Assembly: GCA_964187785.1 (NCBI GenBank) | Contig: OZ076409.1 | Location: 47,928,001-47,992,000 of the forward strand | DNA length: 64,000 bases | From: Amphiscolops sp. MND2022 | Lineage: Eukaryota | Direction: 5' to 3' | Shown here: one piece after another, positions 1 to 64,000 of the stretch | Layout: each line of letters opens with the position of its first letter | Position numbering within the stretch: the stretch's first letter is position 1 | Made by a program: the position numbers and the translations under genes | The notes under the pieces: model-generated | Databases searched by the model: none | What the model was told of the DNA's origin: nothing | Seen by the model: the letters and a program-made list of their open reading frames with translations, nothing else

Positions 1-878
1 TTAAAAAAACAGCTTTTTTATCTCAAAGTGTTGAACAGAAAACATATCCCATAAAAATATTGACCCTGGGAGTGTTGTATATTTGGTTTGCCAAGCACTT
101 TATACTTTCTGAAAACGTTTACTTTCGCACTGAAAACGTTACGCACTGAACACTTTTCCGCAACTGAGAAATTCGTTAGAAAGGAAATATATCAATGAGT
201 TGATACTCGTTGGGAAGTTTCCTATCAAATAGACAGAAAGATTCTCTTTTATAGATTCAGTAGACTCTTGTATATTTTATCTTTTGCATGTTTTTTTTTC
301 AATTGAAACTAAATTCAAATGAATCTGAAATTCAATCAGCAAGAAAATTTATTGTACGTTTCAAAGTAGTAAACAGTGCATGTGCAAATGGCCGCTGAAA
401 CTTGAGCAACTTTTGATAAAGTACATCGTACAACTTTACATCGTAGCCTTCGTGGTTCAGTCGTCACTTCTTTTTGAAATCTGTTTTTGAATTTGGAAGA
501 GTTCAAAACTAAAATTTTGAGACATTTGTTCTACACAACTTTTTTCTCAATATATCATTGTCTTTTGACTTTGTTGTCAACGGGGCTTATCTTGTCTGCT
601 AACTATTAATTACAGCGTTAATAAGTGATGATTGTCGAGTGCCGATCATTAGGGCAAATACCAGAACACATGAAAATATATCAATCATCTACAATTTCTG
701 GTACTTACAAAACGGATGTTAAAAATTGTCATCTTTGTTCATGCTTGAATATGTTGAAACTGGTCCAAAAAGAGTCCCGTTGAGGCTATTAGCAGTCGCC
801 TCAAATAATTAATTAAGTAACTTGAAACCATAAACACGCCTTTACCTGACAATTCATTTCTATTACAAAACCTTCAAT

Positions 879-1538
879 TTGAATCAAGTTGATTCGAGTC
901 AATCCGTAATATCAAATCTCACCATCGAGTATTGTGTGTGTTTTATAGCAACTCATATAACTATAAAAGCAACAAACGTTGCAAAACGTTCATCCAAAAT
1001 TTGCATCTTCGTAGAACCTTTAAATTTACCCATGCCTGGGTACAGAAATCTGCCACCTTGCATGTTGGATTTGAATCACAACATGGAAATATTTCCCGTT
1101 GGGCGCCAAATCTCCTTGGCGAATCTCTTGTGTCCTTGGTGTTATAGACGATTCTGCCTTGAATGCTATCAACGTCGAAACCAACGTACTGCGGCAACTC
1201 GGGAAACCCCTAATTCCAGAGAGAACCTGATTCGCCAGAACCTAAATCCACGAAAACGGAATCGGTTGACCAATCGCCATGCGGCACATCGACAACGACG
1301 TAGTCGAGTAATCAACGAAGTATCGGTGGTTGAAAACCCTGGTGACTTGTATTTGCAAGAAAACGCAATTGAGAGAAGGTTGAAAGAGGAGCGGGAAGCT
1401 GACCGAAGAAGCAGAAGCTCATCATCGGATCAAAGAAGTAGCAATAATTCTGGCCGACCTGTCTCCAGAAGCCTAGTTCAAAGAAAGCTCCAATTGAAAA
1501 AGCCCGCATTAAAAGGAAATGATAGACTTAAAACTTAA
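879..1538 (+). other. Unassigned ORF (219 aa; CxxC-x3-CxxC cluster followed by an Arg/Ser-rich region); possibly a decayed gene or transposon fragment
   Basis: ORF track; CPWCYRRFCLEC motif; no family recognised. Confidence 0.2.
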
Positions 1539-3289
1539 GCTGCTCACTCGAGACGAACTTTCACCCGAAATCCCAGGTACATATTCAGAAACATAAATCA
1601 GCCTTGAGCCAAACGTCATGGGTGGCGATAGAAACTTTTGCGCTAGAGAAATATCTTTAGCATCAATTGATAACGTTTGATCCCTCTGCTGCACCCTTCA
1701 TTGCCCAGAAGGTTCATACCGAAGTCAAGCAACTTTACGGAGTAATGGTCTTTCGCACAAATTTTGCTCTGATGAGTCTCACTTTTTGCTACCAAATAAT
1801 TTCCTAAAAGCTTTTATGTTTCTATAGAAATTTATTTCAGTTTCAGCAACAACTCTAATTTGTGTTTATTTTTTTTCTATTTTTATGCATTATTAGATCT
1901 TCAACGTTACAAATGATACATGTCAGCACGTTTTTAAAGAGTTCACTACAGATGTGTATACCAAGTTTTTTGGTTACTGTGATATATACAAATTTAGGTA
2001 GTATCTGGTAATTAACTTAACGTTATCTATTCCTTAAATTTCAAGGCGATGTCCAAGAACACAGATGTGACATAATTATTTCATTGTGTCTTAACTTTTG
2101 CTTTCGTTCTCATTAATTATGTTTTCTATTTGACCTTTGTCGTCATATTTTGCCTCCTTTGATCTGACATTTCATTTTGTATGTTGTCCCCTTGAAACTG
2201 TTAACAAGTGTTGTAAGCAGCATTTTTTGTTGCTGAAAACTTCGATTAGGTAACTATAGTTACTATAGATCTAATGTTTGAGTTTTGAGTTACAGAATAC
2301 AAGTGGTTCTGATTAGAAATGTAGAATTTGGTAGGTTAGTTCAAAGTCGGAACATTATAGTTTCATTAATAGTTCATTAAAACTGGACAGTCTAAACTGG
2401 TCATGAAAATCACGAGTGAAAAGTTTTCACGATTCGATAAGTTATCTTTTGAGTTCCCTAGATTTAAAAAATATTCAAAAAAATAATTTAAAAAATAATT
2501 TTATTAATATTAAATAATTAATAAATTTATTAATTATTAAAATAAAATTAAAATTTTTCTTAAGTAAAAATTAATTAAAAATAATTTTTGCCTTAAACTT
2601 GTTTGAAAAGAACGCATTTTTCAAAACGAACGCATTGAAATAAAATTTGTTGCTAGCTGTTAGCTATTTTTATTCATCTATTGAATGACTCTTAACATTT
2701 AAAGTTTGAACATTTGACATCTAACTTGAAAAATAAAATAGATGAATAAAATTTTAGGGTACCAAAAATCACTCGAATTCGCTGGCGGAAAATTTCATTT
2801 TATATAGAAAGATTTACATTCATTTGACAAAAAGTCTCTTCGAAGACAAGAAATCGAAAAACTATGTAACATCATCATCGCTTGGCATGTGTGAATTTTA
2901 GAATTTCCGAAAAACATGCGGGTCCTAAAAAAACTTCAGCGACAAGTTTTGTACCTTTGAGGCTGTTCTCTAATTTTCCACAGTGGGGCCTCTTTGAAAA
3001 CACTCTCATTTAAAATATACTCAGCAAAATGGTCTCACAATTCAAATATTTGTAAAATATTGTCATTTTCCGCCCATATTTCATATGGGAAAGGAAAATA
3101 TTTGAATCAAACGTTTTTTTTAAAACAAAATTTGCCAAGCACGAAATTTATATTCACCTTAAAGGGCGTAACCCATAGAATACAACTCAAGTCAATTTAG
3201 CTTCGTGCGATATGTATTTGTAGAGATTTTTGGATTTTTCTGGAAATGACGAAAATAACCCCATAATGACCCAAAATGACCCCGAAAAG

Positions 3290-4076
3290 GACAAAAATTC
3301 AAAAATTTCCCAATATTCAACGTTTTTATGCAATTTTTGTCATTTTTTCGTTAAACATCGTGGATTAAAATGTTCAAAAACGTTCAACAAGGCACGAATT
3401 TGTTGTCCAATAGTATTCTATGAAGAGATAAATGCGGTTTTCAAAAGAAAAATCACCCCAAAAACGACAAAAATTCCAAAATTTTTTGATTTTTAACGTT
3501 TTTATGCAATTTTTATCAAATTTTTGATAGACTTCGTGGATTAGAATATTGAAAACGCTCAACATGGCAGCAATTCGTTGACCAGTAGGCTTTTCCGAAA
3601 AGAGAATTGCTGTTTTCTAAATGAAAAATATATCAAATTGGAACCGAAAATGACAAAACCCAAAATTTTCCGAATTTTTAAAGTTTTTTATGCAATTTTT
3701 GTCAAATTTTCAACAGACTTCGTAGATTGGAATGTTGAAAAGAGTCAATAAGGAACAAATTTGTTGTCCATTAGCCTTTGTTGAAGAGATAATTGCGAAT
3801 TTCAAGTTGAAAAATATCTCAAATTGGCACCGGAATAGACAAAAAACCCAAAATTTTCAAACTTTCAAAAATTTTATGCAATTTTTGTCAACTTTCGACA
3901 GACTTCGTAAATTGGAATGTTGAAAAGAGTCAACAAGGAACAAGTTTGCTGTCTAGTAGTCTTTTATGAAGAGATAATTGCAGTTTTCTGAATAAAACTT
4001 ATCTCAAATTGACAACCAAAATGAGAAAAAACCCAAAATTTTCAAATTTTCAATGTTTATTTGCAGTTTTTGTCAA
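3290..4076. repeat. Degenerate tandem repeat, ~180-bp period, 4-5 copies
   Basis: Core TTTTATGCAATTTTTGTC...GACTTCGT..ATT.GAATGTTGAAAA recurs near 3325, 3500, 3686, 3872 and 4056. Confidence 0.7.
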
Positions 4077-7000
4077 GGGAAAAATTCGCAGACATCGGTC
4101 GAAAACTTTTCAAAATTGATTGCAAAAAGTCGAAATTTTGCCTATTTCTGACATTTCCAGTGAATTTTTATTTGAGATAAAAGCTTCCAAACGCTTGAAA
4201 TGATAAAAATAGGTCCGCAGCGCATTTTGTGAGGAGAAATTTGCATGTTTTTTGACAGAAAGTTCCCTCAGAATGACCTACATAACGCAAAAACTGATTT
4301 TTAAATTTTTTAAACATTTTATGTACTTTTTTGTTTAACTTTTAAGCTGCTTCCTTACATAAAGCGGGTTAAAAACTCAGTAATGACTAATCGCGGTGTC
4401 CAGTAGGCATCTTTGAAGATCTAACTGCAATGTTTTTGTAATTGGCGTCAAAACACCCCCAAAATCCAACGAACGGCCAAAAAGCACGCTTTTTGACAAA
4501 TCAATCCAAAGTTTTGTTCAAACCACGAAACTTTTGTGGAATAGAAATTCCATTTACCTGAAAGTTGAAACAATGAGGTATTCAAAACGAAATTTGGGAA
4601 AGAAAGTACGATGAAGTTCTTCGGGTTAACAACAAAGGTATCAGAATTTTCGAATTTTCACAATTTTCGACAACCAAGTAACAATTTTGGAACCTTTCCG
4701 AAAATTTTCTACAATAAGAAAAGCCATCGGCTCAGCATTGAAACGTGTTGCTACCGGTAGTGTTTCGGAAAGATATCAGACAAGTTTTTGTGCACAATTT
4801 TCAAAAAATTTCCTTTGAAAACGTAAAATTCTTTTTCGACCTTTTTTGTGAAACGTTCAATATTCAAAAAGCTGCAAGTAAAATCACTATATATGGAGTA
4901 ATTTTTCAAAGGGAAAACGTTTTTGCAGTTGCCCACGTAGGAAGAAAACCTGGGAATGACCCATAGACAAAAATGAAGAGAGGCATTTTCCACAATCATC
5001 AAGAAAACTCATCAGGTCCAAACTATCAAAACTAACAAAGGGGTCACCCCCAAGACTCGGGAAACTTTTTTCCTTTACAGAAAACCTAAAAATTTATAAA
5101 TTGTGGAAAATGTTTTTCGAAAATTGTTTTCGGAAAGTTTCTCTTCACGCGGTAAAGTTGCATAGTGCCGAAAATACGAAAAGTGGGCAGCTATTGCAGA
5201 AATAATAAAATAGGTATTCGCTTTAAAAATGGACTAAGATGAATCAAAGTTTTTTTCTTGGAACTTTTTTTCCATAGTCCATTGGCTATTCTTGAGCCTC
5301 AAGATTATATAGTATAGGAAAATATCTTGCTGCTCAGCGGGCGTCTTGTTTGACTATTTTTGGCAGTTCAATATTCAGAAAATTTTTTTAAAATAAAGTG
5401 TTCAATACAACAGGGAACGGCGCCGAGGCTACAAAATTGATCAATATTATTTTCCGATGTAAGAAGTTAAAAGAAAATACAAAATACCTAATAGTAGAAT
5501 GTCATTGCTTTTAATACTTTCTTCTATCTCGAAAAAAAAAACAAAAATTACTGTTGTGATCAAAAATTGAGAGATATTTGCCCATGAAACTTTGCTGTCA
5601 AATTCATATCTAAAGAAATAATGCGCTTTCGCCTGCCAATTTAGCTTTATCGTACCATAGTGTATGTTGCGCTTATTTGTTGCGTTGTATTTACATTACA
5701 GGTCAGGCAAAAACCCTAGCTTTCACATTTGTTCAAATTGTGATGTTATAACATGAGGTTATTTTTATTATTATTTCTGCGATAGCAGGAATATCATTGA
5801 AACCTCAAGATTTTCACTTTTTTGTTCTGTACAATTCTTGTCGTGATACTGAAAAATTTAGATATTTTGTTCGGCAGTGAGTATAAGCGTGAGATTTAAG
5901 TTTCTCAAGCTGTCGACAACAATTCGTTTCTCGTGCGATGGTACGAGCGAGTGGTAATTATGCATTCGTACGCCAAGTTATTGAGATGAAGCGAACGAGT
6001 GTTAATTATTCGTTCGCCGAGAGCTTCGGCTGCATTCAATTGCGAATGCGAAACTTCGTCTATGCTTAGTAATTATAATTTCTTTAGTCCGAAAAGAATT
6101 AAAGGCGGTGTAAACTGGTAGTGATTATTTGTGCGATATCTATAATTGAAGATGAAAGCTTAAAAGCCGAAATGATAGTGTGCCCTGCAAGTGCCAATTT
6201 TTCTAAACGATTCAAATTAACACCCAGCTCAAAACTTTTAGCGCAACTTTCGACATCTATTGGCTAAATCATTTTGAATGTGAATGGCTCAATGAAATTA
6301 CAGGGTAGCTAGCTGATCTTTCTAGATAAAACAGCGCCGAAAACTGACGACATGTGCAATTGTGCCCTTGATAGAAGATTTCAACATTTAAGCCCCGAGT
6401 TTGCGCCAAACATTGAATGGCTTGAATTTCTTGTCATTGTTGTCTGGTGTTAAGGTCGCAAATACGAGATTGCCATTGCAGTGAACTTTGATATTGCTTA
6501 GACACGAACAATTTCTGAGGACAAACTTCATGGCATACAGTTGACACATTTCGTTTTAGAGCACTCTGTAGTTTATATTTAATTTTACCGCCAGGTTCCT
6601 TACAGCAGCAAAGTAGTTTATAAAAATCAAATGTTTTTATTAATACCTTGTCATTCTGAACAATGTGGTACAATTATGACAATATTAAAAGCTGATTGCA
6701 AAATACAAATGAAAACATTACAAAATTTCAAATTAGGTAGAAATTGCATCATTAATACTCTTATGGACGAATATCTATGTAGAACCTTCGTGGTACCAGC
6801 CATTTGCATGGTTCTCTTCAAACAGACATTGTCCCACCAATGAGCTTGACATGGATTTTCTAATTTGAGATGATTAATTGTGGGTCACATGACTGTCAGT
6901 CACGTCACGTGACTGAGTCAGTATCTGGGCATGTTTATTCTTGTGCCATCCTGGAGCACGGCTTGATTAGGCGCATCTGTCACCCACACACTTCTGCACT

Positions 7001-7128
7001 GCTGAGGTACAATACAGGTGTGAACTACCTGTTACATGCATGCTCAAAATATTACAGTGCCTAAATTGCGAATACTTTAAGAATACTTTTTTCCGAAAAT
7101 CAAAAAAATAAAATGCAAATAATATTCA

Positions 7129-7734
7129 CTAATCAAAATCAGTGTCGTAAGCACGAGTGTCTGAGGATGTGAATCCATCCCTCTCACGATTACCAAGTGT
7201 CTTACTCTTCGAATTGTTTCTAGAGTCTGAATTACGCAGAACTTCAGAATATCCTTCCGGTCTCTCGGACGGAACGTTCCATCTCTCTTTGGTCATATGT
7301 CCGGAATCGGCCATAAGGGCATTTTGAATCTGGGGAAGAACTTGATTGCTAATTGCCTCACTTATAGCTCTTTGAATCTGCACACTGACGCTGTTCATCA
7401 TCTCATCCATCTCCCGAGATATACGGGAATTCAACTCACTCGACAATCTGTTGATCTCGGCGTTAGAACTACCTCTAGCTGAGTTCTGGCCTAGTTCGGC
7501 ATTTGGACTAGGTCCATTGTTCTCAGAGTTAGATAACCTATTTTCATCCTCATTTTCAAATTCGTCGCCAAAAGGACTACCGGGTCTTCTGGCCTGGTTA
7601 CTATTTAGACTATCACTTCTTTCGTTTCTATTGTAATGATTTCCTCCAAGCATTATGTCTAAATTCTCAATATCTGACAACATTTCTGCCTCTCTTGATT
7701 TTCTCGCTTTCTTTTGTTTCCTTGTGGTAAGCAT
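7129..7734 (-). other. Copy of the Gag N-terminal ~197 codons carried in the 3' LTR (truncated at the element end)
   Basis: Matches the start of ORF 20474-22195 except at residue 2; runs into flanking DNA and stops. Confidence 0.85.
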
Positions 7735-8988
7735 TGAAATTGAACCGGGTTGAATAATTCAATTATTAAAACCGGAAAACTGACAAACGTCGTTGTAACA
7801 AATCAATCTTTATCAAAGCAAGGTTATGGAAATTGTGTCTCCCTTTGCAGGAAAGTGACTATATATACCCCTGAAGGGTGACACTTGCATTCCACGGATT
7901 CTTTGATCAAGATAATATCATGTGGTTATGTCCTCAACAGGTCATGTGACAAATATCATTACTGCGTCGGGTATTAATACTTCAAAGCAACTATTTTAGG
8001 GTGATGTCCCGATTGGGAAAATTCCTAACATTTTACAATCACAACTATTCATTCATCAAAGGCGGCGTCAAAATATTTACTAGCGCATCAAATGAAATTT
8101 CCGTCCATCAAAGGAACTAGTACTCATCATGAATATAAATAACATTGCATACATTCCTTTCTGGCACGTGCCACCACGTGACCTATATTAGCTTTGCAGC
8201 AGTGTGAAGCACCTCATGTTATTAGGCCCAATACGGCCAATTGACATGTTAATGGTTATATGCGTTGATTAACCGATTAGCCCCAAATACATGTACTGCA
8301 TCACTTTCCAAAGGAACGTAACAATTCCAATGGCCGGGAATAGCCGGCTAATTAATGGGCAAGTACTAATGAAATATGGCCTTAAGGGCCTAGCAAAAGG
8401 TTGGGTATTAAAATGAAGCATCAGTTAAGAACAAAGATCTGGCTATTATGAAAACACAAACTCAACAAACATGATTTGTTACATGTCAAGTTATCACCTT
8501 ATTTCAATCTTGAACTAATGGGACGGAACCGGCCATTCGACCAGTGTACCTAAGGAGAATATTAAAGGCGCGGTAATTGGCCTTACTCGGCCATTAATTG
8601 AATAGCATCAATAAACGAGATTGTATACTGCGATATGATTGGTTGAGGTAACGTGCTCAAGTGACGCTGGCGGTACATTGCCGTACGTCACTTGAACTCG
8701 TTTCCTATACTGCCTTACAGTTGCTCGTTTCATTGTATTTCATATTGCTTTAAATTAGCGCCTTACAACTCTATCAGCTCGATTGAAATTTCCAATTGTT
8801 GGATTTAACAGACTAATTGTATATAAAATGAGCGTCATCAATGATCATGATACACAAAATAACAAAATGGCGTGAAAGTTTGATATCAATTGTAAGTTCT
8901 TAATAAATAGGTAAGGTTCCGGGTACGTATTCTTGACCAGCTGCCGAAGTAGTTACTGTCGTGCCGTCACAGGCGGCAGCCTGCGACA
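7143..8988 (-). repeat. 3' LTR of element A (1846 bp)
   Basis: Direct repeat of 21604-23449 at a constant offset of 14461; I noticed one substitution (MLTT vs MPTT codon). Confidence 0.97.
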
Positions 8989-9646
8989 CTGCGGGTGTTA
9001 TGAAAAGGAAGCAACCCGCATTAAGCCCATTCTCGTAGGCTTCTTTCCTTAACTTCGTGATGTGCTCGGGCTCATTCCTTGGGGTGGATCGTTCCATATA
9101 CCATCTGACTCTCTCACTCTTGATTGCATCTACAGAGCGGCCGCAAACCATACACCCAGTATATTGGGTCTCGCTGACATTTTGGTAGGGCACCGAGTTC
9201 TGCACGTGATAAGACACATGAAAATCACTTACTGCGGGCTGGACCAGAGGGGTATCCTGGCTTGGCCCCCTCTCGTGGATTGGTGGAGACATCGGTGATT
9301 CCAGCACTGGCAACAGCGTCTTGCAGAGCTCAATTCGTGATTTTTCCGCTCTCTTTGACGGGGCATAGCACCTTTCGTGATCAAAGTATTTTGTGTCTAA
9401 CTTGGGAGTCACATCTTGCCCCGGCTGCCTGGTGCTTGGTCCTGCGACCATTTCTTCCTCCATACTGCTAGTCGTCATGACACGTCCGGCAATTAGAATG
9501 GGGCTGGACACTACCTGCTTCTCCACCCTTCTGATCATTTCGTCCGTGTCCGTCGACCAGTCTGAGTCCAAATCAACTGAGGTTTCCTCATCGCTGCTTA
9601 TGTAAATGACTGAATCGCCTGATGAGTCTGAGTCCAGTTCAGCCAT
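8900..9646 (-). CDS. Accessory ORF of element A (248 aa; acidic N-terminus with SIM-like VIYISSDEE; CxxC); ends 89 nt inside the 3' LTR
   Basis: ATG-initiated intact ORF; positional counterpart in element C. Confidence 0.75.
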   Translation of the reverse strand: MAELDSDSSGDSVIYISSDEETSVDLDSDWSTDTDEMIRRVEKQVVSSPILIAGRVMTTSSMEEEMVAGPSTRQPGQDVTPKLDTKYFDHERCYAPSKRAEKSRIELCKTLLPVLESPMSPPIHERGPSQDTPLVQPAVSDFHVSYHVQNSVPYQNVSETQYTGCMVCGRSVDAIKSERVRWYMERSTPRNEPEHITKLRKEAYENGLNAGCFLFITPAVSQAAACDGTTVTTSAAGQEYVPGTLPIY

Positions 9647-10643
9647 CTCGAAGAGCTTTCCAGATTTTGCGTATTATCCATGATGAATTTTTTAGCTATT
9701 TTGAAGTTTATGAAGGCAACTAGCTGCAAGTGAGATTCAAAGTTGAATGAATTTATAAAACTCTCCTCGGGCCGACTCGGGCCGTTTTCCCGGGGTTTCG
9801 TTTCAGCGGCAGAATCTTTGGTTAATCGGTCTGATCCGTCGTAAACTTTCTTGAATGGAGTTTCTCAGCGGCGGTTCGCCCTTTGAATATCGGAACGCTA
9901 CCCCCCGAGCCTACCCTCTCAAGTAGGTAATCAGAGAGGTGTTAAGTTAACAACAACAAATAACTCCACTTCAAGAGGGTAATTAACATCAAGCTTGATA
10001 GCAATTAACGGCACGCATCAGATAAAGCCAACTAAAATGGCTTCAGCCAATCAAATTTGAGCTCCAATAAATTTGAAAAATGAATAATAAAGATGGCGAA
10101 AAATAATAATTTGAATAACTAAAATGGCGAAAATGATAAATCAAAATAATTCAAAATGGCGGAAATAACAATTTGAGTAACTAAAATAACGGAAGTCCCA
10201 ATTAGGACAACAAACAAAATGGAACGAGATGGTGAACCGAAATAGGGTAAACGGCCGTAACCGGCCAATAATTCCATAAGTTGTAAATAATGAAATAATC
10301 TTTGTACATTTCGCTGGCAGACTCCATGTACAGGATAAATATGTAAATAATCCCATAATATTAGTCTGGTAATAATCTTCAGCCACGAACTCCAACTCTT
10401 CAATTCCTTTACATTAAAGTTCTAAACCAATTCCATTTCTGATCATTCACATCTTCTTCTGCTATTTATATTTATCCAACCGTCATTCATCCTCGTGTGT
10501 CCACGACTACACAACTGCTTCCTCCAGCTCTTCTCTTCGGAGTATCCCAGATTTCCTTTTGTCCCTGTCGTAGTCAATTCAGCTCTACAAAGTCTTCTTC
10601 TCAGCACAAACAACTTCCGTTGGAACAACAACACTGAGGGAAC
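9647..10643. promoter_or_regulatory. Putative internal divergent promoter region of element A
   Basis: Non-coding gap between head-to-head genes; GGCC-N6-GGCC dyads at 9770 and 10253; clustered AA(A/G)ATGGCG motifs at about 10088-10163. Confidence 0.5.
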
Positions 10644-13600
10644 ATGTCTTCGAACACAGGTTGGTCTGATTTTCATATATTGAACTAGTTTAGCTTGATC
10701 AGGGCTAGACTTTGTTCATAATAAGCTTCCTGTTTCCACTAATAAGCGCGTGATAGCACATTTTGTTCAAATTCTCAAGTACTTCCGGAAGATTTCTAAT
10801 GCGGTAGAATGGATTCTTTTCGAGGAAGCATACCGCCAAACTTTATCTCTTTTCGTTTAGAGAATCAGACAACTGAAATTGCCAGCACATCAGCCAACCC
10901 TTCTACAACTGTCCCGACAGTTAGTCTTCCAACTGAGATGGAATCGCAAATCCCACATCCTGATACGTCCCAAACCACACCCAGCATCCATCCTGACGGG
11001 AAGAAGAATGAAAGTCGACCCGATGAAGCCACCTCCATGCACAGTACAGACAGTGATTTGGACGTGACGATTTATGCTGAGAATATGGTCCGACAACTAG
11101 AGAGTTCTCAGACATCAGACCGAACTCAACAAGAAGCCACACAGCTCTGTCCAAGTCAGGGTACGGACCCTGGCGTCCAGGAGGATTCGTCCGCCTCAAA
11201 CGTTGGGGAGACTAGGAGGGCAAGCACCCCTTTGGATACAGAAATGGGGGAGACTCCGACAGCTAATTTGTCAGCCCTGGAATCTGCTCTGCGAGTGGTC
11301 GAGAGTTCTGGGTCCCAACTGGCTGAACTTGTGGATGTTACCCAATCCGATGCCAACGTTGAGAGTGACTCCCTGGCACATCAGGACTGCGATGCCGCAT
11401 CATCCATTGGCGACGCTCCCCCACTCCCTGGAGGAGAATGCAAAATTCGGTACCTAACTGACCCTAGTGGGGATGAAGGAGCTACTGACCAATCTAGCGT
11501 GGTGGTTCCTGTAGCCTTGTATGGTTACACTCCCTTCGCGCATGCCTCTGAAACTGAAGGAGGAGATGAGACCGTTTCGGAACTTCTTGTCCCTGGTACT
11601 AGTGGACAGGCCCCTGGACAGGCTGAGTCCCACCGGGAACCACCCCACCTCTCGGGCAGAAGTCGGGCTATTCTCAAAGAATACTTTGACGAGTCCCCCT
11701 CTGTACGACTTCCAGTAGGTCATACCACTGTGTCATTTACTGAGCCACAGGTATACCATCTCCTTAGAGTCCTCACCGACGAGACTCTCAGCCGGTCCTT
11801 TTCGACCATGGAACAAATGGTCACAGATGCAGTCCGTGGAAAACCTACTGTCGCCCCATCGCGAACTGCTCATTTCTTTGCAGGGAGGCGGGCTCAGACA
11901 CCGGGTCCCAGTAGTATTGGAGACTCTAGTGGGAGTGACTCTGAAGGAGAAGTTACGTCAAGGGAGAGGGTTGCCGGATTGTCAAGTTCGGAAGACGCTG
12001 GAGATTCCTCGTATTATGGAGAAAGCGACAATGCTACTGAGCTGGATTTGATAGCGAAGTCCTTCAAGAAACCCGCTGAGACGCATGGTCCGCTAGTCCC
12101 GCAGTCGTCTGGCTTGGATTCTCAGGCTGATACTCCAGAATACAGCAGTCAAGATGCCACGCTCCTTGAAGTCAGGGACCAAGTCCTAGAACGTACCGCT
12201 GCTGGTTCGTCTAAGTCCAAGAAGAAGAGAGGCAACCGGAATCTCTCCAAACGAGGTGTCCCTATGCGAGAAGAGTTCTTCGCAAAGATCGGGTGGACCA
12301 GGTCCTTCATTTCAGGCCCTGCTGACCCACTCCATAATCCTCATATGGTTTGGTGTCATATCTGCAAGAAGAACTTCTCCATCAAGTCCAAGGGCCCGTA
12401 CGAGATATTGAGACACCACCGAACGGAGCGCCATCTGCGACGCGACCAACGCTGGCGCTATGAACATCTGCGGAGCACGGATCCGGTGACAGGGAAGGTG
12501 CAACACAGAGTCAGAGGCGGCAATGGGAAGTTGTTGTCCAAAGTTGAGCTGGCTAAGGAGCTGCCCAAATTTATCCACGTTGAGCTTGTGGACATAGGAG
12601 AACGCTTCCCCTTCTATGAGGACTTCGTCAAAGGATCGACCACTGCTTTGGTTACCCCGGAATCTCGCACCAAGACTCAGCTCTGCCTGGTTGGAGATTT
12701 CATCAAGAGCCAAGGAGATCTGACGGTTCTACGAAATCTGTGGTCCCGGATGGGGTCATTTACCAATCATCAGGCTACCTTCAACGACTTTGATTGGGGA
12801 GAAGAGAGATTGTCGGTAAGCATTTGTTCGTTTCATCCACTTAGGTTCCATTCCTTCTAAGGTTTCAAAAGGTTTTGTTTCTAGGCGATCTTCCAACACT
12901 TCTTCATCTGTTGCCTTGAGGACATAGCAGAGAATGTCAACACTCAGCAGTGCTTCGCTCTTGAGTTCGAGACCAAAGGAGTCTACAAGCACATGTCCAT
13001 CAAGTTCTGGAATGGCTCTGAGCTTTGTAGAGTCTTCATATGCCGCAGCTCACAGATCACCACAGACGTGACAGGAGAACTTGGGTCTTTGTCCCGACTC
13101 CTCTCTGCCATATCTACCAAACCTGGGATCGTGGCCTGTTCTGGATGTCACTCTGAATTACCCAGGGCCATCGACGAGTCAGAGTACTACAAACAGGGGG
13201 TCCAAAGCTGTCTGCGCTTCGAACACTTCAGCCTGCCCAACCTCCTGCACAAGTCGAGTTATAGTGTTTTCGGGAAGATAGACTTCTTCTCTGTCCTTCA
13301 AGCCTTGGTGGTTTCTCTGGGTGGGTCCCTCATGGAAGATTGGGTTCTCCGCAGCCCAGAACTTACCAAAGTAAGTAGTTTCTTTGCATTCCTCTCGTCG
13401 GGGTCATAGGCTTATATAGGGCTCTTTCATCTTATTCGTCTGGAATCCTCATGTGGCTTTATTGTACTTTCCAGGCTGTGACCAGTTGTAAGCTCGAAGT
13501 GACAGCCTTGCCTGTTCTTTGTCGAGAACTCATCGCCGAATGGAAGAACGTGGTGCGGTACCTGACCACACATGCGCCATTGCAAGAAGGTCAAGGATCC

Positions 13601-15033
13601 CGAGGAAGGGTTAGATCTGATCTTTTCTCCTTTAAGTCACATGGGAATATAGATCAATTTTCTTCATCTGATCGGTAGGGTCCAGTTTTACCACAGGGTT
13701 GATGATAGTCTTGTTCCAGGTGCAGAGCTTTGAGTGGTCGGTGATATGCGACGAATTCTTCGTCGTCAAACTGGAATTCTTCAGTAGGATCGTCAACGAT
13801 TGTAAGTATAATCTGTCGCAGCCTTAGTGAGGGTCTATCATCCTGAATTGGACAACAGTTTTGTTTTCAGTCGTCACCAGTTTCTCAGTCAATTTACAGT
13901 ATCGACGCGATTCATCCTTCTACTTGTGTGGAGAAGTAAGCCGATTTCTCAGCCTGCTCTGTTCCCGTATATACACCCCTGACACTGCACCCCTAGCAAA
14001 CGCTTGGTTTCTCCTCTTGCGCTTTCAGACGAGTGAGGCCACTTTCCTTTCAGGAGACGAGTACCTTGTCCGGCTCAAGCTAGCGAGTAAGGTTTCAGCC
14101 GCATGTAAAGCAAGAGCCGAAGGTCTTCATTTTGGCAAGAAGTCAGAGCGCGCTGCCATACAAGCTACTGCTGAGACGGTAAAGGCTGATTTCGTCAAGG
14201 ATAGCCAGCATTACATCCAGTTTGTAATCAATGGGGTCCATCAAAGAACTGGGCTCAGCACTAATCTGGTGAAGGGGCTTGCTGCCTTTGATCCCTTTAT
14301 TATGCTGAAGAGGCCAATGGATGTAGCCTTACGACATTTCGAGGTGTTGTACAGTAGCTTCGCAGTCCGATCTTGGGTGGACGATTCAAATGAGTCCCAG
14401 TGTCGGGATCAATATATCCAGCTATTGGATCACCTCCGAACCGCTTACGGACCTGATTTCGACATTACCAGTACGTCTGCCGATTTGATCGAGTTCCTGA
14501 TGGGGCTCGAGTTTCTCCATGAACGTTCCCATCTCTTATACCTCTTCAAATTGAGCTGTTTGTGTACGACCGTCACCAGTCCCAGCTATCCAGATGTCGT
14601 CTTTGGGGGAGTCACTACAGCTGGTGGACAGAGCCGGTTCACTGACCTTATCCTGCCTTGTCAGAGCTATATGGCTAATGTCATTGGTTCTGTTGTCCGG
14701 AGCAGCGAGGACTCCAATCTGGCCAAATTTTCGACTCTCTCCACATCGTTTGGTCGTTCTGCCTTCTCTTCCGAGTATGATTCTTGGGCCTATGTGGATA
14801 CTTTCGGTCGGTCGGGAATTTACAAATCCCTCTTGTCTACTTACCGCAAGGCTGAGTCTGCTCCAAAACGGGTTTCAGTCCAGGAAGATTTGGGAGAGAG
14901 TAGTACAGTGTGTGATCAGTCTGCTGTGAAGTTTCCCAGTAGTAAAAAGCGAAGGAGAGGTAGGAGCGGCTCACGATCGTCTGCTTCCTCTGTTGCTGGG
15001 AGCCCCAGTAAAGATTCCTCCACTAAGGCCTGA
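10644..15033 (+). CDS. Antisense spliced gene of element A: BED/C2H2 zinc-finger, hAT-transposase-like protein (~1278 aa). Predicted exons 10644-10659, 10861-12815, 12885-13370, 13475-13609, 13720-13801, 13871-15033
   Basis: All five introns are GT-AG and phase compatible (3837 nt, one frame); WCHICKKNFSIKSKGPYEILRHHRTERH finger; FALEFET, SVNLQ and LLYLFKLSCL segments resemble hAT core and dimerization regions; the first micro-exon is least certain. Confidence 0.85.
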
Positions 15034-15272
15034 TTATGTACATATGTATTTATGTACTTATGGACTGTAAACTTTGTTAATTTCTTTGTTGTATTTATTC
15101 TTTCGTTTGCCCTTGATTTCAGTTTCCTCATTGTTTGTATCTTTCACCCCCGTATTTATTTTGAGAGGGGTCCTTCGTTCGTCCCATTATTTATTCAAAG
15201 ATACCAGAGGGACTAAAAAAAACAGAAAAAGATAATAAGAAAGAACTCCCATTTTCGGGAAGAATTCAATCT

Positions 15273-18200
15273 TTAGTATCTGAAGTCTTCTGAGTAGTTT
15301 GGGTTAGGGTTAGGCCTGAGATTATATTTCCCTCCTCTAGGGCTCAGACTTTCATTTCTAGCATCGTTTTCGGATATTTCGGGCACGATAATATCATCCC
15401 CCCTATTTGGAGAATTTTGTGCATCGCTTTCATTCGATGGATTTCTTTCTGGAAAATTTTCATCGTCGTTTGTTCCATTTGCCATATCCGGCGAAGATTT
15501 TTCTTGGGTTTTTGGGGAGACGGCCGGATTCGGCCAATCAAATACTTCATTTCTAATAGCTTCAGTAGCTTCATTTCTTTTAGTGACGTCATCAATTAGT
15601 CGTTCATTCCGTCTATGCGACGCGCGGTCAGTGAGATTTGATTCGTCACTCGTGATTACATAATCAACTTCATTCTCGCTTGCGTCACTCGCATTCGTGT
15701 CCGCCGTACTCGGCTGTCCGTCATTCGTCAAGCTGGCCGGAATAGGCTCGCTGCCTCGTGTGTCTAGCTGTTCGCCAAAGTTTGTTTCCCACGTTATTAC
15801 ATACAAGTCGTCTTGCGGAATGATTATTTCGTCATCCGGCTGTAGACGCTGTTCTCGGAAATTGTCTTCAAGTGGCTGATTTGGAACAAACTTTTTGAGA
15901 CGAATTCGATGCAATATCTGCGTTTTATTTGTGTTAAGCCTGCGGACAATGTAATTCTCATTAGGTAAGGTCTTCTGGACTATAAACGGTCCAACCCGCC
16001 GATAATCCCTGAATGGAATTTTTGATCCTTGATGATCCGCTTTCGGCTGTAATACAAAACAGTAATCGCCCTCTTTGAGTGGGGCGGCTTTTGCTTTTCG
16101 GTCGTAATACTCCTTATATTTGATATATGACTGCATGATGTTCTGCTTTGTTTTGTCAATAAGGAGTTTGGTCCGGTTCTGGATTTCTTCGGCAAATTCA
16201 GTAGTCGGATGGATTGGCTCATTTGGATTCATTCCAAGTTTGTGATCCAATATGTTGTATGGGATTCTCCCATGGAACACTCTTGTGGGTTCGCATCCGA
16301 TACTGGCATGATAACTAGTGTTATGATTGAGAACTGCTAGAGGCAAATATTTATGCCATTGTCGGCGATATTCCCCACATGCCATTTTCAGGTTCGTTTT
16401 CAATGAGGCATGCGTTCGCTCTAATTTCCCGATAGTTTGCGGGTGTTTCGTCGTTGCACATTTTAGGGTAATGCCTAAAATCTGTGTAATTTCCGCAATG
16501 ATTGTGGAGGTAAAGGCAGTTCCTTTGTCCGTAATGAGCGTCGTCGGTAGGTAAGAATGTTTGGTCATAATATCAATGATTGCTTTAGCTACATTGATCG
16601 CTGATGCGTCCGTAAGAGGATAAGCAAACAAGTATCGAGAGAAGACATCAATTGCAGTTAAAACATTTTCGTATCCTCCACTTGGGGGAAGATTCGGCAA
16701 TAAGTCGATTTGCATGGCGTCTTCGGGTCCAAGGTCCCATTCCGGCAAGTTAAGTAGTTCAGGCGTGATTGTTGCGTTTGGGACTCGTTTGTCCTTTGCA
16801 CATTGTTCACACCCTTCTACCCACTTTTTGACATGTTTTGCCATGTTAGGGTAATAATACTTTTGTCTGATTTCCTGCAACATTTTTGAAATCCCGGGAT
16901 GTTTATGCGCTGTCCCATGAAGGGAGTGGAGCACTTCCCGAAGTAGGTGTTGCGGGAGCAAAATTTGATGGTATTTAACATTCCCTGTTTCATCAAAATA
17001 TTGCCTTGTCAGGATTTCGTCTTTGAGTACGATTCGCTCCAGATTATTTGCATAGTGTCTATATCGAGCATCTTGTTGCAGTATGTTTTCTGAATAGTCT
17101 TCATGAAGGAGTTTCGCCTTCAATTGTTGTAATACTGTATCTTTGGATTGCTCAATGATGATCTGGTTCATTTTCCTCAATCGGACTTGTACATCGGGGT
17201 GTTGCTTGATCAGATTTGTTGACAAAGTTTGTATAGTAACGGTGGGCTCATCAATTGCTGGGTTTTTCCTGATTGCTTCTTTCCTTGCCCAAGCCTGTTC
17301 CTCTGTCTCATCGTCGTCATTGGTGTAGAAGATTTGTTCTTCTTGCGACACCCCTGCGGATTGGACATTGATTTCAATTGGTAAAGTTTGTACATCCTCA
17401 CGGATTTTCATGACTAATTTATCCTTCGGGTCTGCCTCCAATCGGGACAAATAGTCGGCTGCTGTGTTCTGTGCCCCCGGGATGTGTGCTATGACAAAAT
17501 TGAACTGAATCACATAATCACATGCATTCCACAGGGCTGGGGGTATTATTTTCGTTTGGAAAAATCTCGTGACCGCTTTGTTGTCCGTAAGGATGATGAC
17601 CGGTTTCGGCGCACCCCAGAATATATGTCCGAATTCTTTGAATGCAAAGTAAATTGCAAGGAATTCTTTTGCATAAATTGACATCTTTATCTGGGCTGGG
17701 GTGAAAATTTTTGATCCGTATGCGACTGGTGCATACGATTTTCTGAGTGACGTGAATTTCTGGTTCGGGTCATCTTCGATTAAGACCGCGTATCCGGCTG
17801 CACCAAAACTTGCATCAGTCATTAGTGCTATTTGTTTGTTCGGAATGGGTTGTTGTAGTGCCAAGTCGCAACATTTGTCAAGTGCTTTGTTGATTTCCTC
17901 GAATTGTTGGACCAATTCTTTCGATACCAGGACCTTTTCGTCGCTCTTTAGCATCTTGTAGAATGGGGCAAGGCGTTCTGAAAGTCTTGGGACATAATTT
18001 CTGTAGTAATTCAAGAATCCCAAGTAGCGCTGCAAAGCCTTTTTCGACTTTGGGAACTTGGTCTTTTCCAGAAAGTTTTGCACGTTTTGTTTCTGGGGTT
18101 TGACGCCTTGCGGGGTAATAGTCCGTCCGAGAAAATCAATTTCTTTGGCACCAAAGTGACATTTATGCATTGTCAATTTAAGGCCTGCTTCCTGAATGCA

Positions 18201-20483
18201 TTTGAATGTAGCCCTCAGGTTAGCTATGAGGTGGTCAGCATCATTTGCTGCGATGCCTATATCGTCCACGTACTGGGCACACTGATCCGCTTTGATGACT
18301 TTGTCCAGGTATTCTCTCATAAAACTCGAGAATGCGGATAGTGACCGGCTAAGGCCTTGTGCCAGACGTCTGTAGGCGAATGTGCGACTGGCGAAATTGA
18401 AAGCCAACATTTCAATTGAACGTTGGTCGGCCATTGGTAGACAATGGTATGCCTGCGAACAGTCTAATTTACAGAATAGTTTTTTGCCTGCCAAGTGTTG
18501 GGCAGCATCAACCAAGGTGCTTACAGGGTGATTATTGTTTATATAATCATCCGAGATGAGGTTGTTGATTTTTCGCAGGTCAACCAAAAGTCGTAGCTTT
18601 CCATTTGGTTTCTTTTGGGCGAATATTGGGCTTGCATACTTTGAGAACGGGAGAGTGGTGATGATGCCGTATTTGTGTAACATGGCTAATTCAACTAGGA
18701 TGTCCTCCTTCAAATTGATAGGAGCTGGAAGACTTTGACTATAGGCTGGGGAATCGTCCTTAGGTGTCAGTTTCACTTTGAAGTCCTCGTTCATGCCTAT
18801 ATCGAATCGGTGTCGTGCAAAGATGTCATGAAATTCCACTAACAATTCCTCTATTTTCTCCTTCTCTTCAGGAGTAAGGGTGGAATCTTTCCAGTCAAAG
18901 TTTTCTAAGAATTTTGCACGTGATTCTTCGTCCTTTGTGGGGTCAAGAGTCTCTAGGTCTTGTAGGGCCTGTAATTCTTGAAGGATTCGTTTTTGTATGG
19001 GTGTGTGTTCCTCAGGATTTCCAGGGTTTTCTGGAGTTGGGAACCAGTAATTTTCAGTGTTTTGTGGATTTCTGTTTGTCTTGATCAGGCTACTGACGTA
19101 ATGGGCTGCTTGTTCTTGGTCGTTTTGCAACAAATGCCAGGTTGATGCCGGGTCTACCGGTTTGACGTATTTCATTTGCTCTGGCGTCATGACAGAGAAA
19201 TTGGCAATGTGTAATCCCTTTTTGAGTTTATAGGGGTGGTCTGTGAAATTATTCACAGGTATCAATATGTTGCCATCATTCAGAGTGACCAAGGCTGGGC
19301 AAAAGGTGATGTCGCCTTCTTCATGTAGAAGGTCGCTCGGTTGTAAAATCCCAGTGACAGCGTTTTCGGGATACAGTAGGGAATTGGTCCTAATTAGGAC
19401 TCTGTCGTTTGGCGGAATGGTTATTTCAGTGGGGTTGAGAATTGGTTCTAGTACATTTGAATATTTATGATCAGCTGTTTTGAGCTGCATTGAAAAGAAT
19501 GGGAAGTTCAGGATTCCTTGCCTCATGTCCAGAACTGTATGATTTCGCTGGAGGAACATTAGTCCTATGATTGGTCCTGTCAGATGTTCCATTACTATGA
19601 AGATTTCATGGAACTCAATGTCACCAACTTCGAATTTGAGCTCTATGGTACTTTTAAGAGTTTCCAGTTGCCCATTAGCGACCATGATTTGGAAGTTCGG
19701 AGGCGGACCCTCTCGGATAACTGATTGTGGTGAAAGGAGTCTAATTTTCCGGAGGTCCATTTCGGGGATTGCACTGGATAAGGCACCAGTGTCGATAAGT
19801 CCATCAATGGTCAATTCCCCAAAGTCCATGGGGAAATATAGCATGCGTTTCTTGCATTTCAAGTTTATGTTGGTTGACAGGGGTATACAGTCTGGTTCAC
19901 CTCTGGTAATGAGGATGTTTTGGAACTGACTTTCGTCAAGTAGTGACTGTGGTATTGTTTCTTCTGGTTTGTCTGAGGTCTCGGTCCCTAAGGGGTTTGG
20001 GAACACCGGATGGCTTGTACCATCGTTCATCTGCCATGTTTCAATCAATGCTCTGGTTTTCTTGTTGTGGGTGATTGGTGGGTTGTCATGGATTGATCTA
20101 TTATAGAGTTCGATATCATCGATAACGTATTGGAATTGTAACAAATCCTGGTTGTAAAGTTCGGTATCCCAATAGGGATCTCGTCCATAGTCAGGATCGA
20201 TGTAGGTAGGGTTGTAGTTGTCTATCAAGGGAATGGGCCTGAATCGGCTATTGAAAGCGGATGTGTAATCAGGGTCCCATACGGGAATTGGTTTTTGGAA
20301 CAAGTGGGTATTATTGTAAGTAATAATGGTAGCTTTTTCCATTTGTTGCTGCCAGACAACAGAAGGATAGCCCATCAATTGTTGATTGTATTGGTGGAAA
20401 ATTTGCGTTGGAGGGTCCGATCTGATGTATTGTCGGACAGATATTAGTTGGTTGTATTGGAGTCGTGGCGAAGTTAGTTTTTT
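15273..20483 (-). CDS. pol: Pol polyprotein of element A (protease, RT, RNase H, integrase), reached by -1 frameshift
   Basis: LIDTGALSS protease; YVDD RT; TDAS RNase H; HHCC and DDE integrase; the frame is open from the slippery site to 15273. Confidence 0.97.
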   Translation of the reverse strand, partial: KKLTSPRLQYNQLISVRQYIRSDPPTQIFHQYNQQLMGYPSVVWQQQMEKATIITYNNTHLFQKPIPVWDPDYTSAFNSRFRPIPLIDNYNPTYIDPDYGRDPYWDTELYNQDLLQFQYVIDDIELYNRSIHDNPPITHNKKTRALIETWQMNDGTSHPVFPNPLGTETSDKPEETIPQSLLDESQFQNILITRGEPDCIPLSTNINLKCKKRMLYFPMDFGELTIDGLIDTGALSSAIPEMDLRKIRLLSPQSVIREGPPPNFQIMVANGQLETLKSTIELKFEVGDIEFHEIFIVMEHLTGPIIGLMFLQRNHTVLDMRQGILNFPFFSMQLKTADHKYSNVLEPILNPTEITIPPNDRVLIRTNSLLYPENAVTGILQPSDLLHEEGDITFCPALVTLNDGNILIPVNNFTDHPYKLKKGLHIANFSVMTPEQMKYVKPVDPASTWHLLQNDQEQAAHYVSSLIKTNRNPQNTENYWFPTPENPGNPEEHTPIQKRILQELQALQDLETLDPTKDEESRAKFLENFDWKDSTLTPEEKEKIEELLVEFHDIFARHRFDIGMNEDFKVKLTPKDDSPAYSQSLPAPINLKEDILVELAMLHKYGIITTLPFSKYASPIFAQKKPNGKLRLLVDLRKINNLISDDYINNNHPVSTLVDAAQHLAGKKLFCKLDCSQAYHCLPMADQRSIEMLAFNFASRTFAYRRLAQGLSRSLSAFSSFMREYLDKVIKADQCAQYVDDIGIAANDADHLIANLRATFKCIQEAGLKLTMHKCHFGAKEIDFLGRTITPQGVKPQKQNVQNFLEKTKFPKSKKALQRYLGFLNYYRNYVPRLSERLAPFYKMLKSDEKVLVSKELVQQFEEINKALDKCCDLALQQPIPNKQIALMTDASFGAAGYAVLIEDDPNQKFTSLRKSYAPVAYGSKIFTPAQIKMSIYAKEFLAIYFAFKEFGHIFWGAPKPVIILTDNKAVTRFFQTKIIPPALWNACDYVIQFNFVIAHIPGAQNTAADYLSRLEADPKDKLVMKIREDVQTLPIEINVQSAGVSQEEQIFYTNDDDETEEQAWARKEAIRKNPAIDEPTVTIQTLSTNLIKQHPDVQVRLRKMNQIIIEQSKDTVLQQLKAKLLHEDYSENILQQDARYRHYANNLERIVLKDEILTRQYFDETGNVKYHQILLPQHLLREVLHSLHGTAHKHPGISKMLQEIRQKYYYPNMAKHVKKWVEGCEQCAKDKRVPNATITPELLNLPEWDLGPEDAMQIDLLPNLPPSGGYENVLTAIDVFSRYLFAYPLTDASAINVAKAIIDIMTKHSYLPTTLITDKGTAFTSTIIAEITQILGITLKCATTKHPQTIGKLERTHASLKTNLKMACGEYRRQWHKYLPLAVLNHNTSYHASIGCEPTRVFHGRIPYNILDHKLGMNPNEPIHPTTEFAEEIQNRTKLLIDKTKQNIMQSYIKYKEYYDRKAKAAPLKEGDYCFVLQPKADHQGSKIPFRDYRRVGPFIVQKTLPNENYIVRRLNTNKTQILHRIRLKKFVPNQPLEDNFREQRLQPDDEIIIPQDDLYVITWETNFGEQLDTRGSEPIPASLTNDGQPSTADTNASDASENEVDYVITSDESNLTDRASHRRNERLIDDVTKRNEATEAIRNEVFDWPNPAVSPKTQEKSSPDMANGTNDDENFPERNPSNESDAQNSPNRGDDIIVPEISENDARNESLSPRGGKYNLRPNPNPNYSEDFRY

Positions 20484-22195
20484 GACTCATCATTGGAAGA
20501 TGAGGTTTGTGAGTTGGAATTTGTTGATTTGTTTTGTGGTTTCTGCGCCTTTGGATTGGGTTTACCGTCATTGGCGTCATCTGGTCTGGTGCGTTTGGGT
20601 TTGAGATGTGCACCAGCACCTTGCCAACATCTTTCTTCTGGGTGGTTCTTTTTACCACAGGTGCCACACTCCGGGTACGTCTTTTTCTGAGTCTGTTTGC
20701 CTTGTTGGGCATCTTTTTCTTTTTTCTTCTTCAATTTCTCGCAATCTTTGACCATATGGCCCTTTTCTTTGCAATAATTGCACGTTATATCACTCATCTG
20801 TACGTTGGAAGGAACAGTTTTTGTCTTACCAATCGAAGATGTCATTGATGCTATGGGCAGGTCGTCAGACTCTTCAAGTGCATTCAGTTCCAGTTCTCGT
20901 TCTAGATGAGCGACAATTTCATCGTAAGAGCCATTCTCTAGTCTAGCCATGTTGACTGATCTTTTGAGCTTTGGTGGCAGTTTTGCGTATAGGAGACTGT
21001 CGATCATCTTTTGGGCATTGTCTCCAAAGGCTTTTTCTGCTCCTTGGTTAAGCTCTTCAAGGAAGTCTGGCAATTTGGTCGTGTTAGGGTCAAAGACTAG
21101 GCGATGCCATTTGTGTTTTGCCGTTGCCTGAGATTCAGGTTTGACGTACTTTCGTCTGAAAATGACAAGTACATCTTCAAGAGTTTGTCTATTGGCGTTG
21201 CTGATGTTTCTGAATGTTTGGAGTGCATTCTTTCGCAGCAAGGAATGGAAGTGATTGATTTTCATTTGTTCGGTCATCTCAGGCTGCATCTTGATCATCG
21301 TATGGAATAAATCCTCAAACAGCTCGAACTTCTCACTTTTTCCGTCGAATGTCATTGTGTTGGAGTTGACTGGGCGGATAGTGAGTTGTTGGGCCGTTGG
21401 ACGGTTCTGCATACTAGTCAAAACATCTGCTAGCCTGTTGATGGGGTCTTGTTCTGATGCCAGAGCGGGTCGTTCTTGTGCTGGGATCGTCGTGTCGAGC
21501 AGCGGAAGGTCATCACAGGATCTGTTGAGATGAGTAGTGGATGGCATTCGTCCTGTGAGAAACTCAGGAACTTCAATTGGAGATTCGTTTTCTCCTGTCA
21601 CCATGTCGTAAGCACGAGTGTCTGAGGATGTGAATCCATCCCTCTCACGATTACCAAGTGTCTTACTCTTCGAATTGTTTCTAGAGTCTGAATTACGCAG
21701 AACTTCAGAATATCCTTCCGGTCTCTCGGACGGAACGTTCCATCTCTCTTTGGTCATATGTCCGGAATCGGCCATAAGGGCATTTTGAATCTGGGGAAGA
21801 ACTTGATTGCTAATTGCCTCACTTATAGCTCTTTGAATCTGCACACTGACGCTGTTCATCATCTCATCCATCTCCCGAGATATACGGGAATTCAACTCAC
21901 TCGACAATCTGTTGATCTCGGCGTTAGAACTACCTCTAGCTGAGTTCTGGCCTAGTTCGGCATTTGGACTAGGTCCATTGTTCTCAGAGTTAGATAACCT
22001 ATTTTCATCCTCATTTTCAAATTCGTCGCCAAAAGGACTACCGGGTCTTCTGGCCTGGTTACTATTTAGACTATCACTTCTTTCGTTTCTATTGTAATGA
22101 TTTCCTCCAAGCATTATGTCTAAATTCTCAATATCTGACAACATTTCTGCCTCTCTTGATTTTCTCGCTTTCTTTTGTTTCCTTGTGGTAGGCAT
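20474..22195 (-). CDS. gag: Gag of element A (573 aa), initiating inside the 5' LTR
   Basis: Capsid-like region; two CCHC knuckles CNYCKEKGHMVKDC and CGTCGKKNHPEERC. Confidence 0.93.
   Translation of the reverse strand: MPTTRKQKKARKSREAEMLSDIENLDIMLGGNHYNRNERSDSLNSNQARRPGSPFGDEFENEDENRLSNSENNGPSPNAELGQNSARGSSNAEINRLSSELNSRISREMDEMMNSVSVQIQRAISEAISNQVLPQIQNALMADSGHMTKERWNVPSERPEGYSEVLRNSDSRNNSKSKTLGNRERDGFTSSDTRAYDMVTGENESPIEVPEFLTGRMPSTTHLNRSCDDLPLLDTTIPAQERPALASEQDPINRLADVLTSMQNRPTAQQLTIRPVNSNTMTFDGKSEKFELFEDLFHTMIKMQPEMTEQMKINHFHSLLRKNALQTFRNISNANRQTLEDVLVIFRRKYVKPESQATAKHKWHRLVFDPNTTKLPDFLEELNQGAEKAFGDNAQKMIDSLLYAKLPPKLKRSVNMARLENGSYDEIVAHLERELELNALEESDDLPIASMTSSIGKTKTVPSNVQMSDITCNYCKEKGHMVKDCEKLKKKKEKDAQQGKQTQKKTYPECGTCGKKNHPEERCWQGAGAHLKPKRTRPDDANDGKPNPKAQKPQNKSTNSNSQTSSSNDESKN
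20477..20483 (-). promoter_or_regulatory. -1 ribosomal frameshift slippery heptamer A AAA AAC at the gag stop
   Basis: TCA AAA AAC TAA; the -1 frame (KLTSPRLQY...) is continuous with pol; same heptamer in element C. Confidence 0.85.
21590..21603 (-). promoter_or_regulatory. Primer-binding site of element A (TGGTGACAGGAG...), embedded in gag coding sequence
   Basis: TGG directly follows the LTR CA end; tRNA identity uncertain (resembles Leu-type TGGTGTCAGGAG). Confidence 0.7.
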
Positions 22196-23449
22196 TGAAA
22201 TTGAACCGGGTTGAATAATTCAATTATTAAAACCGGAAAACTGACAAACGTCGTTGTAACAAATCAATCTTTATCAAAGCAAGGTTATGGAAATTGTGTC
22301 TCCCTTTGCAGGAAAGTGACTATATATACCCCTGAAGGGTGACACTTGCATTCCACGGATTCTTTGATCAAGATAATATCATGTGGTTATGTCCTCAACA
22401 GGTCATGTGACAAATATCATTACTGCGTCGGGTATTAATACTTCAAAGCAACTATTTTAGGGTGATGTCCCGATTGGGAAAATTCCTAACATTTTACAAT
22501 CACAACTATTCATTCATCAAAGGCGGCGTCAAAATATTTACTAGCGCATCAAATGAAATTTCCGTCCATCAAAGGAACTAGTACTCATCATGAATATAAA
22601 TAACATTGCATACATTCCTTTCTGGCACGTGCCACCACGTGACCTATATTAGCTTTGCAGCAGTGTGAAGCACCTCATGTTATTAGGCCCAATACGGCCA
22701 ATTGACATGTTAATGGTTATATGCGTTGATTAACCGATTAGCCCCAAATACATGTACTGCATCACTTTCCAAAGGAACGTAACAATTCCAATGGCCGGGA
22801 ATAGCCGGCTAATTAATGGGCAAGTACTAATGAAATATGGCCTTAAGGGCCTAGCAAAAGGTTGGGTATTAAAATGAAGCATCAGTTAAGAACAAAGATC
22901 TGGCTATTATGAAAACACAAACTCAACAAACATGATTTGTTACATGTCAAGTTATCACCTTATTTCAATCTTGAACTAATGGGACGGAACCGGCCATTCG
23001 ACCAGTGTACCTAAGGAGAATATTAAAGGCGCGGTAATTGGCCTTACTCGGCCATTAATTGAATAGCATCAATAAACGAGATTGTATACTGCGATATGAT
23101 TGGTTGAGGTAACGTGCTCAAGTGACGCTGGCGGTACATTGCCGTACGTCACTTGAACTCGTTTCCTATACTGCCTTACAGTTGCTCGTTTCATTGTATT
23201 TCATATTGCTTTAAATTAGCGCCTTACAACTCTATCAGCTCGATTGAAATTTCCAATTGTTGGATTTAACAGACTAATTGTATATAAAATGAGCGTCATC
23301 AATGATCATGATACACAAAATAACAAAATGGCGTGAAAGTTTGATATCAATTGTAAGTTCTTAATAAATAGGTAAGGTTCCGGGTACGTATTCTTGACCA
23401 GCTGCCGAAGTAGTTACTGTCGTGCCGTCACAGGCGGCAGCCTGCGACA
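21604..23449 (-). repeat. 5' LTR of element A (1846 bp)
   Basis: Adjacent to the PBS; TATA-like GGGTATATATAG at about 22319-22330, ~125 nt upstream of the gag ATG. Confidence 0.97.
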
Positions 23450-23630
23450 ATCAGCCTTTTTTATTTTGAGCTCATATCCCATACGAAAAAAGAATTATCT
23501 TCCGACGCGTTATTTGCTCCAAATTTTCTCGTCTTTCATTTTGTTGTTCAAAACTAACGATTCTTCAACGACAAAACATTAGGTTCGTAGCGAGATTGAT
23601 TTTTTGAAAAACGTGCCTAAAATGGGAAGT

Positions 23631-26600
23631 TGTAGGATTTTTGACTTTTTCGCCTGAAACATGATGTTTATTAAATTTTATGCCCTCAGCAAGGTAGATG
23701 ATCCGGGTGTGATATCTATAAAAGTTAAGATAACAGTAAGTACTTTAAGTACCTCGCCTTATTGTTTAATGTCAATACTATTGTATTCCTTCTCGTTGAC
23801 AACCAAAATAACTATTCTTAGCTGCAATGAAGCGACCGCGCAACGTATTAATGCAGTAATACGGCCGCCACCTTTCAGACCTATGTAGGAAAATTCTAAT
23901 CGAAAAGAAACTTTGACATCGAATTTCTCGGCAACTATTACTAATACAAGAAAAATTAAACCACCGAAATGTTCCTGTTTGACCTGACTACGTGTTGAGT
24001 AAACATTTAAGAACTTTAAACTAGCGTATTCCCACAAAAATTGAACCTAAAGTCATCATTGACTGAGAATAGAAATTTAGCCAAATTGCTATGGTAATAC
24101 ATGTGTTTGAGGGTAAGCGAGAGTGAAAACTCCGCCGTGTGCGTGAAAAGCATAGAATGCAACTAAGCTAAGCGTGTCAGAAAGCGAAAGGAATGAAATT
24201 AAGAACGCGCTGTGAGTGGCTGTACGCATAGCTAATAAGAAAACGGCCGCCGCACACTTTGGAATTATCCCCTCTCTTAATGCAAATTAAAAATCAAAAC
24301 GCGATTTCTCGAAGACGGAAAAAGATATCAACAAACGGTTTTCAGCATTCAACAGCCCGTTCAAAGGAGAGCTTAAGTTGAGAATATGAGCCCCGTGCAA
24401 TGACGAGAACATATTGGGGGGAAGCTTTGAAAATAAGTGCGTATAAATTTTGACGATTTTCCAAAAATGAGTTTCCTTTAAAACTTTCGTGTGATCGCTA
24501 CAGTTGTCAAAAAATGTTCGGATATGGCCTAAATTAAAGATAAATGAATGTCCTAACGTGTGTCAAATGGAAAAAAATAATATTCAGTAGTTTTTGAGAA
24601 CTGAGCCAGCAAACGTTAAAAACAGCCCTAAAATGGCCAAATCAGCCGTTTTTCGCTTAGTACTCAAGGTGTAAGCGCACAATAGCAGCCCCCTTCACAG
24701 CGTACTTGAGAATTGAAGTGGAGGAGTGAATAGAAAAATAAATAGAGTGCTGCGGCGCGCTAGCGAAGAACCCCCAAGAATCTAAAGTTGTGATTTCTTT
24801 CTGCCGATAGGGATGTCGACCTACCAAAATGCTAACCCCCCGCACGTTTTGGGCGATATCGAGCTGAAATTTTCAGGGTAAACGCACAAGACCCATGCGC
24901 ACAGCGTTTAGCGAGAGCGTTTTTCCAAAAAATGCCTTGGTTTTGAGATATTGGCCTCCAAAGTTGAAAGTCTAGACATAAAAATCGGGAAAATGACTAC
25001 TTTCAGAAAAAATGCTATCAAATTTTGTTGAGAAAAGATAGCGAACTCATCTAAAATGCAAAATACTCCTAATGGTTTGGGCTAACGATGTATATAGGCC
25101 CCCAGCCTGTATCTTTCAAATTGACCGAGTACGAGTCCTCCAAAGTTGAGAGTTTTGCAAATGTCAACACGTGTTTTTTACTACCAAACTTTAAGGGCGT
25201 TTTTCACCGTGAAGGAGTTGAAATAGAAAGAAAAAGATAATCAACGTTTTTGTAGTCTTTGGAGTGTACTTTCAAATGATGGACTTGGTTTTAGCCCCCG
25301 GTGACTGGAACACCTCGTTTTTGTCCTTAGAATGCGTAACACGAAAATCAACTTTTCAGGACATAAAATAAATTCGCCTTTTAGGTCATTGTAAATTGTA
25401 GAGAATTGTTTCCTTCAGCCAGATTTAGCTAGAGAGAGTTATCAGGAACCGCGTTAAAAAAAGAGACCTGGCGACAAGTGCAAATGTCAATCATTAAACC
25501 GAAGTAAAGTCGTATCTGTAAAAGTGGGAAAAATTGAGTCAGTAACACCTCCCCTTGAATTCTATAGAAAACGAAGTAAAACCATCAGTCATGAGTGACA
25601 AGGAGGTGGAACTAGGACAAACTCGTGATGAGAAAACGTACTTCCGACGAATCTGCAGTACCGAAGTAGGGAAAAAAGTTTTGCTCAACACTTAGTCAGG
25701 CCCCCAAAAAGGAAAGATGACAAATTACGAATCCGTAAATGACTAACTGCCGAAAAAGTAACTTTGGCCGAAGTGTGCGCCATTTTTAAGCACACAAAGT
25801 GAGTTGAAATTTAAAAAACGGTTTGCTGTTTTGCGTCCGATATTTGAATTATCGTACACAGGCTGAGTGGCCTACGAATACACCGAACAGGCTGAGTGGC
25901 CTACGAATACACCGGTAGTTAGAAAACCCTACAGGCTGAGTGGCCTACGAATACACCGAACAAGCTGAGTGGCCTACGAATACACCGGTAGTTAGAAAAC
26001 CCTACACAGGCTGAGCGGCCTACGAATACACCGAACAGGCTGAGTGGCCTACGATTACACCGAACAGGCTGAGTGGCCTACGAATACACCGAACAGGCTG
26101 AGTGGCCTACGAATACACCGAACTTCTATTTTCACTCCAAGACCAATAGAGAAGATTTGCGGCGAGTATTAATTTTTTCTCGATATCATCTAAGATATCA
26201 CACCTCATCAAGGATACCTACTACCCTGCTGAAATCTATAACTATTACGGTCTAGTGCCCTATGCCTTCTCAATTTCTTCGTAGCTTTATCCGTTTTTAT
26301 CGATGTTATAATATTATTTATTCTATTATTCGTGGATGTGAACTTGTACTAGTGTCTATTCATCGTCTTATTTATGTGTTGCATACTAATTGACCTTTAA
26401 CTGCTCTTTTCATTCATGAAAAGACCCCCGGTGTTTTCAACAGCCTAAGAGTAGCGAGACAAACCCCAGGAAGAAGTTAAATCTCAAAGACAGTCAGAGA
26501 ACGTGATTTCCTAGTCACACTTACTCCCACCGTCTTCAGCTGTATTGATTCGTCTTTGCATTCGAAGTTAAAATAAATTTATGTAGATACTCAGCCATTT

Positions 26601-26693
26601 CTTGTCTCGTGATTGGTATCTACGGGTTTAATTGAGTGGTAGTGGAGCAATCTTACGTATTGTTAAAGCTACCGTAATTCCAAAAATCTTACA
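23631..26693 (+). repeat. 5' LTR of element B (3063 bp)
   Basis: TGTAGG...CTTACA; repeat of 36058-39190 with many substitutions and small indels. Confidence 0.95.
25859..26123 (+). repeat. 29-bp minisatellite in the LTR (8 units of CAGGCTGAGTGGCCTACGAATACACCGAA)
   Basis: Counted directly; two units are extended by GTAGTTAGAAAACCCTA(CA). Confidence 0.93.
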
Positions 26694-26694
26694 T

Positions 26695-26712
26695 TGGCGC
26701 TCCTGGGTGGGC
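26695..26712 (+). promoter_or_regulatory. Primer-binding site, tRNA-Asn type (TGGCGCTCCTGGGTGGGC)
   Basis: 1 nt after the LTR end; complementary to the metazoan tRNA-Asn(GTT) 3' end as I recall it (...GCCCACCC(A/G)GG(A/G)(G/A)CGCCA). Confidence 0.8.
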
Positions 26713-26803
26713 CATCTTTGCGTCTTTGCTTTTACGCTTTCTTTCTATTATTTCTTTCCCTCTTCTTCCCTTCACCCTTCGCTGTTGCTGAACCCTTCCC
26801 CTG

Positions 26804-28150
26804 ATGTCTGCAGACGAGGAAACCGAGCAGCAGCAATCCCCCAACGCCGAAGAAGATCACCCCGGCACCCACTCTCCCGTCAAAGGTGGTAGTAAACCAC
26901 CCCCTTGTAAGTCTACTAGCTTTTCCCTCATAGGATCGGCCGCCATGACAAAAGAACGTAAACAAGATGCTTACAGGCGGGTGAGAGAACTAGAAAAAGA
27001 AATGAAACGCAATAAACTCGAAGAAGACCTTGATTCTGATTATTCCTTAGCACCCGAAAATGAATCTAGGCGAAAACAAAAACCTCTGTACGAAAAATCA
27101 CCGATTAAACCAGAAAAATTCCCCAATAGAGATTACAACCGTTGGGAAAATTGGGTAAAACATTTCATGGCAGTTGCGAAAGCCAATGGGTGGAATGATA
27201 GTCAGAAAATTGCCGCAATGCCCACTTGTTTAACATCTTGGGCCATCGAAGAATTTGAAACTGTCCCCCGAAGGTATATTACAAAAGAACCTGGTTGCTA
27301 TCACCCCCTGTTTGACGAATTCTTTGAAGTCTTAAAACCTAAAATGCAACAATACCGCAGCCAGCGAGCTACACGGTCCGAGTTTAAGGCTGTTTAACAA
27401 TGGGAAATTGAAGACTTAAGAGAATATTCGAGACGAGTACGCTATCTCGCTGATATAGCTTTTCCCGAAAAACCGCACCGGGAAAGGGAGCGGGATATGC
27501 GAGATCAATTTATCGAAGGACTACTTGACTCGAGAATACAAACTAAATTGTTTGAAGACGAGCGCGACCGTGATTCCGGGGAAACTTTGCAAAGAGCACA
27601 AAAACTCGAAATAATCCATAAGACTCAAGAATCGAGAAAAGACCGGAAATTCGATAAACTCCGCTACTCCCAAAATGAGCTCGGGTATTCCGATACAGTA
27701 AGAGCTGGCTATTCGAACAATAACCAAATTGACGAAAAATTGCAGCTATCGAAACCTCGTTAACCAACGTGGCAAGTCGTTTTGATCGTTTTGAAAATTC
27801 AATAGGTCAACACATCTCCAAGCATACTGAACAAATCTCGAAATTGGCCAATTCAACAACCAGCCAAATGAAAACGATGGTACAGAGTGTAAAAGACATG
27901 TCATCTGCGATTGTACGAGCGTTGGGAAGCTCGCAACGGCCGGTTGGTGGGCAACCCCAGAACTGGCAATCTCTTTGTTCGCAACCCCCCGTAACCCCTA
28001 CCCCTTTTATACATCCGACTAGGGTAGCACCGTCAGGACATGTAAACATTTCGTACCCCCTCCGGAAAAAGCAGAATGCTTCGGGTGCGGTCTAATAGGA
28101 CATTTCGCAAAGAAATGTCCGGCGCGATTCAAACAACATCCTTTAAACTA
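26804..28150 (+). pseudogene. gag: gag of element B, disrupted
   Basis: WENWVKHFMAVAKANGW capsid-like motif; CFGCGLIGHFAKKC knuckle at about 28076-28117; stop at 27397 plus frameshifts; T TTA AAC slippery site at 28142-28148. Confidence 0.85.
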
Positions 28151-31100
28151 CCATCAGCCGAGAATGCAGTAGTAGGTTCTACTCGTGCTTGGGATACTAT
28201 CCCCTCTCCTACTGCTACAAAGTGTCCTAAAACGAATCCGCTTATACGCCCTAAGTCTAGGAGTAATGAAAGTCGTTTGCGACAGCAAAACCGAAGTAGG
28301 CGTATTGATCCGGAAGTTTGGCGACAAATGAGTGAAAAATTTGGCCCCAGAGGGTTCTGTCCGAAGGACCCAAATCTTTCCGTTGTAGATAACCCCCCCC
28401 CAATCAACTGTTTTTGAACATAAACAGGCCGAGCCCGGTTCGGTAAGAATTTGCCCCAAATCTGGCGTAGGCTTTCCGGAACGTAACCTACCGGACGCAG
28501 AAGACCTGATACCGATCGCCCATAGCAAGTATGTTCCAGGCGCGACGCTTTTAGTTCCCTACGAAGTGGAAAATTTCCGATGTTGGGCCGTTACAGATAC
28601 CGGAGCGTGTAGAAGGTTAATGAGCTTAGAATTAGCACAGGCGATCGGTAATCCGATAACCCCTCACAATAAACGTCTGACCGGCCCCATAGCCAACGAA
28701 ATGCCGACAAAAAGCATTATAAAAGCAGAAGTAAAAATGGGAACACTTGTAGCCACGGATGAATTTGTGGTTGTAGAAGATCTACATCCAGAGTTATTAG
28801 TCGGATTGAAATTCTTAATGGAAAACCAATGCACGGCAGATATGGTCGAAGAAAAGCTAACCATTCCTCAAAACGACGGTTCAATCGTCAAAGTACCGAT
28901 GCAAATCTTAGGAGGGCTCATACTTCCTCCGGAAGATGACGCTTTTGTCTTCGAAACGGTACCAGGCCCTGACACAGTGTCAGCAGCTTCCGAAACTAAC
29001 GAAAAACTCGAGCAGGATGTTGACGAAGTTTTAAATTTAGCCACCCCTGGTCTCGAAAACTCCGAAATAAAGGAAAAATTACGAGTGCTGATTCGTAATT
29101 ATACAGACGTGTTTTCCCTGCCCGCGGACCCGCTAGGACCTGCGGTAGGAGTAGAACACCACATCGACATAGGCGACGCGAAGCCGTTTAAAATATCGCC
29201 TTATAAAATCGCCCCACATTAATTGGAAGCGGTTCGCGAAGAAATTCGAGAAATGCTTGAGAAAGGGGTGATTGTACCGAGTAAGAGCCCTTTCAGTAGT
29301 CCCATAGTTATGGTACCTAAGAAAGATGGCTCCAACCGAATGTGTATCGACTACCGAAAGTTAAACGATCTCACGGTAAAGGATGCGTATCCGTTACCGC
29401 GCATTGGCCAAACGATTGATGCAGTGCAGGGGGCGGGAGTTTTCTCGTCCCTCGATTTAGCAAGTGGTTACTGGCAGATTCCAGTCGCGGCCGAAGATCG
29501 ACACAAAACCGCATTCTGTACCCCAGACGGAGGGTTATACGAATGTCTAAAAATGCCGTTTGGTTTGACGAACGCCCCGCCGACTTTCCAAAGGATATGA
29601 ACAACATATTCAAAGACGACCTCTATAAACACGTGCTGATATTCCTAGATGATGTACTAACGTTTAGTAAAACTCCGGAGGACCATTTGGAGCATTTGGA
29701 AAAAGTGTTAAGAGTATTGCGCAAGTCTGGCTTGAGGCTTAAACCAAAGAAATGTAATTTGTTCCGCACTGAAGTCCACTATCTGGGCCATGTGATAAAT
29801 AAGGAAAGAATCCCACCAGACCCAAAGAAGTTGGCGGCAATTCGCGAATGGGAAGGACCGACTGACGTCACGGGAGTCCGCTCATTCGTCGCGTTCTGCA
29901 ATTATTACCGGAAATTCTTTCAAAACTTCGCAGAAGTGGCTCGCCCACTTTGTTCATTAACTAGCAAAGGCCTCAAGTTCACCTGGACCGAAGAGCATGA
30001 CCAAGCGTTCCAAACGCTGAAGAAAAAGTTGTTGGAGGCTCCGATCCTAGCCTTCCCAAATTTTGAACTCCCGTTCATTATTGATACGGATGCTAGTGAG
30101 ACTGCGCTCGGCGCAGTACTGTCTCAAGTGATCGACGGAACGGAGTATCCGATCGCCTTTGAATCTCGAGTTTTATCCAAAACCGAAGTAAATTATGCTA
30201 CGACCAAACGAGAAGCACTTGGAGTAATCCAAGCGGTTCAATGGTTCCGACAGTACATATACGGATCAAAATGCATTATCCGAACGGACCACGCAAGCCT
30301 GCAGTGGTTGTTTAGGCAAAATGCCGATGGAATGACCTTCCGGATGGTTCAAAAATTGCAGGAGTACGACTACCATATCGTACATCGACCCGGCGACAAG
30401 CATTGTAATGCGGATGGTCTCAGCAGGAGACCAAACGATGTACCACAGTGGCTCCCAGGCGAAGAAGCACTAAAGCTGCACTAAAGCTCGAGAGACGAAC
30501 GAATTGTTGGAGGATGTAGCCCGACTTTTCAAAAGGCAACTCGCTCACCCTCCAAGAGAAGTAGTCCGCTATCGCCAAGGAGATTTCCTCGAATCACCAG
30601 ATTCTTTGGTCTTGTGCATCGCCGCAGATATGAGAGTGTCGACCGCTCCCATGAAGTCTTTCATAAAATCGTATTCTCATCTATCACCCCTCGGAGAATC
30701 GGTGAATCGAGTGGGAGGATTTCTGGTTTATAAGGATGAAAACCGTAGGCGTTACGTGTATCTATTGATTACGAAACATTCGATAGAAGTAGCAAAGTAA
30801 GACACTTTGAAAGTCTGTCTACTGAGAATGAAAGAACATGCTAGTTCGCACGGACTCTCTAAATTTGCGATGTTTCGAATAGGCTCTGTTGATGATGAAT
30901 TGGAATGGGCAAACGTAGCGATTTGTCTAGAGGTCGTCTTCCAAGATTCGTATTTTACGATTTCGGTGTATACACCTCGAGATCAAGTACTCAAGTACCC
31001 TCCCACTTTGCCTAGGCAAAGTACTTCCACCTCAGCAAGTAAAGATCTCGCCTGCTCCGTTGCTACTCCGGAAGAAATGTTAGCTGCAGAGGAAGTGGAC

Positions 31101-32890
31101 GGACATATTTCGTGGACTAGATCAGATAGTGATTTGGCTTATGGCCAACGAATGGATAGAGGCATTGGATTATTATTTTGGGAAATGGTACGGAATGGCA
31201 TTCGAATAGACGGTTCTGTAGAAAACCTAGGACCTAACCCAATTCCTCGTGAAGTCGCGTTAACATGGAGTTGTCCAGAGGCCCTGGAGCTCTGGAGTAA
31301 TTGGGAACACCTCGCCCTCGCGAATCGGGTCCTTTATAAAAAGTGGGACCCCGGTAATCGTGGTCGAGAGATCTGGCAAGCAGTAGTACCCGCGAGCATG
31401 CGAAACGAAATATTGTATCAGTTGCATGACTTCTCTCTGAGCGGAGGTCATTTTGCAGTAGAGAAAACCATGTCACGAATTAAACAGAGATTCTGGTGGC
31501 CGGGGCTTAGGCCCAGTGTCGAGAAATATATTGCAAAGTGTACCCGCTGCGCCGCGAGGTCAACCGCGGGAAAAAGTTGGAAAGCTAGTCGGCAAACAAT
31601 CGAAGCGAAGGCACCATTTAGTATTGTAGCAGCAGACATTTTAGGACCGGTAACACTAGCGAAGAAGTCGCAGGCACGATACATCTTGGTCATTTCCGAT
31701 TGGTACACCAAGTATGCGGTTGCCGTACCTTTGAAAGACATGACGTCTAAAACTGTGGCCACTTCTTTAGTCGAAGAATGGATCTTAAGGTTTGGGGCAC
31801 CCGATACTTTGCACACTGATCAGGGAACGAACTTTAATAGTGAAGTGATGAAAGACGTTTGTCAGGTCTTTATGATCGACAAGACTAGGACTTCTCCGTA
31901 CCACCCTCAGAGAAACGGCCAGGTTGAACGTTTTAATCGAGTGATTGCCGATACCATATCGAAATATTGCGCAGAAAAGCCTCAGGAATGGGACATGTAT
32001 TTGCCATATGTTACTTTTGTGTACAATACGACCGTACACACGACTCTCGGCACTACTCTGTTTTCCATGTTGTATGGAAAGGAAGCGCAATATCCGACTG
32101 ATCTATACTATCCAAAACCTCCCGGGGATCCCCGATTAGAGTTAGGTGAGATGGGTACCGAATTAAACGAAAAATTATACGAAGTACATAGTCACGCGCA
32201 AATGACTATGGGAAAAGAACAACGCCGACAGAAGGAATATTATCAGAGAAAAATCCATAGAGGACCATTTAATCCAGGAGACTTAGTATGGTTACTCGAA
32301 TCGCATCGAGCGAAATCGCGAAAATTTCATCTACCCTGGCGCGGTCCATACGAAGTGTTGAAACGAACGAGCGAAGTGAATTATCAGATCTGTAAACAAG
32401 GCTTCCCCGACAAGTGGCAAAATGTCCATTTCAACCGTTTAAAACCGTACTTGGGTGAATCACCCCCGAAACGCTTCGAACGGATAGCCTCCAAGCCGAC
32501 TCCGAACTTCGAAGAACGAGTTGAAGAATCCGATCCCTCCGATACGGAGACCGAAGAACAAACATTCCATGTGTACCGCCCTACTTCGGCGGAAACCCAA
32601 GCCAAGAAAAATCAGCCTCACGTGTCGTTTGTAGCCCCGCGTGATAGATGTAGAAGACGAGGAGAATACTCGTCTGACTAACAGTCCCTTGTATATACAT
32701 GCCCCGAATGGTCAAATGCGGAGTCGTCCCCCGTATATGAAGAAGTACACGAAAGAGAGGGACCGCCCCTCCCAAATGATGACGACTCTAACGCGAGTGA
32801 CAACTCAGACTCGCTACTCCTAGAAAATACACGGAATCGTCGACCGCCCATCCGCTTCGGCATAGACGAGTACGTGGTACATCCAAAATA
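28150..32890 (+). pseudogene. pol: pol of element B (PR-RT-RH-macrodomain-INT), disrupted
   Basis: DTGA protease; FLDD RT; TDAS RNase H; HHCC/DDE/GPY integrase; stops at 29222, 30484 and 30800 and a frameshift near 29590; ends approximate. Confidence 0.93.
30558..30975 (+). other. TARG1/OARD1-like macrodomain inserted between RNase H and integrase
   Basis: GDFL..PDSLVLCIAAD, RYVYLLITK, L..MKEH...HGLSKFAMFRIG..D.LEW.NV...LE.VF...ISVY follow the OARD1 consensus in order. Confidence 0.85.
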
Positions 32891-33276
32891 ACATCAGAGT
32901 CTTCGGATGATGGTCAGGTGAGTTGAGTCATCCGAAGTAAAAAAAGCTCATCATTCGCGTAGCTGTTCACGAGCATGCCTAAGCGAATTTTCGTGAGCTC
33001 GGACCGTTAGTTAGAAGGTGCTGAGTCATAACTGTAGCGTCACTGACGTCGCTACCGACTCCCCTTTGCTTTAACATACTTTGCTTCAACCTCCGCTTAA
33101 ACAGTCGCTTAAATAGAAACGTTGCAGTGTCAATTCCTGCAATCTATTCAACCGACCTTTGCCTCAAGTATTATTTATCGTTGTGATCGTCCAACTATTA
33201 ACCCGCTTACCTTATCTTTTTTCACTTCTAAATAGTTTATATCATCCGAATCTGGACTCGCTAGTATAGTCCTAGG

Positions 33277-35514
33277 ATGAAATGTTCTGTGTTTACTTTA
33301 GTTTTCTTCGCTCACTACGTTTCGGGAGGAGAAGACGCATTCGACCCATTCGAGTTCCAGAGGAGACTCAATCAACCAGGGTTTGTAAATGGCACTCATT
33401 CAATTTCTGGCACATTTCACTCATGAACCTCCCGTCGTGCTCGTTAAGTCGATCAAAACTATTTGGACATACATACCGTTTCCTCAAATCCCTCAGTTAG
33501 ATCCGGAACCGTTAAACGAAATCTTGGATAAAGCATTAGCTAGATTGGTGTCCCTCGACATACGCATGTTTTCACGGGAATGTGCAGACCCGCATTTGTT
33601 TAATTATTGGAAAGATTTTCTGCGCGATAATTTAGCGGAAATTTTTCAAAGCCACCGGATGTTTCAACACGACTGGCTGGCAATGCGAAAATTGCTCACC
33701 GTTTTTCTCAACCATACCGTAGACGATATCCCCCTAGAAAAACCGAATCGTTACGCTAGATCAATTGTCGGGGCCGGTGCAGGATCTATGTTGGGAAGTG
33801 AGTTAGCACATGTCTTCCTAAGACCGATATTTGGCCCCATACACGAGACGCTCTCCTGCTTCGTAGATGATTTGATCCCCTTTGGATCAGTGTGCCGGAG
33901 TAAAGAGAAAAAAAATATCGAGGATTTAGCTAGAGAAATTAAAATCCTGCAAGACGAAGTAGTATATTTAAGGTCGGAATTGTTAGAAGCTGTCACAGTG
34001 AGAATGCCGGCTGACGTCGGAAGCCGAGAGTTGCTAGCGTTAAAACAATCCCTAGACAAAAATATACAAATGTTGAACAGTACGGTAAATGGAGCGATCG
34101 ATGAGGTGTATGATTATGTAGAAAGGGCGGAATGCGTAGTCAAATTGACTCAAGACCGACACCGTAACACCTTAATAATGGCCACCGCGTTTCAAAATCT
34201 AACCGTGCAATATCGCCGGACCGTGAATGAGATCAATCAACGCCGCATCTCTCTGTCAAACATGGCGTCGATGTTACAAGAGGCCATGTCTTCTTTGGTC
34301 CAATTGGCTATCTGCCTATTTCTTTAATCCCGCCTGCAACGCTGAAAAAGATCCTTGATTCGTACCACGTCACCGGATTAAACGAGGCTTTTCCGAGGAA
34401 ATTGATTGCGGCGTACTATTCATTCGAAACTGTCAGAGATGCAAATGTTACGAACGATGGCTTGCATATGCTATTAGAAATCCCGATGTACGCCGGCCAC
34501 GGAATTCACGAGGTGTACCGTGCTACGACTATTCCAAATACGGAACGGGCAACGCAATACCAACTTGCGAAAACCCACTTACTAATGTCGTGGGATAAGA
34601 CGAATTTTGCGGAAGTCACTGAACAAGAGTTGTCGACGCATTGTTGGGGTTCCCATCGACTTAGGCTATGCAAGCAACCCTTATCGACTACTAAGTCGCA
34701 GAAAACAACATGTCTAACTGGCCTGTTCTTTAACCTTCCCGCCACCGTACTGAAACTGTGCGCTCAGGAGGTAGTGGCCCTTCCGCAACATCCCCAGGCC
34801 ATCTATTTAGATGACACCCCGTATTTATTGACGTCAGCGAAAGGGGATTTTACCATGCAAAACATGACTTCTACTGTGGATTATCGAGTACCAGGCTGTC
34901 AGAGCTGTCTAGTGAGACCTACTTGCGACGGAAGATTACAACTCCCCAATGCAGGTTTGTTTCTTACCCCGGACCCGATATCTTGCGCCGATAACCAAGT
35001 TAGCGAAATTGTCAGAATTATGCCGAATTCTTTATTGAGACCCCTGTTTGAAAATCTAAAAGAGTTAGAAGAAGTGATTCCTCCCTCCTTATTGGGAGAC
35101 GTACACCAAGAACTTTTGTCACACTTGAAATTAAACTTGGCAGGCTTGCCAGACAGGGCAATTACCGAAGAAATGCTAGATGCTATAGCTAAGCCCTTTT
35201 TAATCGAAGTAGAAAAAGTTCATTCGACTGTCTTAAAGAAAGTGTGGACAGATGTTATTTTACCGTGTGTTGTTACTCTGATTATTTTAACTTTCGTGGG
35301 AATTCTATGCTGGCTGGTAAAGAGGGGACAACTATGCATCATGCGTGCCTGTATACAACGACTGCTGAGAGGGGGAGACGAAGATGAACCAGAAGAACAA
35401 CGCTTGTCCAGAATTGCAGATGAGCTACAACAAATTCCTGCCTCCTCCCGAACCGATGGAAATGCGAAGACCCCTGATCTTCCCCAAGGAGAAAAGAAGC
35501 CCCGATCCAAGTAG
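33277..35514 (+). pseudogene. env: env (class I, baculovirus-F/errantivirus-like fusion glycoprotein), two frameshifts
   Basis: Signal-peptide-like MKCSVFTLVFFAHYVSG from 33277; RYAR|SIVGAGAG cleavage site and fusion peptide; heptad region; GYLPISLIPP; Cys-rich ectodomain; TM VILPCVVTLIILTFVGILCWLV. Confidence 0.85.
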
Positions 35515-36044
35515 TAATCTATTGAAAAGAGTGAGATTTTAACTCGATTGACGAGATATTAACCAAATTTTAACCCCCCTGTATTTATTTGCCCCAGGGA
35601 AAGGCTCGGAAAAACTATATTCCCTCGCTTGGACAGAAATTGAATATAGAACTACAAGTTTTAAGAGAATGAACCAGAAAACCCGGTCAGTAAAAGAGTC
35701 AACTATAATAGAAAATGATTGTTGTAAGTATATGCCACACTTCACTTTCCAAAATCTTACTTGGGACTGAAAAAGAAAGATTTAATTTTTTTCGTGCGTG
35801 AATAAAACTTGAAAAATGGGATCTGATAATGTTTTATGGGAATTTGAATTTAATTAAAAGAGAATTTACAAAGTGTGAAGTGATTTACTATTGTATTTCA
35901 AGCACTTGTTTACAAAATAACAAAATTAGTTGATGAAACACGGCTAAAAGTACAACCTGACTGGACAACGAATTATCCAATTAAAACCTCCCTAGCAATA
36001 GAATAAAATTTGAATAAACCAACCACTCAGGAGAGTAGTAGTCC

Positions 36045-36057
36045 AAGTAGGAGGGAA
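36045..36057 (+). promoter_or_regulatory. Polypurine tract of element B
   Basis: AAGTAGGAGGGAA immediately before the 3' LTR TG. Confidence 0.85.
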
Positions 36058-39000
36058 TGTAGGATTTTTGACTTTTTCGCCTAAAAACATGATGTTTATT
36101 AAATTTTATGCCCTCAGCAAGGTAGTTGATCCGGGTGTGATATATATAAACGTTAAGATAACAGTAAGTACTTTAAGTACCTCGCCTTATTGTTTAATGT
36201 CAATAATATTGTATTCCTTCTCGTTGACAACCAAAATAACTATTCGTAGCTGCATTGAAGCGACCGCGCAACGTATTAATGCAGTAATACGGCCGCCACC
36301 ACTCAGACCTATGTAGGAAAATTCTAATCGAAAAAAAACTTTGACATCGAATTTCTCGGCAACTATTACTAATACAAGAAAAATTAAACCACCGAAAGGT
36401 TCCTGTTTTACCTGACTACGTGTTGAGTAAACATTTAAGAACTTTAAACCAGCGTATTCTCACAAAAATTGAACCTAAAGTCATCATTGACTGAGAATAG
36501 AAATTCAGCCAAATTGCTATGGTAATACATGTGTTTGAGGGTAAGCGAGAGTGAAAACTCCGCCGTGTGCGTGAACAGCATAGAATGCAACTAAGCTAAG
36601 CGTGTCAGAAAGCGAAAGGAATGAAATTAAGAACGCGCTGTGAGTGGCTGTACGCATAGCTAATAAGAAAACGGCCGCCGCACACTTTGGAATTATCCCC
36701 TCTCCTAATGCAAATTAAAAATCAAAACGCGATTTCTCGAAGACGGAAAAAGATATCAACAAACGGTTTTCAGCATTCAACAGCCCGTTCAAAGGAGAGC
36801 TTAAGTTGAGAATATGAGCCCCGTGCAATGACGAGAACATATTGGGGGGAAGCTTTGAAAATAAGTGCGTATAAATTTTGACGATTTTCCAAAAATGAGT
36901 TTCCTTTAAAACTTTCGTGTGATCGCTACAGTTGTCAAAAAATGTTCGGATATGGCCTAAATTAAAGATAAATGAAAGTCCTAACGTGTGTCAAATGGAA
37001 AATAAATAATACTCGGTAGTTTTTGAGAACTGATCCAGCAAACGTTAAAAACAGCCCTAAAACGGCCAAATCAGCTGTTTTTCGCATGTTATCGCTTAGT
37101 ACTCAACGTGTAAGCGCACAATAGCCGCCCCTTCACAGCGTATTTGAGAATGGAAGTGGAGGAATGAATAGAATAATAAATTGAGTGCTGCGGCGCGCTA
37201 GCGAAGAACCCCCAAGAATCTAAAGTTGTGATTTCTTTCTGCCGATAGGGATGTCGACCTACCAAAATGCTAACACCCTGCACGTTTTTGGCAATATCGA
37301 GCTGAAATTTTCAGGGTAGACGCACAAGATCTATGCGCACAGCGTTTAGCGTGAGCGTTTTTCCGAAAAATGCCCTGGTTTTGAGATATTGACCTCCAAA
37401 TTTGAAAGTCTAGACATAAAAATCGGGAAAATGACTACTTTCAGAAAAAATGCTATCAAATTTTGTTGAGAAAAGATAGAGACCTCATCTAAAGTGCAAA
37501 ATACTCCTAATGGCTTGGGCTAACGATGTTTATAGGCCCCCAGGCCCCCAGCCTGTATCTTTCGAATTGACTGAGTACGAGCCCTCCAAAGTTGAGAGTT
37601 TTGCAAATGTCAACACGTGTTTTTTTACTACCAAACTTTAAGGGCGTTTTTCACCGTGAAGGAAGTGAAATAGAAAGACAAAGAACATAACGTTTTTGTA
37701 GCCCTTGACTTGTACTTTCAAATGGTGTACTTGGTTTTAGCCCCCGGTGATCGGAACACCTCGTTTTTGCTCTTAGAATGCGTAACACGAAAATCGACTT
37801 TTCAGGACATAAAATAAATTCGCCTTTTAGGTCATTGTAAATTGTAGAGAATTATTTCCTTCAGCCAGATTTAGCTGGAGAGTGGAGAGAGTTGTCAGGA
37901 ACCGCGTGAGAAAAAGAGACCTGGCGACAAGTGCAAATGTCAATCATTAAACCGAAGTAAAGTCGTATCTGTAAAAGTGGGAAAAACTGAGTCAGTAACA
38001 CCTCCCCTTAAATTCTATTGAAAACGAAGTAAAACCATCAGTCATGATTGACAAGGAGGTGGAATTAGGACAGACTCGTGATGAAAAAACGTACTTCCGA
38101 CGAATCTGCAGTACCGAAGTAGGGAAAAATGGTTTGCTCAACACTTAGCCCCAAAAAGGAAAGAGGACAATCTACGAATCCGTAAATGACTAACTGCCGA
38201 AAAAATAACTTTGGCCGAAGTGTGCGCCATTTTTAAGCACACAAAGTGAGTTGAAATCAAACGAACGGTTTGCTGCTTTGTGTCCGATAATTGAAATATC
38301 GTACAAAGGCTGAGTGGCCTACGAATACACCGAACAGGCTGAGTGGCCTACGAATACACCGGTAGTTAGAAAACCCTACAGGCTGAGTGGCCTACGAATA
38401 CACCGAACAGGCTGAGTGGCCTACGAATACACCGGTAGTTAGAAAACCCTACACAGGCTGAGTGGCCTACGAATACACCGAACAGGCTGAGTGGCCTACG
38501 AATACACCGGTAGTTAGAAAAACCCTACACAGGCTGAGTGGCCTACGAATACACCGAACAGGATGAGTGGCCTACGAATACACCGAACAGGCTGAGTGGC
38601 CTACGAATACACCGAACTTTTACTTCCACTCCAAGACCGATAGAGAAGATTTGCGGCGAGTATTAATTTATTCTCGATATCATCTAAGATATCACACCTC
38701 ATCTTCAAGGATACCTACTACCCTGCTGAAACCCATAACTATTACTGTCTAGTGCCCTATGCATTCTAAATTTCTTCGTAGCTATCTCCGTATTTATCGA
38801 TGTTATAATATTATTTATTCTATTGTTCGTGGATGTGAACTTGTACTAGTGTCTATTAATCGTCTTATTTATGTGTTGCATGTTAATTGACTTTTAACTG
38901 CTCTTTTCATTCATGAAAAGACCCCCGGCGTTTTCAACAGCCTAAGAGTAGCGAGACAAACCCCAGGCAGAAGTTAAAATCTCAAAGATAGTCAAAGAAC

Positions 39001-39190
39001 GTGATTTCCTAGTCACACTTACTCCCACCGTCTTCAGCTGTATTGATTCGTCTTTGCATTTGAAGTTAAAAGAAATTTATGTAGATACTCAGCCATTTCT
39101 TGTCTCGTGATTGGTACCTACGGGTTTAATTGAGTGGTAGTGGAGCAATCTTACGTATTGTTAAAGCTACCGTTGTTCCAAAAATCTTCA
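36058..39190 (+). repeat. 3' LTR of element B (3133 bp)
   Basis: Repeat of 23631-26693; ends ...CTTCA followed by the TSD. Confidence 0.95.
38306..38617 (+). repeat. 29-bp minisatellite in the 3' LTR (9 units)
   Basis: Same unit as 25859-26123 with one extra extended unit. Confidence 0.93.
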
Positions 39191-40016
39191 GAAGTACCAC
39201 AAAAGTCCCAACGTTTGACAGTCTCATGCATTTTTAGTCGACGCATTGTAACAAAAGGAGCGCGACTGTTACAGTGATGGCAACTTTTTTTTTCGTCAGA
39301 TAACAATGTATGCGTAGTGGATACTTTTTACAGAAACTACTAAACTATTGGACTGGCCATGTTAGGTTCAGACGTTTTTAGTCGGCGCATTTCAGACGAA
39401 AATGTAGCAAGAAATCAAAACATTGATTGTATGATTCAGCCTTTCTCCTTCCGAGAGCTTTGCGCCCTCCAGATTGGCCATCGTCAAAACCAGCTACTGG
39501 AGTCAGCTGCGCTTCGCTCCTGCATTTAGGGCATGTTATCTTAACTAATATCAATTCTACTATTAGGGAGATTTCAATTTGGGAGATTTTTACTTGTTAC
39601 TTTCTTCGAAAGCAGAGGTTTGTTTTGTCTAATTAAACTAAAAGCCCATCGCCAGAAATTCAGACGCGTTCAGTGAATTTTATTAGGTTTTGGAACTCTT
39701 TGTAAAACTCAACAAATTGATAGTTTCGATGCATCTAACTAGAACAAAAAATAGTTTGAAAGTTTTTGTAGCTGCAGAAGTGCAACTGAGGTCCGAATTC
39801 AGATTGAATGTTCTTCATTGTGAAAGTCGTTTTTAGTCGGAAAGTTCGAACAATCTAAATCTAAAGTTCCTTTTTAAGGTTCCATTTTTTATTACAAGCC
39901 GGCAACAGAATAAGTCGGCGCTTAAAGCTCAAAATAGCAAAAAGCGTCAAGTATTCTCTTCCACAGTACACGAAAAGCAAGAATGGGACCTTTTTGGGCC
40001 TGAACTTTACGTTTAA

Positions 40017-40300
40017 ATTTACTTGGGATATAACGTCAAAAGTTCAAATTTAGCGTGCTGGGACAAATGTGAGCGCTTTTTTCGAACCTCAGCCTCCTTA
40101 GTGAAACGCACTTTACTCCGGATATACGTCAAAATTCGGATATAGCGCAATATTTTCAAGCCTCCGCCTTCTATTTAGTAGAACGCAATTTACTTCGGAT
40201 ATAACGTCAAAAGTTCGGATATAGCGTGCTGGGACAAATGAGAGCGCTTTTTTGAACTTCGGCCTCCTCCCTAGTAAAACACAATTAACTTCGGATAAAA
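40017..40300. repeat. Degenerate tandem repeat (~85-bp units)
   Basis: TTACT(T/C)(C/G)GGATATA(A)CGTCAAAA recurs at about 40019, 40112 and 40189, with a partial copy near 40286. Confidence 0.6.
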
Positions 40301-40834
40301 CCTGAAAAAATCACATCAGAAATATCAGAAACTGCAACTTTTGGTCTAAATGGACCATGGTACGATTTCGTACCAGTTAAATTCTGCAAACTTCTAAACG
40401 CACCAGCTGACCTTATAGCGAAGAAATATCTTGAATAGGATTTTCAGACGATTTCACATAGCATATGCTATTTTGCATAGCAATATTGCACGCCAGTTCA
40501 CGGAATATTGACATGATGTCTCCGAAATCATGAAAATGGGACCAAAAAGTCAGAAACAATTGAGCGCAGATTTTCCGTTTCTCCAGTTTCCGTTTCTAGC
40601 CCTTCTATCCCACTGGTATCAAGATAGGACTGTCCTGGTCCATTTAGGGTTAAAAAATTTTTAGAACTTTTTGTAGAACTTTTTTTGTGGAGATTTGTCA
40701 TTTCGTACGGATTGAAAAAAAGAGCTACTATTATAGTCGCGTTTCACTTCAAGAAGCGCCGACTAAAGAAGCGCCCGAATTTTGATTTTTAAACATTCTA
40801 TTTACTCTAAAAAAAATTTTCAAGTTCCATGCAT

Positions 40835-43800
40835 TTAAAAAATTTTTTTTCGAGCATACGTGACCTGCTGATGCATGTTAAGGGGATTCTGGGGGTTGCG
40901 GCTGCAGCAGCTCTGATGTCTGCAATGGTAAGACGGAGGCTGGCATCTCACCCCGGAACAGCTTCTGCCCCCCGTACTGTTCTGGTGCACGAAAGAAGAG
41001 TCGTAACCTCTACTGCCCGCACTTCCACCGTGGCATAGAGGGGACTGTTTGGCAGAAGACACTGACCTGTTGTATAGGCAAAAATAAGTTTTCAATCAAA
41101 CTGAATTTTTAAAGTTCTGAAAATTTAATAAAAGTCCTCTTAATACAAATGGAGATATACCCCAGTGGATTTTTAAAACGTTTCGGAAAATTTAGTTCTA
41201 GCCTTACCACTTGGTTGTGTTGAAGCTCTATGGTGTTTTGATTTTGTTTTGGGATGTGTTTTCTACAAGACATTTATACAGGACACTTTCTCCAAAATTT
41301 TTGAACGCGAGTTATTTGACATTAAAATTTCCTACCTGTTGTCACTGTACATGAAGCGATGATTAACTGCCCCTGCGGCTTTGTTTTTGGCGGGGGCCGA
41401 GTCCAGACATGTTTCGATAGAGCGTGACTTAGGGTAGGATATAACTGCGGGAGGTCTGGGGTGTTGCTGCATCTGGGGACGAGGGGGTCCCGGTGACTCA
41501 TCCTCCGAGTCGGAACCATCGTAATAGTCGTAGTGCTGCTTCATTTGGCACAGGGCGCAATATGAACATAAGCAGGCAATGCAGCAGTCACTCACCAGAT
41601 TACCTGCAATATTTTGTTTGCTGTTGAATTCGAAGTAATTGAAGTTTGAAGGTTTAATTCCGTTAGACAAACCGTTTCACAAAATGTCTTGTGAATTTTT
41701 TTTGAAAAAAAGAGACAGAAATGGGTATTACTGCTTTCATTGACTTTTGCCCTTGTGATCAAGCAAAAAAAGAAGAATTATGGCAAACTTTGTAGCACAT
41801 CCTCATAAACTTATATTTTACTTAAGTAAAATATAAGTTTATGAGGATGTGCTACAAAGTTTGCCATATTTCTTCTTTTTTTGCTTGATCACAAGGGCAA
41901 AAGTCAATGAAAGCAGTAATACCCATTTCTGTCTTTTTTCGAAAAAAAATCACAAGACATTTTGTGAAACGGTTTGTCTAACGGAATTAAACCTTCAAAC
42001 TTCTGGGAAGTGTGAGTGAGTCAAAATATTTTGTTGGTAAATGACATCAGAAAAATGTTTTCCAAGAACCATACTCCGTGAAAAACAACCATCACGTTTT
42101 ATGTGAACATGCACAGTAGATTGAAAGCTATAGGGTGTTTTTCGATGTTCGAATACTGTTTGACGAGCTATTCCTAAGTTCTAAAAAATATTCTAAAGAC
42201 AAACCAAAACCGGAGAGGGCTATATATTGTTGGAGAAGAAACTTGATTGGCGTGAAAATAAACAGCATTGGAACTTCAACTGATACATCCTAGCTGTTGT
42301 TGTTTTCTTTTAGAAAACGAAGCTAATATAAGTTTTTCACCTTCGATTTGATATTCGTTTCTGATCCTGGACCTCAGCTTGAATGCGAGATATAGTCGGA
42401 GCAGAAATAAAGCATATAAGAGTAGGTTGCAGATGAAGCCGTCGTTGAGGCCGATGTTGAACGAGTCGTGGTTCTCTTGCACGAGGAACAGTTGCACCAA
42501 CAACAGAGCGACAATGCCCAAGGCAGAGAACACAAATGACAGACCCACTCGCTGCAATCCAAAGTTCTGGCTGCAACATTAAAGATATGACGTGTTTTAG
42601 ATGAATTGATACAACAATCAAATTAATAACCCGGAATTTTAAATACAGCACCAATTAGGGACGCTGCATCTGAATCCTGTTAACTTTATTGACTGGCGGA
42701 TTAAGAAAGTTATACGAAAACTGCCAATTCTCAGAGTCATGTAGAATTTTCTAATCTTTAGAACCCAGAAATCATCGAAACAGAGCACGAGTAATTGGTT
42801 AAGGTAGACCAAACAAGCTCCGAGAGCCTAACGTCTTAAAAATCCTGCAAGATCTTGGAACTTTTCTTGGATTTCTTCAAAAATCTTGACCAGGTCTTGA
42901 CAGGTTATTAAAGATGTGATACACTGGCATATAACATTTCGGCTATAATGTTTTTCAGCACAGTAATTTTTTTTCCGAAAAAAAGTATTTCAGCAGAAGT
43001 CAATCGATTTCTTGGAATTTTCAGACGAATTTGAAACCATTATTGGCCCTAAGGGCTCTCTTTTTTGAGTGCTTCGGCATTCTGGGATTTCTGGATAACC
43101 ACTTTTCGAGCCTAACAGGACGCCGACTTTGAGCTGTCCTCGGCTTATTTACTTTGGTAAAATATTTAAACTCAATGGTGTTGCAATGCTTGTGTTTTTA
43201 CCTGAGAATGAATTCTGTGATGCAAGGAAAGAAACCAGTGATGATGCACCATTTGGTGTCACTGAAGCACTCCCATAATTGGAAGCCCCAAGTCAGCACT
43301 GGTTGAACCTCCGGACCCTCTGGACCTCCCATTGGCCCTCCACCGACTCCAGTCAAACTCTTTTGCTCCTCAGCTGCACCAACTGCTGCATCTGTGACGT
43401 CATCGACTTCACTGGTTTTGCTTCTCCTGATGCTATCGTGTCTCAGACTGTTGAAGATAACGTCACTTTTGGAAGATTTATTTTAGTTATTACACAAATT
43501 CCGATTCATTAGGCTGAGGTGGGCATTTTTTACAAAGACTTTTCTAGTGCGGATCCTAAAATGATCCCAAATATCGGATCGAGAGCAGCCATTAAAACTA
43601 AAACCGGAAGCACGAACGATTTTTATATAGCGGCATTGAATCAACTGGAGACTAAATTATTACAATTTTGAACAAAAAACACTACTGTTACGAATTATGC
43701 TATGATCTTCGTTTTGGGTAGAGTTAATTCGCACTGTTTTCGTCGGAGTATAGAGGTTTCTCGTTTCATTTTCTAGTTCTTCTGATACCTGATCCCTTAC

Positions 43801-46800
43801 GTTTTCTTTTGTTTCAGATCTCAAGAGTTTCAACATTTCCTTTTGGGACTCGAGCAAAAGAGCCCTAATCTCGGACGTTATTTCTTCCTTCAGAGAGGAC
43901 CTTATGCTTTCCAAGAAACTAGTTTCTACTCTTGGGGACTTGGGTCTCGAGGGGCCCGCTAATTCTACGTTTTGATCTAAAGGATAAGAATTCTCCATAT
44001 TTATTGGCGATACAAAGCCTTCACTTACGTTATCATCAGCTTCTCGCTGGGTATTCTTTCTCTTTTGGCTTCGTGTTGTAGACATGTTGTTGAAGAAAGA
44101 TTTATTCTTGAAGAATTCAATTTTCACTTTCTGATTTTCAACAGAGTTAGAAGAATGAGAGTAGTTTGAGAACAGCGAGTTTGAAACAACTAAGTTGTAG
44201 CACTAGCAAAAGACTGAGTCCCTTAATCATCAAATCCTCTCATATTTATACCCTCCCAGCATCATTTGATCACGACTATAATCCCTAATTTTCCTCGAAC
44301 AATTAGTCATTTCCTGTTTTATCGATGAAAAATCACAAAGTTCCCAAATTTGCGTCAATATTCCGTCAATTTTTAAGACACGACAATTTTAATTTGGCGT
44401 TAGTCATCAAACACGATCATATCATTTCATCCCGGCGTCCTTTTGCTTCCTCCCAAGCAGGAAGTAGATATTACTTCAGTCTGTCAAACCGGAAATGCTT
44501 CCCTGTTTTACTGCTTTGGTTCGCGGGAAATTGACGCTGAGATGACGCTGACGTGAACAACAAATACTTGATTTTGAAATTCGGAATGATCAAAATGCTA
44601 TGACTAATTCCAAAGCGTAATTATTTGAACGATGCTAAGACGATGGTTTATGAATTTGGACTCATCCTTTCGTTGGAAATAGAATTAAAAATATGGTATT
44701 AAAATAATACACCATTAGTAAATTTGTCAAGTCGTGACAACTGCGACAAGTTTTACAAAATTAACAGCAACGTTTGTTAAACAGCAACGACAACGCAACG
44801 CATTTAATGGATAGCAACAAATGAATTAGTATGAAAAATATGATCTTGGTCATAAATATAGCGTTCAATATCGCAGAGTACAAAATGCGAAGTATATGAA
44901 AATACATTTTCAGTACAAAATATACTTTAGTTGAATGCATAAACTGTGACTTTCTGATTACTTTACTATGAATTCTCATAGAGGAAGAAATAGTTTATAT
45001 AAGGGAATTTCCTTGTTCATGAAAAATGCAAGACGAATCAATTAACGTGGATTTGAACTATCCTATATGTGTCAAAGCTGCTTTATGTTGGTGCCTTATG
45101 TTATAGGAATGTCGCATCTACACTTATTTTACGAATTGAAATAGCCTGCAATCATTTTCTTTTAGCATAATAGCAACTTTAGTGCGATGAAACCTTAACT
45201 GATCTTGCAAATTCATCCATTTTGCTCAATCTCATAAACTTGGCAGCGTCGTGTTGACGAGTTTTCTTGGTAGAATAGAGATTTTGACTAGTTTGACGCA
45301 ATGCTGACGAGTATTTTAGAAATGAGTCTCTCGCTAGCTGCCGGAGCACTGACGTCACAGTGGCGGTAAATTGGAATGATTTCTAGCAATGCTATTAGTA
45401 TAGGCGGATAATTGGAATGATTTGCTGGTACGCGTATGCGAGGCAGTGACGTCAATTGGTATACCTTCAAACTTGTCTGCGTCTTACTGACGACAAATAT
45501 ACATGTATTCTTATTTTCCCCGCTGCCTTGTTTACTCAGCGTGATATTAACGTCCTAAACTACACTAATTGCTGTTCAAAACGCAATTAAGCTGTCTTTC
45601 TGAGAAAAGGCTTAATTCTATCGGTGTGTCATCTCAGAGTATTTTTCATTTTAGATCTGATTGATGTTCTTTTGGGAGATGATTTTAATTATGTTTTCAT
45701 TTAGATTGGGCTATGGTTACCTTATTTTGAAGCGTGTTTTAATTTAGTTTTCAGGTGACGAATGTTATTGATTTGACGTGGCAAAAGCGTCTCAACCGGA
45801 AATGTAAAAATCATTTTAGCGCGCTCATTCTTTGTAATTAGATTCATTTGAAATTCCCGTTGACCGGACGTATTTTTGTTTTCTTAGTCACAGTTTATTT
45901 GTTAGTTTTAATAGTTAAAGTAAGTCTTTTCGAACCTTGCGGTGCAGCCGTGGCCTTTCCCGAAGCCAACTCTTAAACACTCACAACCCAGTCCGGGAGC
46001 GGACTGTGACAGGGCCACTGTCATCGGTCTTATCGTCCTCCCTGGGAACCTCGGCTGGTAGAAAGGGTATTGTAGTTCGTAGACATTAGAGTCAACTGCT
46101 TTGTCCCTGGATGGAGGCATTACCGCCGGGCCCCTTTCTTCATCTAGATCGTTTAGAGATTCTTTTCCCTGCTCTCCCCAAACTCTCAGAGGGCCGCGGG
46201 GGGAATTAAAATAGGAGCGTGCATCATCCTCCGTTGCTTGTCTTATGAATTCAGCGACTTTACTGCTAGTCATGGAGGACATTTCTTCTTCGCAAGGTTT
46301 CTCTACTACAAACACGTCTGAGTTCAACGAGGGGTCAGGGCTTTCTGGCGTGTCCGCAATTTCCTCTTCGCTTTCTGACTGAGGGTATTGTCCCGATTCA
46401 TTTGTTTCAAAACTCGTGTAAGATTCACTGAGCTTCATTCTCTTACACTCGGTTTCTAGCGAATTTAAGGAGAGGTCTAGAAATTCTTCTTCATCTGCTG
46501 TGGCTTCTGCTGACGAGTTTAATATCTCCACTATTATTTTTGGGTATTTCTCGTTATTTTTTGGCAGAGGGGTAGAGGATCTTGTGATTTCTCCATCTTC
46601 TTCACTTGACGACGAGATGTCGATTAGTTCATATATGTCCATTAAATTGCTCATCTTCTTTGTTTGACTTTTCTTCTGTGACTGTTGATCGTATTTTAAT
46701 AGTTCCACAATGAATTTCAGCTTAATTAGGAATAAGGAAGGTATTGGAATAATCCCTCCATTTTGATTGACTGTTCAATCATTTTAATCCTTTTTAATCT

Positions 46801-49800
46801 TCAGATGTTGACGTTATGTCGACATCGTATTTTATCGGCTGTAAATTGAAATAATTTACTTGGCCAAATTTGTCAACGTTATGCTGACGTCATTTTCGTT
46901 AGTTTAGCTAACTTTTGATTTTGTCACCGTTTTGATGACGTCATTTTAGGATATAGGATTAATTTCTTAACCCTGATAACCTTTTTGTCGACGTTATGCC
47001 GACGTCAATTTCGTTGGTAATTAGCCAACTTTTATTTTTGTCACCGTTATGATGACTTCGATTTGGTCGTTGTTTTTGTTTCTCCTCCTTTTCAGATTGC
47101 TGTTGAAAGAAAAAAAATGATGTCGTCTCGTCGAGTTGAATCTGGTTTCCAGAGTGGCCACGAGACGCAGTTTGTCTTCTCCGACGGAGACATTCAGGAA
47201 AGTGATGTTGATCCCCGCAGTCGACCAGCCCTTGGTAAATCTTTATCTCGCTTTCCATTAAGTTTTTGCGAAATATACTTTCAACAGTTAGGCATTTCCT
47301 GTTTTGTATTTTCACAGCTTAGATTTTCTGACGCGTCAAATTTTGGGAAATGTTGTTTCAGGGTCTGTTCTACCTGGTTCTCTTGCTGGGGATCCTGTGG
47401 TTCTTCCCGGACTTTCCTTGCCCACTGGTCTCGCTGCTGTCGGACCTGTAAATTCCTCTGTTCCTGACGTTCCTGTTGGAGGTGCTGTGCCTGCTATTGG
47501 CGAAGTTTCTGTCCCTTGTCAGGAGGATCTTGACATTCCATTGTCGAAGTTGATTCCTCTGTCCGCTCGTCCTCATGTAGGTGAGGGTGATCCCCCCACT
47601 GAGAAAGAGAAAACCACTACTGGGCAAACTCCTAAAACTGTTGGCTCGGAGGTGCATAAAACGCCTTCACCGCGGTTTTCGTCTTTCCTCACTGAATGTC
47701 GAGAGAATCCTGAAGAGCAGGCGGAGGGTCCACTGGGTGAGTAACTTTTTCCTTGCTTTTGTTTTTCTTTTTTTTTGTTCGAGACTTGTGAGATTTGTGT
47801 CTTGGTATTACTGGGTTTGTCATGTTTGTGGTCATAAATATTGGGTGACTTGTGTATAGGTTCAGCGTTAGTTCGTGGTGAGGAACCCTGTACACAGAGC
47901 TCATCGCGGTGTCTGCGTACCCGAAGTCATGATAAGGTTCCTGTTGTAAAGGCAGCTTCACGAGTTCTGCGATTTGAGCTGGATAGTAGTGACAGTGATG
48001 CTACTGACACACCAGCTTTGCCGTGTACTCCCCGACAGGCACTGAGGCTGGGCGAAATATTGGCCTCTGAATTGGAACATCGGACGATGGAACCTCTTGT
48101 CACCCGTTAGTGTACTTTGTGCTTGTAGCGTAGTGTAGTGGGGGGGGGGGGTTTGATAATATCCGTTTGGTAGTTGCATGTTGGTTAGCGTTATATTATA
48201 GGTGTGTGCACTTTCCACGGTTCCAGGAACTTGTGGCGCGGGTGGAGACGAGTTTGGAAGGAGTTCCGGGTCCACAGCGTCAGCGCAAACGGGTATATAG
48301 TCCCCGTAATCGTCTTCGCCGCGACATGGTTGGTGACAACCCCATTTATCAGCTATTTGTCAGTGGTTCAAGTACAGGGTCAGACAAGTTGTTCTTTTGC
48401 AAAATTTGTCATCGGGATGTGTCGATGGAGTCACGTGGGGCATCAGAGTTCGCCCGCCATTTCTTTGGTAAGCGTCATTGGCAATTGGACATGACGTATC
48501 GTGTGCAACATGACCTCCCTGTCTTCAATCGTCTTATGGACCCTCTGGAGTTAAATGAGACTCAAGTTGCTGATTTCATGGGTCGTCCAAGCAAGGGGTT
48601 GGCTGAAGGTTTCAGTTTCTCCGAAGATCTTCTTCCTGCCTGTACCCGCGTGGACTCATCCGTTCCGCTGATGACTATGATCAATAGTGTCTTGGAACTG
48701 TTTCGTTGTGGGGGGAGCTATACCCTGTTGAGGAAGTTGTGGGGAAGTTTCCGAGCTACTCTGGGTCCTGAAGTACCCTTGTTCAGCCTGAAATGGGACC
48801 GAGCCGAGACTTTGGTAAGATGTTTTATGCATTTTATAACTTTCGTGTATACTTGTGTTCATGGTTCTGTGGTTGTGGTAGGGGCATTTATTCCTATTGC
48901 TTTGAAGATCTTGTGATGTTTTAGTCGTTGATTTGTCAAGCCTTGTTTCCTCGAGTGTTGGGGTTACTTGTGTCTCGGATCTCATCTTTCCGGGAGTATA
49001 GTGTCTTCTTCCTTGAGAATGCTGCAACCCAGGCGTGTTTTGTCCATACTTGGGATGATGATGCCTTGTTCTCTGTGTGTATCCGTGTGGAGTCTGCTGG
49101 TCAACGTGTACCTACTGCCGAGTTGGCCGGGCTGTCCCGTGTTATTGACAGTGTGCCTTCTTGTCAACTGCCTCTGTCGTGTCAAGGCGGTAGTGCATCG
49201 TTGTTGCGTGTTTTGAACGACAATCGCATCGATGGGCGACAGTTTCTGTATTGTCGTGAATTCACTGATGATGATTTCCTGCGCGGGTATCGCCAGGCGG
49301 AGCGAGAGATCTTCGGCAAGCTTGATGTCACTTCCATGATCGATTTATTGGTGTTGCGCTTGCGAGGTGCTCTTCAGGAGTCATGGATGGAAGAAACACC
49401 CACTCTTCGTCGCTGTGTACTTGCTGGTCGCGTGACATTTGCACATTTGTGTCTAGTGGCAACAGAGCTTGTGGCCCACTGGAAGATTGTGCGAGAGTTT
49501 GTGCGATTTACGGGTCCTGGACAGGCTAGATGTGAAGTCGATAAGGTAAGTTCTTCTTGACTTGTTATGAGAGTAAGAAGTGAGAACATGATCTTCATGG
49601 TTTGTCTTGTTGGTTCGGATAGTAGGGGGTGTTTCATATTTTGTATTGACGTACATTTAGGATTTTGTTTATTTGTAGATGCGAGGATTGGACTGGCTGG
49701 TGAGCAGTGACACTACAAGCGTTTTGCGGCTCGGCCTTCTTTGTCACGTACTTGATCTCTGTGAGTTTCACCTTATCTGCGTTTTGTCAAACATTTAATG

Positions 49801-52800
49801 TTTTGTTGTCTTTATGTCGGCGTCTTCATTTAGTTGTCATTTTGTTGTCATAATTTTTGTTGCGGAAATGTACTGATATGTTGTTGTGTTTCAGATGCTG
49901 TTTCTTTCAAAAAACGGAGTGCTGGACGAAGTGACTACAGATTTCATTTCTATATGGGGTTGAGTCAGTTCGTTTATGGGTTATTGTCTCGCAGTCGTAA
50001 GAGTGCGTCGTTGCCCCCATTGAACTCGTGTGACGATTACATGGATTCTGCTAAAGTTGCTGATCTGGATAGAGTATCATCTGACGATTTTCTTGCAAAC
50101 TACGAGTTTGGAGCTACCTTGCAGAGTTTCAAGGGTGGTGAATCGCGTGAGTTTCGTCGTCAGTGTCCTGCATTTATTGATCGTTTTGTGGATGTCATTC
50201 TTGCTCAATATCCTGCATCTTCGGATTTCTTGCGTTATACTTATTGTTTCTGCCCTGAGTTGTTGTTAGAAGGTGGAGACGAGTATATCTTTGGCCTCTT
50301 CAATGATCTTGTTGCGTTGCTGAGACGATGTAAAGTGCTGAGTGATGCTGAAGCTAGTTCTGCCACAGAGGAGTTTTTGTCATTTGTCGTGGATGTTCGT
50401 GTTCGGCATGTTAGCAGTGGTCGTAGTGCAGAAGAAATTGTCGATGTAGTGTCATTTTTAATATCTGATTATGGCTTCTTGGCTCGCAAAAACTTGTGTC
50501 GGACATTCAAGTTATGTTGTCTAGTACTTGTGCAGCCCCAGCAGAATTTCCCTGCAGTCGACATTGATCTGTCTAATTGTGCCTTGCCCAAGCTTGTAGT
50601 GTCGTCCTGTGTCCGTGGTGTGCAGAGTTGCGTACTGTCGGCGAATTATAAGCAGAAGTCGTTTTTTACCAAGCATACCATGGAATGTGTTCGCGATGCT
50701 ATTGTTGGTTCGCATGCCTTTATGTCTCTTGCTGAGCTCGATCCATGGGAGAGGATTTGCAGTGGAGGGCAAAGTGGATTTTTGAGTCGCTACACCTCTT
50801 TGTTTGATGCTTATTTGGCACAGAAAAAGGATGAGGCATATTATCGTCTGCGTGCTGCGAATCAGCGTGATAGTCGATCGCGGTCTGCTGGTCATTCGGA
50901 TGCAACAGTTATGACGTGTTCGGAGAGTGGTGAATCCTCTGTTGTTAGTGCGAATGCTGTCACTCAGGTGGTAGTGGGACAAGTTCTGGTCGTCCCAGCA
51001 AGGTGAAAAAATATAGCAGTCTGGCTTCATTACTTGGTCGGAAAAGAGACGCAAAGGAGACAGCCGGCACTGTGACAAAGAAGAGTAAGAAGGAGTCTGT
51101 CAATTCTGTGGGCGCAAGTGGTGCTTCCTCATCAAAAAAACATTGAAACTATTTACTGCATTCCAAACTTTTGATGTGTTTGTTGATTTATTCTGCATTT
51201 GTTGTTTCCTTCGGGCAGTTAATTGTAGTGTTAGCATTCTTCAGTAACGTCATAGATGGCGTAGAAAGAAAAAACCAGTAAAAAGAAGGAGTCGTGGATT
51301 TTGAATAAAAGGGAGAAAGGCCGTAGTATGCCTTGATTTGTAATTTGTCAGATCGGTTCGGTCTGGACTCCTGATATTATCTTTTTCTTTTTTAATGAGT
51401 CGTAGTCATAGCGTCAATTCGTCTGAAGTCAGGATTAGCATTAGGTTTAGGATTAGGTCTCAAATTGCACTTTGTTGTTTGTTTCGGGTTATATCCGACA
51501 ACTGTATGCGGTGTTCTTGGGGGAATAGGTGGGCTTTCAAGGGGTGGGGGGCGGCGTATGTATGGGTTATCTCCCACGTCCGTAGTAAGATTTGAAAAAT
51601 CCGGAGACGGCAGTGCCTCGTCATTTGTGTCATCAGTTTGGTTTCTTGGCTTTTGAGACGTCGTGTCTTCGTCATTCGTATTTGTCACTTCTTGTATTTC
51701 TGTGTGTCGGTTGTTTTCTGTACTTTTTGATGTTTCGTGTTCATCAATCTGTTTCCCGAAATCCATTTCCCACGATCTCGCGTACCACTCGTTGTGTGAC
51801 ACTTTGACGTCTGGATCGGGAAGATATTCATTTGCTCGTACTGTGACGTCAGGCACGCGTTGCTCTGGCACGTAAGGTCGTATGCGAATTCTGTGTAGTG
51901 TTTGTGTATATCGCGTGCCGATTTTTCGTATCGTGTAATTTTTATTTGAGAGCACTTTGGTTACTATGTACGGTCCCGTCCAGATGCAATCTTGGAATGC
52001 AAATTTTGTCGATTGATTGTCAGCTTTTGGATTGAGGATATAACAATAGTCATTTATCTTGAGCGGGGCTGCCGACGCTTTGCGGTCGTAATATTTTTTG
52101 TATTTGAGGTAAGACAGCATGATGTTGTCTTTCGCTGTCGCTCGCACTTCGTCAATTTGTTTTTGTAGTTGCTCTGCTATGTCCCAGTTGGGCGTAGTTT
52201 TCCACTTTGGCTTGATGCCCAATTTTAAGTCGAGAACATTGTAGGGTATACGTCCGTGGAATACTGTAAATGGTTCGCATCCTGGGGTTTCCTGGTACGT
52301 CGTATTGTAATTCATGACTGCAATTTGGACGTATTTGTGCCACATTGAACGTCTTTCACCCGTCGATATTTTTAGTGCAGTCTTGATTGAGGCGTGTGTT
52401 CTTTTTAGAATTCCGATTGTTTGTGCGTGTTTTGTGGACGCATGGCTGATTTGAATTTCAAGGATTTGCGTTATTTCTGCGACGACTTCTGATCTGAATT
52501 GTGATCCTTTGTCTGACAAAGTTAAAGTTGGCAGATATGCATGTCTGGTCATGACGTCGACAATGCATCGTCCGATTGTTTTCGCAGTGGCATTCTGCGT
52601 CGGGTATGCGAATAGGTAACGTGAGAACACATCGATCATTGTGACAATGTTCTGATATCCTGCAGAGTTTGGTAGGTTTGGCAGTGTGTCGATTTCGAGT
52701 ATATCTTCTGGTCCCAATACGTGTTCTGTGTTGTTGATCATCTTCGGTCGGATTTGGCTATTGTTGATTCTTTTGTATTTGATGCAGTCTTCACATTGCA

Positions 52801-55800
52801 TCACCCACTGTCTGATTCTTTTTGCTAAGCCAGGGTAGTAGTATTTTGATCGGCATTCTTGGATCATTTTTGTGATCCCTGGGTGTTTTCCCATTTGTCC
52901 ATGGATTGCTTTCAGAAGTTCTGTAATCAAGTGTTCGGGAATTAGTATTTGATTGTGTGTAATTTGACCGCATTCTCCGTAGTATTTGCGCATTAGTACT
53001 CCGTCTTTGACTATGAGTCTATTTTCGTGTACCAAGAGGCGCTTGGCTTTCGGATCTGTTTGTAAGAGGTGTTTGTCGTATTCTTCACAGATCAGTTTTC
53101 TTTTGATTGCTTTGAAAACTAAATCTGAATCTTGTTCAACTCTAATGCGTGCATCTTCTTTGATTGCCCCAAAGGTGTATGATGCCTTGTTTATTGGGAT
53201 TGGGGTTGTTTCTTTTTTTTGACAGCTTCATTTTCGTCGTCTCTTCATCTCGTGCATTTTGTCTTGCTTGTTCTTTTTGTAGGAGGATTTCCTCTTCTGT
53301 TTCAATCGTTTCCTCTGGGAGGAAAAAGAGTTGTTCTTCATCTGCGACGTCTGTCGATTGAAGGTTTACTTGTATTGGTTGGATCGTAATGTCGTTTCGG
53401 ATTTTTAGTTCAACTTTTTCTTTAGGGTTAAGGTCAATTCTCGATAAGAAATCAGCAGCAGTGTTTTGCGTCCCGGCTACATGCATGATGTGAAAATTGA
53501 ACTGTAGTACGTAGTCGCATGCGTTCCATAGTGTAGGGGGAATCGCTTTTGTTTGAAAAATCTTGTTACTGATCTGTTGTCGGTCATTACAAGAGTTGGT
53601 AGGGTTGTTTCCCACAATATGTGACTGTATTCTAAAAATGCGTGGTAGATTGCCAGAAAATCTTTGCAATAAATTGACATCTTCAGTTGTGCTGGTGAAA
53701 ATACTTTTGATCCAAATGCTACCGGCGCAAAAGTTTTCTTTTTGGAGTTGAGTTTTTTGTCATTTTCTTCTTCGATCATTAGCGCATATCCTGAGGCGCG
53801 AAAACTAGCATCCGTCATTAGGACGTATTGTCGTCCTGTGATTGGTTGTTTGAGGGCTAGTCCACATGCTTCCGCTAGTGCTGCGTTGAAGTGGTCTAGC
53901 AGTTCTTCTGTGACTTTGATTTGTTTGTCGGCTTTCAGTAGTTCGTAGAAGCCGAGTAATTTTTCTGACTACCGCGGAATGTAGTTGCGGTAGTAGTTGA
54001 CAAAGCCTATGTATCTCTGTACCTGTTTCTTCGATTTCGGGAATCGTACATTTGCTAAGAATTTCTGGATTTTGTGGTCTTGGGGGGCGATTCCTTGTGG
54101 GGTGATCGTTCTTCCAAGGAATTCGATCTCGGTTACTCCAAAGTGGCATTTGTCGATGGATAATTTGAGTCCTGCTTGTCTGATGCATTCGAAAACAGCT
54201 CGTATGTTCTGTATCAGTTGCGTCACGGAGTTTGCAGCTATTCCAATGTCGTCTACATATTGCGCGCACTGGTCAGCCTTGATTACCTTGTCTAAATATT
54301 CTCTCATGAAACTAGAGAATGCCGACAAAGCTCTGCTCAGTCCTTGTGCCAGTCGTTTGTAGGCGAACGTCCTGCTTGCGAAGTTGACCGCTAGCATTTC
54401 AATTGATCTCTGGTCTGCCATTTGTAGGCAGTGGTATGCTTGGGAGCAATCTAATTTACAGAACAGCTTTTTCCCAGCTAAGTGTTGGGCTGCGTCCGAC
54501 AGGGTACTGACTGGGTGGTTGTTGTTGATATAGTCGTCGGATATCAGTGCATTGATTTTTCGTAGGTCGACGAGTAGACGTAGTTTACCATTTGGTTTAC
54601 GTTGTGCAAAAATTGGACTGGCATATTTTGAAAATGGTAATGTCGTTATTATGCCGAAAAAATTGCATGAGTGCCAGTTCGACTGTTAGGTCTTCTTTGA
54701 GGTTAATCGGTACTGGTAGGCTTTGCGTGTATATGGGGCGTTCGTCTTTTGGTGTCAGTTTCACTTTGAAGCTATTATTAATGCCGATGGCGAGTCTGTG
54801 ACGTGCAAAGATGTCATTGTATTCAACTATCGTTTGTTCTAATTGTTTCTTGTCCTTGCCTTCAATTTGTGATCCTTCCCATTTGAACATGTCGAGAAAC
54901 TCTTTTCTTGAATCTGGATCTTTGGTGGGGTCAAGTTGTTCTTTCTTGATGAGTTCTCTGATTTCTTTTAATATTCGTCTTTGTATTGGTGTGTGTTCAT
55001 CCTCATTTCCTGGGTTTTCGGGTGTTGGGAACCAGAGGTTCTCGTCATTTTGTTCGTTGTTGGTGGATTTCATGAGCTCATTTACATACATGTGCGTATC
55101 ATCTGGATCTCGTAGGGTGGTCAGTGTTGCGACGTCTATAGGTCGTATTTGTTTTGTGTCTTCTGGCTTCAGAATTTGCAATTCTGCCAACTTGGTATGG
55201 TTTTTTATGGTGTGCGGGAAATCTGTCAAGTTGGCTATTCGTAAATTGGTTCGTTTGTTGTGAGCTGTGGCTAGTGCTGGTGCGACGATGATGGTGGCTG
55301 TTTCATCGAACTGTTGTAGCGATTGTACTGCTCCTGTGATGTAGATTGCGTTGGTGGTGATAACTATTGCATTTACAGTTGTTGTTTGTTGTGGAGGCAG
55401 TGTCTGGTTCCCTTCAGCCATGATTTGAAGCGGTTTGGGGTTACAGTTTTTCTTTTCATCTGTCATGGCTAATGTCATTTCGACATGGGGGAAGGTGATG
55501 GTCCTATTGGCTGTATCTATTACTGCTTGGTGATTTCTCATGAAGTTCAGTCCAATTATGGGGAATGAGGTCTTTGATAGTATGACAAAGGTGTCAGTGA
55601 ACGTGTATGTTCCGATATTGAATTGGATATCGGCTGTGGCGATAGGTTGTTCCAGTTGTGCGTTTGCACATTCAATTTTGAAGGGAGGTTGTGGGTACTC
55701 CTTTCTGACGCAATTATCGCTGTTCATTTTAATGGCGTTGTAATCAGACCATGACATGGCATTGATGAACGCTCCTGAGTCGACGAGGCCGTCCATAGTT

Positions 55801-58800
55801 AGTTCTCCAAATTCCAGTGGTAAGTAAAGCATTCGTCTTCTGTTCTTGAGGACTATTGTTGAGTGGAGCGGTATGTAGGTATCTCCGTCTCTTTCAGTTA
55901 TGTACTCTTTGATTGAGTTGAGTGCGATGGGGAAGTTCTTATGGAAGGCAGATGTCGTGGTGGTTTTGTGCATAACTTCCTCGGTCGTTTGTGACGTGAG
56001 GTTGTCGTCGGGGGCGTTTTCATTGTTGTCTGTTTGAGTTGTAGTAGAGAGTTCTTTGGTGTTGGTGGTTGGCTGAGAAAATGGGTTTGTGTGATTTTGA
56101 TGATCGCTTCTGTAATCTTGATCTTGGAGGAATGTTGTTTTCTGACCTTTTTCTGGTGGTGGTCTCTTAATGGAGGCGATGGCTTGTTGTCTCAGCCAAT
56201 TTTCTGCTGGAGTATCAGTGCATCTTGTTGTTGTATCGGTTGTGTATATGGTAGGGGGGTCTTCTGGTGAATACGCCCTCGCGTCTACTGTTTCCCCAAA
56301 GCGCAGGCGCGGCGTAATTAGTTTTTTGATTCATCTTCTGGTTGGTTCATTGGTTGTGTGGCAGAGGTGTCCAACTTACGTTCTTGTGTGTTGTGACGCT
56401 TGGGTCGTGGATCGTTGGCAGCATTAGCTCCATTCCAACAATCCTCTGTTTTGTGTGGTTTGCCGCAGGTGTCGCATTTGGGTGGTTTGCCTGCACTGTG
56501 GTTGCTCGGCCCGTTGTTTCTGCGGGTTTGCATCCATTTGTCCCTTTTCATTTTTCGGCATTCAGCTTTATAATGTCCGACTTTATTACAGTAAAAGCAG
56601 TACCCTTTTTTGGTGGTCTGAGCGGTGGTTTCCGCTGGTTTGGGTTCAGTTTTTGTTTGAGCGGGTTCGATTTTGTTCAGGGGTACTAACGTTACCTCAT
56701 CTGGTGCTCCTAGTCCATTGAGACGCATTTCTCTCTCTAGGTGGAGTACTATGTCGTTATAGGGTTTGTCTTCGAGGTATGCGCGGTTTAGTATTTTCTT
56801 GACATGATCTGGCATTTTGGCGTATATAGCCTTGTCTATGAACTGCTGCGCCTCTGATCCATAGGCTTCTTTTGCAGTTTTCTGGAGTACATCCTACGTT
56901 TTGATCTAAAGGATAAGAATTCTCCATATTTATTGGCGATACAAAGCCTTCATCATCAGCTTCTGATGAAAGGATAAGAATTCTCCATATTTATTGGCGA
57001 TACAAAGCCTTCATCATCAGCCGTTATCATCAGCTTCTCGCTGGGTATTCTTTCTCTTTTGGCTTCGTGTTGTAGACATGTTGTTGAAGAAAGATTTATT
57101 CTTGAAGAATTCAACTTTCACTTTCTGATTTTCAACAGAGTTAGAAGAATGAGAGTAGTTTGAGAACAGCGAGTTTGAAACAACTAAGTTGTAGCACTAG
57201 CAAAAGACTGAGTCCTTTAATCATCAAATCCTCTCATATTTATACCCTCCCAGCATCATTTGATCACGACTATAATCCCTGATTTTGCTCGAACAATTAG
57301 TCATTTCCTGTTTTATCGATGAAAAATCACAAAGTTCCCAAATTTGCGTCAATATTCCGTCAATTTTTAAGACACGACAATTTTAATTTGGCGTTAGTCA
57401 TCAAACACGATCATATCATTTCATCCCGGCGTCCTTTTGCTTCCTCCCAAGCAGAAAGTAGATATTACTTCAGTCTGTCAAACCGGAAATGCTTCCCTGT
57501 TTTACTGCTTTGGTTCGCGGGAAATTGACGCTGAGATGACGCTGACGTGAACAACAAATACTTGATTTTGAAATTCGGAATGATCAAAATGCTATGACTA
57601 ATTCCAAAGCGTAATTATTTGAACGATGCTAAGACGATGGTTTATGAATTTGGACTCATCCTTTTGTTGGAAATAGAATTAAAAATATGGTATTAAAATA
57701 ATACACCATTAGTAAATTTGTCAAGTCGTGACAACTGCGACAAGTTTTACAAAATTAACAGCAACGTTTGTTAATTAGCAACGACAACGCAACGCATTTA
57801 ATGGATAGCAACAAATGAATTAGTATGAAAAATATGATCTTGGTCATAAATATAGCGTTCAATATCGCAGAGTACAAAATGCGAAGTATATGAAAATACA
57901 TTTTTAGTACAAAATATACTTTAGTTGAATGCATAAACTGTGACTTTCTGATTACTTTACTATGAACTCTCATAGAGGAAGAAATAGTTTATATAAGGGA
58001 ATTTCCTTGTTGATGAAAAATGCAAGACGAATCAATTAACGTGGATTTGAACTATCCTATATGTGTCAAAGCTGCTTTATGTTGGTGCCTTATGTTATAG
58101 GAATGTCGCATCTACACTTATTTTACGAATTGAAATAGCCTGCAATCATTTTCTTTTAGCATAATAGCAACTTTAGTGCGATGAAACCTTAACTGATCTT
58201 GCAAATTCATCCATTTTGCTCAATCTCATAAACTTGGCAGCGTCGTGTTGACGAGTTTTCTTGGCAAAATTTAAGCTTCATAAACTTGTCAACGTCATGT
58301 TGACGAGTTTTCTTGGCAGAATAGAGATTTTGACTAGTTTGACGCAATGCTGACGAGTATTTTAGAAATGAGTCTCTCGCTAGCTGCCGGAGCAGTGACG
58401 TCACAGTGGCGGTAACTTGGAATGATTTCTAGCAATGCTATTAGTATAGGCGGATAATTGGAATGATTTGCTGGTACGCGTATGCGAGGCAGTGACGTCA
58501 ATTGGTATACCTTCAAACTTGTCTGCGTCTTACTGACGACAAATATACATGTATTCTTATTTTCTCCGCTGCCTTGTTTACTCAGCGTGATATTAACGTC
58601 CTAAACTACACTAATTGCTGTTCAAAACGCAATTAAGCTGTCTTTCTAGGAAAAGGCTTAATTCTATCGGTGTGTCATCTCAGAGTATTTTTCATTTTAG
58701 ATCTGATTGATGTTCTTTTGGGAGATGATTTTAATTATGTTTTCATTTAGATTGGGCTATGGTTACCTTATTTTGAAGCGTGTTTTAATTTAGTTTTCAG

Positions 58801-61800
58801 GTGGCGGATGTAATTGATTTGACGTGGCAAAAGCGTCTCAACCGGAAATGTAAAAATCATTTTAGCGCGCTCATTCTTTGTAATTAGTTTCATTTGAAAT
58901 TCCCGTTGACCGGACGTATTTATGTTTTCTTAGTCACAGTTTATTTGTTAGTTTTAATAGTTAAAGTAAGTCTTTTCGAACCTTGCGGTGCAGCCGTGGC
59001 CTCTCCCGAAGCCAACTCTTAAACACCCACAACCCAGTCCGGGAGCGGACTGTGACAACTACTATTAAATTTTTGATTGAATATTGAAACATTTGCCTCA
59101 ATAGTTCTTCAAGGAACTGCTGATGCGATCTTTAGACTTTTTCAAACAGTGAACCCACAAGTTCTATGATCTCATTGTATTTTGTGGAATAAGAAATAAA
59201 TTGAGGTTTCGAAATCAATAGAAAACTCACGATGCCTCGCAAATGAATGATCATTGCTCCTCATTTCTGCATTTGTAAGCTTCTTGAAGCCTTTTCCGCC
59301 GCAAAAAGCGTTTTCTATAAAAATTGGTTTCTCGCACACAAAAGTCAGCAAAAAACATGGAATACCTGATGCAGTCATGATCCATGACGTCATGATGGTG
59401 ATGGTGGTGAGGGTGCGAGTGGGTGTGGTAGTGGGGATGTGATGAGCCTCCAGCTGTCCCGGGCACGAAACCGGCCTGTTCGGGCATGCCACTTCCTCCC
59501 CCACTGCCCTTGATGGCTGGCAAGCTAATCGATGATTGTGATAAAATTTGGTTCTTCTGCGTCCCAAAATTCTGGTCGGGGGGAGAACTCGGGGTGTGAC
59601 TTCTGCTTCCTGCAATTACTTGTTTAGTTATTCAACCATAGGGAACAATTGAGAAAAAAAAGATGCTAAAGGTATTTGGTATAATAGGAAAATCAAGCAC
59701 AGCCATAATATTATAAGTTATAGTTTTGCCTATAAGCTATGAAGAAAGTCCGTCTCTTTGGAAAAGCAAAATGAATATACAAACGCAATATACGTTATAA
59801 CGTTCTTGCAATTTACAATGACATCATTTTGAAAAAAGTGGCATTATCTTCGTTTGCCCATCTGTTGTATTTAGAGCCTTTCTTGATGTTGAAAAGTCGA
59901 GGAGACGGTTCTCAAATTCAATTAAATACAAAATGACTGTAGGAAAAGGCCAGTTAAGTAAATGAAATACAACGCTGCTTTTATCAAAAAGTCAAAAAAA
60001 TGGCTCTTGGATATATTTCGGTTCAATGTTCTTCTAGAAACCGTTTTTTGTGCGGGTAATTTAAGTACTCACCATTACCTCTAAAATTGCCAAAGGATTA
60101 GAAGATGTTGGCAGGGTGTAAAAAGGGTGTGTATGGGAGGTAAAAATTGAAATGAACTAAAACAGAGGGATAACTCACCGTGATTAAGCTGCGAGGGATG
60201 AGGAAAAGGTGGCGAGAGAGGGTATTCGTAGGAGTATGGTCTCTGAGAGATGGGCTGTTCGATTATGTGGCTAGTGGAGCCCGCTAGAGGCATGTACCGT
60301 CCTCCCCCGCCCCCGCCTCCATGGCCGACTGAGCCCTGGGAGTGAGTAGCCGATGCATTTTGGTCCACCGTCTTGAAACCTTTGTAAATTAAAATACAAC
60401 CAATTACTTGAGATATAATAAATCACAATATCATCCATTCAATGAAGATTCATTTCGATTGTGGGATTATCGATTGTAGAATACATGATCGCTAAATCGG
60501 GGAAAAAGACAAACTATCAACTTAAATGGACCGGTATACAACGATAAAGAAAACCAAACTCTGAAACTTTTTTCTTTGACTATTTAGTTTTGCCGGTGAA
60601 TGGAACAAGCTTCGAAAGGAAAACTTTTCATACTTTCTCAAGACTATCACTCGAATAAGCCCATGGTTTTGAAAATTAATAAAACTATCAAATTCGGGCA
60701 ACAATAATGGATCCAACAATGGGTCTCCATGTGAAGTATGCACCCTGAACTGACCTATTTCGGGGGGTTGAGAAGATAGCTGTGGGGGGTTGAATTCATG
60801 ACAAGCAGTCTCAGGTCTGGAAGCGCTGCTGTTGTTCACACTGTAAATATTTGACTGGGTGTAAAATGGCGAGTTTAGGGCAGCAGCATACCCAGGGCCG
60901 TTCATCATGTTACCTGTGTTGGGGCCCTGCATTGGTTGTCGGGCGGCATTGTTATCGCCCCCTCCCCCTAACCGGCTGATTCCTTGTAAAGTCCTAACAG
61001 CAGGGTTTCCTCATATTGCATTGCAATCAGGTTATTTTTGTCCAAAAATATAAGTTTTCGAATGTCAAACATCATTGGCTCGTGTCATCGCCACTTATTG
61101 ATTCCGACCAAAGGTCAAACCTAGGAAAGCTAGGTGTCAACAACTCGCCGAAAACAGCTCGTCGAAATTAAAGGGCGGAAAACTTGTCGAAAAGTAACTT
61201 GCCGAAAACTCGTCTATTACGAAAGTAAACTATCCTCAGTCGAGCAGGTAGCTGATTCAGCCATTGCGAATTAGGAATAGACAATTAAGAGTCTAGGAGG
61301 ACAGGCATTAGAACTTATTACTTTTGATTGACAAAGCTGTTGATTTTCAAAACCACTTTTTCAATTGCGTTGAAGTAGAAAGTGAGCATGTAGAAAACAT
61401 GCATTGATTTTCGAAAGCACAGCAACAACAACCAACTGAAACTTGCGTCAACCTTAAACAACGTTAAACTTAGTAAATACAAGTTGAAAAAGCCACCCAT
61501 GAACATATAACCCCGCACGAATCAAAACTGACAGGGAAGCCGGAGTACCGAACGCAATGAAACAGGGAATATCGCCAACGCTTTCATGCAGTTCAAAACA
61601 TTTGCCCGTAGGCAGGTTCTCAGAAATTCCGAAAGATTACCGTATCACACCCTTTTTGTGGTACCGCAATGGGTTCAAATTTTTAACTTACGGAGATATA
61701 TTTTCAAGGAGGACATTTTTAGAAGTTGCACTTTGACATTGTCTGAAAGCTGCAGAGACAAAGTACTGATAGTCTTCGTTGAGTCCTTCATTTTTGTAGC

Positions 61801-62804
61801 GCTTGTAATACTTCAAATCGGGCAGCACTTGGAGCATAGTTATGGCTCTCAGTGTCTTTAACGACGTGTGGATTTGACACACAAATGGGTTTGTGATGCA
61901 CACGAGTCTCTATGAATGTTATCGCCAAAAACATCTTAACCTTCAATTAGCACCTATTAGCACCTACCTGAACCTCAAGTATAACACCTCTAATTAGTCT
62001 TCGAATTTTGAATTTCCTTTAACTTGACTCATTTATATACCTAATATACTGCAGAGGCAATCCGTTTAGTTTTGTACTTAATTAGCGCTCTTCAACTGTT
62101 CGACAAGTTTTCCTTCATTTCTTTTCGGCCATTTGTTATCTACGAGTTGTATTCGACGAGTTGTTTTCGGCGAGTTTCCGCGAACCGAAAAAGCCAGATA
62201 AGTACTAGAGAGTCCAAATTCGAATCGGTTTTGCGCTGGTTGGTGATTTTTTAGCTGTCACTGATTGAACTGCCGATTTTTAGCTCCAATGAAATAGTCT
62301 CCAAAATGTAATAAAACACTGAATTGTAATGTGAAATCGAACTGACATCAACTATTTCAATTGTGGTCATAAAAATGACAATTCTGATAAGCCTGAAATA
62401 GATTGACAATTTCTTTTCTGTGCTTTTAGCTGCTTTGTCGGTTAAATTTATTTTTTAAGGAGACCCTGCCTAAGGGAAGCAGCTGCCATCTCACTTTCGG
62501 GGGACATCACCCGGAAGGAGGTTTCCATCATTACCCCTACACTGCCCCCTCTACCCCCAGTATCTGATAACCCTCCGCCGCCACCCCCTCCTCCACCACT
62601 GGAAGCAGCCGATTGGTCATCAGGAGAACCAATAGCAGGCACGTTGTCTATATTGAAAGAATGAAAGTTGCTTCTGTTCTGACTGCTGTTCGGATTCGAG
62701 TGGTTAGATTCTGGAGTGGGGATTGACGATTCAATTATGACGTCAGGGGTCATATTGGAACAAAACCGGTGATGGTCGCTTGTCGGTGTCATTGAAAAGG
62801 CCAT
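40835..62804 (-). CDS. Host PLAC8/cornifelin-family gene with a low-complexity N-terminal extension. Probable exons: ~62465-62804 (tentative), 60755-60982, 60179-60379, 59366-59609, 43202-43447, 42341-42570, 41336-41603, ~40860-41066
   Basis: WGFQLWECFSDTKWCIITGFFPC and DCCIACLCSYCALCQMKQH are the two PLAC8 motifs; GT-AG junctions are phase compatible from 60982 to 41066; terminal exons uncertain (a further exon near 39380-39520 is possible). Confidence 0.75.
41641..42003. repeat. Near-perfect spacerless palindrome (~363 bp), intronic
   Basis: Centre CTT|AAG at 41823/41824; arms of 183 and 180 bp with few differences. Confidence 0.93.
43686..46011 (-). repeat. 3' LTR of element C (2326 bp), containing a copy of the Gag N-terminus (ATG at 44085, MSTTRSQKRK...)
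   Basis: TGTTACG...GTGACA on the plus strand; 43965-46011 is repeated at 56894-59057; TATA-like box at 44243-44250 and AATAAA at 44101-44106 (minus strand). Confidence 0.95.
45908..46654 (-). CDS. Accessory ORF of element C (248 aa from the first ATG; acidic, SIM-like LIDISSSSEED); ends 104 nt inside the 3' LTR
   Basis: Intact ORF in the same position and orientation as 8900-9646. Confidence 0.7.
   Translation of the reverse strand: MSNLMDIYELIDISSSSEEDGEITRSSTPLPKNNEKYPKIIVEILNSSAEATADEEEFLDLSLNSLETECKRMKLSESYTSFETNESGQYPQSESEEEIADTPESPDPSLNSDVFVVEKPCEEEMSSMTSSKVAEFIRQATEDDARSYFNSPRGPLRVWGEQGKESLNDLDEERGPAVMPPSRDKAVDSNVYELQYPFYQPRFPGRTIRPMTVALSQSAPGLGCECLRVGFGKGHGCTARFEKTYFNY
46804..47060. 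promoter_or_regulatory. Array of five GTCRAC-N5-GYTGAC-like dyads in the internal divergent spacer of element C
   Basis: Copies at 46807, 46872, 46923, 46987 and 47040. Confidence 0.65.
47118..51146 (+). CDS. Antisense spliced BED-finger/hAT-like gene of element C. Probable exons 47118-47234, 47362-47736, 47860-48105, ~48189-48814, 48925-49545, 49679-49760, 49895-51006 (likely original stop at 51146; frameshift near 50960)
   Basis: FCKICHRDVSMESRGASEFARHFFGKRH finger; LRKLWGSF vs LRNLWSRM; FKLCCL vs FKLSCL; three intron positions shared with the element A gene; the exon 4 acceptor is uncertain. Confidence 0.8.
51392..56327 (-). pseudogene. pol: pol of element C, frameshifted
   Basis: LVDSGA protease, YVDD RT, TDAS RNase H and integrase split across ORFs 54597-55973, 53969-54421, 53477-53818, 53142-53669 and 51392-53035. 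Confidence 0.95.
56318..56893 (-). pseudogene. gag: C-terminal remnant of gag of element C
   Basis: Two CCHC knuckles; ends ESKN with the A AAA AAC slippery site (56321-56327); the upstream part is deleted. Confidence 0.9.
56894..59057 (-). repeat. 5' LTR of element C, lacking its inner ~280 bp and the PBS
   Basis: Matches the 3' LTR only from 43965 onward and joins directly to mid-gag sequence. Confidence 0.92.
61142..62176. mobile_element. Probable non-autonomous DNA transposon remnant (~1 kb) with imperfect inverted termini
   Basis: AACTCGCCGAAAACAGCTCGTCGAA...GGAAAACTTGTCGAA at 61142-61191 is inverted at 62099-62176; no TSD identified. Confidence 0.45.
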
Positions 62805-64000
62805 TTGTAAAACACCCAACGAAACAAATAAATGAAAAGGGAATTCTGTGTTGAAAGACAAATGTATGTCGATTCTTTTCTATGCTGCTTTCATCTCTTG
62901 TCTGTTTTGGCGCAGGACATGGCGTTCACATGTTCACACAGGAATTCTGGAAGATTTATGGCCACAGGAAGAGAGAGTTGAGTTGGAATAATTGATTATG
63001 CAATTACAAATGTTTCCGGCACTGCGTTCATCTAAACACAATGAAAACAAACCAAAGTTGCGCAAAAATATCCCAGACTTGCATTAGAGACTAAAATTTA
63101 TTCAATTCCGCTCTAGCGACTTCACCTAACACTTTTACCATGCTATTTTTGTAAGATTTTAGTCTAGCTAGAATTCAGCAGAAAAACAACGACCCAAAAT
63201 TTGATGAACTCTACTTCATAACTTGATCCCACATTATTCCGAACACCAGTGAAATGATTTTGTATCATTTTTTGTAATTTGAACCCAGTAAAAGCTCTAG
63301 GCTTCGGAGAATTATAGAAACGCAAGTGCATTGAATTCGAGTTTCACGTTGCATACCAAATTAGATTTTTAATTCTGATAGACCAATTACTGTGATGCTC
63401 GCCATTAAATACCTGATGGATTTGAAATTCGAACCTTTTCTTGAGAAAAGACATTAGCATGCTCTCCCTTGTTGAAACTGCTTGAACTTTCCCTGGTTGA
63501 CCATCATGGCTATTTCATGGATATTCATCCATGATCATGGATTGTTCAACACATTACATACTTATTCATGGAAAAACATCGATGATTCATGGGAGAATGA
63601 CGCTTCATGGATTTTCATCCATGATTGTCATCCATGAATCATCTATGATTTGCCATGTTGAAAAATTCGTTCAAAGTAGGCAAAATTTTCTGTACGTGTA
63701 TCTTCCCATGAAATGGAGGTTTTTTGTTGTTTATTGTCGTTTTTGCTATTATTGGAATTTCAGGTTTACTTTTATGATAAAGTAGGATAGGTAGGATTTC
63801 AGGCCGCAAAATGGTAGGGTTTTCGCTTTTTGTGAGGCATTTTTTTAACTTCCTAATCAAAAACTTGGTATTATGGCCTCATTATTTTCATGATCAAAGA
63901 AACAAACACACACAGTATCTTCACAAACACAGTATAAGGACTTGGGTAATACTCTGCAAGCTCTGCTTGCAGAGAACCTAGAAAGTCCGACATCTTGGAA

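What the first reader, a model, noticed from the sequence alone, without database searches (positions are those of the whole stretch)
8225..10266. GGCC-N6-GGCC dyads recur in element A's LTR and internal spacer
Seen: perfect GGCC-N6-GGCC at 8225-8238, 8579-8592, 9770-9783 and 10253-10266; one-mismatch versions at 8332-8345 and 8521-8534; an N5 variant at 8378-8390. The LTR copies repeat in the 5' LTR. The spacers differ, so these are not simple tandem duplications. The half-sites are 10 bp apart, about one helical turn, in AT-rich DNA. Inference: sites for a dimeric protein, plausibly the element's BED-finger protein, since hAT BED fingers recognise short repeated subterminal motifs.
Basis: partly seen in the sequence, partly recalled or inferred. 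Interest (0 to 1): 0.7.

Follow-up and report, generated by a model that had tools for sequence, protein, structure and literature searches.

The report
Retrotransposon-wide palindromic motif with captured DNA-binder
A young LTR retrotransposon is marked along its length, even inside its polymerase gene, by a short spaced palindrome found almost nowhere else nearby, and it carries an extra gene that looks like a disarmed DNA-transposon enzyme with a zinc finger, which may let the element recognise and regulate its own copies.

Summary
All seven listed sites are at the stated coordinates. The motif is better written as a quasi-palindrome, GCCG-N5-GGC(C). It has 12 sites in the non-redundant 14.5 kb of Ty3/gypsy element A (LTR, spacer, gag, pol) and 0 in 42.3 kb of the rest of the window. 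It is the top dyad of a blind scan (0 of 1840 null sequences reach it). Six sites lie in pol, against 0.61 expected after synonymous shuffling. They are not tandem copies. A carries an antisense, intron-containing gene with a BED/CGGBP-like finger, an RNase H-fold exon lacking a recognisable catalytic set, and hAT-like C-terminal features; each match is weak alone. The gene is family-wide, and related element C has a divergent homologue and a different palindrome in the same positions. Best reading (0.5): this dead hAT-derived protein binds the dyads to regulate its own family, like plant VANC. Binding is not shown. Against it: C's motif overlaps CRE sites, element B has an LTR palindrome without such a gene, RNA hairpins are not excluded, no other copy's DNA was obtained, and no CpG-methylation signature was seen.

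The parts
7143..8988 (-). 3' LTR of element A (1846 bp, TG...CA)
   Evidence: 99.946% identical to 21604-23449; 5-bp target duplication ATCAG on both sides of the element
21604..23449 (-). 5' LTR of element A; holds copies of the LTR sites and the first ~197 codons of gag
7299..7312 (.). one-mismatch dyad in the gag-coding part of the LTR (copy at 21760)
7488..7501 (.). one-mismatch dyad in the gag-coding part of the LTR (copy at 21949)
8225..8238 (.). perfect dyad, non-coding LTR, about 360 bp upstream of a TATA-like box on the element strand (copy at 22686)
   Evidence: U3 assignment is inferred
8332..8345 (.). one-mismatch dyad, weak fit to the refined motif
   Evidence: score 8.3
8521..8534 (.). 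one-mismatch dyad
8579..8592 (.). perfect dyad (copy at 23040)
8962..8975 (.). GCCG-N5-GGC core site near the LTR end, also inside ORF3
9770..9783 (.). perfect dyad, about 12 bp upstream of a TATA-like box (9757, - strand) facing ORF3
10253..10266 (.). perfect dyad in the divergent spacer between ORF3 and the antisense gene
15480..15748 (.). cluster of four core sites (15481, 15523, 15703, 15736) inside the C-terminal tail of pol; 15522 is a perfect dyad
16354..16367 (.). core site in the integrase region of pol
18343..18356 (.). one-mismatch dyad in the RT region
20236..20249 (.). one-mismatch dyad near the 5' end of pol
8900..9682 (-). ORF3, sense ORF of about 260 aa with a CxxC, reading into the 3' LTR; unknown function
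   Evidence: no Pfam hit; cluster of 72 members
10809..12815 (+). antisense gene exon 1: long low-complexity N-terminus, CxxC-HxxxxH zinc finger (BED/CGGBP-like) and helical region; ends at a GT donor
   Evidence: cluster of 77 members
12885..13370 (+). antisense gene exon 2: RNase H-type fold between AG and GT splice signals
13475..15033 (+). further exons of the antisense gene; the last exon has hAT C-terminal look-alikes; inner splice sites not settled
15273..20486 (-). pol (protease, RT, RNase H, integrase order of Ty3/gypsy), open frame of 1737 aa
20474..22195 (-). gag, 573 aa, starting inside the 5' LTR
46807..47056 (.). element C comparison: five copies of a different 17-bp quasi-palindrome in the equivalent spacer, partly tandem-derived and overlapping CRE-like TGACGTCA
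48134..51006 (+). element C comparison: homologous antisense zinc-finger gene
   Evidence: 27% identity over 153 aa, E 5e-11; exon 2 E 9e-12; last exon E 0.001

Best explanation
The dyads are binding sites in double-stranded DNA for the element's own accessory protein. Element A carries, antisense to gag-pol and with introns, a gene derived from a hAT transposase that kept its BED-type finger and lost recognisable catalytic residues. Two fingers would read the two halves of the quasi-palindrome GCCG-N4-(C)GGC, as Hermes BED domains read a quasi-palindrome. Sites upstream of the LTR and ORF3 TATA-like boxes and in the weakly constrained ends of gag and pol would load the protein along every family copy. 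The likeliest effect is trans-activation or protection from chromatin silencing, working like plant VANC but probably not by DNA demethylation. Shown: motif, its confinement to A, its DNA-level coding in pol, the gene and its family-wide presence. Weakly supported: hAT origin and BED identity. Inferred: catalytic death, binding, stoichiometry and regulatory sign.
For: Core GCCG-N5-GGC: 12 sites in A, 0 in 42.3 kb elsewhere. Pol: 6 sites against a synonymous-shuffle mean of 0.61, 0 of 5000 shuffles. Inner positions do not pair (3 of 13 Watson-Crick) yet 12 of 13 keep the G or the C (p 1.3e-4), which fits base reading rather than pairing. The finger region's nearest Atlas clusters are zf-BED and CGGBP1-like (0.92). 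The exon-2 model aligns contiguously to Hermes 153-264 (Z 5.5, rmsd 3.0, 101 residues; TMq 0.44). The last exon resembles FAM200/GTF2IRD2 and Dimer_Tnp_hAT clusters (0.91). CGGBP-type hAT domains mostly bind CGG/CGC motifs and differ between proteins (PMC8097297). Within the finger, positions 59 and 58 rank first and third in variability among 110 relatives; counting back from the first zinc histidine they match Hermes base-reading S66 and T65 (PMC10368747). Element C has a divergent finger, no A motif, and another palindrome in its spacer and LTR. In 120 gag relatives, the residues at the motif's final C (83, 146) vary only among C-first codons; 8 of 114 variable columns do so, and 2 of 4 predicted columns passed (p about 0.03).
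Against: No binding data. Every hAT/BED match is below significance: no Pfam hit for any exon, no Foldseek hit at E<=0.001, and Hermes ties with Hsp70, integrase and Argonaute folds; the Atlas recognition score for the last exon (1839) is below its 2300 mark. C's motif is partly tandem-derived and overlaps TGACGTCA, a host CRE-like site (recalled consensus). Element B has an AGGC-N6-GCCT palindrome in its LTR array and no homologue of the gene, so LTR palindromes need not mean an own binder. Eight of 17 sites fold as hairpins (P>=0.5) on the element strand, and outer pairs co-vary with G-U on the opposite strand (11 of 13, permutation p 0.022). Gag alone is not significant in the synonymous test (p 0.18), and gag columns 80 and 143 failed the first-base prediction. 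No CpG depletion or CpG hypermutability (16 of 289 versus 52 of 979 in B's LTR pair).
Confidence: 0.5

Rival explanations
1. The dyads are sites for a host transcription or chromatin factor that family A has recruited; the hAT-like gene does something else.
For: Host-type motifs are also repeated in these elements: YY1-like AAAATGGCG in A's spacer and LTR, and TGACGTCA five times in C (factor names recalled). B has its own LTR palindrome without the gene. Half-sites are often followed by A[AT]T, giving CCAAT-like words.
Against: The motif is absent from 42.3 kb of neighbouring DNA including two other LTR elements, although only about 1.5 would be expected there (my estimate). Six sites sit in pol, 6 kb or more from the 5' LTR for most, which is unusual for a plain enhancer (inference).
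Confidence: 0.23
2. The sites are small GC-rich hairpins in the element's RNA or single-stranded cDNA, read by Gag/NC, RT or a host protein for packaging or strand transfer.
For: The arms are complementary by construction; 8 of 17 sites pair with P>=0.5 on the element strand; outer pair co-variation p 0.022 on the opposite strand.
Against: Arm sequence and a six-base gap are fixed with no compensatory stem variants: other 4-bp stems are far less enriched. The inner pair is mostly a mismatch. Six of 17 sites have P<=0.02 on the element strand, including perfect site 9770. The G-U signal is on the strand opposite the genomic RNA. No Rfam match.
Confidence: 0.12
3. Another element-encoded protein (ORF3 product, integrase or Gag) binds the sites, or the hAT-derived protein binds them to tether cDNA for integration rather than to regulate transcription.
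For: ORF3 is family-wide (72 members), has a CxxC, and a perfect site lies just upstream of its TATA-like box. One core site is within 30 bp of the LTR end.
Against: ORF3 has no Pfam hit and no detectable similarity to C's equivalent ORF. Integrases act at LTR tips, while most sites are internal (recalled knowledge).
Confidence: 0.1
4. The sites are inert relics of subterminal repeats of a hAT transposon nested in the element, or chance.
For: Clusters flank the hAT-like gene on both sides (8225-10266 and 15480-15748).
Against: The right cluster is inside the open pol frame and others are in gag and both LTRs. The longest exact inverted match across the flanks is 10 bp, and none of 9 loose TIR/TSD candidates has an exact 8-bp duplication. 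The gene is at the same place in the distant element C. Chance is excluded.
Confidence: 0.05

Closest known systems
VANC proteins and their motifs in Arabidopsis VANDAL (Mutator-like) transposons (PMC5735166; abstract and passages read)
   Same: A transposon-encoded accessory protein paired with a short, family-specific motif present many times in the element.
   Different: VANDAL is a DNA transposon. Its motifs are non-palindromic, same-orientation, mainly non-coding and multiplied by tandem repeats, and VANC removes DNA methylation. Here the host element is a retrotransposon, the motif is a dispersed palindrome that enters coding sequence, the protein is hAT-like, binding is unshown and no CpG signature was seen.
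Hermes/hAT BED domains and subterminal repeats (PMC10368747; abstract and two results sections read)
   Same: Two BED domains bind a quasi-palindrome cooperatively; base reading is by the loop and helix before the zinc histidine; AT-rich flanks matter.
   Different: Hermes is an active transposase binding near its own TIRs. Here there are no TIRs, the finger is CCHH-type, and the catalytic set is not recognisable.
CGGBP1-like and ZBED domesticated hAT proteins (PMC8097297, main text read; PMC11575156, abstract only)
   Same: hAT-derived BED proteins, often missed by Pfam, intron-containing, with diverse CGG/CGC-rich motifs.
   Different: Those are host genes and mostly short. This one is carried in many copies by a retrotransposon and keeps the RNase H and C-terminal parts.
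Antisense additional ORFs of plant Ty3/gypsy Retand, Grande, RIRE2 (PMC7264820, main text read; PMC11963269, abstract and Discussion)
   Same: Family-wide antisense gene between pol and the 3' LTR with its own promoter; nuclear and DNA-binding regulatory roles proposed; family-specific repeats nearby.
   Different: Those encode TRP28 (Pfam Transposase_28) or unknown domains, with origin stated as unknown and no target motif reported in the text I read. Here a hAT origin and a candidate motif are in view.

Membership tests
Ty3/gypsy LTR retrotransposon | Two LTRs with TG...CA ends and a short target duplication | tested here: met
   1846-bp LTRs, one difference, TSD ATCAG
Ty3/gypsy LTR retrotransposon | gag, then protease-RT-RNase H-integrase | tested here: met
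   Pfam order in pol
Ty3/gypsy LTR retrotransposon | PBS after the 5' LTR and PPT before the 3' LTR | tested here: inconclusive
   TGG-starting PBS-like word is present, tRNA not matched; no purine tract next to the 3' LTR
zf-BED domain | Significant profile match to PF02892 or a BED structure | tested here: inconclusive
   1 of 35 members at E 0.71; 2ct5 and 8eb5 only at E 4.6 and 6.8; Atlas top cluster 83% zf-BED at 0.92
zf-BED domain | CxxC...HxxxxH/C zinc ligands with upstream aromatic residues and a strand-strand-helix fold | tested here: met
   C44, C47, H64 (109 of 110) and H70 conserved; model strands 41-44 and 49-52, helix 58-65, mean pLDDT 87.8
hAT transposase-derived protein | Domain order BED, helical region, RNase H fold, helical insertion, C-terminal hAT region | tested here: inconclusive
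   Order fits across exons but each match is below significance; the spliced protein was not folded
active hAT transposase / hAT transposon | DDE triad and CxxH motif | tested here: not met
   End of strand 1 is E-F-E and end of strand 4 is C-S-G in 34-38 of 39 rows; no CxxH in the common form. The mapping to Hermes catalytic positions is recalled and inferred from secondary structure; the third acidic residue was not located.
active hAT transposase / hAT transposon | Terminal inverted repeats with an 8-bp target duplication around the gene | tested here: not met
   longest exact inverted match 10 bp; 0 of 9 loose candidates with an exact duplication
VANC-type anti-silencing system | Family-specific motif at high density in the element | tested here: met
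   Within this window only; genome-wide specificity untested
VANC-type anti-silencing system | Element-encoded protein binds the motif | not testable with these tools
   Needs EMSA, PBM or ChIP
VANC-type anti-silencing system | Motifs multiplied by tandem repeats | tested here: not met
   A's sites have unrelated flanks; C's are partly tandem
VANC-type anti-silencing system | Loss of DNA methylation in trans | not testable with these tools
   Indirectly disfavoured: CpG o/e 0.93-1.16 in LTRs and no CpG hypermutability

The most novel reading that the evidence does not exclude
A large LTR-retrotransposon radiation has captured a hAT transposase, disarmed it, and uses it as a family-specific self-recognition factor. 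Its finger residues and a palindromic target written into LTRs, spacer and gag/pol codons would diverge together between subfamilies: a retroelement counterpart of the VANC anti-silencing system built from a class II enzyme.
Probability: 0.33. Interest if true: 0.87.

Novelty: new variant of a known kind. Interest (0 to 1): 0.68.

Why it matters
Antisense accessory genes of LTR retrotransposons are described as of unknown origin and function (PMC7264820). In the papers I read, sequence-specific protein-motif anti-silencing is described only for plant DNA transposons. Here one element supplies both a candidate origin (a hAT transposase) and a candidate target (a defined 12-14 bp motif), so the question becomes directly testable. 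The 256 relatives of the finger region with variable recognition residues would give a natural series for protein-DNA co-evolution. My searches listed no paper on a hAT/BED gene carried by an LTR retrotransposon; the library lacks most subscription journals and Repbase, so absence is not established.

Tried and rejected
No whole genome is held for this window, so genome-wide enrichment and copy-to-copy conservation could not be tested. Scans for other copies found none: viral contigs, metagenomes (one search gave one 68% GC locus sharing only the 22-bp pattern) and prokaryote genomes (an 18-residue match with no DNA similarity). No sequencing run was listed. Pol relatives were not retrieved: 12 of 12 start variants were not in the collection, so the pol sites could not be compared across copies. 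Homodimer prediction of the finger region gave no verdict (score 0.00, alignment not used). Fold searches for the finger region gave no clear match, nor did PDB sequence-profile searches. The masking control was spoiled by the mask itself; I used the held-out region instead. Contig-length pairing of fingers with gag sites was uninformative. Rejected: tandem duplication as the origin of A's sites, a nested hAT with TIRs, chance, and the N5 variant as a family member. No Rfam match. No earlier scan notes. Two searches used a recalled guess at the host lineage and listed nothing on this family; the host is not identified. PMC13524379 had no occurrence of the terms asked; PMC5408684 and PMC13547354 were seen as passages only. 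No supplementary files were read; those of PMC8097297 hold the motifs that could be compared with this one.

Full report
Setting. The window holds three LTR elements. Element A (7143-23449, minus strand) has 1846-bp LTRs that differ at one base, a 5-bp target duplication ATCAG, and open gag and pol frames in Ty3/gypsy order. Between pol and the 3' LTR lie a sense ORF3 (8900-9682) and an antisense gene (10809-15033) with GT-AG introns at 12816-12884 and 13371-13474. A 1.1-kb spacer separates their starts. No genome is held, and no other copy's DNA could be fetched. All DNA statistics therefore come from this window.

Observation. Against 1840 third-order Markov nulls, none reaches the first and 24 reach the second. 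GCC-N6-GGC occurs 13 times in A, while gaps 3-5 and 7-9 give 0-2. The feature is real and spacing-specific.

What the motif is. It is a quasi-palindrome. At 12 of the 13 GCC-N6-GGC sites the inner left base is G or the inner right base is C, but both hold at only 3. The core GCCG-N5-GGC has 12 sites in A: 4 in the LTR, 2 in the spacer, 4 in the pol tail, 2 elsewhere in pol, none in the 4.2-kb antisense gene. It has 0 sites in 42.3 kb of non-redundant other sequence; the pattern was derived from A, and only about 1.5 sites would be expected elsewhere by my estimate. The six pol sites survive a synonymous-codon shuffle (mean 0.61, 0 of 5000), so they are written at the DNA level; gag alone is not significant. 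Flanks are unrelated, so tandem duplication did not make them. In 120 gag relatives, the two in-frame sites remain codon-compatible in 109 and 64. The residues covering the motif's last C vary only among H, Q, R and P, which share a first-position C; 8 of 114 variable columns are compatible with one first base, and 2 of the 4 predicted columns passed. This is modest, indirect support for conservation beyond this copy.

The candidate binder. The antisense gene is family-wide: 77 near-identical members of the exon-1 ORF, 72 of ORF3 and 281 of gag, and 256 longer relatives of the finger region at E<=0.001. All listed hits are unnamed ENA records, which may include redundant assemblies. Pfam does not name any exon. 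Three weak lines agree on a hAT origin in the right order. The finger region's nearest Atlas clusters are zf-BED and CGGBP1-like. Exon 2 folds as an RNase H-type domain whose only listed match covering the model from residue 1 to 108 at Z 5 or more is Hermes 153-264 (Z 5.5, tied with unrelated RNase H-like folds). The last exon's look-alikes include FAM200/GTF2IRD2 and Dimer_Tnp_hAT clusters, below the Atlas recognition mark. The two Atlas calls use one method. Where a DDE enzyme has aspartates, the family has E-F-E and C-S-G (mapping recalled and inferred), and no TIR/TSD brackets the gene. I read it as a disarmed transposase fixed in the retroelement. Among 110 of 120 relatives that kept the finger pattern, positions 59 and 58 are first and third most variable in residues 14-81, while neighbours G57, E60, I61, R63 and H64 are nearly fixed. 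Counting from the zinc histidine, these match Hermes S66 and T65, which contact bases (PMC10368747). Position 40 is second, so variability is not unique to the recognition loop.

Internal comparison. Element C has the same layout and a homologous antisense gene. It lacks A's motif and has another 17-bp quasi-palindrome in its spacer and LTR. This fits protein-motif divergence, but C's copies are partly tandem and overlap TGACGTCA, a CRE-like word (factor recalled). Element B has no homologue of the gene, yet its LTR array contains AGGC-N6-GCCT.

Mechanism. Most likely (0.5) the element's own protein binds the dyads in duplex DNA, two fingers per site, and regulates family copies. The placement upstream of two TATA-like boxes and throughout the body suggests activation or protection from silencing; this step is inference. 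A VANC-like demethylation is disfavoured, because LTR CpG is not depleted and CpG transitions are not raised in B's or C's LTR pairs. Rivals are a host factor (0.23), RNA or single-stranded DNA hairpins (0.12), another element protein or a tethering role (0.10), and relic or chance (0.05). The hairpin rival has real support: 8 of 17 sites pair on the element strand and outer pairs co-vary on the other strand (p 0.022). It fits poorly with the fixed arm sequence and the unpaired inner position.

Comparison and novelty. The system would work like VANC-VANDAL (PMC5735166) but is not a member: different element class, different protein, no tandem origin. The parts are each known: antisense ORFs in plant Ty3/gypsy (PMC7264820, PMC11963269), domesticated hAT binders with CGG motifs (PMC8097297), and BED pairs on quasi-palindromes (PMC10368747). 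My searches listed no report of their combination in an LTR retrotransposon. Verdict: observation confirmed and extended; interpretation plausible but unproven; new variant of a known kind; interest 0.68.

Noticed in passing
window 21604-22195 and 7143-7734; element C 43660-44202: Gag starts deep inside the LTR: about 197 codons of A's gag lie in the LTR and the frame reads through the PBS-like word. C's LTR also contains a gag-like start.
   Followed up: partly
window 8989-9015: No purine-rich tract precedes A's 3' LTR; ORF3 reads across the junction. C's junction also looks non-purine over the few bases seen.
   Followed up: no
window 10034-10187 and 8864: Repeated AA[AG]ATGGC[GT] words, YY1-like by recall, in a 31-bp tandem array of A's spacer and in the LTR.
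   Followed up: partly
window 58226-58322 versus 45232-45276: C's 5' LTR has a 52-bp tandem duplication containing C's palindromic motif; the 3' LTR has one copy.
   Followed up: partly
window 23624-39188: Element B starts about 175 bp from A, has two extra sense ORFs (33389-35514) without Pfam hits that read as env-like (my impression), and a 29/73-bp LTR array.
   Followed up: partly
window 41641-42003: A 363-bp near-perfect palindrome (96.7%) with no spacer.
   Followed up: no
window 3273-4076: AT-rich satellite of 176-186 bp period.
   Followed up: no
window 834-1538: A 234-codon open frame with a Cys-rich stretch and no Pfam hit.
   Followed up: no
window 59473, 59506, 60323 and 61140-62150: A few GCC-N6-GGC or one-mismatch dyads, and a 56-bp inverted repeat with 14-bp subrepeats, at the right end of the window.
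   Followed up: no

Follow-up and report, generated by a model that had tools for sequence, protein, structure and literature searches.

The window, a stretch of 64,000 nucleotides from the genome of Amphiscolops sp. MND2022, has two Ty3/gypsy LTR retrotransposons, here termed A and C, each with an intron-bearing gene lying antisense behind the integrase. Element A (7143..23449, minus strand) is a young copy with gag and pol open, the latter ordered protease-RT-RNase H-integrase, and possesses paired LTRs of 1846 bp (99.95% identical), a 5-bp target duplication and a primer site starting TGG. Element C (43979..59057, minus strand), assigned to Ty3/gypsy by homology, is a decayed copy with its 3′ LTR at 43979-46011 and its 5′ LTR at 56969-59057 (mutual identity 96%). 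Its pol, encoding protease, RT, RNase H and integrase (51395..56330, minus strand), has three frameshifts and one stop when compared to that of A.

As stated in the original prediction, the LTRs of A and C have no evident similarity (best E-value 0.52 at the DNA level) and their Gag proteins are diverged (35% identity across 165 aa). The two elements share 87% identity in RT, 58% in RNase H and 57% in integrase, with just 22% in the core of the antisense gene product, which is indeed far more diverged than RT. No purine-rich tract adjoins the 3′ LTR in A or C, and no env-like ORF was identified in the region of the antisense gene in either. Element C also has a second extra ORF on the gag-pol strand, the acidic ORF-X (45911..46654, minus strand), which ends within the 3′ LTR and belongs to no Pfam family. 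That of A (8903..9646, minus strand) does not align with it (blastp E-value 3.0).

The antisense gene and its introns

The antisense proteins of A and C share 21.4% identity over 749 aa (blastp E-value 1.8e-34), with a local score of 368 against a maximum of 64 among 200 shuffles, which bears out the claim of a homologous gene at the same place in both elements. All splicing described here was inferred by comparing copies. In C, the predicted coding exons (plus strand) are exon 1 (47117..47234, start codon 47117 or 47120), which is followed by a phase-1 intron, exon 2 with an N-terminal low-complexity region (47362..47736), exon 3 (47860..48105), exon 4 (48219..48814) with a putative BED-type C2H2 finger (48395-48478) and then helices, exon 5 (48925..49545) with RNase H-like strands lacking conserved catalytic aspartates and the start of a helical insertion, exon 6 (49679..49760) and exon 7 (49895..51146), containing helical insertion, a C-terminal hAT-like region and a basic tail. 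The window's copy of this gene is decayed, with a broken acceptor for intron 48106-48218, which 6 of 6 sister copies examined have intact, and a frameshift near 50963 in the last exon. In A, the gene (10644..15033, plus strand) gives an open model of 1278 aa with exons at 10644-10659, 10861-12815, 12885-13370, 13475-13609, 13720-13801 and 13871-15033, its finger being located at 12351-12434. A total of 66 models were made, from which the partial L113 and L116 were dropped, and 37 of the resulting 64 are unbroken. The N-terminus of the protein is 16% D+E and 19-25% S+T and its tail 18-22% K+R, and about 240 bp separate the stop codons of the convergent antisense gene and pol.

The gene carries 4-6 introns, three of which had been reported to coincide between A and C. 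The two flanking the 82-nt exon (A 13720-13801, C 49679-49760) are identical in position, in phase 0 and phase 1 respectively, and the exon measures 82 nt in 50 of the 53 modelled copies having it. The first of the three is phase 0 in both elements, but its position in A is probably one codon 3′ of that in C, judging from a conserved E-x-L...Q stretch that aligns gap-free and is backed by the D type described below, which is intronless here; a one-residue indel at this junction would be the less probable alternative. The intron at 13371-13474 is present in 22 of 22 A-type models and, as had been noticed, is absent in C, where the matching stretch is read as a single exon of about 207 codons. 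Three additional 5′ introns were confirmed in C (47235-47361, 47737-47859 and 48106-48218), all kept in sister copies and the last matched by a D-type intron in both position and phase. However, A has a 5′ intron too (10660-10860, after a first coding exon of 16 nt), so such introns are not exclusive to C.

With regard to the intron gain or loss within a retroelement that had been suggested, it is loss that was observed. Introns have been lost inside these elements, with the D type lacking all 3′ introns of the gene and three C copies precisely missing the last one. The survival of introns through retrotransposition may be explained by the genomic RNA holding them backwards and thus unspliceable, and their occasional loss by reverse transcription recombining with a spliced message.

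Distribution and selection

The antisense gene occurs clade-wide in the Amphiscolops sp. MND2022 genome, in lineages A, C and a new lineage, D. All 20 elements chosen by integrase alone carry it in antisense orientation; element B is without it. Carriers are numerous (60-125 scored matches per query) and the gene family forms 1017 clusters at 50% identity. The gene stays open where pol is deleted or missing (L041, the L045 region, L112 and L114); RT and integrase are absent in the DNA around L112-L114, and L112 lies within a repeated unit that measures roughly 20 kb or more.

Each of the lineages A, C and D is a single group in the pol tree (49 rows, with L041, L045 and L059 left out) and likewise in the accessory tree. 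Of the 31 accessory splits with good support, just 11 also occur in the pol tree (48 rows compared, L091 also being left out, and L112-L125 being absent from the pol tree and the comparison), and the synonymous distances of pol and the antisense gene disagree in both directions. Vertical inheritance, as originally proposed, holds only in part, namely between lineages, with pol and the antisense gene swapped within them. Such swapping of modules accounts for part of the excess divergence of the antisense gene. Using element B as an outgroup for pol gave an uninformative root (outgroup branch 4.7, supports 37-70), which was not used.

By pairwise counting, dN/dS was 0.05-0.09 in 13 of 14 measurable antisense-gene pairs, with a further 14 of the 28 pairs being saturated at synonymous sites. 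The dN of the finger was lowest or tied-lowest in 24 of the 28 pairs and similar to that of other parts in four, and no region had a dN/dS above 1 in any pair with measurable dS. Judged by these substitution patterns, the gene is under purifying selection, which together with the grouping of A, C and D in both trees agrees with the proposal that this is an old gene, belonging to a single retrotransposon clade and under selection. The idea that it evolves fast because it is a conflict or specificity factor, with a positively selected zinc finger, found no support, given this selection and a finger that is mostly the slowest region.

Upstream of the antisense gene of C, a divergent spacer separates it from ORF-X (46660..47116). 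This has short repeated motifs typical of C-type elements and is a candidate internal two-way promoter. A candidate cis element of 11 nt is found upstream of the A gene (10313..10323, plus strand), and is present in 15 of 22 A-type loci, 8 of 8 D-type loci and none of 34 C-type loci. No binding site for the finger was found, as the repeated C-type promoter motifs persist where its likely contact residues change; co-variation of finger residues with the upstream repeats was rejected within the C type.

Fold and catalytic residues

The D-type protein P0192, which has 100% identity to a locus of this genome, gave an AlphaFold2 model with a pLDDT of 88.9 from a 95-row alignment. Foldseek searches of the PDB with this model returned Hermes transposase at all of ranks 1-10 (best E-value 2.7e-4), with TM-scores of only about 0.3. 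VIA-align against 48161 chains identified Hermes as the sole chain with a Z of at least 8 (405 aligned, rmsd 5.4, model 149-649; next Z 6.1), although its Z of 12.9 is close to the level that chance can give for mostly helical models. The best BFVD match was a hAT-domain protein (E-value 4.7e-4). In the atlas, the last exon of A has hAT-dimerisation and FAM200-like neighbours (0.91-0.94, a weak recognition); a search with the whole of P0192 gave no usable match there, the single-sequence fold of this exon reached a pLDDT of 37.6 and a search for longer homologues of it found none. The evidence from fold concerns the D-type protein, with the A and C types being linked to it by sequence alignment (P0127, also D-type, against C E-value 1e-66 and against A 1e-15).

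No Pfam match, including Dimer_Tnp_hAT and zf-BED, was obtained for P0192, P0181 or 35 relatives, while the control hAT ORF L098 matches in the same kind of scan. Profile searches of PDB sequences also gave no match for the antisense protein. Among the abundant hAT transposons of the genome (150 scored matches to PF05699), no donor family emerged, as a profile of the antisense gene was not significant against 15 hAT-locus ORFs (best E-value 0.02) and hhalign against the genome's hAT ORFs gave probabilities below 1%. The original prediction had missed the hAT transposase fold.

The Cys and His residues of the finger are kept in 68-69 of 69 rows and the P0192 model shows a strand-strand-helix arrangement; the finger has no PF02892 match and lies outside the VIA-aligned range. 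Neither the DDE triad (D180, D248 and E572 in Hermes; PMC2533014) nor CxxH is conserved in the 69 rows, at positions inferred from predicted strands and motif spacing. At the first of these, E (24 rows), V (17), L (7) and Q (7) occur and D is not among the six commonest residues; the second has Q, S or R preceding a conserved G, with no conserved Asp; the third region has D (22), A (17) and V (9), with a conserved Glu absent. Among the five longest inverted pairs listed for each of four regions, none bracketing the gene is common to A, C and D; one imperfect pair (77%) brackets the A gene. With a Hermes-like predicted fold, a retained finger and unconserved DDE and CxxH, the gene is very probably a catalytically dead hAT transposase by origin.

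Possible role and known systems

It is proposed that a hAT transposase of the Hermes/Ac type was taken up once, reversed and as intron-bearing DNA, by an ancestor of this Ty3/gypsy clade, and that after losing its catalytic residues it has been retained under purifying selection in the capacity of an accessory protein. Transcription of the gene would start at an internal promoter close to the 3′ LTR. Its product, with an acidic Ser/Thr-rich N-terminus, finger, transposase body and basic tail, may be a nuclear, sequence-specific DNA-binding factor acting in trans on its own element family. A captured dead hAT transposase serving as the element's regulator is the best explanation as a whole, at a probability of about 0.5. 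The role itself, that of a trans-acting DNA-binding regulator of its own element and most likely an activator or anti-silencing factor, is judged an even chance. Slightly less assured is the fuller account in which the clade domesticated the intron-bearing transposase as a sequence-specific activator or anti-silencer, swapped as a module, with repeated, precise and 3′-biased intron loss. Published work describes the binding of short subterminal repeats by Hermes BED domains (PMC10368747), and transposases that activate their own elements, with domesticated ones losing DDE (bioRxiv 10.64898/2026.08.24.746577).

A protein of the same origin could instead aid integration by binding cDNA ends or target DNA, tethering the integrase or importing the pre-integration complex into the nucleus. 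The entire end-binding transposase body is kept beyond the finger, the tail is basic, and without a purine-rich tract beside the 3′ LTR in A and C, cDNA handling may be unusual; nuclear-import roles have also been proposed for plant antisense ORFs (PMC7264820). However, a gene that moves freely from one pol variant to another inside a lineage looks more like a trans-acting factor than a close partner of integrase, the gene stays open in copies whose pol is deleted or missing and the long acidic N-terminus suits transcription, making this role unlikely. It is more doubtful still that the protein is a counter-defence decoy, an inactive transposase poisoning host hAT-derived repressors or rival hAT transposases by protein contact, which corresponds to the conflict factor originally suggested. 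Abundant hAT transposons, the high diversity of the family and the four pairs in which the finger diverged like other parts would suit a decoy, but selection is purifying throughout, no sequence likeness to the sampled hAT proteins of the genome was detected and the most conserved part is the DNA-binding finger.

Repression of the element by the protein or by the convergent antisense transcript, limiting copy number, is equally doubtful. Some domesticated hAT proteins are repressors, and the antisense transcript would head into the end of pol. Control through antisense RNA has been considered for ORFs of this kind (PMC7264820). Constraint at the protein level nevertheless means that RNA is not the sole product, and so many carriers are a poor fit to a pure brake. 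That the gene is a passenger or still active, being either a hAT transposon nested in the element or a working nuclease whose active site is unusual, is very improbable: the full transposase architecture, the inverted pair around the A gene and the surroundings of L112-L114 could be read in this way, but position and orientation are fixed in three deep lineages, the catalytic residues are unconserved, no bracketing repeat is common to the lineages among the longest pairs listed and L112 keeps a pol tail beside the gene, which marks it as retroelement-derived. The regulator derived from a captured transposase remains the preferred reading.

Most known cases of antisense extra ORFs in LTR retrotransposons come from plants, with neither origin nor role settled. 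The present case offers an origin, in a class II transposase visible by fold alone, together with a testable role and, if true, would mean that transposases are domesticated by another class of transposon as well as by hosts. Its many copies, intron-bearing and intron-free lineages and precise single-intron losses also make it a natural setting in which to test intron loss mediated by reverse transcriptase. No prior description of such a gene was found in the openly accessible literature.

The best structural match of the P0192 model is to hAT transposases (Hermes; PDB 8edg, 4d1q, 2bw3), with which it appears to share the order of BED-type finger, helical dimerisation-like segment, RNase H-like strands, helical insertion and C-terminal return. 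Unlike Hermes, the antisense protein (10-12% identical) lacks a Pfam match and a conserved DDE or CxxH, has a long acidic N-terminus and sits in an LTR retrotransposon, with which it moves. A lineage-wide antisense ORF between pol and the 3′ LTR is also found in the plant Ty3/gypsy elements Retand, Grande and RIRE2. PMC7264820 and PMC11963269 treat the plant ORFs as thought to be DNA-binding; the former reports that in Grande the antisense gene is driven by a promoter of its own and its product is nuclear, and that plant antisense ORFs are without similarity to other transposons and of unknown origin. In contrast to the TRP28 ORFs of Retand and Grande, no PF04195 match was obtained in the Pfam scans here. 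The Amphiscolops gene differs also in its introns, a term absent from PMC11963269, and in having a predicted class II transposase fold to supply its origin.

By analogy, the protein may resemble the transposon-encoded regulators VANC and Spm TnpA and the domesticated dead transposases FAR1/MUG, which are DNA-binding proteins of transposase origin or accessory kind that are without catalysis and work on their cognate elements or genes. DAYSLEEPER is likewise said to be a hAT-derived, domesticated dead transposase. VANC, TnpA, FAR1 and MUG serve DNA transposons or the host, whereas the owner here is a retrotransposon, and fast co-evolution between finger and target motif was not seen. The retroviral antisense gene HBZ of HTLV-1 and the ORF3s of bdelloid LTR elements (DEDDy, GDSL) have folds unrelated to that of the antisense protein, and the bdelloid enzymes, unlike it, retain their catalytic residues.

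The antisense gene of elements A and C and its distribution

Three LTR retrotransposons with the Ty3/gypsy pol order are present in the window, namely element A (7143-23449, minus strand; LTRs 99.95% identical, 5-bp target duplication), element B (23624-39188, plus strand) and element C (43979-59057, minus strand; LTRs 96% identical). A and C have a spliced accessory gene antisense to pol, behind the integrase. The accessory exon models of A and C share 21.4% identity over 749 aa (E 1.8e-34), with an alignment score of 368 compared to 64 for the best of 200 shuffles, pol being much closer (RT 87%, RNase H 58%, integrase 57% and protease 40% identity). This bears out the original prediction of a homologous antisense gene far more diverged than RT in elements with dissimilar LTRs, which do not align at the DNA level, and a diverged Gag (35% identity over 165 aa).

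Gag of A starts within the 5′ LTR (start codon at 22195), so that the reading frame spans the LTR end and the primer site. No purine-rich tract adjoins the 3′ LTR on the element strand in A (8989-9008) or C (46012-46031), and plus-strand priming in both may be unusual. Element B is a gypsy element, and a distant one, whose 3.1-kb LTRs contain 29/73-nt tandem repeats. It lacks the hAT-like accessory gene; the sense ORFs that follow pol (33389-35511) are env-like, including a coiled-coil-like part and a single hydrophobic segment at the C-terminus. The window also has a near-perfect (96.7%) palindrome of 366 bp (41641-42003), possibly a miniature inverted-repeat element, and a tandem array (3273-4076) of 176-185-nt units that are about 77% alike.

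Searches of the 1.07-Gb assembly with single proteins gave at least 60-125 scored matches per query, those listed reaching down to about 50% identity when C was the query and to 25-40% with foreign queries. When 1.8 billion proteins were searched with a last-exon profile, matches fell into 1017 clusters at 50% identity; no Pfam family was found at E 0.001 for the 35 clusters tested, and none of 10 members looked up was named. The family extends to other sources, as the best identity in this genome is only 29% for one related protein (P0126) and 40% for another (P0063). A third type, D, in which the region from the finger to the end is one open frame, was found among the profile matches.

RT and integrase lie directly behind the gene on the opposite strand at 59 of the 64 fetched loci, with pol fragments at three others and no pol at two. 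When elements were picked independently of the gene, as 20 taken at even steps from 150 integrase matches, all 20 had it in antisense; all are D-type, so this covers one lineage. Large internal pol deletions with the accessory gene kept occur at L041 and L045, the gene of the latter being unbroken. L112 has an open accessory gene with a pol tail only, within a repeat unit at least about 20 kb long that occurs at two places 98-99% identical (G000:C1:35413622-35435621, C2:29314837-29334836; L112, L126-L129; cf. L113, L114), and no LTRs, gag or RT were identified in the DNA fetched around this gene (L112, L126-L129). Introns of L114 reach 1 kb, L066 has a local inverted duplication (2240-2600) within the 5′ part of the gene, and part of the gene is tandemly duplicated in L091.

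Intron loss and lineage history

In total, 66 copies (two from the window, 64 fetched) were modelled with a purpose-written spliced aligner, giving 64 full models (22 A-type, 34 C-type and 8 D-type), 37 of them free of stops and frameshifts. Window copy C is decayed: one acceptor is broken, the gene is frameshifted near 50963, and pol is broken as well. Intron lengths and sequences vary among copies and positions are constant; from this comparison of copies we infer splicing, and the introns behave as real ones do. With regard to the three introns predicted to coincide in A and C, 50 of 53 copies have an 82-nt exon separating the second from the third (13720-13801 in A; 49679-49760 in C), but the first intron is probably one codon apart. 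Extra 5′ introns had been ascribed to C; A, too, starts with a small exon and has its own 5′ intron.

The three core introns common to A and C occur in none of the eight D models, nor in 20 further D-type copies. Four 5′ introns are kept in all eight; the last of these corresponds to a C intron in both site and phase, and A lacks it. These positions require at least one loss under any root, barring parallel gain at identical sites. Of the 34 C-type copies, three (L088, L090, L091), which sit in two separate pol-tree branches, have also lost the 3′-most intron precisely, and the A-like protein P0049 reads through it. The predicted intron gain or loss inside a retroelement is thus substantiated as loss. 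In the established model, recombination with a reverse-transcribed spliced message would remove adjacent 3′ introns and leave 5′ ones, and the D-type pattern is that expected of this process. Introns would be retained because the genomic RNA carries those of the accessory gene backwards.

Each of A, C and D is a single group both by pol (tree of 49 rows; SH-aLRT 100) and by the accessory gene (tree of 48 rows; support 0.99-1.0), with a Spearman correlation of 0.77 between patristic distances. L066 and L095 have a pol dS of 0.22, yet an accessory dN of 0.34 with saturated dS; L078 and L079 have a pol dN of 0.19, yet an accessory dS of 0.23. Such sequence comparisons indicate that pol and accessory modules are shuffled within lineages. 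Accessory dN/dS, from 28 pairs of which 14 were saturated, is 0.05-0.09 in 13 of the 14 measurable pairs and 0.39 in one very recent pair; that of pol is 0.01-0.08. Together with the discordant distances, these ratios indicate a gene under slightly weaker constraint than pol and in many cases older than its neighbouring pol. An old, selected and vertically inherited gene, as proposed, therefore agrees with the three lineages and low dN/dS, but not with the shuffling inside lineages. The results lend no support to fast evolution or positive selection of the finger, its dN being lowest or tied-lowest in 24 of 28 pairs, with no sign of positive selection at the resolution of this comparison.

Predicted fold and possible role of the accessory protein

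Sequence searches (Pfam, PDB profiles, hAT ORFs of this genome, hhalign) were blank for the accessory protein, the one exception being weak atlas neighbours of the hAT-dimerisation and FAM200 group. As type D lacks the core introns, fold prediction was feasible, and the D-type protein P0192 was modelled from a 95-row alignment (pLDDT 88.9). In the predicted structure, the finger has a strand-strand-helix arrangement and is accompanied by a helical segment, a sheet resembling that of RNase H and a long insertion made of helices. Foldseek ranks 1-10 are all the hAT transposase Hermes (E 2.7e-4, TM about 0.3), Hermes is the sole chain of 48161 above Z 8 in VIA-align (Z 12.9, next 6.1; 405 residues aligned, rmsd 5.4), and the best match in a viral structure library is a hAT-domain protein. 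The four zinc ligands are retained in 68-69 of 69 alignment rows, in which the positions inferred for D180, D248, CxxH and E572, placed by predicted strands and spacing and not by superposition, are variable. The Hermes-like fold, kept finger and variable catalytic positions argue for a catalytically dead hAT transposase, with a probability of about 0.9.

Oriented towards pol, the gene is separated by a divergent spacer from ORF-X, a second extra ORF on the gag-pol strand that ends in the 3′ LTR. ORF-X (45911-46654 in C, 8903-9646 in A, minus strand) is found in the A, C and D lineages (L078-L092) and encodes an acidic, Ser-rich product of 170-290 aa that has Cys close to its end; no Pfam family was found for it and the A and C versions are unalignable. 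The first C-type intron (47235-47361) has a stretch of about 100 nt, conserved across families with proteins only about 60% identical and present in six of eight loci checked (L046, L050, L065, L066, L086, L094), which is possibly a promoter of ORF-X or an RNA signal. The end of the first intron of A is likewise conserved.

Upstream of the gene, an 11-nt motif is present at 15 of 22 A-type and all eight D-type loci, C-type loci having other repeats. The N-terminus of the accessory protein is acidic and Ser/Thr-rich, and its tail is basic. The BED domains of Hermes are described as binding short repeats of that element (PMC10368747); another study describes transposases that activate cognate copies and dead derivatives of them that act as transcription factors (bioRxiv 10.64898/2026.08.24.746577). 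By analogy, the putatively DNA-binding accessory protein would act in trans on its element as an activator or anti-silencing factor, to which we give roughly even odds. Against this, C-type repeats are constant although the likely contact residues of the finger change, and no target site was found. A helper in integration or nuclear import is a doubtful second choice, and a protein decoy or a self-repressor of the element would each be less probable again; that the gene is a passenger or encodes an active enzyme is very improbable.

Among known systems, published work describes lineage-wide antisense ORFs of unknown origin in plant Retand and Grande (PMC7264820, PMC11963269), captured enzymes in bdelloid elements (PMC5408684) and Arabidopsis accessory proteins found by structure (PMC13547354). 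Nothing found in the open literature covered describes an LTR retrotransposon that carries an entire, spliced gene of hAT-transposase fold. The gene resembles those of Retand and Grande in being a lineage-wide antisense accessory ORF; however, the origin of theirs is unknown, whereas the model here points to a hAT-transposase fold. The observation holds, the gene being an antisense accessory ORF of known type but of unexpected origin.
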